This document shows, in pieces, positions 1 to 64,000 of a DNA stretch of 64,000 bases. The translations under genes were made by a program, and so were the position numbers. How positions within the stretch are numbered: position 1 is the stretch's first letter; each line of letters begins with the position of its first letter. This stretch comes from Ylistrum balloti (lineage: Eukaryota), in assembly GCF_031769215.1 (NCBI RefSeq), contig NW_026781869.1, positions 248,001 through 312,000 on the forward strand, written 5' to 3'. A model generated the notes under the pieces. The model had not been told where the DNA came from. It worked only from the letters and a program-made list of their open reading frames with translations, and did no database searches.

Positions 1-274
1 TAACACAATAGACTGGTGTGGGAAGCATCTTTATTTTCAATTTTCACTTTTCCAGTCATTCTCGACAATCACTCCGAAAAAGGCATCGTACTTGTACATT
101 GATTTAGTAGCATTGTGTCTATAAAAAGGATGAAAGGATACAAAATATCAAAATTATTTTGTCTGATTCAAGGAACTGGTAAAAAATCTCATTTTGTGAT
201 CTAGAATCCAATATTAGTTGCATGCTACGTCACATAGTGTTACTATGAAATATTGGATTTTGTCGGTTTTCCAG

Positions 275-421
275 GAAGGCTACACCGATCCGTAAGTACG
301 AAATAAAACGTGTCTTTGCTTGAGATTTACCTTTCCTACAATAATTGATTACTGGGATATTTTTATCTTTCTCTGTTGTATTCAGACTGGCTGTGATGGA
401 CTGATATCCTACAGAGATTGA
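275..421 (+). CDS. Possible last two exons (17-nt microexon 275-291 and terminal exon from 386) of a gene starting upstream of the window
   Basis: Acceptor ttttgtcggttttccag at 273-274, exon gaaggctacaccgatcc, donor gtaagt at 292, 94-nt intron, strong acceptor ttttatctttctctgttgtattcag ending at 385. Joined frames read EGYTDPLAVMD* (stop ends 404), KATPIHWL*, or RLHRSTGCDGLISYRD* (stop ends 421). AATAAA at 775-780. The frame cannot be determined without upstream exons. Confidence 0.4.
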
Positions 422-1113
422 ATTATCGCCCTTTAGTGACCTTCAATGACTTCCACACAAACAGGACATTATATACTTCAAAAAATTATTGTGAGATCGA
501 TTACAAGATCAAGTAATTAGTCAGAAAGCCTATCGTTCTTTTATCTTTTGGCATGTCTGTATGTTCCTTGTTGTTTTTAAACAAAGGTTTACATAACTGT
601 GTTTTCAGGCAGCTGTTCTCAAGTGTTTCAATCGTCAGACTATCTTGTGGTGTGATAGAAAACATTGGCAGAGATAATGATTGACACAAAGCCATACCAT
701 AGTATAAATCAGGTCACGGAGAGCGTTATCGGCTTCGGTAAAATTTAGCAAGCAAAGACTTCTTTAAAAAAAATAATAAAATCTGAACACAACCGACAGG
801 GCCACAACAAACCGTTTTCACGGATGATAAAGCCATTAATATACTTTATATAGTGTTATCATAATGAATCACATATCCTTGCTTTAGCATGACAGTCCAC
901 TAGGTTACATTATACTGCAAACGGGTCCAGAAGTCCTTGTGTGACTTAAATAACGCTGATCCACAAGACGGCAGCGCAAAGTACTATACAAACAACATTG
1001 GCGTGGGGACCGACCATACAATTACTGTGTCCACTAAGCAATGCATTTAGACTGGATATGATCTTATTTTTTTTTTTTTTGTTATAAGGGCGAAGGTTGA
1101 TTTATCAATATCT

Positions 1114-1790
1114 TAATACTTCGTTATATTGACTACGGTTGGATTAGGTATGACATTAATACTTCGTTATATTGACTACGGTTGGATTAGGTATGATATT
1201 AATACTTCGTTATATTGACTACGGTTGGATTAGGTATGATATTAATATTTCGTTATATTGACTACGGTTGGATTAGGTATGACATTAATACTTCGTTATA
1301 TTGACTACGGTTGGATTAGGTATGACATTAATACTTCGTTATATTGACTACGGTTGGATTAGGTATGGCATTAATATTTCGTTATATTGGCTACGGTTGG
1401 ATTAGGTATGATATTAATATTTCGTTATATTGGCTACGGTTGGATTAGGTATGATATTAATACTTCGTTATATTGGCTACGGTTGGATTAGGTATGACAT
1501 TAATACTTCGTTATATTGGCTACGGTTGGATTAGGTATGATATTAATATTTCGTTATATTGACTACGGTTTAACACATGTGTTTTGTTATAACGGTTACG
1601 GCTGGACTAGGCATGATTTTAACATTCTATCAGATAGGCTACGTTTGGACAGGATTAATTTTTGTATGTATATTGACGCCAGTTGAACTAGGTATCATGT
1701 TTCTGTTTCGTTTTGATGGCTACGTTTGGACTAGATATGATTACGATATTTCATTCTGTTGGCTAGACAAGGTATGATCTTAATATCTTA
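1114..1790. repeat. 43-bp minisatellite, about 10.5 near-perfect copies followed by degenerate copies
   Basis: Unit taatacttcgttatattgactacggttggattaggtatgacat starts at 1114, 1157, 1200 and so on to about 1570. Diverged copies (ggctacgtttggactagatatga etc.) continue to about 1790. Confidence 0.95.
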
Positions 1791-2185
1791 TTGTTTTCTT
1801 CACTGTTGATAACAGAGACAACTACGATGTAAATACTTTGAATGGTGCATAACTAAAACGTTAAGAGAAGTACATGAAAAGTTGGTTCATTGTAGCAGCC
1901 GTTGTTTTGTTTTAGTTTCATATGAAGACATTCGATGCATGACTGATACACTAACATCATAAAACGCCTGAAATAATCCAGGTCGTCTTCCTGAGCAACC
2001 ATGTTATCGATACTTACTTAGAATTATCCAAATACAATAGGTACTGTAAAACGAGATGTTTTCAACTAATCATTGTTATGAAAACACCCTTTTATCTTGT
2101 TTTAACTCTAAGATTTCTGTCTAGTAACTGCTCTGTTTAGAGTTCGTTTTTCCAAACCCACAATAGAAGATTGTCGTGCCGGGCC

Positions 2186-2292
2186 GCTGACCTTGGTGAA
2201 CCGCACCTGTTGGTTCCCAGGCTGTCCAGTATATATACGTCATATACGAGGCACTTAATCAGAGTAGAGCTCGGGCGGACATCTACACAAAA
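2186..2292 (+). promoter_or_regulatory. Core promoter and non-coding exon 1 of the secreted polyprotein gene
   Basis: TATATATA at 2230-2237, an initiator-like atcaga about 28 nt downstream, and donor gtatgt at 2293. A TGACCTTG nuclear-receptor-type half-site lies just upstream (about 2188). The next acceptor (ataaatcag, ending 3047) precedes the ATG at 3057. Confidence 0.6.
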
Positions 2293-3056
2293 GTATGTAT
2301 TTGTTCAAATAACCAATTTATTTTCTACCAGGTTATTCAGGGAGATTTAGCCAAATCATTTATCTCTCTTAATCAGTTTCTAGTTAGTTTGTTACATAAC
2401 TTTACTGTAAGACTTTGTTAGAACATTCACATTAAATGAATTTTTAATCAAATTAGGATTTTGCATATGAAATAATTGCACGGGTGAACTTTTAAAAAAC
2501 AAAAATTCGGGTTGGTACATGATGTATTACAAACATCTTTTTCAGAATATCGTTCATTTCATTTTCGACAAAATGAAACTAGTTCCGAAATATTTTTATT
2601 AATAGTATTATATTGATACCTATATTTAAAGCCGTAAATATCCTCTAGGTTGTTAAGGACCTAAAATGTTATTATTTAAAACACAAAATAATTGAATATA
2701 TCGCCAAAGTGTTAGTAGCATCAACGGTAATTTGACGATTAGCGCTGTTACAAGGAAGATAACTCTAACTACACTACAATATGTTTCATGCATCTCCCAT
2801 GGACAGACACACTCTTAACCATTTCCATATTACTTAAAAATGACATTAAACTGTCTGTAGCCACAACTGTTGTCATACCATGAGAGTAAATATCGTTGTC
2901 CGTGTTCATCTTCCGTAACTGTATATGGGTAGTCCGGTCTTCTTTGTGTTTGTTTCCAAATTAATGTTTTATTTTGATCACACTGAGATCCTCCCTTGAC
3001 TTTCTTCAGAGTTCTTATATTGTACTGCGCTATCTCTCATAAATCAGATTTAGACC

Positions 3057-6000
3057 ATGAAGCTGTTCCTTCTTGCTTGCCTGTTGGCTGGGGCCAGCGC
3101 CGGATTCCTTGACTCGCTATCAGGAGCCTTAACCAGTGTGAAGGACGGACTTACGTCTGCAGCTTCCTCTACCCTGAGCACCCTCACTAGTGGAGACGTT
3201 GGTCAGATCATGTCCCACGTGGTTGTCCCAGGTAATGATGATCTTATATATATATATATATATATATATTTATAGCCATTAGGCCAGACCAACAACTTAC
3301 CATATACCGATACATTATGTTAAACTCACTCTATGTAGAAATCCGAACCAAGATAATAGAAAACGTAGTCAAAGCTTTATATTATAACTTTATGTATTAT
3401 TTGATATCCTAGGTTCCATAAGGCTTAGTGAAAGATTAAGCCACAATATAGAGATACATTTACATACTAAAGACTTTGATATAACAATCCACTAGTAGTG
3501 CAGTATCAAATCTTAACCTCGAAAACCATTGAAAATATTTACATTAAATTCAATATCTTTATTACACGCATTGATCTCGAAGTGTTAAATCATTTTGTTG
3601 TCAAATATATCTGCCCTCGATAGATTCCTTTAGTAGCATGATTGGTACTTTCTAATTACACACATCCTCAGTTGCCGAGCATGCCGCGCTCGCCGCCTTA
3701 TTGGGAAAACGTGAACACCCGTGAGTTACAATCTTGTTACTAACCTTTAACAGTTATTGAAATGCTTACGTCAGTTTTTCACTCCAGGAATAAGACAACA
3801 AAACTTTTACGACTTGGTGTTACTTAAAGTAAATCCATAACGACTCAAATGCAATAAGTGTGACGTAAATTCAGAATTGTTAGGCATGTTTTAAACGGTG
3901 TTAGTATTTAACATTGACTTATCTAAATCTATACTGTCACTTGTTTCTCATTTGTGAATATTTTGTGCTGTCTTTTCATTACAAAACCAGACAGGAACCC
4001 TCGGTCCAAGAAGTGATCAGCCACGGCGCTCAAGCCGTACAGCACGTACTCGACAAGTACGCCACCGAGCTGCAACATTTCCACGAGCAAATCGCTAGCC
4101 TTAATTACCTGAAAGGAGACCTCAACCAGTTCTTCGCTGACATGCAACATTCAAAGTGTATGTGTTATAAACAGGATTTAAGGAAAGCATACGTATTATC
4201 AGCGGTATTGAAAGCTAGTTCCCTACAAAATAAAAACATTCGCGGTATTTCAGAAATAGATGATGTCAATGATTTTTTACAGAATTGCGAGTGTTGTCTT
4301 AGTTTCGTTATCTTGTCTATAAATATTTGCTATTCATACAGTTGAAACGATGTTACTAAACTTCCTGTGTAATTTAATCATATATGAGACAAATGCGACG
4401 TTGGTGAAGTCAATGCGTTTGTTTATTACAGTGGTACACAATACTGCCTTGGACAACATCGTGACTAGTGTCCAGCAAGCTTTGTCCACCCACAAGAGAC
4501 AGACTGCAGACTCTGGACTCCTCTCAGGACTGTCTGGACTCTTTGGCTCAACTGTGGACAAGTTGAAGGAGGTGAGCTGAAGTCTTCAAAATGGAATTCT
4601 ATGATGACGTTTACCATTTCTTTTACCGGGATGGGACATCTTAGGATTCCTGTCTGTGTGACTATCTGTGTGTTTGTCTGTCTGTCCATCAGTCACAATA
4701 ATCCAACTTTTTTGTAATGCCGTCATGAACAGAGCAGATTTTTGGACATATGTTATAACAAGACACAGATCTGTTTTAAGTTTCAGTTCTTCATTGTATT
4801 GTTTTTTTGTACTTTTTTTACTTTCGTTTAGTTTAGACTTTGGTTTTGCCAAATTTTTCCCATTTTGTTTTGTTTGTTTATTCTTTCACATGTCTAAAGA
4901 CTATTCACTAAAATGTTATATATGTTTGGCTTATTACGGACATTCTTTGTGACACTAATGTCTTACTTGTTGCATATTGTTCCTGTCCGTATCACTCTCT
5001 TCAATGAATCAACTTTATTTCTTGTGGTATTTCGACCTTTGACCGCGGATGGGGTCTAGTTCGGGAATCAGAGATAAACTTACGGTGATTTTAACAGAAC
5101 ATCATTCATTTCGGTAATGCAAACCTAGTGAATGTATTTCATAGCTCATTTTGTTCCAACTGACTGAAACATTCACAAGATAAATCAATATTTTAAAAAT
5201 GTCTCAATGGAGATTTCGTTTCAAAGTCATCATTAGTATTATTTATAGTGAGATGTAAAGTAATGGCGCTAACATGCAGAAGAGCGAGTGCATTCAGCTA
5301 CTGCAGGCAAAGGGAGGCTTACAGGGCTCTGGTTCTTTGAACATAAAAAAAACAAGTCCTTTTCCATGTATTTGTGTGCGTGAAGGCTATCGACAATGAA
5401 CTAAACGCGACTTTGTGATGATGAATTTTCTATCAGGCTTTTTTTTTTTTTTTTTAATTGATTTTTTGTTATAGATTTGTGTGTTGCTGTTATATATATA
5501 TATTGTAAATTATTGCAGATTAAATTTAATCCTTACGTGATATCACTGCTCTGTCAAGTACCGATATAGGACTTTTCGGTGCTGTATTGAAACCTGTTAC
5601 AGAAAAATTCAAGTATATACATTTTTTCATCTTCAAGAAGTATACTAGCTTGCTGTGTGGAGGGGTGGGGTCGTAGTAATATATTTGTTTGATAGAAAAG
5701 TTGTCCTGTGTTGAATCAGAAAGACTTTTGTTTCGTTTTCAGTAAAGGAAACTGCGAAAAAGATCTCTGATATTCATGAATATGTGTCTATTAAGTCTAT
5801 TAAAAAGCCAAAACAGTTCACCAAACTATATATGTCATCGACATATATAAATTATTAATTTGTCGTTTACAATACATCAATACAAAAATAAAACATGCTT
5901 GCATGATCTAACTTGAACTTGAAACATTTCTCTTTATGGATTTTAACAAAAGGTTGTATGTCGGTATGACATCAATATTACCTGGTCCACACGGTTTCGG

Positions 6001-7462
6001 CACATCGTGTCACTATTGTTGGCAATATCTGAAATTCTCATGACGTTATTCTCACATAAAATTGACGTCAATGAATACTTCCTAAAAGCAACCCCAAAAT
6101 TATCTTTGATTAAGTGTATTAATCAGTATCTGGTCGCTTTCTCAAAGTCGTTTTATTTACAGTTCTGCCACATGCATATTGAAGTGACTATTTGTGGATC
6201 AATGATTACTCATGTCTGAACGATGTCTAGCAAAATCACGATATCAATTACTTTAACAATGTTTTTTCAGACGTATAACGGTATCCACGACACACTCTCA
6301 CAAGGATCAACAGGTATACTTGGAGCTTTGACCGGCCACATTTCTCATCTGACCGATTCCCTCAGCCATATAAAGGACACTGGCGCAGCCCTTCTGGCCA
6401 CTGGTCAGGAAACACTTGCAAATTTACAGAACTCTGCCAGCACACTCTTTAGTAAGTTACTAAGAAGGCGTCTCTGGTTTATCAAATGCCAATAACAATG
6501 AATATGCATTATTCAATAGGAATGAGATTTGATTAAGGTTTTATACATCAGACAGACAGCATGCAATAGTATCAATTCATTTTCTATCCGTATCAGGAAG
6601 TGGTTTCAAAACAAGACAACTGTTTCTGTTGTTAAACGTGCATCATTCAATATACTGAGATCTGGTATCAGTTTTGCTAGTAAGATGTTTACATGTCACT
6701 GTTGATTCAATATTCAAGGCCTTGTTCCTAATATCACTATTTCCTTGCATGATGTCGATAAATGACATACCAACTCGCTACACTGAATTTTGAAAGATGC
6801 ATGATGAAAACTATTATAGAAATGTCGTCATGTTGCTGCCATTATCGTTTGCGATATAAACGTGGACGTATTTGATGCTCGTTGATATTCCTAACGTATC
6901 TGTTGTTATTTGCATTGTTCATTTGATCACGTGACATTAACTACTTTGGTTGACCAAGATTTAGATGGCTTGTGAAGTCGATAAAGCAGAAGACTATTGC
7001 CAATCTGGAGCACCTATGATCTATACTCTCCTTGTTTATGGTCTCCGTGTGAATTATTCTTTCTTTCATATTTTGCTCTAGTTTTATCGAATTTGTGTAT
7101 GAGATAATTTTCTAAATTTTCGGTATTTTTTTTTTTTTTTTTGATGATGATTTTGACTGCCAACTTTACATATGTTCACTGTATGCATCGGTCAGCCAGC
7201 TCTCTACTTTATTATTATCATTTTAATGCCGTAGTACCTATCCGGGTAATGTAATTTGAGTATACTTACTGTAAAAATATCCTTATTGACCTTGGAGTGT
7301 CTGGTCACTGTTTATTTAATCTTTGTTGCAGTTATGTTATCTTACCGAACCTTAATGGTATATATTGTATGTTTACTTGCAGACCAGGCTCAGGCCGGCG
7401 TACAGGGCCAGGCATCCCAGGCCCTGGATACTCTGCTACATCCCGACCTCGGCAGCTCATAG
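3057..7462 (+). CDS. Secreted His-rich amphipathic-helical polypeptide precursor (263 aa) with G-KR and KR cleavage sites; function unknown
   Basis: Coding exons 3057-3231, 3672-3720, 3991-4157, 4432-4571, 6271-6451 and 7383-7462. All introns are GT-AG with compatible phases (1,2,1,0,1) and the total is 792 nt = 263 aa + stop. Protein: MKLFLLACLLAGASA (signal) / GFLDSLSGALTSVKDGLTSAASSTLSTLTSGDVGQIMSHVVVPVAEHAALAALL-G-KR / EHPQEPSVQEVISHGAQAVQHVLDKYATELQHFHEQIASLNYLKGDLNQFFADMQHSKLVHNTALDNIVTSVQQALSTH-KR / QTADSGLLSGLSGLFGSTVDKLKETYNGIHDTLSQGSTGILGALTGHISHLTDSLSHIKDTGAALLATGQETLANLQNSASTLFNQAQAGVQGQASQALDTLLHPDLGSS*. AATAAA at 7493-7498. The exons are GC-richer than the flanks. Confidence 0.88.
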
Positions 7463-8478
7463 ATTGTGACATATCTATGTATATATTTATCTAATAAAAT
7501 CATCGATGTCACCACACGGGCTTCATATTTCAATTGATTTTAATCATATTTTACGGACAGAATGTTCAGGTAGTTACACCATCTTACGTTCTTGTCATAT
7601 ATATTCCACAGTGTACCTATCAATATATCTAAAAAGGTATGACATTCTAGTATCCAAATACACATAACTAATAAAAAAAAGACTGTAAAAAATCAACCAA
7701 AACAGTCTCTACAAACAAATAAATACATAAAATAGTTCTATGTTTAAGGAGAACAAACGATGTTTTGAATGCGGATTTTTGTCAATTCTTCCGGGTCAGG
7801 AGTTCAGATACGATGGAAGGAATGGAAAACTGCTACACTATGAATGCCGAATATTACGAAGCGTTTAACAGTGTTAAAAAAATCTACATAAAAAAGCGTC
7901 TGAAGAGAACAGACTGAATATTTACACTGCTGCATTATCCGGAGAAAGTAACGATGTACACGTGATTGTTTTATTTTGTTTTATTGTGCACGTTGTTCAA
8001 CTATCCCCCATGTCCAACAAACCGCTTTGTCTTCTTTCGTGTTTCCTTTGTCGGAGAAAATGTCTTAAAGAAAAGAGTCAAGAAGTGTGTTTCAGTACAT
8101 GTATCTTGCGTCTCGCCGTTATACCAACACGAAACTTCTGCGGAGAGAGTACTTGTGTACAACGCAATGATGAAAATGCGTTTCTGCGAAGGAGGCTACT
8201 TTGCGGAGAGACAGTATCGGAGAGAAGAAGCCTGCCTTGATTAAATCTGAGACATCCCTTGTGCTACGCTGTGATCAAAGCCGTTGCAGAGACTCGGTTA
8301 CACTCAAACAACGAATTGAAATTTCACAACCGAGACTCAACAAGAGTAACCCACTCAACACTTGTATACATGAACGTCGGTAAAAGCGGACGATAAACCC
8401 TTTCCAACAAACGAAATAATCCAGCATTATAAATCATATATATAATTCATGACACGAACAGCTCTGGTAGCTGGGACA

Positions 8479-8660
8479 AAAACATCAAGAAAATACCAAC
8501 ATGACAACATTATTATAATTCAAACTCAAATTCCATAAACCTTGGTCAAAATATGAACAAAGAAATATTTACACGGAGACTCCTGGAAAGTACAGGAGAA
8601 ATAAGACCAGGTGTTCCGGAAAAGAAAGCATCTTTTGCTACATCGACGACACCCGCAATA
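8479..8660 (-). mobile_element. Dispersed Penelope-like element 3' tail, copy A
   Basis: The reverse complement reads gcgggtgtcgtcgatgtagcaaaagatgctttcttttccggaacacctggtcttatt...ttgtcatgttggtattttcttg. It matches copies at about 11620, 25805, 43205, 44431 and 52600. The tail segment aagaaaataccaacatg is repeated again at about 8825. Confidence 0.6.
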
Positions 8661-11617
8661 CAAATCTTGGTCAGTCCAAGTAAGTAAAGTCACACTCTCA
8701 AATGAGAACAAGGCATACAATAATGGAAGCAATAGGCAAACTAACGAGCATCAAATACGTCTAGATGGAAGATAGGGCACAATTTTGTATGATAACATAT
8801 CGCTGATAATAATAATAATAATGAAAAACAACAAGAAAATACCAACATGCCAACATATTAAAAAAAACTAGGACAAATGAACGTATCCTAGAAAAAAAGT
8901 TCCTATAAAAATTAAACTACAGGTAATTGATATTGAGATATCTTTTTCTATAGAAGCCATACCAGGAATGTTTGTATTATACCACATCAAGTGAAATGTG
9001 ACAGAAGTCACACAAGGAAATAACATCTTTTAGATAGAAATCTGGACAGAATTTACAATTCAAATACAAGAGTCGTCGGCTGTGAAATGCACAGAATTGC
9101 AAAAAAAGAGTTATAAATGTTCTATTGTGGATTATGGAAGTTGACCCATAATTCGATCGTTTTATAGAATAAAGATCACGCATGATTTCCAGGGAATGTT
9201 AAATGCGTTGTACACGTATATGTATATTTTTTGAAGCGCTGTCGCAATTCATGGAAAATATGTGTAGGAAACCTCGCGGAATTTAAGCACTACCGCAAAA
9301 ACCAAAGCACCTATCGATTTCAAACAATTTAAACTTTAAAATTTCCAATCGTCTTAAAGTCAAATTTTAGAAACAAATTTTATGTACTTAAGTGGAAGCT
9401 TAGATCCTGCGCTTCAGAATTTAAACATGAAGGACGAGTCCCAGAAGAAGAAACAGCTGTATGTTACAGTGTTTATTCATTGTATAGTTCTCATGTATCT
9501 CACTCTAAAGTTGTTTTCAAGTGTTAATCACTTCTGTGTATTTCGTGCAATCATTCCTAGAAGGTTACCATGGATGGTAGGGTTACTCGAAACCACTTTT
9601 AATTTGCCTGATTTTCAATCTGATACTATATTGAAGAGTACGATTACATCAGGAAAGTAATATGAATAAACAGTAATAACCGCCCAATACTTTTTGAGAA
9701 TTAAGTTTATTTGTTATCATGCTAGGTATTTGTAGAAATAGATCATTCTATTTCAGTTTCTTTGATCTCTTAGGGATCATGGATAACGATATCGGTGAAC
9801 TGAAATGGATTGCCCACTATAATTTGTCGGGAATGTGATAGCGAGGTTAGTATTCAAACATATATATGCATATATATAAAAGTTGTGTACCTGTTGTTTC
9901 TAGTGTACAATCGTGGCTGGCGCATCGATTTTCTTCTTAGCAACTTGTATTTTTTCATTGCTTCCCTTGACGTGCTCCATTTTTTGGCAATTTTTGAGCG
10001 TTTTCCGATGTCAGAAAGTTTATGGACTTTGTCTGCATGTCTCGAAACATCGGTCTTATATATGATTCTGCTGGGTGTGGCTTTTGGGCAAATCGTGTGA
10101 TAAGAAACAAACAAAAAGCATAATGAAAATACCAATGTATCAACATAATCATTATCTAAACTCAAATACGACGGCAAGCTATGAACAAACAAAAGATTTC
10201 CACAGGGAAATAAAAGTTTGAATCTACAATAATGGTTCGTAATTCTTCAAAGCTGTTATTTTAAATCAACAATTTGACAATGATTTGTCAGGTGTTGATA
10301 ATGGAGTTAATATATGTATTGGTATTTCAAAATATACGTAATTTGAAGACGGAAGTCATACTATTTTAGTATTGATAAGCCTTGCTCTTAAACATTGTAT
10401 TGTCCCTTTCCTGGCTGGCATTCCAAATGTTGGATAAGTCTAACGAAACAAAACATGTATTTACCAAACTTTACATTGTTTATACTGAGACAAAGACAGG
10501 TATAATTGAGATTAATGTCACAATAATGCATTATGATAGGTCAATAACGCTCGAAATCTGTTAACATTGTCTTGAATAACGTATCACATATCCTTATTTT
10601 TTTTCAAAACAGATGACACGATTTCTTGGAGTAGATATTAAAACGGGTGTCACTCTTAAAACGTTTGCTTGAGGACAATGTGATTATTTTTATTCTAAAT
10701 TTTGCATACAGAAAAAATAGTACATTACGCATTCCATTCAACTACATACAGTTTTATGTGGATAGGTGGTACCATATATGATAGTTCAGGACAGTAACTG
10801 TCATCTCAGAGGGATCTTGGTGTCTGTTGTCCTGTGATTTTCAATTGTTCACAATTGAGGTCGGTCTTAAGTTTTGTACACACATAGAGAAAAAAAAAGA
10901 TGCATGAAAAATAGTGTCTAGTATTTTTTTTAAATAATCATAGTACAAGGACATGCTTGTATGTGTTATTTTATTTAGAAACGCCAAGACTAGTTGGAAA
11001 ATAGTCATAACGACTTTTAGCCAACGGACATGTTGCTTTTCTATGGTCGTTCGACAATGCCAACTCGGAGCAGCATATGTTTCGAATCTCCAAACCAACA
11101 ATTTTGCGATTAAGTCGATGTGACGTTAGGTAGGACGCTCATCCTCATATTGAAATGAAAGGCATAAGCCGAGTGTCCAGCACATGTATGTTGTGTAGCC
11201 ACCAAGGAACTCCACGTCGTCGTTGTCGTCATTGATATCAACAGCAGATACGGTTAAACGCATTAATGGCATACCTATGACGCTGTGTATCGCAAGACGA
11301 ATGCCACTTGACAGTCGTGAGTAAATGCGTGTTTACGTCATATCATAATTTCCAGCATTTAATGTCAGTATTTTATACACAGATGAAACAACTTTCCTGT
11401 CGTGTTTTGAAACTTTAATACCTTATACGATACTTTAAAATGATAACAACACAACGACTGATCATTCCTATATATTTATCTGTGTTGCTGGAAAGTCTCC
11501 ATCGTCCTCGACATATTTAAAATCATGTATATATTTTGTCAAATTGTACATTTGAAGGCTACAAACCATATGCGTCACCAATCCATCTTTTGTTCTTAAC
11601 ACTACATTTTAACAAGG

Positions 11618-11940
11618 TTTACATGACGGCTGTCGTTGATGAAATCGATGAAACAATAGACGCCTACTTTTCCAGAACATCTGGTCTTATTCCCCTTGTA
11701 CTTGTTTAAGAGGTTATGTGCAGATCTTTCTTTTGTTCATCTATTGACCTAGTTTTATTGTATATGAGTTTGAATTATCACTATATTGTCATGTTGGTAT
11801 TTTCTTGGTTTTTCGTTTTGTTTTATTTTGTTTTTTTGTTTTTTTTTTTTTTTTTTTTGTTTTTTTGTGGTTTTTTTTTTTTTGTGTGTTTTTTATTTAT
11901 TTTTTTTATATATTTTTGTGTGTGTGATTTTTTTGTAATC
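11618..11940 (+). mobile_element. Dispersed Penelope-like element 3' tail, copy B, with T-rich tail
   Basis: tttacatgacggctgtcg...gacgcctacttttccagaacatctggtcttattccccttgtac...ttgtcatgttggtattttcttgg, followed by about 130 nt of T-rich sequence. Confidence 0.6.
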
Positions 11941-12239
11941 TAAGAATTGAAACAGTTGAATAATTCTTACTTCATAGTGTTGAAATATGTCTAGTTATTG
12001 TTTGTCTTTCACTGTTTGGTTACTTCATATTACCCATCCATAAATAACTGCTGTTAATATTACTTTCTTTTAGATACATTTCGTTATTGACATGAACAGT
12101 CTTATATAATCATTCTAATCCAATGCGTGTAACAGAGTGTGAAATATGTCTAGTTTCTATTTGTATGCTTTCCCAACAGTATTGGAATACTTTTGTGTGA
12201 TGATAGGCTTATTACTAGATAGACCTCCGATTCCATAGT

Positions 12240-13170
12240 TTGATAACATTCCAATTTACACGCTTTATCGATAATATAGAAAAACTTAGGTCAAATGATA
12301 TGCTATTTATATATGTACCAATTATACCTTAGGGTCCGTAGTTTTAATAAGCTTTCCTTTTACACATTATTACACAGTATAGGCATATATACCAAATAGA
12401 CCTCAGAGTACGTAGCTTTGATAGCATTTTAATTCAATGTCCATGGGAAATTATGATCACATTGTTTTAATGAAATGATAGAAAATTCCACTTTTTAGTG
12501 TATTTTCTTGCAACGTTTAGTAGACGTTGTAGACGTCTGAGACTATTGCTTATAAGTGAGATGTAGACAGCAAAACATGGGTTAGTGCAATTAATTGATG
12601 AAATTCAATTGCTTCTTTGATTTATAATGCGCTAATAAGATTGGATATAATTGTTGACAACAGCATTGCCGATGCCTTGATAAGAGCTAGACAATGTTCT
12701 GAAAAATGTTTCCTGTTACTCCAAGTAACAACAGCATTTATGCCTTTATTTTGCAAGGTATAAAACGCTTTTCATTCGCTATAGACATTACTTTTCTGTT
12801 CCATGTTTTTCATTAATGCATTCATGATCGTTAAAGGATGGCATCGTGAAACTTGTTTTTTATGAAATTCAGTATTTTGCTGTCATCCATGCAATTACAA
12901 ATAATTTTCTTTCTAAAATTTGTATAAGACATGAAGTAAGCTGAAAGACGGTAAGTATCCGATTTTATGTTGACTTTTATATATAGGAAATACAACTTTC
13001 CATTTTTCGGTATATTCTATTATATTATCAACAGTTTCTCGCCACGCCTCGTTTGTTATGTAATCGATTCATGAACATTTATTTAGTCATACTTGTCGTA
13101 TACATACATTGGTCATATAAACTGATGAATCTGTTCTCTCGAGATGTCTGTATAAAGCTGTTCGAAGAAG
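12240..13170 (+). pseudogene. Possibly a very degenerate Penelope-like RT remnant
   Basis: Short motif echoes only: FQFTRFIDNI (about 12250, cf. FRYIDD) and NFPFF (about 12995, cf. VNFPFL). Heavily decayed. Confidence 0.22.
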
Positions 13171-14799
13171 TATGTTGAAGTGCCTGCAATCCCAATAGGA
13201 TACTTCCTATCGAGAAACATGTTGTTTTAGCCTTACGTTTTGTCCATATATGCACTGATTTGCACCATACAGAGCCTGTTTTCGTTTATTGACGAACCTT
13301 GGCCCCTGTCCGTAATTGCAGATTTCTGGTCTTGATGGTTCTTGATCAATACCACCGAGTCAAACCGTTCTGCGTTATTCCACTTTTGAACTACGACGGA
13401 TTTAATGCCATATTTGTACGGTTGCATGAATCCCGTCATATCGTCGACCGAAGATTTCATTACTGGTTCTGATAGGCAACCAGATAGTACTGTATAAACA
13501 AGACATACCCTATATTCAAAGTGTTAATTGTCTTCGTTAAACCGTCATCCCTTCCTTTAGTCTAGCATCAATGAATTAGCTATGGCAAGTATGGGAGTCC
13601 TTACTTTTTTTCGCGCAATGTCGCGTCCGTTGGGGATGTTGTTGTTATTTTTCATTGGCTACGTAATACCCCCTCGGAAAATTAACTGCTTTATATCTTG
13701 TGAGATCCTTTTTTATACGAATATCTTCCAATAATTTCAACACTTGAACGACATTCGTTTTTGTCACTTTGTTTCAAAGACGGTTAAAATATTTCTGAAA
13801 TTAAGAATGTCTTTGTTGCCGACTTCAGTAAATTTATTCGCAAATATTCAACGCTTACGTCCAATTCGTTGACGTTTCCCGATAATAAGGCTTGTACTTG
13901 TGAGCAGCTGTCAAATCTGACTAAACCCTACCATTGCTACATACGTGTTCAATTTCAATATCCGAGTATAAAAAACCCTATCTTGTTGCAATCTTTTCCA
14001 TAATTGACCTAAGTCTAGGACTTTTAATTTTCCTTAGTGTACGTTTACCCCTAAGACAACGGCAGTGTCCCTGACCCGATCCAATACACTATTTCTCTAC
14101 AAGTTAATGACCCTCGGACCTCTCACAAATTTGGGTTTATATATTACCCTCAAGGGGAATGTCTTATCTAGTTTTTTTCAAATGAATCCGTGTTATAAGA
14201 CGGGCTTTGTGACGGGAAATCCGTAGGGGTTGGAGAGCTAACTGACACTAAGGGTAGGGCTTTTAGCTGGGCTTTGGTACAGCTGATTATCGCTCAATGA
14301 ATATAACACACAAAACACTTACATGATCGTTTTATAGTATACAGCCATAAATTCTTCAGTGGTGTATGGATTACCGATATGATGTACAAAATATATCACC
14401 TTGACTTTAACGGCAAATGTAGCATCTTTTGTATGAATCGAAATGTTGAAGCATCAGCGAAAGGTACACGGTGATGGAAGGGCTCGGTCATGGTGCGTAG
14501 TGCTTTTTGATCGTTATTAATGATCCAGGAGCTGAGTTTGAGCATAGACTGAAAGTAGGAAATGTACCTATTCAGGAACGGACGATACTATGATGTTTCC
14601 CGCCTCCATGGACCATCTTCAAAATAAATATGATACGTTTAAACGAATCATAAGATTATTAGATATTATAATTTATATATCTTAGTGAAAAATAGCTTCC
14701 GTAGGTATTTAGTACCTTTTACACAGGTATCATCTTTACAAATAATCTAAAAGACGATAATGGAGTATGTTACTCGTGTGAAACGGGTAAGAGAACACT

Positions 14800-15640
14800 C
14801 AACTCGTTAGTAGGTATGTGGTATAATAGACTAGATTCTTTAACAAGTAAGGCTATTTTAACGTCTGTTATTACGTCAGAAATCCTATATGGATGTAGAA
14901 TAAGTATACTAATAAGGCACAAGACCAAGTCAATGTTACATCAAGATACACCTGCAGAAAATGTGTTGGTGTCTCACAAAGATCACCCACCACGGTTACC
15001 TTGCAGTGTATGGGTTTGAATCTATGGAGTGAAGTAGAAGGCATGATTTTTTGGCATAAACGATATTCTTCGTCAGTCTTTGCTGCTTTCTAGCTGGTAA
15101 CAGGTTGAAAAGGGAAAATGGTTTTTATACCAGACGTTTATCAAAAAATGGAGAAATTTAACTATGTTTTTTCAAAGAACAAATCACAGACACCGCTTTA
15201 TACCTGAAGAGTTCATAGAAAAGGTTCTGAAAAACTGTTTTGAAGCTGTTTTGACGAATTGGTATTATGATGAATTGAAACAAGATCTCTCTTCCAAAAC
15301 AAATGCTACAGTGGGTCCTAATCCCGTCCTGACTTTATGTCAGAAAATCCTCTAGATATAGCTGGAAACTTGATGAGGTAGTAATACTATGGATGAAAAC
15401 TGAAGCTGAAGGGGTTATTTGTACACTTTGTAGAAAGTTGAGCACTGATATCATTTCTTACCTACTGATCGAGTGTCATGTGCATTACCTTACGCGTGAT
15501 TCCTTCTTTGATAACATTGTTAATGTAGTAAATATCAGAGACTATGTGAGATTTCGTCTCTTAAAGAGAATCCTTAATCAGGTTTTCTGTTGGTCAGCTG
15601 TACTCGCGTTGATTTGTCTGACGAGAAGTGGTAGACTTTA
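14800..15640 (+). mobile_element. Degenerate non-LTR retrotransposon (LINE) ORF2 3' fragment
   Basis: Fragments read LTSKAILTSVITSEILYGC (post-RT LYG motif), RFIPEEFIEKVLK, and ICTLCRKLSTDIISYLLIECHVHYLTRDSFFDNIVN. The last matches the C-terminal CxxC-x8-H-x4-C knuckle position with the His substituted. Frameshifts and stops are present. Confidence 0.7.
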
Positions 15641-16649
15641 AGGTTTGTTGTTGCTGATGGAGTTGAGATGATACTCTCCACTATGAACTCACGGCTTGAA
15701 CTGATTGTGTCATGACTTATGAATGATATTGAAGTTTTATGTGCGGAATCTGTAACTAGCATTGAATTATGCATTTTTCAATGTTGTTTGAGATATCTTT
15801 ACAGAGGAAATAAAGAATGTTTGTCATTGTTTTTATTGTTTTTATCAAGTGGCAGGTCAACCTCACGTCCACCATGTTGAAGTACATCTGGTTTATCTAT
15901 AACGTTTCACAAGGACAAAGCTGGATTAACATTCACAAAATATATGTGTGAATATAAGATGAATATCAAGGGTTTTTCAACCTTTTATTAAAGATAACCT
16001 TTGTACCTTGGTAGCAACAAATGTGTAAACCAGTGTTAATTTTAATTCAACTTACATCGCTTTCAGCATCTGTACTTCTCCAGTAGTTCCCTTAATAATA
16101 TTCATAATATAGACCGAATGTCAGTGTGTTTTTGCACCTCTCCTGGTAATTATTGCATTTGCTTAGGGAGGGGGCAAGTTACTTTGAACAGCCATGTTTT
16201 ACTGGCCTTTGACGGATCTATTTATTATCTATCACACTGAAACGTCATGCCTGTACAAAGTACCAAGACACCTCAACTGGTCTACATCGCCTCTATTACT
16301 GATCACCATGCTTTATATGTTATGGCTAGGGGACAACATTTCCTCCTATATGGGCGCACGATTTACATCAAAGGTCAAAAGTAAAGTAGTGCCAAGAGAA
16401 ACATAAAGGAGATCAGCTGTCTTTGAAAAGAGAGGAAACAAAAATATATCACGTTTAGTCACCTTTTTACAATGACTGCATTACAGTATGTGGGCAAAAG
16501 GTGCAAATCATGCGTGTTAATTATAGGATTGAATTACGCCCACACCATACTCTCTTTTGAGGCACCTACAACGCTACCAAATAAGCGATATTGATTGTAC
16601 TACCTTTACTTATGTACATTTGACCTAAGATAACTGTTGACCCGGATGA

Positions 16650-16732
16650 AACATAACATATACAGAACACGTGCTATCAAAGTGCTTTAATTGCGCATAT
16701 TTTCAACTGAACAAGCACAAGAGTGTCTACAG
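16650..16732 (+). promoter_or_regulatory. Probable non-coding first exon of the second peptide precursor gene
   Basis: Ends in gtctacag|gtgagt (donor at 16733), about 450 nt before the acceptor tttgtttaag (17178-17179) that precedes the ATG at 17192. No canonical TATA is seen, so the 5' boundary is approximate. Confidence 0.5.
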
Positions 16733-17191
16733 GTGAGTTTATACATTACCTAGTTTTTTTCGAATATACTTCTGTAATTCCGAATTTGACTGGATAATGA
16801 TATAGTATACATCATCCAAATTTTGGGTTTGGTTTAACACTGCAGTTTGGTAATGATAAGACGTAGTCTGAACACTCGATAGACATGAACCCAAGAGATA
16901 GTACGTCTTGTTTCACGGTGTCACTGTTAATGCTGTCTTAGTCGGTTCCTTATCAATGCTATCATCGCCTCATCTGATTTAAGATAACGACGCAGACAGC
17001 AAATATTCTATTTTCTAAAAACACATGTAAGGTTTCATGATTAAGGTTAAATCTATATGAAATCAATCATTCTTACTATAGCCAGGCTATCGATAAACCA
17101 TCACGGACAAAAATAGCGTTTGGGTGTGCTATTTATATCATCATAAATTTTAATCATACATAACGTCAATTTGTTTAAGTTCGTAATTGCG

Positions 17192-19174
17192 ATGAAGAAC
17201 GGTAAAACTAGTGCCATTCTGCTACTAGTATTTATTATCCATGAGACTGTATGCCTGTCATTGCTCCATGGACACATGAAATCACAGGAAGCACTGGCGA
17301 TCAGACCAACATCAGAGTTGGAGCATTTGGAGGCAATCATCGGCGGGGAATTGGAGAGTGAGTCAATTCGATAGTCAGAAACTAACATAGCCAACCCTCA
17401 AATACAAACTGAAGATCTAGAGGAGGGTGCTCCTTAGTTTGTATACTAGTCACTTCGGGAATATCCATGCTGTGTTTTGAAATTTACAAAGGTTTAGATC
17501 GAACAGTAAAACGGATATTTGCGATATAATGATCTCGATAAACATGGCAGTGCTATCCTTATTTTGATCGTATAGATTTAAACAACAATGTTGTTAGAGC
17601 GTCTATTAGTTGATAATTCCAAAATATGGGTCACTTTAATCTGGATTCTTGACCCCACTAATGTCACATTTTCAGTGGCGTAATTGACAGTCGTCACTCA
17701 GGCTGGATGATATGCATATGATAATTTTGCGGACGGACAATTTTCCATAGTAATAATATCGTAAATTGCTTCCATTGGCCAATCAAATACCATGTTACGT
17801 CGCAAATGAAGTAGAAGGGTGTTACAAAAAGTACAGTACATGTTTGAATATAATTGTAGAATAAAGTACTGTATACACGATAGCTGATTAACTGATATTA
17901 GTGGCGTAATTTGAGGCAATCCTGAAGGCAATAGGAAAGCCTATTCGGCTGTAAAAACTGTTTGTAAAGTATGATAAAGCCTTAGATATCCAATAAGTTT
18001 AGAGGAACATCACGAGGGTATGTATATTCTGAGATATAATGGTGTTTATGATACTGTATCACATATATCTTGTAAATGTACATTATGTAGTAAGTAAACA
18101 GGTATATAATGCGCGTTTATTGAATGATACACTTTCTGTACGTAGGACGAATCTAACGTGCTCCATTCTTAGACGCGATAGAGCCCATTCTATTTAGTAA
18201 GGCATTCACACATAGTTATCATAAAATGATATCTGATTTTAGATACGCCCATACATGTATTCCTAGGCAACAACTCACATTTAATCTAAAAAAGATGAAA
18301 AAGTAGGGACCAAATTCATGTCATTTTGCAATTTGGTAGATAAATAATTCCAATATGTATATTTCAGTCTGACAAAACTATACACAATGAGAAAGCAATG
18401 CGTTCTTATGGTGATCATTCGGGACATATTTGAGATACATGTAAGGTGTGGCAGTGGTTGTTTTCTTAAAATCTTTCTCGGCGTAAATATCTTTACACTT
18501 TAACGTATTTGGATTCTCAAAAAAAAAAAAAAAAAAAATACAAACCCCGAAGCAGCAATGAAAGGAATCGGTATACTAGAATAATAACTATTTAGGAAAA
18601 TTATGATAAGATTGTTGGCATCTTAAAGAGTTTGATTAATTGTACTGCAGAAAATGGGTAAGGATTAAAGTATAAATATCACCCCCATCGCAGCGTAGGA
18701 ATTTGAAGAGTGCAAATGAAGTGAAAATATTTCTTGTGCGATATAGCAACAAGAAGGTACTATTGACATTCGACAGATGAGATCCTTTGTGCCCCTCATA
18801 TATATAGATATACGCATCATTTTTTTATTTATTAATTTGAAGGTCTCATCCCTGAAGGACTAACGGACGCTCTTGGTCACATTATCGGCAGACGAGTAGA
18901 GGTAGGTAATGACTTAATACAGTATTGTTGTATCATGTCTCAAATATTATCATCATTGCTTTTGACATATTCTTGTTATCCCGTGTTTTTTAATTATCTA
19001 TATGTAAATGCTATTGATTTGCATATGTTTAGAATAATTGACTTTTACAGTTTTAATTTCTTTCTTTCTTTTTTTTTTTTTTTTTTTTTGCCCATGACGA
19101 ATAGCTTATTTTGTTTACTTTCAGGCAACACACAGATTGTAAATCCAAGTTCCAGGAAGACGTTGTCTGTTTAA
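17192..19174 (+). CDS. Secreted His/Glu-rich amidated peptide precursor (80 or 92 aa) with a G-RR site; function unknown
   Basis: Exons 17192-17357 (donor gtgagt, phase 1), 18843-18901 (donor gtaggt) or 18843-18905 (donor gtaatg), and last exon from 19125 (acceptor ttttgtttactttcag). Protein: MKNGKTSAILLLVFIIHETVC (signal-like) LSLLHGHMKSQEALAIRPTSELEHLEAIIGGELESLIPEGLTDALGHII-G-RR-VE, then ATHRL* (stop ends 19142) or VGNTQIVNPSSRKTLSV* (stop ends 19174). AATAAA at 19205-19210. Confidence 0.72.
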
Positions 19175-19766
19175 CCGAGTGCTGTCTCCTGAATCATGTT
19201 TGTAAATAAACATAATTAAAGGCATTGTCACAGGAACCTAGGTTCGTGATTGCGAATGATTTAGTGTCCTCTTGACAGCAAGGGTTATATGAAGCCTGTA
19301 GTTCAAGAGGCCAAAGATTGAACGAAAATAAGTGTTGTAAGCGGCATAGGCGTATCATTCATATAGTTTTGATGTTTCTCTGGAGGAAGACTCCAAGGAA
19401 ATATTTCGAAGGGTAGGATATGAAATGCAGTGGAATACAGCAAATCGTATGGTTAATAAAATATGTTGCTCGCAACTGAGCGAGATCGGGACATCTCACT
19501 CGAGGGCTTGGATCCTTTAACACAATCCAAACCGTGGGCGTTAGCCGAGATTAGGATGTTACAGGATATGATTAAAGAAACAGAATATCTTTGATATTTT
19601 AACTACTACATTACCTATGTTTTTGTCGTCGAAATGCACAGATGTAAGTGCCACCTTCGCCTACACGCGGATGAATACACCAATGCTTACAAAATTCCGC
19701 GAAAGCGCACGTAAAGATACTAAATAGATCGGGCGCGATAGAAAAGTATAGGATGGGGTATTACGT

Positions 19767-19776
19767 GGGAAATCCC
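19767..19776. promoter_or_regulatory. Consensus NF-kappaB-type site GGGAAATCCC
   Basis: Exact 10-mer about 560 nt downstream of the polyA signal of gene 2, inside a CpG-richer segment that may itself be a repeat. Function is not shown. Confidence 0.3.
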
Positions 19777-22689
19777 TGTCTGAGGTGCAAGTATAGAGTG
19801 TCTCTCCAACGTCGTCTATTTTGGTCAGTGATCGAAGATTACGAGACACAAAGCAAGACACAACATAAACTTTCTTCTTGCGTTCTCGCACTGATTTCAA
19901 AATGTGTGATTTTCAACAGTGTTTTTGTTCCTTAGCTCGTGAATAACATATAAAAATAGTCGAATCACTAGATTTTATACATCCGATGATGTAAATCCTT
20001 AATACTACTGATCTGACCTTTTAAAGTCTGAAAAAAACTACTGAAACCTTATAATATATTGTTCAAAGAACACAAGTTAATGACACATGTCAGTACATGT
20101 TATTAGTTGCGTGGAATAGAACAAGTATTTACTGAACAGCTGTTTTAACATTAATGGACTCTTCCGTAAGGCTAGGACCCTAAATTTTGAAACCTGTTCA
20201 ATGTCTAAGGAAAACTAAAGTTTATTAAAAGAAATGTGAAAATCCATATGGGTTGGGGCACTAGCCCTTAATGTCATAGACTTCAATATTGCTTAATCTT
20301 GGACGAACGAGAGCATGGAATCTGTATGTATTCTCTGAACTGTGCTATTATTCGAATTAATTAAAAATGCAGGAAAACAATAAAAATCACAAAAACAGAT
20401 ATTCTACTGCTCACAATGCTGAAATATTATTACTCAGTTATTAGGGTAAATGTAAAGTTTACAGCATTTAGCAGGACTCATATAGTCCTTGTACCTTAGT
20501 GAACAAAAAGTGCAGATGTCCAGTATTGATTTATGCTACCTGATGCTGAGCTGACTAAACGTTTACAAGCACGCAGATTAATCATATAAGAATGTTCTTG
20601 AAATCGTAGTATGTCTGATGACACACGAATAAAAAACGGCATCAGATATCGAAATGTGAGATTGTATTCAATTTAAAACTCTTCGAAACCACAAATGCAA
20701 TCTTTGATCTCTAACAAACATAATCATGCGAGATTAAAGTTCCTATAAACCAAATAATTATGTTCTCTTCAGTACATACTTGCGTTCAGCTTCTCTTTGA
20801 AGAACGTATTACAACCATTTCAGGATAATCTTGTATTTGCATCTGTCCGGCTTGCCTCTCTCGATGGCGTGGGATAGTCTTTGAATATTTATCATTGTGA
20901 TTCGATGATGTCTACAAAACAGCAAATAACCAATGTGTTAATGTGTAAAATATACAATTGATTTGGGCAGTCCACTGGAAAAGATGAGATGAGATTTATG
21001 TTCGGGGGGATTACAGTCTCGATTTGGAATAACACTGTGAAGTAGTACCGTGCTCTCCCTGATGATGCAGTTTAAATCGTTATTTGGCTGTACTGTATCT
21101 AAATCTGTTTCGAAAGGTTCTATTCACTTGTGTGGCCTTTGTACATTATTTTCGCAGAATGTGTATACCTCCATCCCAACCACCGCATTGATATGAGAGT
21201 ATAACACAACATTTACGATCTTAAGCATTGTGTAAAAGACACACAAGAGAATAACATATTTCACTGAAAATTTAGAATCAGAAACGGTTGAACCAAATTG
21301 TAAATAAAACTACTTAATGAAGCTGTTTGGTTCATTTAGGACTCATCACCAATGGTAATACACCTAAAGTGTCGCTATCAAGGAAAATACTTACACGAAA
21401 AGAAAAAAATAATAACGACATGTTACATTCTTGCAATTGTGACAACATGCACAGCTTGTTTGAAAATCCTACCCGCAGATAAAATGTCAGTCAATAATGA
21501 CGCAATGTATATGGGGTCTAATTCCATGCACATGTTGCTCTGGTTTTTGTTTTTGTCTTTGTAATTATATCCTCACTTTCTCTTCCTGTGATGTATTTAT
21601 TGTCAATTTTCAATGCACTGACAAGTATATAGTCACGCTTAATCGACTTTGAGTGTCCTTCGTCGTATCGTAGCGTAAAACTGTATTGTATTAAGCCTTA
21701 CATGTAGCTGACTAGAAAAAAACATCATGTCTACACGCGTGCCTTTCGTTTAACCAGTATTCGGATGATCCCATTTCACAAGGGTTTTGGGTCAAGTGTA
21801 ATCCTCAATGAAACATGAACATCAACTTTCCTTTAACATGCTTATAAGTCTCCAATTACGTACGGATTATATACTCTCAGATTTAACACCTATCAATATT
21901 TCATACGTACAAACAATACACTTGTAAATGGAAACGGAAGTAAAACAAGTAAATAAGAGTTTCATTACTTACACAAGCTGTAAATTCGCGATATCCATTT
22001 AAACTTTTAGATTTTATATGAATATAAAAAGACATTAAGACACCGAAATGTAATATTATATGGTATATGGAGTTGTCTGTAATATGTAGTATTGCCTTTT
22101 CGTCATCATAGTGTTGTCACTGATGTCCAAATAGTGTCATCTACTACTCCAGGTAACATATCGCAGTTAAACTGAATTCATCACTGTTCTAACAATATGG
22201 TATTGGTTAATGTGCTTATTAGATATATATATCAAGATTGAAATTTATTTCTGTATATGCATTGGATCCAAAAGTATTTACAGTGTATAGAAATTTAGAA
22301 ATTAGAATACTTAATGTTACCTAATGGCTGCACTTCTTGTCAAAATTCTTTTTCTAAGCAAAAATTTTGTTTCTCTCTTTGGCCTCTTGTCGTTTTAATC
22401 GTACAGTTTGACCTTTATAACAATTGTGGAATATCTTGGTTATGTCTAAATGCACTGATATGCAGTTTTTGGACAAAACTTGTAGAACGATTAACCGCTC
22501 CGCAATGAAGGTATGTTGGCTTTCACCTTGTTGAAGTTGGCACTGTTTAAACAGTACATAAGTTAGTAATACACTGCTGATATCATTAGAAACGTCACAA
22601 AGCTTTGATTGACGTCCTATTTTGTCGTCTGTTCAACTGAGTTTAAATGTATGTGTGGTTCAGAATAGCTTATCATTCCCAAACGTTAT

Positions 22690-23455
22690 TGAGTTACTGA
22701 ATATGCCTATTACTATTGTACATAGAATTGACAGGAATTTCTATGAACGCAGGAGGTAGCATATGGTGAAAATCCGGACCGACCCAAAAGTTTAACAGCA
22801 CGGGACGGAAGGAAAGTCGACAGACAAATACATTTTGCCAACAGTTGGAAATAATTTTATCAGGCGAAATGGAAACCTGGTGCAATGAAAAACTCTTCTA
22901 CACGGAGGAGCACTGTTGAGTCAAATTCTGATTGAAAAGGAGTTTGTGTTTGGTGGAAAACGTATATCATTCTGGGTGCATTTCTCCAAGAGTTGAAGAT
23001 AAAAAGCTACGCCTGTAATCTTGGGATGCATCACGAAGCAAGATGCGGTGACACTTACTCATGTTAATAGGAACATTAATTCGGGAAATGTGTTGAACTT
23101 TTACAGCAATAAAATAATTGCTAGACATAATGCGGATAATGATTACATGTTTTAAGACGATAGTACTCCTGTTCATCGCTCTGGGTTCACGAAGACATTT
23201 TTGGAACCAAACGAAATAGACCCAATGAGCTGGCCTACATAATGTTCCGACTTTAACATTATAGAAAACTTATGGTTGATAATTAAAAGGGAAATTGAAC
23301 AGTCAGTTGACAGAAAAGAAATACTGAGCAATTTTATCAAAAACAAATTCTTTTTGGACGAGTTTGAGGTTGAAATTTTCCAAAACCTGCATCGGTCGAT
23401 TCCAAAAAGGATCTCTGCTGTAAGAAAGTCTCGAGAATACGTAATGAAATATTAG
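22690..23455 (+). mobile_element. Degenerate Tc1-family transposase pseudogene
   Basis: Motif remnants in order: NPDRPKSLTARDGR (cf. GRPRK), GGKRISFWVHFS (cf. GGGSVMVWGCFS), F*DDSTPVHRS (cf. FQQDNAPCH), WPT*CSDFNIIENLWLIIKR (cf. WPAQSPDLNPIENLW), and QNLHRSIPKRISAVRKSREYVMKY* (typical Tc1 C-terminus). It has an internal deletion, stops and frameshifts. Confidence 0.88.
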
Positions 23456-24077
23456 GTAAATAATAAAACAAAATATTTTAATCCCTCAGCCAATATAGTT
23501 ACTATCATCCTCTTTGTAGTGGTAAAATTAATTCTGTTTTATGTAGATGCAAACTGCCAATATCGTCATCTAAACGATGCACAAGCGGCATTACTTTTGA
23601 CAGCACAATGTCTCAATCGTTCCACTACTTTTAGTACAAAATATGTACTAAAGTGTATAAACCCACTTCCTAGTGCTCCCTGTTTGATACTCAGCACAGT
23701 CAAACGTACTAGTGTCTGTACAGTAAACTGAATAAAATGTCAGACAAACACGCTGGCTGAACACATTTAGTGAAAATACATTATGAAATAGCCCAATGTG
23801 TGGTCTCTGCATGCAATAATATGACGTAAAACAAGCCATATTAGTAGTCTCGTCTAAAATAAACACTTAATTGATATAAATAACATAGAACTGAAGGTGA
23901 CGGGTTGTGTAGTACATATACTGCAATAAAAATCAACATTGTAATTATATGTCTATATAAATTTATATCCGTATCAATTTTTACTTAATGTTATTACGTT
24001 GTCACACTTAATCAATCGATACTCCACACATTTCACATTTATACCAATAAGAATAGTAACACGTTGTCTAGTAAGCA

Positions 24078-24145
24078 GTGGCCATGATGGCACCATGGTA
24101 AGTGCTAAATTAGTCGGTGTCGTCGGTTCAAAGGATGACACCCAA
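24078..24145 (+). mobile_element. Possible degenerate tRNA-derived SINE head
   Basis: An A-box-like tggcaccatggtaagtgc and a B-box-like gtcggttcaaa. It does not fold as a tRNA. Confidence 0.25.
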
Positions 24146-24286
24146 TTGTAGTTGGATTTTTATATAGACAGAGAGGACTACCCTATGGAATATTAGTGAG
24201 TGTGAATTTTATTGTGTGGAGGCGTACCAAGCAGTTACAATTTCTTATATAAGGCTATAACAACATTCTTCTCTTAAATCGTGATC

Positions 24287-24551
24287 TGGACCCGTATTTA
24301 TAAAACCGTTCTCATGCTCAAGCATGAATTTTGTGCCCATGCCTTATGTATTATTTAAGTTAAATTTGATAGATAAGACTGATTTTGCCAAAGATTTTTA
24401 AACAAATTGAAAGAACTTCAAGTCAAAGTTATATTCAATGTTTATATTTGACATATGTATTATTTTATATGATTTAGGCGAACTATAAAAAAGTCTGCTT
24501 GACACAAAATATATGCTTGAACACGAGAATGGTTTCATTCATACGGGCCCT
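24287..24551. mobile_element. MITE (non-autonomous DNA transposon) with 49-bp terminal inverted repeats
   Basis: The left arm 24287-24335 matches the reverse complement of 24503-24551 at 39/49 positions. Termini are GG(A/G)CCCGTAT and the interior is AT-rich and non-coding. No TSD could be read with confidence. Confidence 0.85.
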
Positions 24552-25804
24552 GGTGAAAGTATGCTATCATTACGTTCTATTCTATTGCTATTCATCTATC
24601 TGAATATTATAACTTGAGAGTGTTTCACATATTTTTTTTCAAAATTCTAGATTCGTTGTTTTACTTTTTGAAATAATTTTTGACCAACCATGTAATTTTA
24701 TATAATTTTATATAATGGTCATTTTGACTGATCTGATAAAGTTAGTACATTAAACCTCATTATTGTACTGTACCTGGTTGTTTGGTCCTGTCATCCATGT
24801 ACTTATTTTAGAACGTGATATTGTTACTCAGATAAACTATATTTACATGTTGGAAAACGCTTACCCTTTCCGAACAAAAGTAGTCTTATTCTTTTTGTAC
24901 TTTTTCACCAGTCTCTGTTTAAGGCTTTCCATTGTACATGTTTTTGCCGCATTACCAGCAAACATTGTTATAGCGATATTACTGCTTAATTCACACTCTT
25001 ATTCCCCCTCGTAACATATATTTCTGAACATTAACAGTGAATATTGCACATCGAAACAATGTTTATGTCTGCTATTCCCATATACGGAAGAATAGAAATG
25101 TAAATGATTGTGTGACCTTTTTACTAACCCAACTCATTCACTTTTTGGAAATCTCTATCAAACGTATTGACATTTCGTAATGCCCACGCCGCAATATCTT
25201 TGACGTTTATCAGAAGCACAATTAAATTAGTGTTTGCATGTTGATGACTTATCTAGGATTAGACACGACCAACACTGCGCTTATCAACGCCAAGACTGTG
25301 GGTGCTAACCCAAAACGTATTCCATCACATTCTATAGTCCAGATTAGGATTCAAACGATACTGTCCGACGTCATGACTTGACGAGTTTACATTTCGTCAT
25401 CATATAAATAATAGTTTAGCGAATATTAAACGACGGTGTATGTCTTTACAAATAAGGGGATAGTCATATTGTTGCTATGTACAATATACACTGATCGCTT
25501 AATAGTTGAATACACAATGAAATAAGTGGAATTAGATAAGTCATATTTTCGAAGTAAATTTTCATGAAACTGGTGATCGGGTTATACTTATTCAATACAT
25601 ATAAAATATATATGTATATAGATAAGTAATGGAACATTCCTGTGATGACAATTATGGGGAAGTTTTACGGTCGTCATAGTGATATCATTGAGAAATATTC
25701 TATTTCTTTGTGCGGTATGAAGCTGGACGTGTTTGAAGCTCGTTAGTTTGTCTGTTGGTTTTATTGTTGTATACCTTGTTGTCATTTCAGGAAGTGAAGA
25801 CAAG

Positions 25805-25900
25805 GTTACATGGTGGGTGTCGGCGGTGAAGCAGAAGGCACTTACACAGAACACCTGATCTTATTTTCTTTTCTACGTTTTAAGAAGTTTCCGTGTAAGT
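25805..25900 (+). mobile_element. Dispersed Penelope-like element 3' tail, copy C
   Basis: ttacatggtgggtgtcggcggtgaagcagaaggcacttacacagaacacctgatcttatt matches the other copies. Confidence 0.6.
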
Positions 25901-27152
25901 CTATTTTGTTTAATGGTGTTTTAGTTTGGATTATTATGATATGTTAGTGATTTGTTGTTTTTTAAAGGAAACCTGAACAACTGTGATTCAGAGTTTACTG
26001 ACCACAAAACAGAACTTAGAGGAATATACACGTAAATCTGTTATTGAGTAGCATAAAATCACATCCGACTGAACATTAAAATATTAAGTATACACGAACA
26101 TTTATTTCAGTTGCATTACTAAAAGGATAACCTGCATCTTTGTATTCTCGAGAGAGATTTTGCAAAGTGTAATTACGCCAAATTTCGTGTGAATCATGAA
26201 TAACGATAACACATAGTACAGATATTGGAAATAAACATACTTAATGTATTGTTTACATGTCGCAGATGATTTGATAATCAAGAGGTTTTTACCAACAACT
26301 ACATTTCTTTCATGAAACCGACAGCTCTTAAATTCACGAAACATGTTTTTGAGAGATGAAGCTTGATGAAGATTATGATAGGATTGATAATTGTAAGAGA
26401 TGAAGTTAGATTTTGAGGTTCTCGTTAGTATGTCTGTTGGTTCCATTTACATATAAAGGAACGTGACATTACTAACATTTAGTTGGATTAACCACGATTT
26501 ATAAAGCGATGGATTGTCATTTCCATACATTAAGCTAACGGAGCCTGAGGTCAGGTTAACTTGCTGTCTCTGGCTTCATCTACCTGGGACTATAAGCTCT
26601 CGCCTCGTGGTTTCTAGATAATGTACCAACTGCCACCTGGGAGGCATTTTAATTTGCTCCCAAGGAAGGGGCCATTCTAGTAACATCAGGTCACGATGAT
26701 CAAATTTACCAGTCAAGCCCACCGTTATAGCCGTACATATTCTCTAAGAACGTCACTTCATATCCTTCCGTTTGAAAAGTGGGTTACCATTACATCAAGG
26801 TAGCCAGTCCTTGATGACTCCGGAGAATTACGTTTTCAATTTCTGTTTTTTCCCGCTGATGTCCGTAAAACACTAGTGACGTGACTTCGAGGCAGCAGGA
26901 AATGTCAGTAACATACTCTTAAATGTAATATATCATACATGAAGATAATACAATTATATCAACGAAAGTTGAATATGTCTATGAATACATGATACTTGCG
27001 AAAGTTAAATCTTTTTAACGACTACTTCCCTGTATCAGAAATATTACAGAATCCTAAAAGAATAGAGTGATTTTTTCCTACTCATGATTAAGAGTGTAAT
27101 ATGTTTATCTTCAGTCTGCATTCAATGTGTTAATATATGGTCAGGAATGTGA

Positions 27153-27257
27153 AGTGATGCTACATCATACAGCTGTTTCCTCACTAAAACTTGAGGAAAC
27201 AACTGTGTGAGTCATCATCACTGACTAGTGCTAGAAAGACGAAACAGCTGTATGATG
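27153..27257. other. 70-nt imperfect hairpin plus a second complementary arm
   Basis: The arm 27153-27183 pairs with 27192-27222 (26 of 31 positions paired in register, including one G-U) around an 8-nt loop. Separately, 27163-27179 is a perfect 17-bp complement of 27241-27257. Confidence 0.85.
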
Positions 27258-30200
27258 CACTTTAATTAATAACTTGGTTCTACTGTATGTAACTCCTAAT
27301 TTATAATGAAAGGTGAAAAAATTGCTATATAGTAATAAAAATAACACTAGCAGAAGAGGCGCAACATAAATTAATTTTCATTTCTATTTATTAATATATC
27401 TTTGTTTTGTTTTGTTGGGTTTTTTTTCTAAAATACTTACGTACATATTGAACTTCAAGTTTCTTTTAATTTAATTGTTCTGGAATACGCATTGCGAATC
27501 AATGAAGACTTCTATTATATCATATCTATTAGTAAATTTAATTATATCTCTGTAAGTAAATACTAGTCTCAAATCTATTTTGTTTTCGCAGTCGTATTGG
27601 ATGACGGAAAATGTCATCGACACAAAGATTGTTTGAAAGACAATTAAGTGAATAGCATCTTTCGATACAAATTAAGAGCAAGATACAGTAGAACCAAATA
27701 TGAATTAATCTGCGTTATGTTTCTATTTCGACCTTGTGGGGCTCATCAGTAAAAGACCATAACTGTTGAGTAAATTTAGGAGGCAAATCAAAATAGATCG
27801 AAAATAATGTCAAAGATTGGCGAAGAAGGTACACAAGCCCCATAGTTCAATAAGTTTTGTAATTCTCATACCTTTGATAGAACATCAGGGGCAGGCGTAT
27901 ATCTGGTCCATGCAACTACCTGTATTAATTAAAACAACTTTTCATTGTACAACCTCGGGAACTAAAGACCACCATCGGACGAATCTTGTCTTTCAATACA
28001 AATTAAGATTCAGATACAAAAAGATTATTTAAACAGTAGCCTGTTAAAAGAATTATAGACCCGTCAGTCACTGGCCAAAGTAATTAAATTGAAGTCATTC
28101 ATGTAATTAAATTCTAGCATTAATTACTCTTGAGATTATTGACTGATATTTGGTGACATTTCGCTTTATCAGGATAACCTTTATTTTGTACTTTGAAATA
28201 CAGATACAGTATAGTTCATGTTTGAAACATGTCAAACAGCCTCATCGTTTTGAAAAAAATGTCCGATTGATTAAATATTGACATAATCGACGCGATCAAT
28301 GTAATTCTTGACTAATTTTTTATCATAGACACTATCACACATCCGCCGAAACATCTTTAGCAAACACTTATCTTACAGGAGTCACCCATATAGAATGGTT
28401 TAATATCATCAGAGGGACGAACATTCACATAACACCATATACATATGTCTTGGACGCTGTAAACCATGCACTTGAGGCAAAAATTACCGACAATATTCGA
28501 TTGTTTTAATAGCAGTTTTAATCACACCGAAGCAAATAAAACGTATGTAATTCAAACCATATTTTCATTGAGCTGCTAACTTTCCATCGTTACATTTCGT
28601 CAATAAGGAAACTGAAATGATAAGCTAATTATTTTTTTCTGCTTTTACTTTCAATGCTAACATACATTTTGTCAACATCTTTGGAAATCCAGAAAACAGT
28701 GTCTTCAAAAGATATTTTATCCATGCAGTCACAAGAAATATGTTTATATATCAATCCGAAACAATTTAAGCATCCTAAAGTGCTATATTCAAAACAATGT
28801 CCAAAAAAGCATTTCAATCATATTTTTCGATGATATTTGCATATTGTTGCCGGACTGTTGATACATTATTTTGCAATTTTTACAAAAACGACATGAAAAT
28901 GCCAACATATCGACATAATCAATTAAACAAATTTAAACTGTTTTTTGTTTAAATACAAAACCAACAACAACGAATCAATCGAAAACATCTAACATCAAAA
29001 AAGAAAAGAATATTTCCCAAAGAGATCTTGGTGACGATCATCGGTCTGGATCTCACGAAAACATGTGTGGTGTAGTTATATGTGTATTTAGCATTTGAAT
29101 ATCGAATCGGCTGTTACACTTTACATGTTAAACTGTAGGTTGGCAAGCAGGGATATTACTCTCGAGAAAAAGAACGTTCATATCTCGAAATCAACACCTT
29201 GAACAAAGCATTCAGATGGGCATTATATTTGTCAAAAGTTATGTTGGACTTTTTTATTTGTATATTAATGTCCTGCTGTCCTGCTTCCGGTTGTTGAAAG
29301 GCTGGTTAGATATGACCATTAATTGGTGAAAATTTTCAAAGGCAAAAAAAAAAAAAAAAAAACAAACAAATAAAAACGAACAATCGTAAACAGTCAACAG
29401 TTATACATTTGTTGAGAATAGTCATATTAGTTTCTTTTTTGAGTGTCAATTTTGTTGTTAATCATTAGCAACAATCTGATTTTTTAATTAATCACTTGTC
29501 AACTCCAACTAACTATTTAACAACTGTTGCCTGGTCTCAGTATATTGGGTACTTGGTATACTGGCAGCCTTGTCTGTTTAAGCTTCATGCCCATGCGATT
29601 GCGACTAGTGTAACTACAAAAACAAGCAAGACAACGATATTTTTTGCCAATACGAAAGAAAAAATAGCTTCACGTTTATATGGCTCTCATGAGTATGGGT
29701 ATGATTTCATAGCACGTGACAAGCATTACTTGACGTCTCAAGGAATTAATGTTCAGCAGCAGTAGCAAGTACGAATGTGTACTCTCGGGAGACATCGTGT
29801 CTTTCCGTAATGTGATAGATTTAATGCGCTATATAAGTAATACAATTACAATCAAGTCACAGTTTAAACTGTAAATGAATTACCTATTATATAGTTTAGT
29901 CTTAAATAAAAGTGATAATACGGTATGGTCTGTTTTAAAAGACGTTCTTGTAGCAAATTGGCGATGAAGGAAATGACATTGAGATTGGTTATCTATTAAA
30001 CAATGTGCCAGCAGATAAGTAACATGTTACTAGATAACTAGTGAAATTGACTTTTAATATAAACCTAATTATGATTTACGTAAGATAAATACCATCCAGT
30101 TCGTGACCGCTGCGACATCATTATGTTGGCGGTAAAAACATAAAGTCAAAATAGCTTGCCCACTTGCCGTTTTTTTTCACTACCGATAAGGTTTTATTTA

Positions 30201-31443
30201 TTTTAGCTTAAGTCAAGATATTAACGACATAAAACGCAGCACGCGTTGGTAATGTAAATATAATCACTGAACTATCTTGGTACGGCATTCATAGTAGTTG
30301 TAAATGTCATGATACAACAAATTCATGTTTATGAAAGTATTTCGTACATTATTTATTTGTTTAAATTACTCTTCTATGGATATATACCTTTATTTATGTT
30401 ATTGTAATAGAACTAGCAGCTACACTTCTGAATTATTATATTTCACTTAATGTTAACCATACACTGACAAATATTTTAGTTTATCTCATCATAAAGGGAT
30501 GCACCTTATAAGGATTGTGTGTCTCGTTATAAAGTTTCAACGTCTCGATCTCGTGTTAACGAGATAATAAGTTGTTATAATGAGAAACCACCATATCAAT
30601 ACTGGTGTATTCTAATTTTAACAGCTGTGAGTTCAAAACTTGCTTAACTTTAGATGCTTGTTTGTAAAAGTGACAATTGTATCTTCTAAGCTGATTTAAT
30701 TGATAGCATTGTATATTGTCTTAAACTTAAGACTCCGGATTATTATATATGACTTACAGATTTTAAAAATGTTCAATGTTACCATCGATTTCCAGACACT
30801 TTCTCTATGTCTTTAGAGGCATTATACATTAAGCATAGATCCTTCTGTAAGTAATGAAGAAATGAATTTTATACTGTTCAAAAGTCCCAACTTATTGCAT
30901 GACTACTAAACGTATTTCAGTAGGGTTGAATGTCTGCCTTCACTCCACTTAATTTCTACCTAGTACATTCATCAGTTTGTGTAAACAGAATCAATCTGTG
31001 GGAACATTAAAGATATTTCCAGACGTCAATATGACGGGTGTGTTACTACTTGAATATTACTATAGTGCGTTATGTACAAACCAGCCAACATAGTGACTAT
31101 ATCATAGGTATTCTGTCACTTTACCATTTCCAGAAGGCATCTACATCTGGCAGTGCTAAACTTGTGTTGTAGACAGAGAAACAATTACTGAAAGATTTAA
31201 ATGTTATTTCCTTATTCTTCTTTGAATGATATAATCCATTTTGCATTTTGTGATTTTTTGATTGAATGCTGCATATGCCTATATAGGACTGAGGTATTCA
31301 AGTGTAGAATGATTGGCTACACAAATTCAGTAAAACGATCTGCCATTGGTCAAAAAGTAAATTCAGATATCACATGATAGCTTAATGTAACACCGTTAAT
31401 TCTCTTTATAGGCACACCCAAAAAAATCAACCCCCAAACTTTT

Positions 31444-31752
31444 GATCACGTGACGTAGTTCTGTGTCATGCGCCTGTAAACACTCACGCTGGTAATGTTA
31501 TTTACGATATTGTCGCACACCCAGGCCCGCTCCTCATACTCTCGTAGATCGTGTGTTATGAGATATTCATATGGGAATTTCCAGCGGGTGTTTGACTTGC
31601 GAGATTATATAAAGCCCGGCGTCCTTACAAAGCTGCTATTCCAATAATGAGTGTATATCCGTACCGTCCGTCTTTCATTTGATCGTTTATAACTTATTTC
31701 ACAACAGGCCTTTCACTTTGGAACACGTAACAACTGGCTCAGCACCTCAAAG
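31444..31752 (+). promoter_or_regulatory. Promoter and non-coding first exon, probably of the NPTGW peptide precursor gene
   Basis: TCACGTGA E-box at 31446-31453 overlapping TGACGTA at 31451-31457, GGGAATTTCC kappaB consensus at 31573-31582, TATATAAA at 31606-31613, and a strong donor AAAG|GTAAGT at 31753. The next clear coding exon on this strand opens at 46933, two nt before its ATG. Confidence 0.62.
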
Positions 31753-34700
31753 GTAAGTTTAGATGATAAATTCTGAATCTTATCTTTTAACATCTTAGTG
31801 CGCGTAACTAGTTGTTGTTCAGAAAAACAGGAGTCAATCCTTTTTAATTCTTCATCTTCATAACTACTTTTATATTCATCGTTATGCAGGTTACACGAGT
31901 TTACATTACATACATACGTTATGAAGGCCAAATATTTGTCTTTATATTTTTGTTTTCGGTAAAACATTTTCAAATGATATCGAAGTAAACGTTTCGAATA
32001 GTTATATATACAGATTCCTGCTACCTGTATTCCATCTTTCCAAAACGACAAACTAACGATTTAAAAAACTTAGTCAATTTTTCTTTTATAATTTTTCATT
32101 TGAGTATTTTAATCCTTTTGAAAATATATTTATTAACATATGGACCGTTGCGATATCTCGTTTTCCCCTTAAAGATAATGATAGATATCTGGAAATTGAT
32201 AGAAATGACGCTGATAAGGGTTAATTACCGTTATTTGTATTGAAATGACGTCCTTTAAAACTTAAGTACATATTTATTTTCTTTTTGTCACAAGGATATT
32301 ATTGTGTGATATACATATACATTTGTTAGCACTCATAGATAAAAGAATGTAGTAATTCCTATTTGGTTTTAATGTACTTCATCTGAAGAAGATTCTATCT
32401 GTTATTTTTTTAGTGTTTATTGACCGGAAATAGAAATAATTCCATGTGAAATATACCTTATACATTTGTGTTTTGTCTATTCTGTTAAGTATTGTTGTAC
32501 ATATAGCCAAAAACGGATTGCTGAATATGACGTTTTATGAAATATTTTATCGTGGACACATCTTAGTTAACGTCGTGATTCGGTTTCTACCATCAGCAGT
32601 TTCGATGTTTTTCTTATGCTAAGTTATTCATATTGACTTTGGAGGTCTTTGGTAGAGTTCAATAAAATGTTGCATCATCGCACTTCACAGATTTTCAATA
32701 CTTGAATAAGTGCTTTGTTGATGCCTTTTTTCACTTTCAAGATATCAGCAACGAACAGAAAAAACCCATATTATAGAGTTTTGAGAGATACATGTTGGTA
32801 AAGCTTTTGTTGAAATTTTGCGGTCGTGATAATGATCGAGTTGGGAAATATCCTATTTCATTGTGCGAAAAGTTAGACGTGTTTGATGTCCCTAAGCATG
32901 TCTGGTGTTTTTGTTACCGTGTTCTCATTTGAGGAAGGTATATTACTTACTTGGGTGGCGCGATCTGTGTTAATACTTCTTTTTGTTCTTATTTTGCTAT
33001 AGTTTCATTGACTCTGAGTTTGAATGAAGTGTCTGTTGACATGTCGGGATTTTCATTATGGTTTTTAAGGACTCTGAAATAAAAGTTAATTATCAGAGCA
33101 TTATCAAATATAGGGTATAATCTTTCTTTTCTGGGTGATGAATTCAAATCTAAAAAACCGATTTCAGATGACTTTCTCATTATCTCGGTATCATGCAATA
33201 GCACATTAATACAAATAGTGATTGATCAGCAGGAAAAACAATATGAAAAGAGTAGAGATAAAGAATTCCGTTTATTCACAAAACGGAAAGGAATACATGT
33301 ATAACTTAATTCAAATATTCTGACGTATATAGCAGTAAACGAAGTCCACAATAACATGTTATTGTTTCCTCTTTCAAATTCCTAGCTAACAAACTTTCCA
33401 AAAGGCATCCCCAGAACAAAAACTAGACTTTGGAAATTAAGGTCATTTAACTTTCATGTATCCTCACAATGTAAGCACAATTAATGTATAGTAGCATATA
33501 AATCAATATTTGGCTGGTATAATTTATATTTCGCTGAGGTAACAGACGGACTCTTTGATAGTTCTGAAATCTCTTGTCCTGCTACTGTTATGGCTGCAGG
33601 TATATCATATATCCCTTACTTTACTAAAGCTCACTTGTCCGTGTGCTGTATTTCTGAAAACATTATGATATCGTCATGTCGCAAACACTTTTGTTTTTTA
33701 TTCGAAAATCGCTTAAATATGCAGAAACACAAGAAGGGAAAAGGTAATATATTTGTCCATTTGTTTACGAGGTATTTTATCCTATGTTATTATTTTTTCC
33801 TCATTTTTCCTATTTTATATTGCAGTGTTATGGTGTCAAATCATACATCATAAAAAGTGCCAAAAGAGTAATTAGAAATTTAATCTTAAACTTGCAAATT
33901 GTAACAATGTTCTAAGGCAGAGTGTTCTAGTACTTCACCATTTTATATGACCTTATATATAATCACATACATTGTTGACCGGTCGGAAAGTCATACCAAG
34001 TCAAACATAAACGTCTGTTGATATAGAAATGATAAAAAATTCTTTTATATTGCGAACCTGATGCCGATTTTATTGTGTTACTATATCGAAAGAGTAAAGT
34101 CCATATCTGCTTGGCAAAACAAATGTTTATGTGATTAATTTGAGTAGCCTAGTATTGGAGTAATAGTTTACTCTTTCGATATAGTAAAACAATAAAATCG
34201 GGATCAGGTTCGCATTATAACAAGAACGAGTAAACGGATATATCGCACTCACCACGCATACACAAGATATATCATTCTTAACATTGATACCATTGGGAAT
34301 CAATATACATGTAAACCATGACCAATCATGGAGTATACAAGAATGAAAGCAATAAAGATGATTTCTTTTATAGAGAAATAATATTAAAGGCAATTTGGGG
34401 ACGTACATGTTAAACTGTAGATTCTATGACGTTTCAGATAATCAGATATGTTGAGGATATATGTACACAGAACTAATTTTATAAGTTAATCTCATCGGTT
34501 TGGGTTTATAAATGGAATGGCGATGGATGGCAAGATCAGGCGTCATACTGTGTTAATGACCGTAAAGAAACAGGAAGAGAATAAATATACCCAGCTGTAG
34601 ATTATAAGACCAACCCATATCGTGGCGTTTTACTTACCATTTTACCATATCTACAATGCAGATACTAAGTATTGACTTTTTTTAGTACTATTGGGATCAG

Positions 34701-37700
34701 TTTAAATATAACTTGCTGTTATCGTGCTCCCTTCAGGATTGCATCAAGTTGGAATTTGGTGAACAAATCGGTGTCTTTCTTGATTATATGGGGTAATTTC
34801 CCAGAGGTGTATCTGCCTTTGCATAATGTTAAAATCCGGAAGAGTTTCATTTGAATGATCAACAATTGTCTCTTTCCAAATATGTCTATGGTGCCCGTAT
34901 CTAAGGAAAATTATCAGTCGATTTGATTTTTTTTCAAATTCCTGAATTCCTCAAGGACAAGACGACTCGAAGAAGAATTAATTCAATTACAAATTATCTT
35001 GAAATGTTCAATTTTGAAACAATTCAATTAAAATGGCACCTCGTCGTTAATTATTATGGTGTATGCAAAAAGAAACCTTTCTTTTCAGGCTGAGTTGTTT
35101 TTCATCGAAATGTCGAGCAACAAAACTAAATGTCAACGTACTCCTTGATGTGTTGGAGATAAACAAAAACCAATGATAACCGGTGGTACTTTTTAAAAGC
35201 AGTATCATTAACCGATATATGAGTGAATATATCTATTATACGCTGAAAGTGATGAAAACAAACGCTTATGTATTCTTCAGACATTTAGTCCCCTAGGTTT
35301 GCCGTAGCCTGCATGCCACCAATCTAACTATTAATTCGTATTAAAAGGTACTATACACTTTTGTGTCTTTTGTACAATCATCCGACTCAACTACTACATA
35401 TTGACATACATCTGAGATAATGGTCAATTAAAAACATTTTTGAATGTTTATCTCGTTATATCTTAAATCTGCGAAACCAGTTCATGATTCAAAATCATCT
35501 TGTTCTCTTTTTGACAATTACGTAATTCTTATTTGATATTCCTAACAAAATTAAGTTTATTTGTAACGGACTTCACACAAATACATATTGCACGTGTACG
35601 TACGTAATGCTAGTTTGTTTCTATGCGATCTGAATACGTTTATTCTTTTTTGTCCGTCTTTAGCCAGAGTACAATTCAGAATCAGTTATTTCTATCTTTT
35701 TTGTTGCTGAAATTCTCTGTAAAGCTAAAAGATCATACTTAAGAAAACAAAGAAACAAAACAAAAATAAACAAAAAAAAAAAAAAAAAAAAAACATCAAT
35801 TTACTATGATCAAATATATTTGATCTCATTTATTGCTCTACGCATATTGCAGATGAAATGAAAGTTATATTTCTAATTGAAGGCCTATCACAAAAGAGAA
35901 TCTAGATATGTTTCAATATTTCAACTGGTTACGGTGACCTCTTATTGAACACGTATGTTCATATCATTAACAACAATCTGTGGTAAAAGTGATCAAATGA
36001 AATACAATGAACACAACAAGCCAATTTATTAAAACTTCTTCATTCAGACATGAAATCAGTGAAACACATTCATTTTCAGTTTACACCATTTTGGCATTTT
36101 TTAAGGTCATAATTTCAAAAATATGCGTTCTGTAATGAACAGCTACATATTTTAAAGCAAGCAAACGATGACGATTATTACTTCAGTTTGGAATAGCGTA
36201 TGGTATTGTACACTGTGAGTAAATCAAATTTCTAACAAATGATTTACCAAGTAAAACCAGAAAATAGTAAGGCCAAGAAAAATTCCCTCAAGACAGTTTT
36301 GTTGATGAGAATCACAAACCTGTCAAATTAATATGAATGAAACTATTTTCAATATCGATAAGAGCAAGCAAAAAGCTTAAAACGATGTTGGCGTTCATGA
36401 TTAATTACGAAAGCTGACCTATACAAGCTATTACATTTTATGTAGATATCAATATCGATATAAATGTTATAGATACACTACCGAATAACGTTATGATAAA
36501 ATATCCCAGAATGAAATAAATGAATTTTGTACAAAGCATAAAAATATAAATCATCAGTACCCGATGATATTACAAGTAATTTAATTTTGATAGAAATCAA
36601 TTTCTCCTGTGTCAGAACAATAAATTGCAGATATGAGAACAGTCAAAGGTCAATTATTAATCGACTGATACATATACATAAAATCATGGGAAAATGTATG
36701 TCTTCTGCTATTAGTCAAGGTGGGCTTGTTTATACATATTTATGTTTGTTTGTTTGTTTGTTTGTTTTGTTTTTTTTTTTTTTGACGAGGCTGTCGCCAA
36801 AAGGATCATGTGTCACCTTATGTTTACTTTATTAATTATTTATACTGTTTTTATTTATTAAGAGTTAAAGAAATATAGCTTCTATCTTGTCTATCTGCAT
36901 TCAGTGGCATGTTTCCAATACCCCAGTTTCCGTGCAGGTTAATAGACTCACAAGACTTATAGGGTTTTGTAGTAGATCAGAATGATCTCATTAGACGTTG
37001 TTCCAGTTTCTTGTGTTACATGTTGTTAGATGTGTTGGATTTTCGATGATTGTACAAATATGTGAATTACAACTTTAACAGAAATTAAACTAAGAACCGC
37101 CAAAGACTGATATTGAGCTGCATCCTACAGTTTTTCGTCCTTTGAGAAATCGTCGGCGATACTAATAATTTGAAAATTAGGAGATGACTGAGGAAAATCA
37201 AAAGTGATTGAAAAAATATGTCAAACCCTATATGGAGAGATGCAAAAGCCCGATAGTTCAATTAATGAAGATATATTTATATATCTGATAACTTCGTAAG
37301 AAAGTCAAGTACCTGTGCGTTTTCTTAACACTGCCACTATTTGAATGAACGTTAAAGCAAACCTCTTATGCCCCGTGACTTCTTCATTGTTACTTTGGTG
37401 CCATTAGAAACTGTGACATTGTCCAGTCCTGACTGGCCAATAATACATTGATGAAGAAAAGATGGTTCCAATTCCGGAACACATAGTGTTGTTCTTCTTT
37501 TCAATCTTGGTCAAGTAAGTTAGTTTCTGATATTCATTTGTTTGCTCTCATCATTTAACTTTCAAAATTTTAACTTTGACAAGACATATTTTTCTCTTTT
37601 TTCATACTAAGTAATGATAAAGGTTAAGTTATTAGAGAGCAAAGATCCTTGGTATAAGCCTTTATTTTAATCCAGACATACAAATATAAATATTATTTAT

Positions 37701-40700
37701 TTTTATGCATCAGATAGTTATCGTTTTTAACGGGATACATTGTAATCCGTTTTCTGATTGCAAATTTACACTTGTAAAATATCCTCCGCATTTTTTTTTT
37801 TTTGCCAATCTCTTCTTGTAGACTTAATCACCAAAGATAGCTACCATGGTAGAGTTATAGAATAAACTATTGATTTGGCACTTGTAAAGTCAAAGATAAA
37901 TGTTGTCATGCTTAGTAATGAATGAATGTAAATGCCAAGTTGCAAATATATCGTTACTACTTTTGGATAGTTTGAAGAATGAAGTAATAAATTTGGAAAA
38001 GCAAAAAGCATCATCTAATAAATGTGAAAACAATATGTTTCTTTGATGTTGAAATATAAAGTTATTGTTCCTTTCTAGCTTGCGCGATATTAACTTTTTC
38101 TTCATTTAAAGACATAAACAGCTGCACTGTACCTACCAGAAATGGAGTGTAGTAGTTCCCATCACATTGTCACTTTTTAGCATGTTTCATTTTGCCTTGT
38201 GTATCTGGAAATGTGAACACAGTTTGACGCAGAGTGATATTGGATAGCAGATTGACGAGTTCCTTCCTCTTGGTAAAAGACGTTGCACATTATCACTGGC
38301 CCGTATACTAGCTATTATGTGTGTACTTTTGCTCCCTTAAGATGTATCATGTTGCTTTTGTATTCTGACATGTTCTAAAGTAGTCACAAATATAAAAAAA
38401 AATTGCATTTTTAAAGAATCATCTGGATTAACGTGCTGTATCACTTATTCATGACATAGTTACAACATGCATAGATCTTAAGACAGCTCATAGTAATCAC
38501 ATGCAGAAGGATTAATCGATATAATCATATAATTAATCATTGTACTATATACTTTATATGAGAGTGGAAGTAGAACGTCTTGCAGGTAGGGTATAAAATA
38601 TTGTGTTTGTTGTTCCAAATAAGTGGTCATGCGAAACGAATCAAGTCGAAATCTCGTTTTCTGAACAACACAATTCTTGACTTCCCTGATACTGCCTAAT
38701 TCCTGAACAACGCTTGTCTTATCTTTCCTAACACTGCCTAACCTTAGGCCTTTGAATATGGCCTTTTCCCTTTGCGAAATACTGTGAATTTTGTCCCATG
38801 GCCGACACAAATCAACAGATTTTATTATCGGTAATTGACACAGCCTGTTTGACGCACATCACTAAATAGAAAGAGACACAACTGGCCTATTCCTGTATAA
38901 CGGACGGGGAGGTATTGGTAATTTTGTCCATGATATCACAACTCATGGCCTTTCATATTTTATCCAATTTTCAGTAGGACTCGACTTTAAATTAAGTTAC
39001 GTTGTTTATAAGCAAAAAAAAAAAAAAAAAAAAAAAAAGCAAAGCCGATTGCAATAATGTACATTATGAATCATTCTACTTCACTTTTAATAGCCAACGG
39101 TTTATCCTTTCCGTTAATGTTTCTCGGGAAGAAATGGTGAGGTGAAACACCATGTACAACCTGCACATTCTGTCGAAAAAGAAAAACAGAAAAATCGTGT
39201 TAAATTTACAGTCTTACTTTGTCATGCTGCAGTGTGACGTATCGGATAGACGTGCTGTCATGAGTTTTAAAGTGGTCAGATTCTTTCAAATGAGGCGCTA
39301 CAATGGGAAGGCATAGTGCTACTATCCAAGCGGAATCGACTCATCTGAGCACTAGACATGCGCCAAAACATCACTGACATAGTTTGCAGGACGACACGAA
39401 GAAATGAGGATCATAGACGGATGTTTCGGTCTCTCAAATGCTCTCTGATGTTTGTTTATCTGACACATCATAGCAGATAACCAGCTTCTACGATGATGTC
39501 GAAATAGGTCACTAATCGTTGAGCCTATGTGTGATTTGGGTGATTTGTCATGTGACTTTCGATGAAAACAACAAATGAAGGCTTATGTTTGCAAACAAAA
39601 TGTTAAGTTATTGCATAATAATACATGATTATTAACAATATAATAATCAATTTTATAAACATAATGGACCTGGGACTTTCTTCTATGAGTTTCGCATTGA
39701 AAACAAATAAGCGAATAGAATTAATATGTTTTCCCTACTTTCATATCGTCGTATTTCGTGTTCCTTTTTTTCGTATTTGTCCTTTCTAAATCTCAAACAC
39801 AATCTCAAATATCATAGATAAATTTGATTCGTAGGCCATCGTCGAATAAGAAATCTGTCCTCTTAGAAAATCATTTTTTAAAATCCTCTGAAGTTTTATC
39901 ACAAGATGCTCCATATCTCTCTGTTTACAACACAAAAACACAGTAAGTTACATATGAAGGTATAGAATATTTTGTGTTACACATGTTATACTTGAGTAGG
40001 AAATTGAAGTCATTTATTCAAAATGAGGAAAATTTGAATAATTATCAGCTTAAAACGGAAATCTAAAGCATAAAGCATGATACCAGAACCTCTGACAGCT
40101 TAGTTATCAATTCATTTTCTTTGTAAAAAGTATTAACTACTTTGACTCCCCGTTTCTATAATCCCTCCAAACATTTTTTTATTTGAATTCGACTTGCAAG
40201 AAATCGCATTGATAATGCTGTGATTAAAATATGTGATGACATTGTCAGTGGGAGGTGAAGCATGCGTATCGTTTAAACCTGACGCTAATTCACTTGGCAG
40301 GAAGATAAAAACCGCCAAACTGACATCGTTTGTCATGCGTCCTTTTTTAAACAAGGAGGACAAAATGACATGTAAACTTTGAAACAAAGGGATAATTGAA
40401 CCTCGTTCGCTTGATACCAAACAGCTGAGTAATAATTGCTGAGTAACGGTTCACTACAGAAATATTGTTTATACTTTCAGTTATCGCTCAGTAAATGTCA
40501 TTGCAATCCCTTCGCTGTTGGTTTATCACCGTAGAACTATTGATTCGATTTTATTTCTATCGTTTTGTATAGAATTAAATATTTTTAAATCGAGTGATAC
40601 TATATTCTACTTGATCCAATTTGAAGATTATGCCGCAGTATAACAATATAAGTTACAGCGGTGTCATGCATGAGTTTGTGTTCAAAACAAGGCGTGTTAT

Positions 40701-41826
40701 CCGGAGTTTCAGCACGAGTACCTTGTGGGAATTCGACAAACATGAACTTAGTTTCTAGGAACATGATGTTATCATTCGGCAAAAGCAAAAACATGAATTA
40801 GGGAATAGCTACTGTACTTTCATGTTGCTACTTCATGACCATTGGCAATCTAAGGATGGCTGATATTATCACTGAGCTTTAGTTAGAATTTGTTTCAATG
40901 TTTTGTTTATTCCACTACAGCTTGGTACTTCTGGAACATATGTTTAGCAAGAAAAACACAAAAAAGGATTACAAAAATGGTTAACTGTTATACAACGAAC
41001 ACTTACACATTAACGCATTTTTGCATGTCGCTTTACAAACTCTTCTAATAAATGCAGACCTGATGACGAAAATTCACTTGTCGTTGCATCGTGTAATAAA
41101 TCGGGATTTCTGTATCGCTTTTGCACACGAGGTAATGCTAGGGATTTATTAATATATTAGTGGGCACTTGTCGGTGATTTGTGACGAGATTTGCTTGTGA
41201 GTAGTATCATATTATCAGTAAGTGACACTTTATTAACCAGGTGTAAATTTACTGCTACAACCGGGTGTCTAATTACTACATAAGAGGTATCACAACGAGG
41301 CTGTCACTAGAAGGTTCATATGAATCAATAGCTTTGGTATCAAGACAACGAATAAGTATGCCCGGGGGAGACCCACTCCGTTACAATGGTGTAACAGAAA
41401 TGTATTTACGGTCGTAATATCTCGGCCGTTTCCATGAATCAACTTAACATTTTCATAACCTCATCTGGCTTAAACACAATCTGGATGGTGTTAATTTCAC
41501 GTGTGTGTTTCTATGGTGTCATAGATAATATCGTGGAGGAGTTGTACGGACCATAAACTTTTAATATATGTTAAACGAGCTGAAATCTGTTATATTTTAT
41601 TGCCTGGTGCTGACCGTATCAGCTGTGACGCTTCATGTAATCCAGCAAAACTGAATATGTTATCGGCCTGTTATTTACAAGTCACTTGTGATGAAGTCGA
41701 ATAAAGATCGCGTGATTCAGATCACTTACATTATCGGATTTATAATAAAAGGTCTAAGAAACAAATGTCATACTGGCTCTCAAATACAACCATACAATTT
41801 AGTGAAGCTTTCAGGAAAATCCTCGA

Positions 41827-41905
41827 AGCCTTAGCTCGTGGATAGAGAATCGAATTTCGAATGTATTCAAACAATAACGATGTCGCGGTAAGTCCCGACA
41901 TAGGT
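41827..41905 (+). mobile_element. Possible degenerate tRNA-derived SINE head
   Basis: gccttagctcgtggatagag resembles a tRNA D-arm/A-box, and gtcgcggtaagtcccgac resembles a decayed T-arm/B-box. It is not a foldable tRNA. Confidence 0.33.
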
Positions 41906-42971
41906 CATTTAAAATACTTAATCTGAAACCGATACTACCTTACTAGTACATTAATCATAGCAACGAAAAAAAGTTGTTCTGACAGATTCAGCACCTTGCC
42001 TGTCAATCCGAGTAATGTCATGTCGTTAAACTGCGGACCAGGTTAATAGTTAGGAAACCAATCGAATACTATATCGAAGTTAATTCCTCTACTTATTATC
42101 ATAGCAATGTCCCGAAAGTTTTTTTACAGTCTGTACACGCGGTTGTGGTGGGTTTTAATCTAAAATCAAGTATCTTTACAGTATAAGTAACTATTCCATC
42201 ACCAATGAAGTACAACACTTTTGTCAATATCATGTCAATTTAGATGTCATATGTGTGTCCAAAGGCATTCAAGTTTACATTGTCGAAGAAGATGTTGTAT
42301 CAGAAGGATTATCTAAGGTTACGTACATCCCCGCCCTACATTAACGAAACGAAAAATCCGGTATTGTAACATCATAATATGGAATGACGTCGAGAAAGTC
42401 ATTTCCAACTAATGATTTAAAAGGGAAAAGAGCTTATAATAATTGACTGTATGTTAGTGGTGGCGAATGAACGGCTGTGAAAACCACGGGTCAGAACGCA
42501 ATATTTTGATGTATATTGAATCTGTCATGTCGATTGTCGTTTCCTGTCATACAGTCTAGCCGGCTGTGATGAGATGGTGATAGGAGTAAATACATAGACC
42601 ACTGACCTATTACAAAAAGACGAGTAATTACGATGATTGTACTAAAGACATATTGCAGACATTGCAATGTACCATGAAAGGCAAGTGTTTAGGTGTAATA
42701 TTTAAAATTCAATCAATGGCACACTGTAGTTTGTACTATTTTTCACATTTGAGATGCTGTACTTTTAATCAACATTTACAATAAAATGTTATCTGATTTT
42801 GGAAATTGTACTTGGTCGCATCCTCTTTTTGTATTAAATGAATTTGATTAACATCCTTGTTTTGAAAGCGAAGGGGCTCCAATGATACGGTCGAGCACGT
42901 AGTTGTGAACCATCTTCGGATCTTTTCTTTCATTTCGAAAAGAAAATAACGTTTTCTCGCTTATTTCTCTC

Positions 42972-43250
42972 TTGATAGTTGTGAATTTTCCATTTCTGGA
43001 TAGCAGCATACCTGCATCGCCAACATATGGCGTTTACGTGTCGCAGTTGATTCGATATTCACGAGCCTGTTCTCATTATCACGATTTTTTTCTTTTTGCC
43101 ATATGAAGCTGGAAGTATTTGCTGTTCGTTAGTGTGCCAATGTTTCCGTTGTCATATATTTTCCTCTCATTTGAGAACATGACATTACTTACTAGGATTG
43201 AACAGAATTTACATAGCAGGTGTCTCCGATGAAGCAGAAGACGTCTAGTC
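42972..43250 (+). mobile_element. Penelope-like retroelement RT C-terminal fragment with 3' tail (copy D)
   Basis: In-frame VVNFPFLDSSIPASPTYGVYVSQLIRYSRACSHYHDF (42978-43088), the characteristic post-RT motif of a Penelope-like family. It is followed by tttacatagcaggtgtctccgatgaagcagaagacg. Confidence 0.8.
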
Positions 43251-44109
43251 TTGTAATTATATTGACATGTTCGTATTTTCTGGTTATTTTTTAAGACAGC
43301 TTCAATCCTGGTCCTTATGCTGAATGTCTGCTGAAATGATAAAGACTACGGCTTCCATGCACTAATCGTATGGACTCGCCTCGCGCACTTGAGTAGGATA
43401 TTCTGAAATGACTGTTGACATAACGATAATAAAACTAATTTTGTCTCTAGGTCTAGAGATGCCAAAATCATCAACATAGTACTTAAATAAGTACTTCGGG
43501 TTCCCTACAAAATGCACAGCATTGAATGCAATGCTCAAGAATTGATCTTTGACTACGTGAACCAGTAGAAATGTCACGCCATCATGTCCAGTCTGATATA
43601 ACAGTGTGATTGTTCTATAATAGAGTCCATCAGTAGAGCCCATTATCCGATAACAACGTCTTCATATTATCACGTTTATATGTTTTGTCGTGTTAAGAAT
43701 TTTTTTGTCATAATGTTTTTCCCATTTCATTATCTTATCAGTATTTGTATAGCATGAGGTGATTTTCAGTGTTCAAGCTGTAACCTGAATTTATTCTATT
43801 CGTCAGCAATACGCATTGTTTAACAGACACATCTACGTTATTGTGTTTAGAGCATCACGTTTACGTCTCATAATTATTTGGTATGCCGATAAGTATCAAT
43901 GATTTCCGCACAAAAACGTTGAACGAAAATTCCCATCTCTTTACTGCCTCCCAGAGCCACTCATGACCTACGGGCTTTGGTTTGGGAAATTTCATTTTGC
44001 TACTGTCAGACCAATCAGACGTTTCCGTTGGAGGTATGGAGTTAATTAGGACAGAATTTACTAACGACAATTTCAGTCTATAATGTCTAAACAGTCAGCA
44101 ATACTTCAT

Positions 44110-44560
44110 TTTTATTTCTTTATTTCCAGATAGCAACATCCCAGCTTCCCTACACATGTTGTTAACATGTTGCAAAAGGTTCGAGTAAAAAATAAAATTT
44201 CCAGGGCAAGATATAGACAACTGAAATATAATGATATAGCATAGGGTTCCGACAGATACATTTTTATTATATCATATGAAAGAAACCCATTATAAAGATA
44301 TCATAGAAAAAAGTTTTTTGAATGATATGGAGTTGAAAAATGTTTAACACTCGTTAAAATGCATAGTGGGTTTGTCTTTGCTAACCTTTGCCTCACATGG
44401 AAGCGTAACATTAATTGGAAGAGAGAAGATTTAAGTGGTGGGTGTCACTTATAAAACATAAGACCCTCATCCTTTCGGAACACTTTGTCGTATCTTCCTT
44501 GTACTTATTTTCTAGAGATGTGTAAGTAATTCTTTTATCCCAGTTTCATCAAGTCTCCAG
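44110..44560 (+). mobile_element. Second degenerate Penelope-like 3' fragment with tail (copy E)
   Basis: FPDSNIPAS-like motif at about 44122, then gtggtgggtgtcac...cctttcggaacactttgtcgtatcttccttgtac at 44431-44505. Confidence 0.5.
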
Positions 44561-46344
44561 TTTCAATTAAGATTCTGTGGACATTCTCATTATTGTTTGA
44601 GCATAATTCCTGTCTGGATTTTAATACTCGTGGTATAGTTCAACGTGTTATTTTGACACATTTTAGAAACTTCCTCAATATTTACAACACACATACAATA
44701 TACAATGTGCATAGTGCCACAGCATTACATGATGCCATAACTTTTATTGAGAATTTGTTTGTTATATGTGGGTGGAGTGGTGATTATGGAGTCCAAGCAT
44801 TTTGTTGAGAGAGAAAAACGGCAACTTTCATATCCATCCTTTCTTCATCCAGACAACACGATTTTGAGATACATGCATCATACCATCTAAATAGTCAAAC
44901 ATGCTATATTGTGCGTTATGTTCATGCTAAGTTTTGCATCTCCGCATTATGTGTCTAGGTTGTTCATTTAATTATGAATATCGGTTAATAACCTTTGTTA
45001 TGTTCTTGTGCCGCTGGTGTAACTGCGTGCAATAAAACGTATTAAATCTCTTTTTCTTAATGAAAAATACATATTATCTGCCGTTACCATTATATACCTA
45101 TATACAATCGTCGGTCGTGGAAATATGATTACGTTGTATGAGTACCGCTATAACTCTGTGATTCATTACAAATTGGGCTCGCCCTTATGATAACTGATAT
45201 AAAATCAAAGAAACGACTGCCTGATAATTATCATGGTACCATGCGACGATACATCAATCTCTTTAATCCGTCTTCCATAGACCCAACCTCTAAAAAGATT
45301 TGTTTTCAACCTACACATATGGTAATAGATACCTAGATGATATGTGACTTCTGTAAGTCTCAGGACAATCCCCACATAAAGTACAACTGTATTTACCCTC
45401 ACGGCGACACTGTGACGCCTGCTGTAAGAAGCTCGCTACTAAGCCCTAGCCCAGAGGATTCCTGGTCCCAAGGCAATCTGTGCTGGCGAGCTTGACTGTT
45501 TATCACCTTCACTAGTGTAAATGAATCTATTTTATTTCTAGTCCCAAGCTGAAATAATTGATGCTAGATCAGCTTTGTATACCTACACTAGAATTCCTGG
45601 TAGTCCAATGTGTTTTCCTATCGGAAACTTAGTTATATCTGTCGTTTCATGTTTTAAGGGATGTACGGGTGACACGGTGCAAAGTCAGTTCTGTCAAGGT
45701 ACAGTGTTCTGAAAGCAAAAAGAATGGATGACAAACATGATTTTTATTGCATTGTAAATTAACACTAAAAAGTAATTTGAAGTCAGGCATGATAAAAGAA
45801 TGAAACACATTTGTCTAACAATCCGAGCAAGTACTCTGATGTTTAGATTTTCTACTGGTGTGTTGATACAGCGAATTTGCTTTCGTTTATTGAGATAATT
45901 TAATGGATTACGTTTAACTGTTTAAATATGCATCTTCATCCTTCCGCCTTAACTTTGTCTTTTAAATTGAGCAGTAACAACTACTAACTACATAATGCTA
46001 TCAGTGTTCAGGTTGTGACACGTGGGTGTGTTGGCATCATAAATATGACCGTTTCTGGTCCTACCTTCCGTTAAACACTGTATTTATATTCATTTAACTA
46101 TTAAGGGACGTATGACCCCTTCTAACTACAATGTAATTGAGGCATCTTCATCGAAAGGCTATTAATCTACGTTTCTTTTTCTACAATAATGTTCGGCAAC
46201 ACAGCTGACCCTAGTTGTTTAGTCAATTCTATAGTAAAATTGCGGCAACTCCTTGCTGTTTCATGCTAATGGTTAGAGAGACACCAACAATGCATGTTAT
46301 TCGATAGTTCCATAACTAAGAGAACACGTCGTAATAGGAGAGAC

Positions 46345-46498
46345 CATTTGACGGCATGATGTCTTTTGTAACCTAGTATTCCAACATGTCACATGGACAT
46401 TTGAAGGCATGATGTCTTTTGTAACCTAGTATTCCAACATGTCACATGGACATTTGACGGCATGATGTCTTTTGTAACCTAGTATTCCCAATTGTCAC
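46345..46498. repeat. 53-bp tandem repeat, about 3 copies
   Basis: catttgacggcatgatgtcttttgtaacctagtattccaacatgtcacatgga starts at 46345, 46398 and 46451. Confidence 0.95.
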
Positions 46499-46934
46499 AG
46501 GTAATGCAATTTAAAATTTGACGAACATATATGTCTTCTAGATTTCTGAGGCTTAGACACAATAGAACTGATATCGATACTATAAGAGTTACAATCACGT
46601 TCGCTCTCTGTACACCTGGAACATATCATGGCAAAATTGAAGATTCCATGTGCGTTACCTTGTGGACAAGATGAAAAGGATAGTTTGATCCTTTGATGTA
46701 CATCAAACGAATTTCGAGGTCATATACGGTATGTTGTAATGGCTTTGAAGTTGGGTGTCGCTCCTTTGTAAACTTCAAAAAGAGGCATGTAAATTACTTC
46801 GCCTGTGTCTTCTGTTTTGCCACGACATGTTCCAGGGGTGCATGGAGCGGAAGTGATCGTACCCCTAGTAGTATCCAAGATGTCGTTTTACAAATATAGC
46901 ACTATCCATACAGTCTACGATTTTTATTACAGAT

Positions 46935-47504
46935 ATGATGCGATTCATAGCACTGTTGACTCTACTCGTGGAGACTTGCCTGGCTTTCCCGCCATTCAGC
47001 CGCGGATCATACACACTCAAAGTGAGCGGTGAACGCAATGGATATGACGCAGACGCAACGCCAAGTACGGATCACACAAATTCTCTTAGTCTCGGTGACG
47101 TTATGATGCAGACCCTTGCCAACCAAGGGACAAATGTTGTGGTAAGTGACAGGTACGAGTATACTACAAACCCTTCCGAGGGTGACTGGGACGTGTTCCG
47201 GGCTGGGCTGGTCTCCCCACCCTCGGGCCTCCTACAACAGTGTTTGTCTCTTTCATCAACAGGCATGCAACAGCTGTTATACTGCATCAAACTATTATCG
47301 AATAAAGATCAACTTCATCAGTCAAATGTTCAATCAAAAAGAGGCCCGCTTAAGCTTAACCCAACAGGATGGAAGAGAAAAAAGAGGAGTACAAACGATG
47401 ACATGCAGAGAGAATTAGAAAATATAAGGATTCAGTCCATGTTGAATCAGTTACTTGAAAAACGCCAAAATGCCAATCCTCGATTTAACCCGACAGGCTG
47501 GTAA
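46935..47504 (+). CDS. Neuropeptide/peptide-hormone-like precursor (189 aa) yielding GPLKLNPTGW and QNANPRFNPTGW; family unassigned
   Basis: Single coding exon after acceptor tttttattacag (46931-46932). It has a signal peptide MMRFIALLTLLVETCLA, KR-GPLKLNPTGW-KRKKR, a spacer STNDDMQRELENIRIQSMLNQLLE, and KR-QNANPRFNPTGW-stop. The two peptides share NPTGW, and there is one Cys pair in the pro-region. Confidence 0.88.
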   Translation: MMRFIALLTLLVETCLAFPPFSRGSYTLKVSGERNGYDADATPSTDHTNSLSLGDVMMQTLANQGTNVVVSDRYEYTTNPSEGDWDVFRAGLVSPPSGLLQQCLSLSSTGMQQLLYCIKLLSNKDQLHQSNVQSKRGPLKLNPTGWKRKKRSTNDDMQRELENIRIQSMLNQLLEKRQNANPRFNPTGW

Positions 47505-48862
47505 TCACTCCAGGCGCCTAGATGGTGGTAAAACGAACATTTGTCGTGTGAAGTAGTCTCTCTCTCTTTTCTTATTTCATATGTTCCTATTAAATGAATT
47601 TATGAATGCAGAATTTGCGTTTTTGTGTTGGGTGACTGAAGACAAGAGAAGGTGGTTTGGTAGATAAGATAAAATAACACCAATATAGAACCGATATGTC
47701 AACAGACCGGTAGTTCAAGCTCTGAACAAAGAAACACATAAAGGACATCAGCACGTAAGTGAAGAATAAGACCGGCTTCATGAACGGTGTCGTAAGACAA
47801 ACAAATAAGGAATCGTAGAAAATATGCCGTTTCCTTAACAACTATATTTTTTTCGTCAGGCATTTACTATTGCGTTAGGAAAAGTAAGTAAATGTGAACA
47901 CTATAAAATGTTTTTATTCGAAAATGGTAGCACATGTAACTGCCTTCATAATAATAGAGTCATACACGGGCACGTCACGTTTTTTTTAATCATCTCATAT
48001 TGAAAATTAAGACAATGAGAGATTACTATACCTTCCCATCTTAATATCTGATACATTTCGATTTTCATTAGATATCTCTTCGGTTACAAACTTATAGGTC
48101 GTAACATCACATATCAGTCCTTATTAGGACCAAATTGCGATTTTACTGTCGAGCCATATTGTTTAGGTCATTATATTGCAGTGTGACAACGCTACACAAT
48201 CGTCTTTTTATGATCTTTGTTGTGGAGCCAAATATAATTTAGCGTCCTTGTAATTCTACGTCGTCACAACAATTGAGTTATTCATGATTTCTTCTAAAAC
48301 GAGGTCGATCAACATTGCTGATTTTACCAACATCTCTTTTACACTTTTCAGTAATGTTCCATTCAGCAATAGCCTACCACAATTTAGTTATCGAATTCAA
48401 CAAGCGGTCGTCAGCCTGATACGCGTGCGATATTTTTATTATGGAAATAACCCACTAGACTGGTCAGATCCCATCTCTCATAACTCAGTTTAATAAATAT
48501 ATATAGTAATGTACTTTACAATGCGAGGCGTAGATCATTTCTAATTTTAAAATTGGACCTGAACTGACGACTTTTGTACCATTTTGATTTCCCTCTACGG
48601 TGTTAGCAAATTATTAAATCTCCGTCTAAATAACTCACATTACGCAAGGCGTTTTTGTTTATAAGCCGTTCAGTGCAAGATATATGATATAACTTTCAAG
48701 GGACCTCTGATGTTCATCTGATTTGACATTCAGTTACACAATATATATGAGACGTGTTGACATGTCTGAAACGCTGCACTGAAGTATATAGTACACGAGA
48801 TGGTAGATTCTCGAACACTGTATTCGTCGATTTTCAAATAGGACTGGATCTAGTATAGCACA

Positions 48863-49480
48863 TCACCAGATATCAAAAAAAGAGTAATCAAAGTGTTTGA
48901 AAAGAATGTCATGGTCTATGACGCCGAATACAGCAGACAATTCAAGTATGACACGCACGGCTCTGCACTTGTTATCCAAGGCGGCAGGGATGGCAATGAG
49001 GACATAAAAAACAGCCTTCTCAGTAGACCGAGCTGTGTGATATACCAAGTGTAGATGTTCTAGTGAGTATTTGCATGGAGATTAGCCTCTAGATGTTGAG
49101 ACACAATTCTCTACAATATCTTAGGAAGGATATGTTTGAAATCAGGTGAAAGCTCTTCAACTCTTCCTTGTCCATTCTATAGCTTTTCAATTCTTCCTTG
49201 TTCATTCCAGATTGTAACAATGGTCTAACGTAGGCCTTGGACTTGATTTCATTGAACACTTGTTAGTGATTAAGAGCGTCAAGACGTTGCTTCACCACAA
49301 ATACTGGAAGAGGATTCAGAGGACTTTGATTACAAGCTCGCGATTATCTTTGCTGATGTGAGCTGCGTCCGTGCTTTGTCATCGTATTTGATGTCAGCAG
49401 TCATGGTAGAGATACATCAACACAATTCACAAAAGCAATCTTCTGTCTGAATATGTTGATTTTATTCTGCAAGTAATCGC
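48863..49480 (-). mobile_element. Degenerate CR1/L2-type LINE reverse-transcriptase fragment
   Basis: The minus strand reads KSSE-PLPVFVVKQRLDAL (cf. KSCELDPLP..LLKQCL) and then HTARSTEKAVFYVLIAIPAALDNKCRAVRVILELSAVFGVIDHDILF (cf. HSTETALL...ALD...VLVLLDLSAAFDTIDHDILL). Confidence 0.85.
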
Positions 49481-52326
49481 TGCACTTGGTTAACAAACCT
49501 TTCTTTCACTGTATATGAAAAGCTTAGTAAAGGGAATTCACATCTCTACCGGCACTTATCAACCGACGTTACTCTCCGGACAACTTCTGGTGGTTGGTCG
49601 GTTTAGTTTTACAGCAGTGTCGCTCCGATTTTCTCCACTTCTGTACTTCTTGGGGGAGGGGTCCATTAATCTAATTAGCGTTTAGATTTACAATAATCAC
49701 CTTTGTCTACAGAGTTACATGTTTTTCGATCAAACCTAAAATTCTAGAATTATAAGCTCCAACAGTTCCACCTTCTGCCATTTAAAGGAATAAATAAGTC
49801 AGCAGTGATAATATACTTAAATGGTACTACAACGTCTTGATCCAGATATGAAGACAAATAATCAAGATTGCGATTCGGAAACTGTTCCGTTTTAACGGAG
49901 TTGGCCAGTACGTGTCACGTGATTATATCACAGTGGTTGGGAATTAGATGTCGCTCATTTATGTCTTTCTCAAAGAGGACGGCCAGCCGCCACTACGTCT
50001 ACCATTTCTAGCATCGTACAACATATGATAGCACCTGTTGGTATGAGTTCGACTGGTATTAGATCGCAGTTATCGCTTTAAAATCAATGTCTAGAGATGT
50101 TAAAGGTATGTGAGTTGTCATATGACAACCTGGCGCAAACGATCAGGTGATGGTGTATGCTAGGCATCACTCACAAAACTGCGGTTGTCGGTTTTGTCAG
50201 AGATATTTGCGAAACCGACAGCATGTGGTATCCCTGTCTGTCCATATCATGCGTCTTTCGTTAACGTAAATTGTCAAGGCATTCCGATTGAAATAGCTCG
50301 ATTCGTTGTGTTGCTTTCTTAAGATGATTTTACAGAGATGTTTTAAGCGATTATTGAAGGGAATGTGTTTCATGATCAATAATTTTGTCAGAACAGACAT
50401 GTTTCACCTTCACAAAATGAGGTGGCGCTCAAAATTATTAGCTAACCTAGTTAACTTTCGTTCTTTCGTTTTATGTAAGTCATTCGTAATTGATACGTAT
50501 TTCTTGTTCAAAGACTTAAATGCGCATTACTACTGTAGAACAATATTAAAAACATAAAAGGGGTAATTTTCTGTCACACAAAAACAGATATTTCAAATAT
50601 AATCGACCTATATAGCTATATAATTGATCTTGATATTTCGCTGTTTATTCCTCGTTGACAGCTGTCTAAAAATGGAAACCGTTCTAGCACCTTACGTCAG
50701 AAAAAGTAAGAAAAAAATTATCCACTGAAATGGATTCAACTCTACTCCATTGATATTGTCTTGTCGTTAGGCCCTCCTGGTACTTTCAGTATTTTAGATA
50801 TATTAAAGCATTCAATTCAAAACTAGATCCATCTTATAAATGTTTTGAAATCCATTCTGACACGATTCCTGACGGGAAATGTCATTTCCGACTGTGATGC
50901 CCCCTAGGGCTAAGTGACATCAGTTCCTTGTCAGTCTCATCAAACACTCTCTATGACAACATGATACCGCCGTAATGATGACTGAAAATCAAAATTAATC
51001 ATGTCATATTGGGCTTAAACGTGAACATCTCATCAATGAATATTTGAAAGAAGGAGTAGCCGCATTAGAGGATACCGTAGTTGGCCAGTGACGGCTTAAA
51101 CATGTGAAAACCACAAAATCTTAACACGAGAATGAAAGTCATGATATAATTACTACATTTCATGCTGTTATAAGTAATAAAAAAAAACTTTTTGCTAAAT
51201 TCATTTGTTATATGGTATGTAGGTGTGAAGATGTCGCTCTTACATCACTTGGTCCTCAGGATAACACTTGAAGGTACATCAACGACGTTTCAATTGTAAC
51301 TTTAGGTATAAATTCCTGTTATACAATCAATTTTGCTAAAAGCCATTATCAATTCTAAACGTCGTAACTAAAATTGCTGCAATATAAAAAAAGTAACTTT
51401 TCAACCGACTAAAACTAATAGGACAGAAATAAATCTTATCATTCTGCATCTTTCGGAATCTTGTGTTGCGAGTTTATCAGCTGCCGACACGAATATCATA
51501 ATAATTGGAACCAATCTTAACATATCAACATCATAAGCTTCGGAAGAATGAATATACTATCTAGAAATGGAAAATTAACAATAGAGAAATAGAAGTTATC
51601 ACGTTTATCATACAGCTTATTGGAAGACATTAATTTCAATTTCGCTGTATGAAAAAAATCGAAATAAGCAGCTGATATAAAAGATTCTCAATTTCAAGTT
51701 CTGATAGGTGAATTATACATATATAGACATATAGACATGGTTAATATATTCCTGTTGAAAGTAATGTATCAATGTGTTTTGGAGATCAATGTGTGTATCA
51801 TTATCGACACTCACATTTTGTTTATATCGCTTCAAGCTACATCAGTGTGACAACATTACCGTCGATAAACTCTTGATCCCGTATGAAACAATTTATACGG
51901 TAAATAAACATTGTACATTAACGAAAAGAGAAAAAAGACGAAGAAAAAAATGTGAAAACCAACGAAGTTAGACAGTAATATGCGAAAGAAGAAATATTTT
52001 AACAGCCGTAAACACGCCTATATTATTTCTCATTTTTCCACAGAAATTGTAATGAATTAAAATGATGCTTGTATGCAATATATTTTCGACAATGATCGAG
52101 AGACCCAAGATCGTTGGACGCGCGAAGGGAGATAACTCTGACCAAACGACTATTCCAGTTGTAGCAATATACTCCACAGATCAGTTGTTCGTTTTAACAA
52201 TAGGCAATAGATATAGCATTTCATATGATATCTGACCACGTTTTTAATGTACATATCACTAACGGGATAGTGGGTTTTTGACAATATTTTACAAACATTG
52301 GTGGTTTTCTTCAATGCTTTCTTTAA

Positions 52327-52495
52327 GGGAGATACAGAAATCTAAAAAAATTGGTTATTAGTCGCTATTTCTAAATTTAGATTTCGTCTTTTATTTCCTG
52401 GACATCTTTTAATGGGAGATACAAAAATAAAAAATCTTCGTTGTTAGACGCTTTTCCTAAGTCTACATTTCGTCCCTTGTTTCCTAACGTTTTTC
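52327..52495. repeat. Diverged 87-bp tandem duplication
   Basis: gggagatac...tttcgtc...tttcct is repeated at 52327 and 52414. Confidence 0.75.
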
Positions 52496-52559
52496 AACAT
52501 TTGTGGCTATTCGTAAGTTGAAATTTCCGAACTTTTGCGCGCAGAACTTTGTTGTCTGG

Positions 52560-52860
52560 ACGTCTCGCTTCGTTTAACTTTGTACCCCCACCCGCTCTGA
52601 ACCACGTGATTTGCTGGAAGATTGCCCTTCTTCCGGACGTCGTATTCTTTTGTAGATGTATGTTTCTGGAACCAATTTTCTGTTGTAAATTTTGTCATTT
52701 TTGTTTGGTTGTCATGTTCGGTTGTGAGATTTTTTCTGTATGCGCTACAATGTAATTTGTTGTTTGTCGATTTTCAATGGGTTTGCCTTTTCCTCTGGAT
52801 GCCGTGTTTTGTTGTATGTTTTTTCGTTTCTCTCGACACCATGTTGTGTATTACATGTTA
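52560..52860 (+). mobile_element. Probable further copy (F) of the dispersed Penelope-like tail
   Basis: gctggaagattgcccttcttccggacg...ggttgtcatgttcggttgtg followed by T-rich sequence. More diverged than the other copies. Confidence 0.35.
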
Positions 52861-53904
52861 TTGATTTGATTTTCTGCGTACATTCTCTTCTTAAGATATT
52901 TCATTAACTGGTATTCATCTCTGCATTTTACCTGTAATCTTATTTTGCACGTGTATATTCACGCCTTTCTCTGATGTTCACCAGTACTCTTATCTCACAT
53001 GTATATATATATACTGGGCTTACTTTTTTCCGCTGTTAACCTGTTACTAGATCAAGAGGATTAAGAGATTAACGAATTCTACTGAGCATGGCAATGTTAA
53101 CATCGGTTATAGCAATCACACTTCTGTCTGGTAAAATACTTGACTAGACGCCGAAGGTCGTTCTGAGGAAACCCCTTAAGATAGGCCGATCTGTCAATGG
53201 ATAAGCATTGAATTATGAATGCAGTGTTTTAAACCCTACAACTGTTAACGTGAGATGTTTATTGTAGATCCACTCCAATCCAATAATCACTCGATATAAA
53301 GTATTGACATAACCATTGTCGCAGTCATCGTAGACGGTATTTAACACTTTTCAAACATTATTCCGTTATCCAAACACAAAGGAAATCCGCTCTACTTTAA
53401 AACTGCAGTTCTATTCTTTGTCAGAACCTATGTAGGGATATTTGGTCTCGCCTACCTTATCATACATGTACCATGTCTCCATTTTCCTCTACCAGTAATA
53501 CTTTACGTGTTTCCATGCCGATCAGGACTGTTTCATCAAAGTTCCAAGTTCACATAAGAATTCACAACTGTTGTAAAGAAAATGAAGTATGCAATGATTC
53601 GGTTTAAAGTATCAAACATTCAAGCTTTAACTACATGGTACAAGACTGTTTCGACACTGACGACATTTGAGTGACTTGTCGAGTAGGACATATCTCTAAA
53701 CCACAGCCTGGCTCTGTTAGCGGCTATAACGAGTAACTACAAACAGGTAATTTCGTGAAAAGCACTTTATTCTTGTAACACTAAATTTATTACACTACAG
53801 AAAACAAAACATTAAACAGAACAGATATAAATAAACATACACACATAGAGACGAGAACATATCAATGCTAATGTACTTAATAAACACACGTTTTCCCGCG
53901 GTTA

Positions 53905-55407
53905 TCACACAGTTGATGTATTTTCACAAGCACAGCCTGTTCCTTCCTCAATTGGAATCATGACGTCATTTGAACCTTTATCAGAATCATTGTTTCGCGG
54001 TACGATCACGTATCCTGGGGTGAATGATTTTCTATTCCGTGGAGCACATTCTGCTCTACAATCGGCGGGGCATCGCTCCCAACCGCGACGTATTTTCTTT
54101 ACGTAACAACTTATGCACGGAAGGCTAAGCACAAGTTTGAACAGAAGTGTCAAAAACGGTAGAACAGAACTCAAAAACGTGATTGATCGAACCATTGCAA
54201 CGGGTCCTTTTGACCAACCAGGAGCTCCCATTATTACCACGTGACCAAGTGACAGTATCAAGGTGAGATGTCCGAGTTTTGATTGGACGAATCTCCACTC
54301 CCGCCAGTTGAGTGTGTCAGTCACGGATGGTATGGTGGAGATGGCAATTAAACACATTGAGATAAATGCGAGAATTCCTGTGAGACATGCTGCCTCCCCT
54401 TTCCACACCATCCACGTCTTGATAGGCACTTGAATGTCGTGGGTAAGATTGCCCGGAATTGTCAGGGACGTTGATTGATACCATGAACTCAAGTATGTCG
54501 GACTCATGATAAGGACGGACATGATCACGTGCACTACCACCAAAGTAAAGGCCACTAGCCCGAGCTGCTTACGTGTTTTTAACCAGCGGTCGAGCCATGC
54601 CGGAAAACGAATGTGCTTAGTTCCGTAATAGATCTGAAAAAACGAAGCCACAGAGCTAGGTAAGTAGGTACAGGATATCAGAGTTATTGCAGTCATACAC
54701 AGCGGTTTGTTCAGCACCTTCACAAAGATTTGATCCCAACGGTAAGCCGTCTTTTCGACAAAGTAAATAAAAATGATATACAAAAGCCAGATGTTAAAAA
54801 CACCAATCGCGAACGCTATCGGCCCCCTCCATGCAGGCAAAAGCTTTAACGGAAACGCTTCGATCTTTCTCGACGACTGTAATAGACCCATGTCAACGGG
54901 TGAAAATCCCATGTCACGAGCTATCACCGATACCTTTTCCCGCGATTCATTGTTGTCGCTGGCAATGAACACCTGTCGGCTGCCACCGCTGCTGTCAATC
55001 TCCATGGCGTAGGCCGAAATGACGTTAAAACCCTTCACCACGACGGCGGCCGGGACCAGCCGGCTGAGATACTCCGCATTGCTGTCGGTTTTACTAGGAT
55101 GGTCTCGGTTGGACACGTCTATTAGAATTTTGCCGTGTACGTTTTCTGTGTGGGCGGATAGACAATCTTTGTAGTTTGCGGCGTGGACTGCAACAAAGAT
55201 GATGGAATTACGTTTGAGACAGTCTTCAATCGTAGTGATATTGATGTTACACATACACTCGTCGACAAATGCCAACGTCCGGTCATCAGGCTTCCGGCTA
55301 CCGACGATGACGTTGTATCCAGCATAGAATAACCGATTTGCTAACGCACGTGCGAAGTTGCCAGTTCCAATGATTCCAATGTTCCGGGCGACTGCCTGCT
55401 TCGTCAT
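53905..55407 (-). CDS. STEAP: STEAP-family metalloreductase (N-terminal NADPH-binding oxidoreductase domain plus ferric-reductase transmembrane domain), 500 aa
   Basis: Rossmann motif IGIIGTGNFARALA, then GSRKP, ILIDVSN, SNAEYLS, VVKGFNVISAYAM, RKQLGL, WREWRFVQSKLG, and candidate heme-ligand His in VVVHVIMS and LGHVV. The true start is the ATG at 55407, 10 nt after an acceptor tgatatttccag (exon begins 55417); the ORF track's TTG start is intronic. Minus-strand AATAAA at 53766-53771 and 53786-53791. The STEAP2/3/4 subtype cannot be assigned. Confidence 0.95.
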   Translation of the reverse strand: MTKQAVARNIGIIGTGNFARALANRLFYAGYNVIVGSRKPDDRTLAFVDECMCNINITTIEDCLKRNSIIFVAVHAANYKDCLSAHTENVHGKILIDVSNRDHPSKTDSNAEYLSRLVPAAVVVKGFNVISAYAMEIDSSGGSRQVFIASDNNESREKVSVIARDMGFSPVDMGLLQSSRKIEAFPLKLLPAWRGPIAFAIGVFNIWLLYIIFIYFVEKTAYRWDQIFVKVLNKPLCMTAITLISCTYLPSSVASFFQIYYGTKHIRFPAWLDRWLKTRKQLGLVAFTLVVVHVIMSVLIMSPTYLSSWYQSTSLTIPGNLTHDIQVPIKTWMVWKGEAACLTGILAFISMCLIAISTIPSVTDTLNWREWRFVQSKLGHLTLILSLGHVVIMGAPGWSKGPVAMVRSITFLSSVLPFLTLLFKLVLSLPCISCYVKKIRRGWERCPADCRAECAPRNRKSFTPGYVIVPRNNDSDKGSNDVMIPIEEGTGCACENTSTV

Positions 55408-56976
55408 AATGCTAGGCCTGGAAATATCAATCAATTAAGCTATAGTAATTAAAATGATAAGTTTCCATTTACGTAAAATCACAGGAAATAGATTTTTTAA
55501 AGGTAAACCTAATTGGTACAAAGAAGGAATTCAAGCATTCACATAAATCTGCGGAGTTTATTCCGGAAAAAGCTGTGCTATCTTTTAATGTATTATTTTT
55601 GAGAACGTAACACAGTAATAATGATGTACTATGCAAGGTTTGCCAGAATTTCATTAAACACAAGTCGAGAATGTTTGAATAAGACATGGAATATTAAAAA
55701 TAACTGTTGCGCTGAGTATAATTACATGTCTATGTACACAAAGACAATATCATCCGATTATTAAATCAGCTTCATGCCAAATTTCCGGACCATATTAATG
55801 AAATACAAATCATTTCCAGGAAATGTTGTATTAATAATCTGGATAAAAAGGCGACAGTAAAAGCTGTTATCACGAAGTAATTGTGTAAGAGATATCGCCT
55901 CTCACGACAGATTGTAGGCAACTCAAAGCTACTGATTTCATTTTCAAAATTTAGATCTGTACAAAACGCACGCCGAAAAAAAATTATACATGCAATTAAC
56001 ATCTACAAGTATTTTGTCATATATATCTTGAATAGTATCTTGATTTCAGAACTGTAAAGTGTGGCTAAGTGCCTAATGTTTTGCGTGAAACATACATATG
56101 AATGAACAATACTTCATCGTGACGTAATATAGCCAATTGATCTGCGATCAAAAACAAGACCTTATCTGTAACGCTTTGGATTTCAGTGTTATCGGCCAAG
56201 ATTGGAAAACTTATGCATGTGGTTTATCGAGACGGAAGTATGTGCACAAGATATACATAAATGATACGTGATCTCCATAATAAGTTCATATACATAATGA
56301 CGTGTCTACGTCCTGCTTAAACATTGACAGAATAGCAATCATCGGCTTAACAATATATATAAAAATCTTCTTTTCTCTAGCAAATATCTTTTTTTTTTTT
56401 TTTGGTTAAAAATGCGAGTATTGAAAATCCGTGCATGGCATTAAGTATCCATATGTTGAAATGTATGAAGTATATATATGTATAAAACACAGTCCATTTT
56501 CTGCGTTAAACATTTGACATTTAAACCCACTAGTCAATACAATAACAATCGTGCACAGTATGGTTACTACATCGATATCAAAATGCCAATGCTAACGTCA
56601 TGTTGTCCTGTTTAGAATAAGTAATGATTTTACTGTCAATATCCGCGCCTAATTTTACAAATTGTATAAATACAAATGGATTTCAGTATATCACTCATCT
56701 ATTGATAAATTTCGTCGGTATTTTTTTTACTGGGCGGAAACCATGTTCGTGGTTAGATCAAAAGACCGAAGCAGAAAAAATGTTTTTAATCATGGAATAT
56801 AAAATCGTACTTTTTGTAAAATACTATAAGAATATCAAACTGTTGAAAATCTAAACTACTATGAAAACCGATTTTCTATAATATAAAATCACAGGAGAAA
56901 CACTTGTCGTAATCCTGTATATTTAAACCTGTAACACTCATTATGTAAGTTAAAGAAATAAACAAAACAGAAAAAA

Positions 56977-57550
56977 TATAACTACTGTAGTCAGTAACAT
57001 GGATCTGTTATATAACTACTGTAGTCAGTAACATGTGGCTGTTATATAACTACTGTAGTCAGTAACATGTGGCTGTTATATAACTACTGTAGTCAGTAAC
57101 ATGTGGCTGTTATATAACTACTGTAGTCAGTAACATGTAGCTGTTATATAACTACTGTAGTCAGTAACATGTGACTGTTATATAACTACTGTAGTCAGTA
57201 ACATGTGGCTGTTATATAACTACTGTAGTCAGTAACATGTGGCTGTTATATAACTACTGTAGTCAGTAACATGTGGCTGTTATATAACTACTGTAGTCAG
57301 TAACATGTAGCTGTTATATAACTACTGTAGTCAGTAACATGTAGCTGCTATATAACTATGAAGTCAGTAACATGTAGCTGCTATGTAACTACTGTAGTCA
57401 GTAACATATAGCTGTTATATAACTATTGTAGTCAGTAACACGTAGCTAATATATATATATATACTACTGTAGTCAGTAACATGTAGCTAATATATATATA
57501 CTACTGTAGTCAGTAACATAGCTGTGATATATCAACTGTTGTTTGTAACA
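56977..57550. repeat. 34-bp minisatellite, about 16 copies, built from short palindromes
   Basis: Unit tataactactgtagtcagtaacatgtggctgtta starts at 56977, 57011, 57045 and so on, and decays after about 57340. Confidence 0.95.
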
Positions 57551-57656
57551 TGCAGCAGTTGTCAATGTTTTAGGTAAAAAAAAAATTCAATGCTTGTTCA
57601 GAAATTCCCGAGGCTTCGATCTCTGTCAGATATATTTACATAATTATGAGCCTGAC

Positions 57657-58042
57657 TGTCACGATCGCGTGCATACCCCTTTCATCATTTTGTGTTATAT
57701 GTGTGTCGTGTTAATGCTGTCATTTTGTGGCGCGATGGGTGTTCAGTAGGTACGTTAACATGCACCAGCAGGAACCATATTGTGTACCGATTGGCCGATA
57801 AAGTATTGTTACGGGCACAGGAAACTCATACAGACATTTGTAAGTAATATGTGTCGTTATGTTAGTTATCTGTTACATGTAATGATAATTATAAGCGTTA
57901 TGCATCATTGAAATGTTGGTTTTGCATGATCTAATGCGCTGTCCTATCATGATTTGTGTTAATTTATGTTGCTTATTTCATCGTACTTCCGACAGAGGCA
58001 TATATTATAAGTTATTAGTAGTTATATTTGGTGTTCGGAAGT
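57657..58042 (+). mobile_element. Putative 5' LTR (57657-58026) and primer-binding site of a Gypsy element
   Basis: Begins TGTCACG and ends gttata (decayed ...gttaca). It is followed by tt and tggtgttcggaagt (58029-58042), similar to TGGTGTCAGAAGT, the complement of a tRNA-Leu 3' end. No second LTR is present to confirm the boundaries. Confidence 0.55.
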
Positions 58043-58506
58043 TATTTAGATAATATCATGTATTTTAATAACCTTTGAATAATTTGAATGTTAATTCAAT
58101 TTCTGAATACGGAAGCCCGTGTGTAGCGTTTCATTATCTGATTTCCAACTTCTTAGCGCTATTACGTATTCTTTTCCCAATTGCTGAGACTAACGTCGAT
58201 CTCCCATGTTACAAAATTGATAGCAGCGGTGGGATTTGCATATTGTCTCTTGGGAATGGAACACCAATGGCATTAGTTAATGATGCAAGAAAAGTATTTC
58301 TTGGTTTGTTTCGGTTTTGTTAGGGGTAAATTTCGTGGGTTTATATGTACCTGTTTCTGACGCTACCTCTAATGGATCTGGGTAAGTTCTAAAACTTAAG
58401 GAGTCTGGAAAGCCAAGGCAATTACATAGGTTAGTATTGCTCCGTGGTGTCCATTTTGTAGATAACCTGCTTTTATTTCATTTTTGTGTGTACAATGACG
58501 TCAATC

Positions 58507-59740
58507 AATGGCTTAATACAGGTCTATTAGGACTCCGGATACGAAGGATCCGATTTGCAGAGTTTTGTTAAATCAGAACAAGCTCGCGAGAGGGAAGAAT
58601 GTCAGAAGAAAGAGATACGAGGAGAGTAGAAGGAGAGTAGGAGGGGAACAGGCTATGGAGCTAATGCGCTTGAGTTGGATGAAATGGAAACGAAGCGGGA
58701 AGAACGAGAAGAAGCTCGTGTTGAGCGGGAGCATAGAGGAAAAAATGGAACTACGTCAGACAGAAACTTCTACAGAAAACAACACAGGAACTCAGTAACT
58801 ACAGGAATTAAGAGGTGCTCGAGGTCCTTAACTTCCATCTGTCGAAGAAGTGACAGCATAGATGCCTTCATTGAAGTTCCGTCCGCTTGCTTAGCGTTGG
58901 CCCATGAACAGTGGTGAGCTAACCTTGGAGCAATACTTAAAAGAGCTCTGAATATTTTACAAGGTTGTCCGTGGATGATTCTTGGAATTTTGACTCTCTG
59001 AAGAAAGCCCTGTTAATACGATTTGAAAAGACAGAAGAAGGTTTTCGCAAGAGTTTTAGGTCTGAGAGACCAGATCCTGGAGGAAATTTTGGATAATTTA
59101 CTATTAGGCTGGATGGCTATTTGCAGAAGTGGGTAGAGATGACGAATACAGAGCAGACTGACGACCAGCTGATGGACTTGATGGTGAGGGATCAATTTTT
59201 GCACTATTGAGAAAGAGGTCTAACACTTTTTCTTAGAGAGCGAGTTCCCAATTCCATGCAAGAGATGGCAAGATTGGTAGATCAGTTTGCTGAGGAAAAA
59301 GGCTCAAAGAAATCTGTGATGGTGATAAGTTGGAGATTAGTAGCAATACAGTTCAAGCTCATCTACGTCGAAACGTGGAGCGAAGAAAGAGAATCCGGGA
59401 AGTTGTGTAGTATGCTGTACATCTCAATGGCCTGGACACAAATTATTTGAGTGGCCAAACAAGAAGTCAGGTAACCGGGTAGCTGGAATGACAAGGACAG
59501 TAGAGAGCACTGATTCAGGGAGCCGACAGAATCAGGGACGTAAGAATTGAACAGACAAAGGAAGTCGCAAAAACCAAGAGAAGACGTCTGACGGTGGTTC
59601 GTCTAGTGTAGTAGACAAGTGATGCTGATTTATCTGTTACGACCAGCATGGCTATGTTGAGAAAATGCAGTGGGGCCCTTTGGGTGACAGTTTTGAGTGG
59701 GGGTGACTGTAGTGGAGCGGTAGTTAGCAGAAGTTTGGAG
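58507..59740 (+). mobile_element. Degenerate Gypsy/Ty3 gag (SCAN-like capsid) and protease, truncated
   Basis: GYEGSDLQSFVKSEQAREREE (from 58537), GARGP-LPS, DSLKKALLIRFEKTEEGFRKSFRSERP, LMDLMVRDQFL, LTLFLRERVP, a decayed zinc knuckle (PGHKLFEWP), and VTVLSGGDCSGAVVSRSL (cf. VTVLRDTGCSGVVV, about 59684-59737). No RT or integrase follows. Confidence 0.88.
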
Positions 59741-59879
59741 GAGCCTTCTCAAATTACATGCTGAGACTAACCTCGTTCTCCCAAGCTACACTGATCCAAT
59801 GCCTAGTTCACAAGGTAAACATTATTGATCACCAGTTTATAGTATCAGTGCCACAAAGAAATCTCTGATAATAATATTT

Positions 59880-61075
59880 AAACATGTTCTGTCAATCTGT
59901 CTACAGATTTTTCAATCGTAACACGAAGTACAGGAAGGCTGTCTTTGAAATTCTTATCTCAGTTTTAATTGCACACGAATCTATGTTTATTTTACGAAAT
60001 CGTATGTAAACATTCATAAGAAGTTTAATTACGTATGTATGTAGTAGACACTATTACTATTGTACATCCGTCGTGGGACGAGGTACAGTGTAACATGTAT
60101 GAGGACCTGAGTACAGCACATCGCAAGCTTTGCTACTTCATTACCACGACATTAGAGAGGAGAAACTTAAGTCTTAATTTTGTCCCTGTAGCCAACAAAT
60201 GTGATAAATTAGAGTCGAGATTTGATGAGATAAAGCAGATCGCCTGTCTTCATCAGCAACAACAGGAGACTCATGTTTGATCACTCCATTGTCTTTTAGT
60301 TTGAATAGTACTTCAAGTGACGAGGAAGATGTGCACAAAGAGCAGAACCATGTCAGGTGTATTTGTGAAAGTCAAGTGGATAGACAATAATGATGACGAA
60401 ATTAGACAAAGTCTTAATGATTATGATAATCGTTAAACAGATATACTTTATTTCCCTTTAAATCATAAGGCTGATGTAGAACGATGTGTACATATTTTTT
60501 GTTCGTCGATGAATGAAAAACGTTGTGTGGTGTGCATTGAAGACAAACTCTGATTTAATCTACAGTATATGCTACAGTACAAGCTATACAAAAAAGTTGT
60601 GCATGTTGTTTTTTTTAATCCATAGCTAATCACAGCACCTTGATAGAAAAAAGAAGGAAAAATGAAAATGGAGTTGACACGTACGAGAAAATACCAACGA
60701 CATTACAGTGATATGATTGAGTATTTAAGAAAGCCATATTCAAAACATTTTTTTCAACATTTTAACGAAAATTCCAAACATCAGGCATAATTTATTTACA
60801 TAGGTATTTCAAAAATTTAAAATATTTAAACAGTAATGGAACCATACTTAGCAGTATGTCTACTGTTGACCTGAAGGAAAACGAATGCATATTTGACAAA
60901 TTGGATATGATTATTAATGAAGCAGAGGTTAGTCGTGCTATCAGACGTATCAGTAAATTGATATGGAACAAAAGCTACAGAGAAAAACAAAAAATTCCAA
61001 TGAATTATTCATAGAAAGCAAAGATATATTTTCACCATATTTTAAGTAAGTTTTCCAACTCTGTTTTTCATTAAA
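59880..61075 (+). mobile_element. Degenerate LINE ORF2 5' fragment (endonuclease-RT linker)
   Basis: DKLDMIINEAEVSRAIRRI (60895-60951) and NELFIESKDIFSPYF (60999-61043) match the ELD.PIT..EV..AI..L...K..G.D.I.NE.F linker of LINE ORF2. The upstream part is inferred from weak motif echoes only. Confidence 0.55.
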
Positions 61076-63899
61076 GTCAAAATGTTAAAATGTCATCATA
61101 CAAATCATTATATAGTTATCAGTATATGTAGCACATAGATATAGAACACTGTGCCCATTACTATGATATAAATCATTATCAAAAAGTATATGTCAGTCTA
61201 GTATTCGTTATGTACGATATTTGTACTGATGTGCTATCATATTGTGTGTTACTTGCTTTATGTAAATACATTTTCTCTTCCAGGTATCGTAAAACACAGG
61301 GAACTATAGAATGAATGAATGATCATATTTAAGAATTGACCAATTTCGTTTTGATTATCCAGTTATAATGATACAGAAACTAACAAATGTTACAGAATCA
61401 CTTACAACGAAAACTATAAATATATATTGATGAGGACAGTCTCTCCCTCTCTCTCGAGCGTAGTGATATAACGTCACGATTGAGGGACTTCCGCGTTACG
61501 AGATCGTATATCACACACCAGAGTGGAATTTCGAGCATTTTAAAATTCCTCCGCGAAACAAAATGCCATTTTTTCATTAAATTTTTTAAGTTTTCTTTTA
61601 CGGAATCTCAATAGGTTAAACATAGGTTTTCTTCTTTAGCAAATGGTATATGAAAGTATGCGTGATATTAAAAAAAATGTCAGTGTTGTTACTGTGGCAC
61701 TGACACAATAAACGGTGACATGATGGTAAACTCAATGATTTCGTTATTTTGTTTATAATTTTTTGAATGGGTACATATTAAAACGAAACTGTATCTTAAT
61801 GAAGAAAAGCTGTAAACATATAGATAGACTTTCTATATTTTTGATTTCCGCGGGATAACTACAATTGCACTTGGGCAAATTAAAAAAAACTGACCCAACC
61901 AGTTATCTACACAAAATAGAAAAACTAATCCTTCATTAAAACATTTGTACTAATTTTAAAAGACATCCCATTCATTTGATTATCGAATAAGTATACATGT
62001 TTAAATGACCCTCCAGAATAACAAAGTTAAAAATAATGTCTATTCGATCTTTAACAAAAAGTTGATATACAGTGATATATGTGTTATAGCTATTAACAAA
62101 ATAGCTTCCGTGTGCTATGTACCACACAGAATTAAAAAGATATTACGTTTTGACTGATACCATATCAACAAAATAGCCCCAACGGTACACTGTGTTTAAA
62201 GGCCTACCTGGGTCTCCTGTCACTGGACGCTCTGCCTGCCGTGTGCATTGACAACACGCCCCGAATCGTCATTTTAGAGAGACAAGCAATGTGTAAATAA
62301 AGACACGGCGTAATTCTGTTTTACTTTTTATATCATCGTCTATGTCACATGACCCCTGTTTAAGAGTTATTTGTATGTGGTGTGATGTTATCGGATGAGA
62401 GACGTGTCCCACAAGTTTTGAAGAATGGTGGTATATAGGGAGATTTAAATTGATTCCCGTTAAACAACATATTTATTTCATGAGAATGATACATCTTATA
62501 TATTTATTTGTTCACGAGTACGAAGCACGAATAAAAGATATAGATTTAATCTTTCGTACAAGTAACATATACATATGTAGGATATTTTGCGTGAAACCAT
62601 TACATTTTCTTTTTAATACATTCTTAAAGGAAAAACAATGAAAAAAGCCATAATCATAAAATAAAGTGGTGTACAAAAAAGTTCGGGAAATATTAGCACG
62701 CTCTTTGACGTCATATAGTTATGTTTGACAACCAGACGACGCCATTTTGAATAATTGTGTTCAACATGCACCGTTTTATGTTGATAAGAATTGCTTATGA
62801 AACTGATTATATATTCTAAATGAGAGAAAAACAGAAATGTACATGGGCTGTATTTGATGGAAAACAAAATATTCAACCTAAGCGTCGTTCGCGTCCAAAC
62901 ACGCAAATTGGCGAATTTGAATGCAGTGACTAAAAAGCACCATTCTGGTTGGTCAAAACTACGAAAGAAATATCATCACTGCTTTAATGATATAAGTGTC
63001 ATAAAATTTATAAATTCCTATAAACCGGAGGTAAACCTGTATGCAGAGATACCCCACTGTTAATGTACTTCGTTACAGTACCTCGGAAAAGCTTGCCTTT
63101 TCACATGAAGGTCTCCAACTCTGTTACTGTCTTTTCACACAAGACGTTTTTTAACGCATTGAGAAGCGAAATTGCATTTTACTGTACGCTGTCAATCTTT
63201 AGAATTTTCTCAGATTAATCTAGTGTCCTTGTCTGACCTAACCTTAAACCGGACAGAGACTAAAAAACAAGATATAGGTATTTATGTACATTGGTTTTTC
63301 TTTATTATTAACGTGTTTTCATTTACATCCTGCTAGCGAAAAACGAGCCCTGATTGCATATTCCTAAGATTACCAGCTACACAACTGAAGTGGTAACAAG
63401 ACCGCTTAATCAGCTGATCGAGATAGTGAGAAAACACCCATTTCGTACTGTGTAAGCAATGTTTGGCCATGAAATGTTGAATTCGATATGAAGCATGACG
63501 GGGACGCTAGAGATATTTTACAAAAAGGCATTTTGAGTTTTCGGACGCTATTATAGGTACAACCTGGCGGTGGTCGTTTGGTACTTTAAAATTCTTTCTT
63601 CACGCCTGATTAGAACGATGTTGTTTTCATATTCAAGTTTACTGATATTGCATCTAGATTTTTTTTTTTCAAAAATAGGGCACATGATGAAATTTTTAAA
63701 CGATGAATGATATACACTATACATAAAGTTGATTTTTTGGCGATGCTTAATTTCAACAAGTAGTCCTGTTTACATTTGTGTCTGGTATTCTTGCAGAAGC
63801 CATTCCCCCAAGCGTAAGTATTGATATAAGCGCCATTTGCTTTGGTAAACTTCATCTATAGACAATACAACGCAAATGTAAATATTCAAGAAAAGTGAA

Positions 63900-64000
63900 C
63901 ATGACGGCTGGACAGACATGTAATAAACAACATGATATACGCGTTACCAGCGAGCATGACGGCTGGACAGACAACATATACATAACATCTAATAAACAAC
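63900..64000. repeat. Start of an approximately 55-bp tandem repeat running off the window
   Basis: catgacggctggacagaca at 63900 and 63955, with taataaacaac in both units. Confidence 0.7.

What the first reader, a model, noticed from the sequence alone, without database searches (positions are those of the whole stretch)
2230..19210. Candidate unrecognised gene family: two clustered precursors of amidated, His-rich amphipathic peptides
Seen in the sequence: both genes are on the same strand. Each has a short non-coding exon 1, an ATG about 10 nt into exon 2, a signal peptide, and a phase-1 intron after 58 vs 55 codons. Each then has a short exon 3 (49 vs 59-63 nt) carrying Gly + dibasic. The first mature peptides are similar in length (54 and 49 aa) and their C-termini align: VVV-P-VAEHA-AL-AA-LL-GKR vs SLI-P-EGLTD-AL-GH-II-GRR. 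Pro sits exactly 12 residues from the predicted amide in both. Gene 2 LTDALGHI also echoes LTDSLSHI in gene 1 peptide 3. Established: G-K/R-R is the convertase/carboxypeptidase/PAM amidation signal. Inference: these are divergent paralogues of a secreted, Cys-free, neutral-to-acidic helical peptide system (membrane-active, pH-gated defence, or lipid/metal binding) that standard ORF calling misses. I cannot name a family for either gene.
Basis: partly seen in the sequence, partly recalled or inferred. Interest (0 to 1): 0.85.

Follow-up and report, generated by a model that had tools for sequence, protein, structure and literature searches.

The report
Orphan helical secreted protein plus neighbour
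The first gene is a real, conserved but unnamed bivalve gene for a secreted, cysteine-free protein built of long amphipathic helices. The second is an unconfirmed small gene with no detectable kinship to it, so the proposed two-member family of amidated peptides does not hold up.

Summary
Gene 1 (3057-7462, six coding exons, 263 aa) is a sound model. All splice sites are canonical. Exons 6 and 7 recur in three unrelated public contigs at 38-54% identity, one with the same intron position and phase. In a second individual, only 2 of 40 listed differences fall in coding sequence, and both are synonymous. The mature protein has no Cys, 15 His and net negative charge. It shows a strong helical hydrophobic period of 3.66 residues. 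AlphaFold2 models each of two exon pieces as one long confident helix. No Pfam, PDB or AlphaFold DB cluster relative was found.

I read gene 1 as a lineage-restricted secreted amphipathic-helix protein that resembles exchangeable apolipoproteins. Cleavage at its two K-R sites, one preceded by Gly, is possible but unproven.

Gene 2 (17192-19142, 80 aa) rests only on ab initio signals: good splice sites, AATAAA and a codon score in the top 3.5%. It has no homologue, no helical periodicity and no RNA evidence.

Similarity between the two genes is at chance level (p about 0.3), so paralogy is not supported. The scan noted both genes separately before on this same window. Interest is modest.

The parts
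2230..2237 (+). Gene 1 TATA-like box (TATATATA)
   Evidence: Sequence. Function is inferred.
2262..2292 (+). Gene 1 putative non-coding exon 1. The start is approximate. The donor is AAAA|GTATGT after 2292.
   Evidence: Sequence only. No RNA evidence.
3057..3231 (+). Gene 1 coding part of exon 2. It holds the ATG, a 15-aa signal peptide (..AGASA|GF) and the first 43 mature residues. The intron that follows is phase 1. The exon begins at 3010 or 3048.
3672..3720 (+). Gene 1 exon 3 (49 nt), encoding VAEHAALAALL-GKR-EHP. The intron that follows is phase 2.
   Evidence: AG|..|GTGAGT
3991..4157 (+). Gene 1 exon 4 (167 nt). AlphaFold2 models it as one long helix.
   Evidence: the frame requires the donor GTATGT after 4157; helix over residues 5-54, pLDDT 95.6.
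4432..4571 (+). Gene 1 exon 5, carrying H-K-R-Q, the second dibasic site. Two synonymous SNPs lie at 4514 and 4526.
6271..6451 (+). Gene 1 exon 6, the conserved core of the family (..LLATGQExLAxL..).
   Evidence: P0001, P0002, P0004; helix 2-59, pLDDT 86.9.
7383..7462 (+). Gene 1 exon 7 up to the TAG stop. A homologue lies in L001 behind an intron at the same position and phase.
7493..7498 (+). Gene 1 AATAAA, 31 nt after the stop.
16700..16732 (+). Gene 2 putative non-coding exon 1. The start is unknown and no TATA-like box lies upstream. The donor is CTACAG|GTGAGT.
   Evidence: sequence only
17192..17357 (+). Gene 2 coding part of exon 2 (the exon starts at 17180). It holds the ATG, a signal-peptide-like N-terminus and 55 codons. 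The intron that follows is phase 1.
   Evidence: codon score 0.193, top 3.5% of null ORFs; no homologue.
18843..18901 (+). Gene 2 exon 3 (59 nt), encoding SLIPEGLTDALGHII-GRR-VE. An alternative donor lies 4 nt further on.
   Evidence: ab initio only
19125..19142 (+). Gene 2 last coding piece (ATHRL, then the stop). AATAAA lies at 19205-19210.

Best explanation
The region holds two unrelated genes, not a two-member family.

Gene 1 encodes one 263-aa secreted protein: a 15-aa signal peptide and a 248-aa mature chain. The mature chain has no Cys, 15 His, 22 Asp/Glu and 11 Lys/Arg. It is made of long amphipathic alpha-helices, roughly one per exon, whose large hydrophobic residues recur every 3.66 residues. 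That is the 11/3 spacing of lipid-surface-binding helices such as exchangeable apolipoproteins.

Gene 1 belongs to a small, unnamed, lineage-restricted family whose best-conserved part is exon 6. I infer that it acts outside the cell as a soluble helical bundle or rod. It would present or open a hydrophobic face to lipid, membrane or another hydrophobic surface, and its histidines would make that behaviour sensitive to pH or metal. Its only two Arg residues sit in K-R pairs, in what look like linkers between helices. Convertase cleavage, with amidation of Leu69, is therefore possible as a secondary step but is not shown.

Gene 2 is a plausible but unverified ab initio model of an 80-aa secreted precursor of one very acidic 49-aa peptide.

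Shown: the gene 1 model, its conservation, selective constraint, helicity and lack of named relatives. Inferred: the function, the processing, and whether gene 2 is real.
For: Gene 1 model:
- Six coding exons, all AG|..|GT, give 792 nt in frame, followed by a stop and AATAAA.

Conservation:
- The exon 6 piece finds P0001 and P0002 (E 1e-8 and 5e-8, 53-57% identity) among 1.84 billion representatives.
- A profile search adds P0004.
- L001 also carries exon 7 (62% identity) behind an intron at the same codon and phase.

Constraint:
- In a DNA-like run of another individual, 2 of 40 listed differences lie in coding sequence against 8 expected (P = 0.008). Both are synonymous.

Helicity:
- The periodicity peak is at 3.66 residues with power 3.08. 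None of 500 shuffles reached it (their maxima averaged 1.22 +/- 0.26).
- AlphaFold2 gives one helix for the exon 4 piece (pLDDT 95.6) and one for the exon 6 piece (pLDDT 86.9).

No named family:
- Pfam, PDB, Atlas and AlphaFold DB clusters give nothing significant.

Not paralogues:
- Searches show chance-level similarity between the two genes.

Gene 2:
- Strong splice signals and AATAAA.
- The codon score is best in the proposed frame and in the top 3.5% of 85 null ORFs.
Against: - No RNA evidence exists for either gene. The single run offered had flat depth and no joints.
- The full-length protein could not be folded, so a bundle or rod is inferred only from two exon pieces and the periodicity.
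- Exon-wise Pfam scans did not match apolipoprotein models.
- Both Arg residues lie in K-R pairs, which is unlikely by chance (shuffle P = 0.0012, a post hoc test). One pair follows Gly and the other precedes Gln. That pattern fits a prohormone better than a plain structural protein.
- The histidines are not conserved in the most distant homologue, P0004.
- Gene 2 has no homologue and no TATA-like box.
Confidence: 0.55

Rival explanations
1. Gene 1 is a true polyprotein or prohormone. Prohormone convertases cut after K71-R72 and K153-R154 in a regulated secretory cell. Carboxypeptidase and PAM then convert ..LL-G to ..LL-amide. The products are three long anionic helical peptides of 54, 80 and 109 residues, and the third may begin with pyroglutamate. 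A related possibility is a granin-like, pH-sensitive granule matrix protein.
For: - Both Arg residues of the mature chain are in K-R pairs (P = 0.0012 by shuffling).
- Gly precedes the first pair and Gln follows the second.
- The sites lie outside the two modelled helices and next to Pro- or Gly-rich stretches.
- The first residues after the signal peptide (GFLDSLSGALTSVKD) resemble GLLSGLSGLFGSTVD, which starts five residues after the second K-R.
- The chain is acidic and Cys-free, like granins (my own knowledge).
Against: - There are only two dibasic sites in 248 residues. Having at least two is not itself unusual (P = 0.067).
- The products would be far longer than usual neuropeptides.
- Neither site has Arg at P4, so constitutive furin cleavage is not expected (established consensus R-x-[KR]-R). 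Cleavage would need a neuroendocrine-type cell, and expression is unknown.
- The best internal repeat of at least 15 residues apart scores 30, and 18% of shuffles reach it. The GFLD/GLLS pair scores 29, one point lower.
- The best-conserved block lies in the middle of the third peptide, not next to a cleavage site.
- Gene 1 is not found in the text or held supplements of the scallop ganglion neuropeptide survey, PMC5996578.
Confidence: 0.3
2. Genes 1 and 2 are very diverged tandem paralogues. They would keep only gene architecture and a C-terminal P-x5-AL-x2-[LI][LI]-G-[KR]-R module.
For: - Both lie on the same strand about 10 kb apart.
- Both have a possible non-coding first exon.
- Both have a phase-1 intron after 58 or 55 codons.
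- Both have a short third exon carrying Gly plus a dibasic pair.
Against: - The local alignment is at chance level (p 0.30-0.38), and tblastn gives E = 8.7 for the 8-mer.
- The signal peptides are unrelated.
- The second intron phases differ (2 versus 0).
- Gene 1 is amphipathic-helical and the gene 2 peptide is not.
- Phase-1 introns after signal-peptide exons are common (my own knowledge).
- Gene 2's exon 3 was found by looking for Gly plus a dibasic pair, so that shared feature is partly built in.
Confidence: 0.1
3. Gene 2 is not a gene. On this reading it is a chance ORF with a hydrophobic start, sitting in transposon-rich intergenic DNA and joined by eye to chance splice-like sites.
For: - No homologue in two searches.
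- No TATA-like box.
- 85 other ATG ORFs of at least 50 codons exist in the window.
- A 97-aa antisense ORF overlaps exon 2.
- No helical periodicity or other structural signal.
Against: - The donors after the putative exon 1 and after exon 2 are GTGAGT and the donor after exon 3 is GTAGGT. Both coding-exon acceptors follow pyrimidine-rich tracts, and AATAAA lies 63 nt after the stop.
- The codon score is highest in the proposed frame and in the top 3.5% of null ORFs.
- The exons are not repeats within the window.
Confidence: 0.35

Closest known systems
Exchangeable apolipoproteins (insect apolipophorin-III, Pfam PF07464; vertebrate ApoA1/A4/E, PF01442)
   Same: These are also secreted, Cys-free or Cys-poor, and rich in Ala, Leu, Gln and Ser. 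They are built of long amphipathic helices with 11/3 hydrophobic spacing. Gene 1 shows a period of 3.66 residues and long confident helices.
   Different: There is no sequence match in exon-wise Pfam scans or in PDB sequence searches. Gene 1 is His-rich and poor in Lys and Arg, unlike these Lys/Glu-rich proteins. It also carries two K-R sites. The bundle fold and lipid binding were not tested. To my knowledge no molluscan apolipophorin-III is described.
Prohormone or neuropeptide precursors with Gly-Lys-Arg amidation signals, and granins
   Same: Gene 1 has a signal peptide and dibasic sites, with Gly before the first and Gln after the second. Its chain is acidic and Cys-free.
   Different: There are only two sites. 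The products would be 54-109 residues long. There is no repeated short peptide and no match to the scallop neuropeptide list in PMC5996578. Processing is not shown.
His-rich amidated helical host-defence peptides (for example tunicate clavanins; recalled from memory)
   Same: These share His content, predicted helicity and a possible C-terminal amide.
   Different: Those peptides are about 23 residues long and cationic. The peptides predicted here are 49-109 residues long with net charge -3 to -6.
BPIFA1/PLUNC, a Leu-rich secreted surfactant-like protein
   Same: The weak top-ranked PDB profile hits include BPIFA1. The shared feature is a G/L-rich stretch (GxLGxL).
   Different: The E-value of 0.3 is not significant. 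BPI-fold proteins contain beta-sheet and a conserved disulfide, whereas gene 1 is Cys-free and predicted helical.

Membership tests
Amidated-peptide prohormone | N-terminal signal peptide | tested here: met
   By the -3/-1 rule read on the sequence: AGASA|GF in gene 1 and ETVC|LS in gene 2. No dedicated predictor was available.
Amidated-peptide prohormone | Dibasic cleavage sites flanking the peptides, with Gly before the site for amidation | tested here: inconclusive
   Gene 1 has G-K-R and H-K-R. Both Arg residues lie in K-R pairs (P = 0.0012), but having at least two dibasic sites is not unusual (P = 0.067). Gene 2 has one G-R-R and no upstream site.
Amidated-peptide prohormone | Cleavage sites conserved in homologues | not testable with these tools
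   No homologue of exon 5 was found. Exon 3 is too short to search. The homologous contigs hold only exons 6-7.
Amidated-peptide prohormone | Processed amidated peptides detected, with expression in regulated-secretion cells | not testable with these tools
   The only run offered was DNA-like. No peptidomics data were available.
Exchangeable apolipoprotein / apolipophorin-III | Sequence match to PF07464 or PF01442 | tested here: not met
   Exon-wise hmmscan at E up to 10 gave only chance hits, for example ApoO at E = 0.15. The full-length protein could not be submitted.
Exchangeable apolipoprotein / apolipophorin-III | Long amphipathic helices with about 3.67-residue hydrophobic period | tested here: met
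   The peak is at 3.66 residues and none of 500 shuffles reach it. AlphaFold2 gives a single helix for each of two exon pieces.
Exchangeable apolipoprotein / apolipophorin-III | Up-and-down helix bundle that opens on lipid | not testable with these tools
   The spliced 263-aa protein has no reference, so it could not be folded.
Cationic alpha-helical antimicrobial peptides | Net positive charge and a strong hydrophobic moment | tested here: not met
   Net charges are -3, -5 and -6 for gene 1 and -6 for gene 2. The hydrophobic moment is 0.1-0.25 in gene 2.
   Shuffle p is 0.30-0.38. The tblastn E-value is 8.7. The anchored 15-mer has p = 0.017.
   The first coding intron is phase 1 in both, after 58 and 55 codons. 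The next intron is phase 2 in gene 1 and phase 0 in gene 2.
Gene 1 family (unnamed; window exon 6, P0001, P0002, P0004) | Conserved exon 6 block ..LLA[TQ]GQE[TG]LA.L.. with the phase-1 intron behind it | tested here: met

The most novel reading that the evidence does not exclude
Gene 1 may found an undescribed molluscan family of secreted, His-bearing, Cys-free 11/3-helix proteins. These would work like exchangeable apolipoproteins or pH-switched surface binders. They would also be cut at conserved K-R linkers into long anionic helical peptides, the first of them amidated. That would be a hybrid of an apolipoprotein-like scaffold and a prohormone.
Probability: 0.2. Interest if true: 0.55.

Novelty: new member of a known kind. 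Interest (0 to 1): 0.3.

Why it matters
Bivalve genomes hold many lineage-restricted secreted proteins of unknown role. Gene 1 is a clean example: it is conserved, under constraint, confidently helical and absent from every family library searched.

If it binds lipid or hydrophobic surfaces, it would be a candidate for the exchangeable-apolipoprotein role, which to my knowledge has no described molluscan counterpart. If it is instead processed, it would add an unusual class of long anionic amidated peptides.

The negative result matters too. Shared gene architecture plus a Gly-dibasic motif is not enough to call two genes paralogues, and the second gene still needs transcript evidence before anyone builds on it.

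Tried and rejected
RNA evidence:
- The look-up of sequencing runs gave a single run. When laid on 2100-7700 it had flat depth of about 11 across introns and no joints, so it is DNA-like.
- It therefore gave no splice evidence.

Homologue searches that found nothing:
- Gene 2 exon 2 against the 5.8-billion-protein collection and JGI metagenome contigs.
- Gene 1 exon 6 profile against JGI metagenome contigs.
- Gene 1 exon 5, in its stop-free context.
- No full-length relative of gene 1 exists in the 1.84-billion-representative library. It holds only ORF fragments from genomic contigs.

Family and fold libraries:
- Pfam by exon, PDB sequences, ESM Atlas features and AlphaFold DB clusters with the exon 6 helix gave nothing significant.
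- I rejected the BPIFA1 hit (E = 0.3) as a G/L-rich composition effect.

Literature:
- Six peptide fragments searched as text gave no paper.
- Accession numbers of the homologous contigs led only to plume-metagenome papers.
- The scallop neuropeptide survey lacks both peptides.
- A search for scallop, His-rich and helical terms gave only general antimicrobial-peptide reviews.

Other checks:
- The best internal repeat of at least 15 residues apart in gene 1 (score 30) is not significant (p = 0.18).
- No further paralogue lies in the window.

Not done:
- I did not fold or search the full-length spliced proteins.
Full report
What is there

The window is AT-rich eukaryotic DNA (about 35% G+C). Earlier follow-up notes of this scan call the genome a scallop-like bivalve. 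I did not check that independently.

For gene 1 these are:
- TATATATA at 2230.
- A possible non-coding exon 1 ending at 2292.
- ATG at 3057.
- Coding exons 3057-3231, 3672-3720, 3991-4157, 4432-4571, 6271-6451 and 7383-7462, each bounded by AG and GT.

Together they make 792 nt in frame, or 263 codons, ending in TAG, with AATAAA 31 nt later. The frame requires the GTATGT donor after 4157. A cut one base earlier breaks the frame. Intron phases are 1, 2, 1, 0, 1.

Gene 2 has ATG at 17192 and coding pieces 17192-17357, 18843-18901 and 19125-19142. It encodes 80 aa, with intron phases 1 and 0 and AATAAA at 19205.

Is gene 1 real?

Yes, on three independent lines.

1. Conservation.
   - The 60-aa exon 6 piece was searched against 1.84 billion representative proteins. 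It found two ORF fragments, P0001 and P0002 (E 1e-8 and 5e-8, 53-57% identity).
   - A profile search added P0004 at 45% identity by BLASTP and 38% by tblastn.
   - All three are prokaryote-style ORF calls on short eukaryotic genomic contigs: an ENA metagenome scaffold, a Logan contig and a hydrothermal-plume metagenome.
   - L001 also holds the exon 7 homologue, ending in ..LDTILHP.. and a stop. Its intron sits at the same codon and phase, with ..A|gtaagt and ..cag|AC...

2. Constraint within the species.
   - Run X1 is another individual's DNA, with about 1.3% differences, flat depth and no joints.
   - Of its 40 listed differences between 2224 and 4762, only two fall in coding sequence against eight expected (binomial P = 0.008).
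   - Both are synonymous third-position changes: TCT>TCC and TCA>TCT.

3. Codon usage fits the other ORFs of the window.

What gene 1 encodes

- The mature 248-aa chain has no Cys, 15 His, 36 Leu, 29 Ser, 26 Ala, 22 Gly, 22 Asp/Glu, 9 Lys and 2 Arg.
- Large hydrophobic residues autocorrelate at lags 3, 4, 7, 8, 11 and 18.
- Their power spectrum peaks at 3.66 residues with power 3.08. None of 500 shuffles reached it; their maxima averaged 1.22 +/- 0.26.
- The C-terminal 109 residues peak at 3.65 and the middle 80 at 3.55.
- AlphaFold2 models the exon 4 piece, as a single sequence, as one helix over residues 5-54 at pLDDT 95.6. It models the exon 6 piece, with three aligned sequences, as one helix over residues 2-59 at pLDDT 86.9.

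The protein is therefore a set of long amphipathic helices, about one per exon.

Nothing names it. Pfam by exon, PDB sequences, ESM Atlas and AlphaFold DB clusters all give chance-level output.

I could not fold or search the whole spliced protein. It has no reference, and long typed strings are not to be sent.

Protein or precursor?

- The only two Arg residues of the mature chain both follow Lys (G-K-R-E and H-K-R-Q). Shuffling gives P = 0.0012 for that, although the test is post hoc. The plainer statistic, at least two dibasic pairs, gives P = 0.067.
- The sites lie next to Pro- or Gly-rich stretches and outside the two modelled helices.
- Gly precedes the first site and Gln follows the second.

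Against it:
- There are only two sites in 248 residues.
- The products would be 54, 80 and 109 residues long.
- There is no Arg at P4 for constitutive furin cleavage.
- The family's conserved block lies in the middle of the third "peptide".
- The best internal repeat at least 15 residues apart is not significant (p = 0.18).
- The scallop ganglion neuropeptide survey does not contain it (PMC5996578).
- Conservation of the sites could not be tested. No homologue of exon 5 was found, and the homologous contigs stop at exon 6.

I therefore prefer an apolipoprotein-like secreted helical protein, with optional cleavage. I keep the prohormone or granin-like reading as a serious rival at about 0.3.

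A classical membrane-active defence peptide is unlikely, because the net charges are -3, -5 and -6. The histidines are kept in P0001, partly in P0002 and not in P0004. "His-rich" is thus a feature of this species' copy rather than of the family.

Gene 2

Evidence for it is ab initio only:
- A signal-peptide-like start.
- GTGAGT and GTAGGT donors.
- Pyrimidine-rich acceptors.
- AATAAA 63 nt after the stop.
- A codon-usage score of 0.193 that is highest in the proposed frame and in the top 3.5% of 85 null ATG ORFs.
- Exons that are not repeats within the window.

Evidence against it:
- No homologue.
- No TATA-like box.
- An overlapping 97-aa antisense ORF.
- Surroundings with transposon remnants.
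- No helical periodicity (best period 4.07, p = 0.07).
- Low hydrophobic moments.

The predicted 49-aa peptide has net charge -6. I put the chance that gene 2 is real as modelled at about 0.6-0.65.

Are the two genes paralogues?

The evidence does not show it.
- The best local alignment is the 8-mer LTD[SA]L[SG]HI (score 32). Shuffles reach that score in 30-38% of trials, and tblastn gives E = 8.7.
Its score of 10 is reached by 1.7% of all 15-mer pairs between the two proteins. Seven other windows of gene 1 fit gene 2's C-terminus as well or better.
- The signal peptides share only M-K.
- The second intron phases differ.
- One product is amphipathic-helical and the other is not.
- The shared phase-1 intron after a signal-peptide exon is a common arrangement.
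- The shared Gly-plus-dibasic exon is partly an effect of how gene 2's exon 3 was picked.
- No further copy of either gene lies in the window.

Verdict

- "Unrecognised family" holds for gene 1 alone.
- [quoted passage not shown] is not supported.
- Gene 1 is an orphan-type secreted helical protein. Such genes are common in bivalve genomes, and annotation pipelines that use RNA-seq would probably already list it as uncharacterised.
- Interest is modest.

Noticed in passing
window 46935-47504 (+): An intronless 189-aa ORF with a signal-peptide-like start. It carries two copies of ..NPTGW, one followed by KRKKR and one at the C-terminus after EKR. It has no Pfam match. It looks like a small peptide precursor, and the scan already noted it (s1-268586).
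   Followed up: partly
window 53905-55434 (-): A single 509-aa ORF with F420_oxidored (E = 2e-18) and Ferric_reduct domains. This is a STEAP-type metalloreductase that appears to be intronless.
   Followed up: partly
window 6588-7148 (intron 6 of gene 1) and 8520-8761: Contig word depth in run X1 rises to 64 and 148 against a background of about 11. In addition, 6865-7102 matches 8520-8761 in inverted orientation at 72% identity. This points to a dispersed repeat inside the intron and downstream of the gene.
   Followed up: no
window 22700-23452 (+): A decayed Tc1/mariner-type transposase remnant. It gives a weak DDE_3 match (E = 0.014) and has an in-frame stop.
   Followed up: partly
P0003 (672 aa): A weak hit (E = 7e-4) made of a roughly 50-aa unit repeated many times. 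I judged it a composition or repeat artefact with no relation to gene 1.
   Followed up: no
window 3238-3281: A (TA)n microsatellite lies directly behind the donor of gene 1 intron 2. The reads tool skipped it as a repeat.
   Followed up: no

Follow-up and report, generated by a model that had tools for sequence, protein, structure and literature searches.

Here we describe a gene of the scallop Ylistrum balloti that encodes a His-rich, predicted secreted protein of a family that, judging from database searches, is so far known only from scallops (Pectinidae). Our best reading, for which we consider the evidence evenly balanced, is that the protein is a precursor that convertases would process into three long helical peptides sensitive to pH or metal. 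The gene lies in a 64,000-nt stretch of genomic DNA (the window), and its features are listed in Table 1.

A spliced reading of the window gave a six-exon gene on the + strand (3057-7462) with AG/GT at all exon borders, and the joined exons form an open 792-nt frame that translates into 263 aa. The product is identical, letter for letter, to XP_060086086.1, the RefSeq "uncharacterized protein LOC132565461" of Y. balloti, which comes from a gene model independent of our exon assembly; the locus is a real, functional gene. The GT donor of exon 1 is at 3232, and a 175-nt exon 1 is also present in three other scallop genera. Another individual, represented by one public genomic DNA run that holds no spliced joints and is uninformative on expression, showed 34 differences over 3000-5285, only 2 of which are exonic (4514 and 4526), both in synonymous Ser codons. 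A TATA-like string near the ATG is too close to it to place the transcription start. Other small genes resembling peptide precursors are found in the neighborhood, at 17192-19210 and 46935-47504.

Table 1. Features of the Y. balloti gene, in positions of the window.
Feature	Position	Strand	Description
Exon 1	3057..3231	+	175 nt; carries the ATG, the signal peptide, and the beginning of piece 1 (GFLDSLSGAL...)
Signal peptide	3057-3101	+	Residues 1-15, predicted cleavage after A-S-A
Exon 2	3672..3720	+	49 nt; end of piece 1, G70-K71-R72 (3704-3712), then E-H-P
Exon 3	3991..4157	+	167 nt; inside piece 2; YATELQHFHEQIASLNYLKGD.NQFF is the most conserved block of the family
Exon 4	4432..4571	+	140 nt; end of piece 2, K152-R153 (4494-4499), Q154, Gly/Ser/Leu-rich start of piece 3
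K-R-Q motif	4494-4502	+	Residues 152-154, in exon 4
Exon 5	6271..6451	+	181 nt; codes for the middle of piece 3, where His200 and His210 are conserved
Exon 6	7383..7462	+	80 nt; C-terminal tail (...QALDTLLHPDLGSS), TAG stop at 7460-7462
AATAAA	7493..7498	+	Probable poly(A) signal 31 nt past the stop codon; read from the sequence, use inferred

As the original prediction of a secreted product had it, the protein opens with a signal peptide: M-K is followed by a hydrophobic core (LFLLACLLAG) and by A-S-A before Gly16, which under the -3/-1 rule gives a length of 15 aa. This N-terminal signal peptide is kept in all family members, and in its canonical form it takes the product into the secretory pathway. 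The mature protein of 248 aa is acidic (pI about 5.6), contains 6% His, and lacks Cys, the only Cys of the product being in the signal peptide. Its Lys-Arg motifs divide it into pieces of 54 aa (piece 1), 79 aa (piece 2), and 110 aa (piece 3), the last beginning with Gln (Gln154), and 8 of the 15 His fall in piece 2. The spliced reading thus agrees exactly with the three products and the His counts that had been predicted, as well as with a mature region free of Cys. Pro occurs only at residues 58, 75, 78, and 258. Nine His columns are invariant across four genera, and piece 2 holds an invariant Q-H-F-H-E core. The computed net charge at pH 7-8 is -3 to -8 for every piece in every ortholog; for the protein as a whole, the computed charge is about -10 at pH 7-8 and, owing to the roughly 15 His, rises to about 0 at pH 5.5, where pieces of the orthologs reach at most about +1.

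Hydrophobic residues had been reported to recur every 3-4 positions, and this was borne out by a hydrophobic moment that peaks at 95-100 degrees (z about 5 versus shuffles) and by a periodicity of 3.65 residues, above the 95% bound of the shuffles. The mature protein is predicted to be almost wholly amphipathic alpha-helix; the only predicted interruptions are a Pro hinge (P58) and the two Lys-Arg motifs. Two AlphaFold2 runs, made with alignments of 5-6 sequences, returned models that are helical throughout except for breaks at residues 69-79 and 153-157; given their low pLDDT (45 and 51), the models support helix breaks at the Lys-Arg motifs weakly. A confident helix bundle was obtained in neither model, and a Foldseek search against the PDB returned nothing below E = 0.1, its matches being generic long helices. 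There is also a signal of internal duplication: piece 3 resembles piece 1 in its N-terminal part (p = 0.007) and piece 2 in its C-terminal part (p = 0.005).

Orthologs with the same exon structure were found in Pecten maximus (LOC117342394), Mizuhopecten yessoensis (LOC110455898, together with tandem paralogs), and Argopecten irradians, and exon sizes of 175/49/167/about 140/181/about 77 are common to the four genera. Database searches found no relatives outside scallops, and every relative that they did return is labeled uncharacterized or hypothetical. Nothing in Pfam, NCBIfam, or the PDB matched past threshold, and literature searches by LOC identifiers, accessions, and sequence motifs found nothing relevant, nor any proteomic or peptidomic record of the protein. 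A match to a characterized shell-matrix, byssal, or structural family, named at the outset as grounds for giving up the prediction, was likewise absent from these databases and the literature. The C-terminal domain used as sole query did not recover shorter kin, and no named cluster of the Protein Atlas was matched, the sole match being a rotifer hypothetical cluster at 0.86, under the 0.9 lead level. Two candidate relatives were rejected: an 877-aa repeat protein (P0004) gave E = 3e-6 in the exon-3 search but an hhalign probability of 0.7%, and the small precursor at 17192-19210 gave an hhalign probability of 0.1-4% over 9 columns. Synteny with diamine acetyltransferase was also rejected; this gene is the upstream neighbor in M. 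yessoensis but is missing from the 20 kb upstream in Y. balloti and from the flanking 10 kb in two further scallops.

The gene is single-copy in the Y. balloti genome. No paralogs were found in the window, nor in the 648-Mb genome searched with exons 3 and 5, and no second copy was found within 10 kb in two other genera. Between species, dS is 1.1-1.5 (saturated) and dN is 0.10-0.21, with an omega of 0.08-0.14 in every segment and of 0.03-0.08 for exon 3. The gene is under strong constraint, with purifying selection spread evenly over the whole length of the protein and no fast-evolving spacer in it.

The original prediction of a prohormone-type polyprotein stood in one respect, as the G-K-R and K-R-Q motifs are conserved in every ortholog and paralog found. 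At the first site, G70, K71, and R72 are invariant in all 6 aligned sequences, paralogs included, and G-K-R-[E/D] occurs in 6/6, which puts a conserved Gly directly in front of the Lys-Arg at which amidation is claimed. At the second site, K-R (K152-R153) is present in 5/5 sequences, one of them a paralog only 50% identical, and the paralog's site is strengthened to K-R-K-R-K. Each of the four orthologs has exactly two Arg, both inside KR motifs (shuffle P = 0.0011; P = 0.0002 for this pattern plus one GKR). Arg is missing at P4 of both sites, and because of this the ubiquitous furin would probably cut neither, so that cleavage would require a neuroendocrine-type cell to express the protein. 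Both residues that follow the cuts, Glu and Gln, are permissive for convertases. Cutting into three long peptides is plausible. The prediction fared less well against the published transcriptome and peptidome study of Yesso scallop ganglia, in which the protein is not among the 63 precursors or in the supplements. Also counting against processing are the missing P4 Arg, the length of the predicted products, which at 54-110 aa would greatly exceed that of usual processed peptides, and the uniform constraint, which fits an intact protein equally well.

If the precursor is processed, this would take place in cells that have a regulated secretory pathway, where PC1/3- or PC2-type convertases would cut after K71-R72 and after K152-R153 and a carboxypeptidase would then trim the basic residues. 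Gly70 would become a C-terminal amide, and Gln154 may cyclize. The products would be a hydrophobic helix-hinge-helix of 54 aa, a 79-aa peptide carrying 8 His and the Q-H-F-H-E core, and a 110-aa peptide. Because the His residues shift the charge between pH 5.5 and pH 7-8, these His-laden peptides would be compact or self-associating in acidic granules and, after release, soluble and strongly anionic, able to bind surfaces, lipid, or metal. In its full form the proposal is more doubtful. In it, scallops would have evolved a lineage-specific family of amphipathic helical peptides that are very long (54-110 aa), anionic, and rich in His. They would come from one precursor by neuroendocrine-type Lys-Arg cleavage, the first would be amidated, and a His-based switch responding to pH or metal would have them condensed in granules and then binding surface, lipid, or metal in sea water or hemolymph. 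If true, this would be a class of peptides distinct from classical neuropeptides, cationic host-defense peptides, and apolipoproteins alike.

The main rival explanation, possible and to be taken seriously although we would not bet on it, is that the secreted protein works uncut, as an exchangeable-apolipoprotein-like or surface-active amphipathic helical protein. It could then carry lipid or carotenoids, coat a secreted matrix, or bind metal as a plasma protein, and the KR motifs would be structural loop residues or sites of later turnover. Purifying selection that is uniform over all segments, with no spacer-like region, agrees with this, as do the missing furin-type P4 Arg at both sites and the absence from the ganglia catalog, and the internal duplication suggests a two-unit helical protein with KR at only one unit junction. 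There is also sub-threshold similarity to Apolipoprotein A1/A4/E (PF01442; 17.7 and 16.1 bits, E = 0.003-0.01, in two orthologs only), to Apolipophorin-III (PF07464; 12.9 bits, E = 0.12, over residues 171-242 of XP_060086086.1, the other four members giving no match), and to ApoO (E = 0.02). These scores, however, are far under the curated cut-offs (17.7 versus 90 bits for PF01442 and 12.9 versus 36.3 bits for PF07464), and the suggested place in the exchangeable apolipoprotein family was not upheld. The suggested link to perilipins was not supported either, the perilipin (PAT) profile giving no Pfam match even at E up to 10, and the Pro-punctuated 11/22-residue repeat pattern was not seen at the four Pro positions. 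The structure searches, with neither a confident bundle nor a Foldseek match below E = 0.1, may also count against an intact apolipoprotein-like protein. Such a protein would leave unexplained the confinement of Arg to two K-R motifs in four orthologs (P about 0.001), the Gly ahead of the first motif in 6/6 sequences, and the stronger second site of the paralog.

We consider it improbable that the gene encodes a precursor of membrane-active, antimicrobial helical host-defense peptides freed on injury or infection. The earlier suggestion of such peptides holds insofar as the segments are amphipathic helices, and piece 1 is predicted to be an amidated helix-Pro hinge-helix peptide, the C-terminal part of which aligns with frog caerin 1.1 (...HVVPVIAEHL-amide) in 3/5 family members (z = 4.0-5.3 versus shuffles). 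His-rich, pH-dependent helical peptides are a known class (clavanins and piscidins), and anionic host-defense peptides exist (dermcidin). It is the classical form of the suggestion that is weakened, since all three pieces are anionic at pH 7-8 and carry no more than about +1 at pH 5.5, unlike nearly all membrane-lytic peptides; the cationic alpha-helical antimicrobial class is matched in amphipathicity but not in net positive charge, making a classical cationic antimicrobial role unlikely. The caerin similarity was chosen post hoc and is missing in Argopecten and in the paralog. Immune effector genes, moreover, are usually fast-evolving and copy-expanded, whereas the scallop gene has a single copy in Y. 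balloti and an omega of about 0.1. Least probable of all is that the gene encodes a classical neuropeptide or hormone precursor, with the signal confined to one short stretch and spacer making up the remainder: the signal peptide, dibasic sites, and amidation Gly are all present and small peptide-precursor-like genes lie nearby, but two cleavage motifs allow no short product, no region resembles a relaxed spacer, and the scallop neuropeptide catalog does not include the protein.

The gene offers a clear case of a secreted protein that is conserved yet limited to one taxon, combining strong constraint with no detectable non-scallop relatives and no assigned function in four annotated scallop genomes. 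If the Lys-Arg and Gly-Lys-Arg motifs serve as cleavage sites, the outcome of prohormone-type processing would be long helical anionic peptides, a type discarded by peptide-prediction pipelines; a protein working intact would instead be a candidate counterpart, in molluscs, of exchangeable apolipoproteins. Metal binding, pH-dependent self-association, and lipid binding are hypotheses suggested by the Q-H-F-H-E core and by the change of charge between pH 5.5 and 8. Either outcome, processed or intact, would be of moderate, specialist interest.

Several known systems invite comparison. Like the scallop protein, exchangeable apolipoproteins are secreted, free of Cys, rich in Ala, Leu, Ser, Thr, and Gln, and built of long amphipathic helices with a periodicity of about 3.65 residues, and the profile similarity to them, faint and below the family cut-offs, lies in the C-terminal 80 residues. 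The scallop protein differs in its His content, its conserved G-K-R and K-R-Q, and its restriction to scallops; conserved G-K-R and K-R-Q motifs are not known from the exchangeable apolipoprotein families (PF07464 and PF01442). Piece 1, in its C-terminal half (...SHVVVPVAEHAALAALL, predicted amide), is similar to the ...PHVVPVIAEHL-amide of caerin 1.1, one of the 25-aa amidated helix-hinge-helix caerin 1 peptides of Litoria tree frogs; the caerin 1.1 sequence was confirmed (PMC7412766). Piece 1 has 54 aa and a net charge of -3 to -4, whereas caerin 1.1 has 25 aa and is weakly cationic, and the likeness, if meaningful at all, would be convergent and carries a large multiple-testing burden that is unaccounted for.

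Closer to our best reading are precursors processed by PC1/3, PC2, carboxypeptidase E, and PAM, with which the scallop protein shares a signal peptide, Lys-Arg motifs, a Gly before the first motif, and a Gln after the second; none of the named peptide families was found to be related to it in sequence. It is unlike them in having two sites only, in its predicted helical, anionic products of 54-110 aa, and in being equally constrained along its length. Granins (chromogranins and secretogranins) consist largely of disordered sequence with much Glu, Asp, and Pro, whereas the scallop protein is helical and rich in Leu, Ala, and Ser, and no sequence similarity between them was detected. The likeness is one of properties only: both are acidic and secreted and carry dibasic motifs, and the charge of the scallop protein is neutralized near pH 5.5, which could drive granin-like condensation in acidic granules.

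Searched exon by exon and joined for a check of frame and composition, the six exons of the His-rich secreted protein gene form an open 792-nt frame encoding 263 aa, from which the exon span, the motif-delimited piece sizes and the His counts of the original prediction were all reproduced exactly. The product opens with M-K, a hydrophobic core and A-S-A, a canonical 15-residue signal peptide that holds its sole Cys, and carries G-K-R at residues 70-72 and K-R-Q at residues 152-154. The predicted pieces are 54 aa (piece 1), 79 aa with 8 His (piece 2) and 110 aa with an N-terminal Gln (piece 3), with 15 His in total. An exon-3 search and a follow-up word search retrieved a database protein, P0007, which a script comparison found identical, letter for letter, to the spliced product and which served as the query for all later full-length analyses. 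The product is RefSeq XP_060086086.1, "uncharacterized protein LOC132565461 [Ylistrum balloti]"; the locus is thus not new, having a RefSeq annotation without a name, and a genome search found it in single copy in Y. balloti. In a public genomic DNA run from another individual, summed contig depth rises from ~11 to 70-450 within intron 5 (6686-7157), where loose ends and short skips are also numerous; the stretch resembles an interspersed repeat or a fragment of a mobile element.

Positions of the main gene's exons and of other features in the window
Feature	Position	Strand	Details
Minisatellite	1113-1570		43-bp unit x 10.7 copies, 96% matches; 1.5 kb upstream of main gene
Exon 1	3057-3231	+	AG/GT borders, open frame
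Exon 2	3672-3720	+	AG/GT borders, open frame
Exon 3	3991-4157	+	AG/GT borders, open frame
Exon 4	4432-4571	+	AG/GT borders, open frame
Exon 5	6271-6451	+	AG/GT borders, open frame
Exon 6	7383-7462	+	AG/GT borders, open frame
Caerin-like segment of piece 1	3216-3231 + 3672-3703		residues 54-69; alignment vs shuffles
Minisatellite	46345-46499		53-bp unit x 2.9
Uninterrupted ORF, 509 aa	53905-55434	-	F420_oxidored E = 2e-18, Ferric_reduct E = 5e-7
Minisatellite	56976-57560		34-bp unit x 17

The gene is real and under constraint. Orthologues were found in Pecten maximus (XP_033760444, 82% identity to the window protein), Mizuhopecten yessoensis (XP_021361998, 84%) and Argopecten irradians (XP_069104845, 75%), and the six-exon structure (175/49/167/137-143/181/74-80 nt, all GT-AG) recurs at the genomic loci of all three. 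In M. yessoensis, a paralogue with 50% identity lies 7.5 kb downstream of the orthologue, and a third copy is badly modelled. Pairwise Nei-Gojobori estimates gave dN of 0.10-0.21, saturated dS of 1.1-1.5, and omega of 0.08-0.14. Signal peptide and pieces 1 to 3 had similar values, and exon 3 had the lowest. Over 3000-5285, another individual's genomic run differed at 34 positions, only two of them exonic and both in synonymous Ser codons.

The original annotation of the M. yessoensis locus (NEDP02004201.1, 97028-137762) fuses the orthologue with an upstream diamine acetyltransferase gene into a 410-aa model named "Diamine acetyltransferase 2" (OWF46309.1), and 90% clustering then places that acetyltransferase with the orthologue. 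In the C-terminal half of OWF46311.1, in-frame ...ALDTLLHLDSDS... units alternate with what seems to be the same exon-6-like unit in its other frame, which points either to a modelling error or to a tandem expansion. In unassembled public data, two 82-aa ORFs (P0001 and P0008, Logan contigs of ~1 kb) hold an exon-3 homologue, 65% identical to that of the window, between intron-like translation; their source is a genomic copy, from another species or a paralogue, more divergent than the four named orthologues.

Exon 3, where conservation is highest, was run through phmmer against all 1.84 billion representatives and matched only scallop proteins and one spurious repeat protein, a profile word search returned six scallop entries and nothing more, and the C-terminal domain as sole query gave no match. 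Against Pfam, NCBIfam and PDB sequences only helical families appeared, all below threshold. Baculo_PEP_C scored 20.6 bits (cut-off 38), Apolipoprotein A1/A4/E 17.7 bits (cut-off 90) and ApoLp-III 12.9 bits (cut-off 36.3); these scores do not support membership in the apolipoprotein families to which the original prediction drew a likeness. None of the papers searched contained the accessions, LOC ids or characteristic motifs, and the protein is absent from the Yesso scallop ganglia catalogue of 63 precursors and its supplements (PMC5996578). The family is uncharacterised and, as far as the searches reach, scallop-restricted, and it joins features rarely found in combination.

G-K-R-[E/D] occupies the first site in all six family sequences, and K-R the second in all five that cover it, the paralogue reading K-R-K-R-K. 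Each of the four orthologues has exactly two Arg, both within the K-R motifs; shuffling the mature sequence 200,000 times gave this pattern with P = 0.0011 (P = 0.0002 with one G-K-R). After the first motif comes a Pro-containing linker, E-H-P-Q-E-P, and after the second a stretch rich in Gly and Ser; outside the linker, Pro occurs only at 58 and 258. Incidental motifs would not readily account for the motif conservation, Arg pattern and linker contexts. Furin cleaves at R-X-[K/R]-R. Against processing, Arg at P4 is missing from both K-R sites, so cleavage by ubiquitous furin would not be expected at either, and cutting would need PC1/3- or PC2-type enzymes in a regulated secretory cell.

The averaged hydrophobic moment (18-residue windows) peaked at 95-100 degrees, with z ~5 against composition-preserving shuffles, and hydrophobic periodicity was 3.65 residues, above the shuffle 95% bound, in support of the amphipathic helical character given in the original prediction. 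AlphaFold2, run on a shallow family alignment, gave low-confidence models (pLDDT 45; 51 without the signal peptide) that were consistently all-helix (precursor residues ~17-44, 48-69, 80-154 and 158-256), with breaks at a Gly/Asp stretch (~45-47, slightly N-terminal of Pro58) and both KR motifs. Foldseek found no meaningful match to the model and, given this and the low confidence, we claim no fold. The mature protein has a pI of ~5.6 and a net charge of ~-10 to -12 at pH 7-8, where every predicted piece is anionic, and of ~0 at pH 5.5 because of its His residues. All four orthologues share nine invariant His columns, and the paralogue retains five of them (104, 106, 133, 200 and 210); the family's core motif is Q-H-[F/Y]-H-E (residues 103-107). 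The beginning of piece 3 is similar to piece 1 (GLLSGLSGLF... vs GFLDSLSGAL..., p = 0.007) and its remainder to piece 2 (p = 0.005), which suggests an old internal duplication.

The most likely reading of these sequence features, which we hold with about as much belief as doubt, is a secreted precursor of three long helical peptides, amphipathic, anionic and rich in His. Cutting at both KR motifs would release them, with piece 1 carrying an amidated end, and each of the three would change its charge and self-association between the pH of granules and that of sea water or haemolymph. The main rival, an intact apolipoprotein-like amphipathic helical protein, is a serious but lesser prospect: uniform constraint along the product, the internal duplication and faint apolipoprotein similarities speak for it, but Arg restricted to the KR motifs and the conserved Gly before the first KR do not fit. 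A host-defence role, in line with the likeness drawn in the original prediction, is weakened by the pieces' negative charge, low omega and missing extra gene copies and is improbable. A classical short-neuropeptide precursor, already doubted there, would have further cleavage sites and spacers, which the product lacks, and we regard it as effectively excluded.

Elsewhere in the window, a small three-exon secreted precursor (17192-19210, +) reads MKNGKTSAILLLVF..., then ...GLIPEGLTDALGHII-G-R-R. Weak colinear matches to it lie ~5 kb downstream of the A. irradians orthologue (locus L005:19607-19687, E = 0.01; L005:20598-20654, E = 0.008), and on these it may be a conserved neighbour; its homology to the main gene was unsupported (hhalign probability 0.1-4%). 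The 509-aa ORF, apparently without introns and in a region of higher G+C (0.43), encodes a STEAP-type metalloreductase.

At its C-terminus (...SHVVVPVAEHAALAALL), which is predicted to be amidated, piece 1 is similar to frog caerin 1.1 (...PHVVPVIAEHL-amide; sequence confirmed in PMC7412766). Alignment against shuffles gave z = 4.0-5.3 in three family members and was not significant in Argopecten or the paralogue; the resemblance, drawn post hoc, is probably convergent. No test run established membership among exchangeable apolipoproteins or processed prohormones, and the product would at most work like one or the other.

Follow-up and report, generated by a model that had tools for sequence, protein, structure and literature searches.

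A putative prohormone-type precursor with two non-amidated NPTGW peptides in scallops and other bivalves

The 64,000-nt stretch of Ylistrum balloti DNA analyzed here (contig NW_026781869.1, positions 248,001 to 312,000 of the forward strand; hereafter the window) contains, at 46935-47504 on the plus strand, an uninterrupted open reading frame of 189 codons followed by a TAA stop. According to the ORF list and the sequence, this is a single coding exon, and its assignment as a coding sequence is backed by orthologue identity and dN/dS values. The gene probably encodes a secretory-pathway precursor of the prohormone or proneuropeptide type that is processed by convertases, and it belongs to an unnamed family found here only in bivalves.

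The precursor is ordered as leader, pro-region, KR, GPLKLNPTGW (peptide 1), KRKKR, STNDDMQRELENIRIQSMLNQLLE, KR, QNANPRFNPTGW (peptide 2) and TAA, all on the plus strand. The predicted signal peptide, MMRFIALLTLLVETCLA, covers residues 1-17 (46935-46985), with cleavage before FPP. It was assigned by eye and from an AlphaFold helix, on the basis of the hydrophobic N-terminal helix at residues 2-17 and the cleavage-like site CLA/FP. An equivalent signal-peptide-like segment is present in all family members; relative to the cleavage position, the family has a small residue at -1, and Pro is nearly invariant at +2. The pro-region (residues 18-134, 117 aa; 46986-47336) has no internal dibasic site and carries the only two Cys residues past the signal peptide, C103 (47241-47243) and C117 (47283-47285), both on one predicted helix. 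Dibasic sites in the precursor are confined to residues 135-136 (KR before peptide 1, 47337-47342), residues 147-151 (KRKKR, a multibasic site of the furin type R-X-K/R-R, 47373-47387) and residues 176-177 (KR before peptide 2, 47460-47465). Between the latter two sites is a 24-aa spacer (47388-47459), which AlphaFold folds as a helix and which is conserved. Peptide 1 is at 47343-47372 and would have a free-acid C-terminus once its basic residues are trimmed; peptide 2 is at 47466-47501, and its C-terminal Trp abuts the TAA stop codon at 47502-47504.

Peptidylglycine amidation requires a Gly donor. Neither Trp precedes a Gly, which rules amidation out and would leave both peptides with a free-acid C-terminus. 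In the proposed processing, signal peptidase would cut off the leader, PC/furin-type convertases would cleave at KR (135-136), KRKKR (147-151) and KR (176-177), a carboxypeptidase would remove the basic residues from peptide 1, and Gln178 at the N-terminus of peptide 2 would probably cyclise to pyroglutamate. The expected products are GPLKLNPTGW-OH, (p)QNANPRFNPTGW-OH, the helical spacer of 24 residues and a pro-peptide of 117 residues with two Cys. The calculated [M+H]+ values are 1082.599 for GPLKLNPTGW, 1384.639 for peptide 2 in its pGlu form and 2890.403 for the spacer. The amidating enzyme would not be needed, and peptide 2 would be released without any C-terminal processing. The conserved core of the two peptides would be [LF]-N-P-T-G-W-OH, and the short x[LF]NPTGW peptides are likely to be the bioactive ligands of a receptor. 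The spacer may be a third product, or alternatively a processing or sorting helix. The cleavages, the pyroglutamate, a signaling function and the cell type are what we infer from the precursor sequence. The first-pass annotation had predicted the same two products, GPLKLNPTGW and pQNANPRFNPTGW, with non-amidated ends; both match the open reading frame and its basic sites exactly, and a Gly follows neither Trp here nor the corresponding Trp in any of the 43 family members.

The back-translated NPTGW pattern has two matches in the 64-kb window, both within this open reading frame, and none in 100 shuffles. The two copies use different codons, with three synonymous differences between them. Judged from the sequences, it is far beyond chance that all 43 related proteins share the motif, its copy number and the layout.

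The relatives were recovered by a whole-library HMM search with a scallop profile and by two profile word searches. The family comprises at least 28 distinct proteins, or 43 when near-identical cluster members are counted, and its named sources are Pecten, Argopecten, Dreissena polymorpha, Mya arenaria, Mercenaria mercenaria, Mactra antiquata and the unionid Potamilus streckersoni. The orders Pectinida, Unionida, Myida and Venerida are thus represented, and all named homologues are annotated as "uncharacterized" or "hypothetical". Members are 179-278 aa long, with the exception of two truncated cluster members. All have exactly two NPTGW-type copies and the same order of parts, and all end at FNPTGW-stop. 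The common layout is a leader, a variable pro-region, a basic site (KR or other) and then x(4-20)[LV]NP[TS]GW, such that the basic site lies 4-20 residues before the first NPTGW in all members; 4-5 basic residues follow [LV]NP[TS]GW in 43 of 43 members and a Gly in none. This multibasic site is kept throughout the family as RKRR, RRRR or KRKRR. It is followed by an acidic stretch, a helix ending in ..LLxKR, 4-7 residues and the terminal FNPTGW. The C-terminal half of the spacer is conserved family-wide, as ..RNMxELLEKR or ..SMLNQLLEKR.

In an alignment of the 28 sequences the invariant columns are C103, N142, P143, G145, W146, K176, R177 and F184-W189. Eleven of these 13 columns are the NPxGW and FNPTGW cores and the KR before peptide 2, and in this alignment conservation is shown to be centered on the peptide cores and on that KR, the pattern that a prohormone should show. 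Between bivalve orders the pro-region can hardly be aligned, while the multibasic sites are invariant. Exactly two Cys follow the signal peptide in every member, although only C103 aligns in all. In the scallop clade and in the relatives P0004 and the P0006 group, the two Cys are spaced 14 residues apart (C-x13-C) and share a predicted helix; in the clams and the unionid the spacing is about 75-96 residues; the number of Cys is conserved but their positions are not. The maximum-likelihood tree splits into one clade that includes the scallops and another that includes all named clams together with the freshwater mussel. Its topology, and the single sequence found per named species, are consistent with vertical descent. 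The first-pass annotation had read the gene as a secretory precursor of two peptides and had proposed conservation of the motif as a check; the order of parts, the copy number and the cleavage sites are all conserved across bivalve orders, and the motif is kept in the 28 distinct proteins. No oyster, Mytilus, gastropod, cephalopod or non-mollusc members were found. The scallop-only HMM missed even the clam members, and therefore absence elsewhere is to be read as "not found" and not as "shown absent".

Comparison among scallops shows a real gene, which the substitution pattern indicates to be under strong purifying selection. In a word-index search the orthologues of Pecten maximus (LOC117341623) and Argopecten irradians have 90% and 81% identity to the window protein, respectively. 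By the Nei-Gojobori method, the whole coding sequence has a dN/dS of 0.05-0.07 at a dS of 0.9-1.5 across the three scallop genera, and the C-terminal module has a dN/dS of 0.014-0.033. Within scallops the pro-region is nearly as constrained as the peptides (dN/dS 0.05-0.075). Such constraint is unusual for a mere spacer and counts against the reading of the gene as a processed prohormone precursor. In a second individual of the species, represented by a genomic run, one SNP (V93I) is present in the 570-bp coding sequence and more than 20 SNPs are listed in roughly 400 bp of the 3′ flank.

A polypyrimidine tract with a CAG splice acceptor is present at 46920-46932 (+), 2 nt upstream of the ATG, as read from sequence only. 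In the window, in P. maximus and in Argopecten alike, a polypyrimidine tract and YAG stop 2 nt short of the ATG, and a similar acceptor 2-11 nt before the ATG occurs at two Dreissena loci and in five further relatives, for a total of 10 of 11 genomic loci. This conserved acceptor just before the ATG would make the coding sequence one exon behind a 5′UTR intron, and an upstream non-coding exon would be implied. The one family locus that does not have a polypyrimidine-AG acceptor before the ATG is L013, a Logan contig from relative P0037. It has a canonical TATATAAA about 90 nt upstream of the ATG, is ambiguous as to genomic or transcript origin, and could reflect loss of the 5′UTR intron in that lineage. 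Logan contigs L006-L008, L012, L014 and L015 were considered as transcripts and rejected; they are genomic, because either the intronic polypyrimidine-AG is still present ahead of the ATG or the contig runs collinear with genomic DNA.

Outside of the coding sequence, the P. maximus and Argopecten loci each align to the window at one further block only. The ~210-bp part of it that all three loci share (45350-45560, +; L009 8149-8364, L010 7696-7906), delimited by alignment of the three scallop loci, is situated 1.4-2.3 kb upstream of the coding exon in the same orientation in all three scallops and is the only alignable non-coding DNA common to them. Its invariant motifs are ACATAAAGTAC (TATA-like), GGCGACA, TTTATCA and TGAAATAATT. 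It may be a promoter and/or a non-coding first exon, or an enhancer. On the 3′ side, a putative ATTAAA polyadenylation signal is at 47589-47594 (+), 85 nt past the stop, and ATTAAA or AATAAA is found roughly 85-95 nt past the stop in the window, P. maximus and Argopecten. A scan for bacterial-type promoters and terminators gave results not above those of shuffled sequences and is irrelevant for an animal gene.

Other elements are present in the vicinity. A MITE-like element, whose inverted arms of 68 nt are 78% complementary, is at 46576-46875, inside the putative 5′UTR intron and immediately 5′ of the coding exon. In the genomic run its contig depth is about 3000-4800x vs about 10x for single-copy sequence, and the P. 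maximus and Argopecten loci lack it at the equivalent place. Another repeat of very high copy number, at 42797-43387, reaches a summed contig depth of up to about 7950x in the genomic run, with many rearranged joints. Downstream, on the minus strand at 53905-55434, is an uninterrupted 509-codon open reading frame for a STEAP-type metalloreductase with the Pfam domains F420_oxidored and Ferric_reduct transmembrane domain; it looks intronless, and a comparison with the 10 kb that follow the orthologous loci in P. maximus and Argopecten revealed no counterpart.

A search of the window protein against Pfam gave no family at E values up to 10. Of three relatives, P0004 and P0006 also gave none at E up to 0.01, and P0007 gave only a sub-threshold chance match. 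Five published sets of molluscan and spiralian neuropeptide sequences were also scanned. The 63 Yesso scallop precursors and the mass spectrometry peptide table of Zhang 2018 (PMC5996578) contain neither PTGW nor the precursor fragments tested, and the motif and other precursor fragments are absent from the de Oliveira 2019 supplements (PMC6425005), Realis-Doyelle 2021 (PMC8398477) and Stewart 2014 (PMC4200219). In the Thiel 2021 supplements (PMC8557429) the sole NPTGW match is inside the human NPY4R receptor sequence and is due to chance. Searches of the searchable literature for NPTGW as a peptide, for related pentamers and for the LOC identifiers of homologues returned nothing relevant. The family is, as far as these sequence comparisons extend, undescribed in the catalogues and literature checked, and its putative mechanism is that of a standard prohormone. 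The proposal in the first-pass annotation that the peptides belong to no known family, and may represent an orphan ligand family, is upheld by the lack of a Pfam match, by the "uncharacterized" status of the homologues and by the absence from five neuropeptide sequence sets; neither clustering with a described family nor loss of the motif was observed.

The alternative that survives best accepts the same precursor and the same processing and places the peptides outside of the nervous system. It is a minority possibility. The source would be gonad, mantle, gill, digestive gland or haemocytes, and the peptides would serve as a hormone, as a cue for gametes or spawning, or as a signal carried in the water. 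The absence of the gene from the published precursor and peptide lists of Yesso scallop ganglia fits this alternative and argues mildly, and with limited weight, against abundant ganglionic expression. Furin sites of the R-X-K/R-R type occur also in constitutively secreted proteins, and the central furin-type site of the precursor would suit a constitutive pathway; the free-acid termini, for which no amidating enzyme is needed, point in the same direction. However, nothing positive points to a particular tissue, and the layout and the pattern of conservation fit neuropeptides equally well.

Structure modeling bears on a second alternative. AlphaFold, run with the family alignment, gave a mean pLDDT of 58 and a pTM of 0.20. 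Helices are predicted for the leader (residues 2-17), residues 53-63, residues 98-130, which bear both Cys, and the spacer (residues 153-179). The spacer helix is the most confident part, with a 10-residue block reaching a mean pLDDT of up to 92. The remainder is disordered, both NPTGW peptides included, and the pro-region is mostly of low confidence or disordered. A model of helices and disorder with no globular fold is in keeping with a processed precursor rather than with a globular protein. A possible fibronectin-type lead was also followed. In the HMM search, P0005, a 3148-aa FN3-repeat metagenome protein, matched residues 48-111 of the pro-region (window 47076-47267) in eight stretches, at 25% pairwise identity. 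The lead was rejected because this stretch is missing from non-scallop members and is disordered in the AlphaFold model; the match is probably a repeat-inflated chance match.

According to this second alternative, the product is a small secreted, disulfide-linked helical protein that stays uncleaved or is only partly cleaved, with the NPTGW segments as structural or binding elements. The strong constraint on the pro-region within scallops, the retention of two Cys in every member and the confidently predicted and conserved spacer helix are in its favor. Nevertheless we consider it improbable: the pro-region loses its alignability between orders at the same time as the multibasic sites remain invariant, the pTM value gives no indication of a globular fold, and the two Cys shift in their spacing between the scallop clade and the clams.

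The precursor could also be a diverged member of the GnRH/AKH/RPCH-corazonin group or of the APGWamide/Wamide families. RPCH is pQLNFSPGW-amide, to be compared with the clam peptide 2, pQRLQFNPTGW. AKH/RPCH peptides follow directly after the signal peptide, are present in a single copy and are amidated through a Gly donor. The likeness consists of short peptides, an N-terminal Gln in many members, an aromatic-x-P sequence and a Trp near or at the C-terminus, and the terminal F-x-P-x-G-W of peptide 2 also resembles the F-S-P-G-W of RPCH and the P-G-W of APGWamide. The generic features of a prohormone are present, namely an N-terminal signal peptide, as judged from helix and sequence, and conserved peptides bracketed by basic sites. 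Several family-specific features differ. The NPTGW peptides are at the C-terminal end of the precursor, starting at residues 137 and 178 of 189, and there are two of them. In all 43 sequences, what comes after the Trp is K/R or the stop codon; the amide donor that would yield the Trp-amide of RPCH, APGWamide or the Wamide superfamily (MIP/GLWamide) is found in no member. Peptide 1 has neither pGlu nor Phe. For peptide 2 the picture is mixed: most members start it with Q and some with E, D or L, and the spacing from Phe to Trp in F-N-P-T-G-W is i to i+5, vs i to i+4 between aromatic-4 and Trp-8 in AKH/RPCH. As to APGWamide, there are two copies only, and a Thr stands between Pro and Gly. Furthermore, scallops already carry a canonical tandem xPGW-GKR APGWamide precursor, and no sequence search linked the families. 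Membership in any of these families is therefore very unlikely, and the loose character of the resemblance, as worded in the first-pass annotation, is borne out.

The weakest alternative, that of a chance or non-coding open frame, could appeal to the fact that the sole run holding the window stretch gives no RNA evidence (its even ~10x depth over intergenic DNA and its lack of splice joints identify it as genomic DNA), but it is effectively refuted by the conservation data, i.e., the low dN/dS at near-saturated dS, homologues from at least seven named species (NCBI has LOC gene models for four of them), and the conserved splice acceptor and polyA signal.

A processed prohormone-type precursor is thus the preferred reading. 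It is about as likely as not that the NPTGW peptides are in addition the ligands of a bivalve-specific peptide-receptor system, one already present in the ancestor that scallops, freshwater mussels and clams have in common. If they are, they would be unusual ligands with a non-amidated C-terminal Trp that were missed by every molluscan neuropeptide catalogue checked, and further products released along with them could be the spacer helix and the pro-peptide with its two Cys. Bivalves matter greatly to aquaculture and to ecosystems, and the peptide-level control of their spawning, growth and feeding is still poorly understood. The NPTGW pair provides concrete new candidate ligands for receptor deorphanisation and physiological assays, and the precursor shows that non-amidated, low-copy precursors can escape pattern-based catalogues. 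For comparative neuroendocrinology it is an incremental addition and holds no conceptual surprise.

Among known molluscan systems, the scallop APGWamide precursor contains about ten tandem xPGW-GKR units that give rise to amidated tetrapeptides (Zhang 2018 Fig. S1, PMC5996578). It shares with the NPTGW precursor the character of a molluscan secretory precursor with P-(x)-G-W peptides flanked by KR, but the latter has two peptides of 10-12 residues, no amide donor and a large Cys-containing pro-region. The Patinopecten yessoensis GWamide precursor is built of KRGWDGIDFTFGKR-type repeats, each unit beginning with GW (PMC5996578). It is similar in being a lineage-restricted secreted precursor found by sequence pattern, with no assigned function; however, with its N-terminal GW in each unit it is unrelated to the NPTGW precursor. 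The nearest analogue in layout, with no homology claimed, is vertebrate neurotensin/neuromedin N, which has a leader, a long pro-region and two tandem peptides. These two related, dibasic-flanked peptides lie near the C-terminal end and are non-amidated, and pyroglutamate is the first residue of the longer one. The sequences are not similar (PYIL vs NPTGW), and, unlike neurotensin, the NPTGW precursor has a 24-residue helix and a furin-type site between its two copies, and its second peptide ends at the stop codon.
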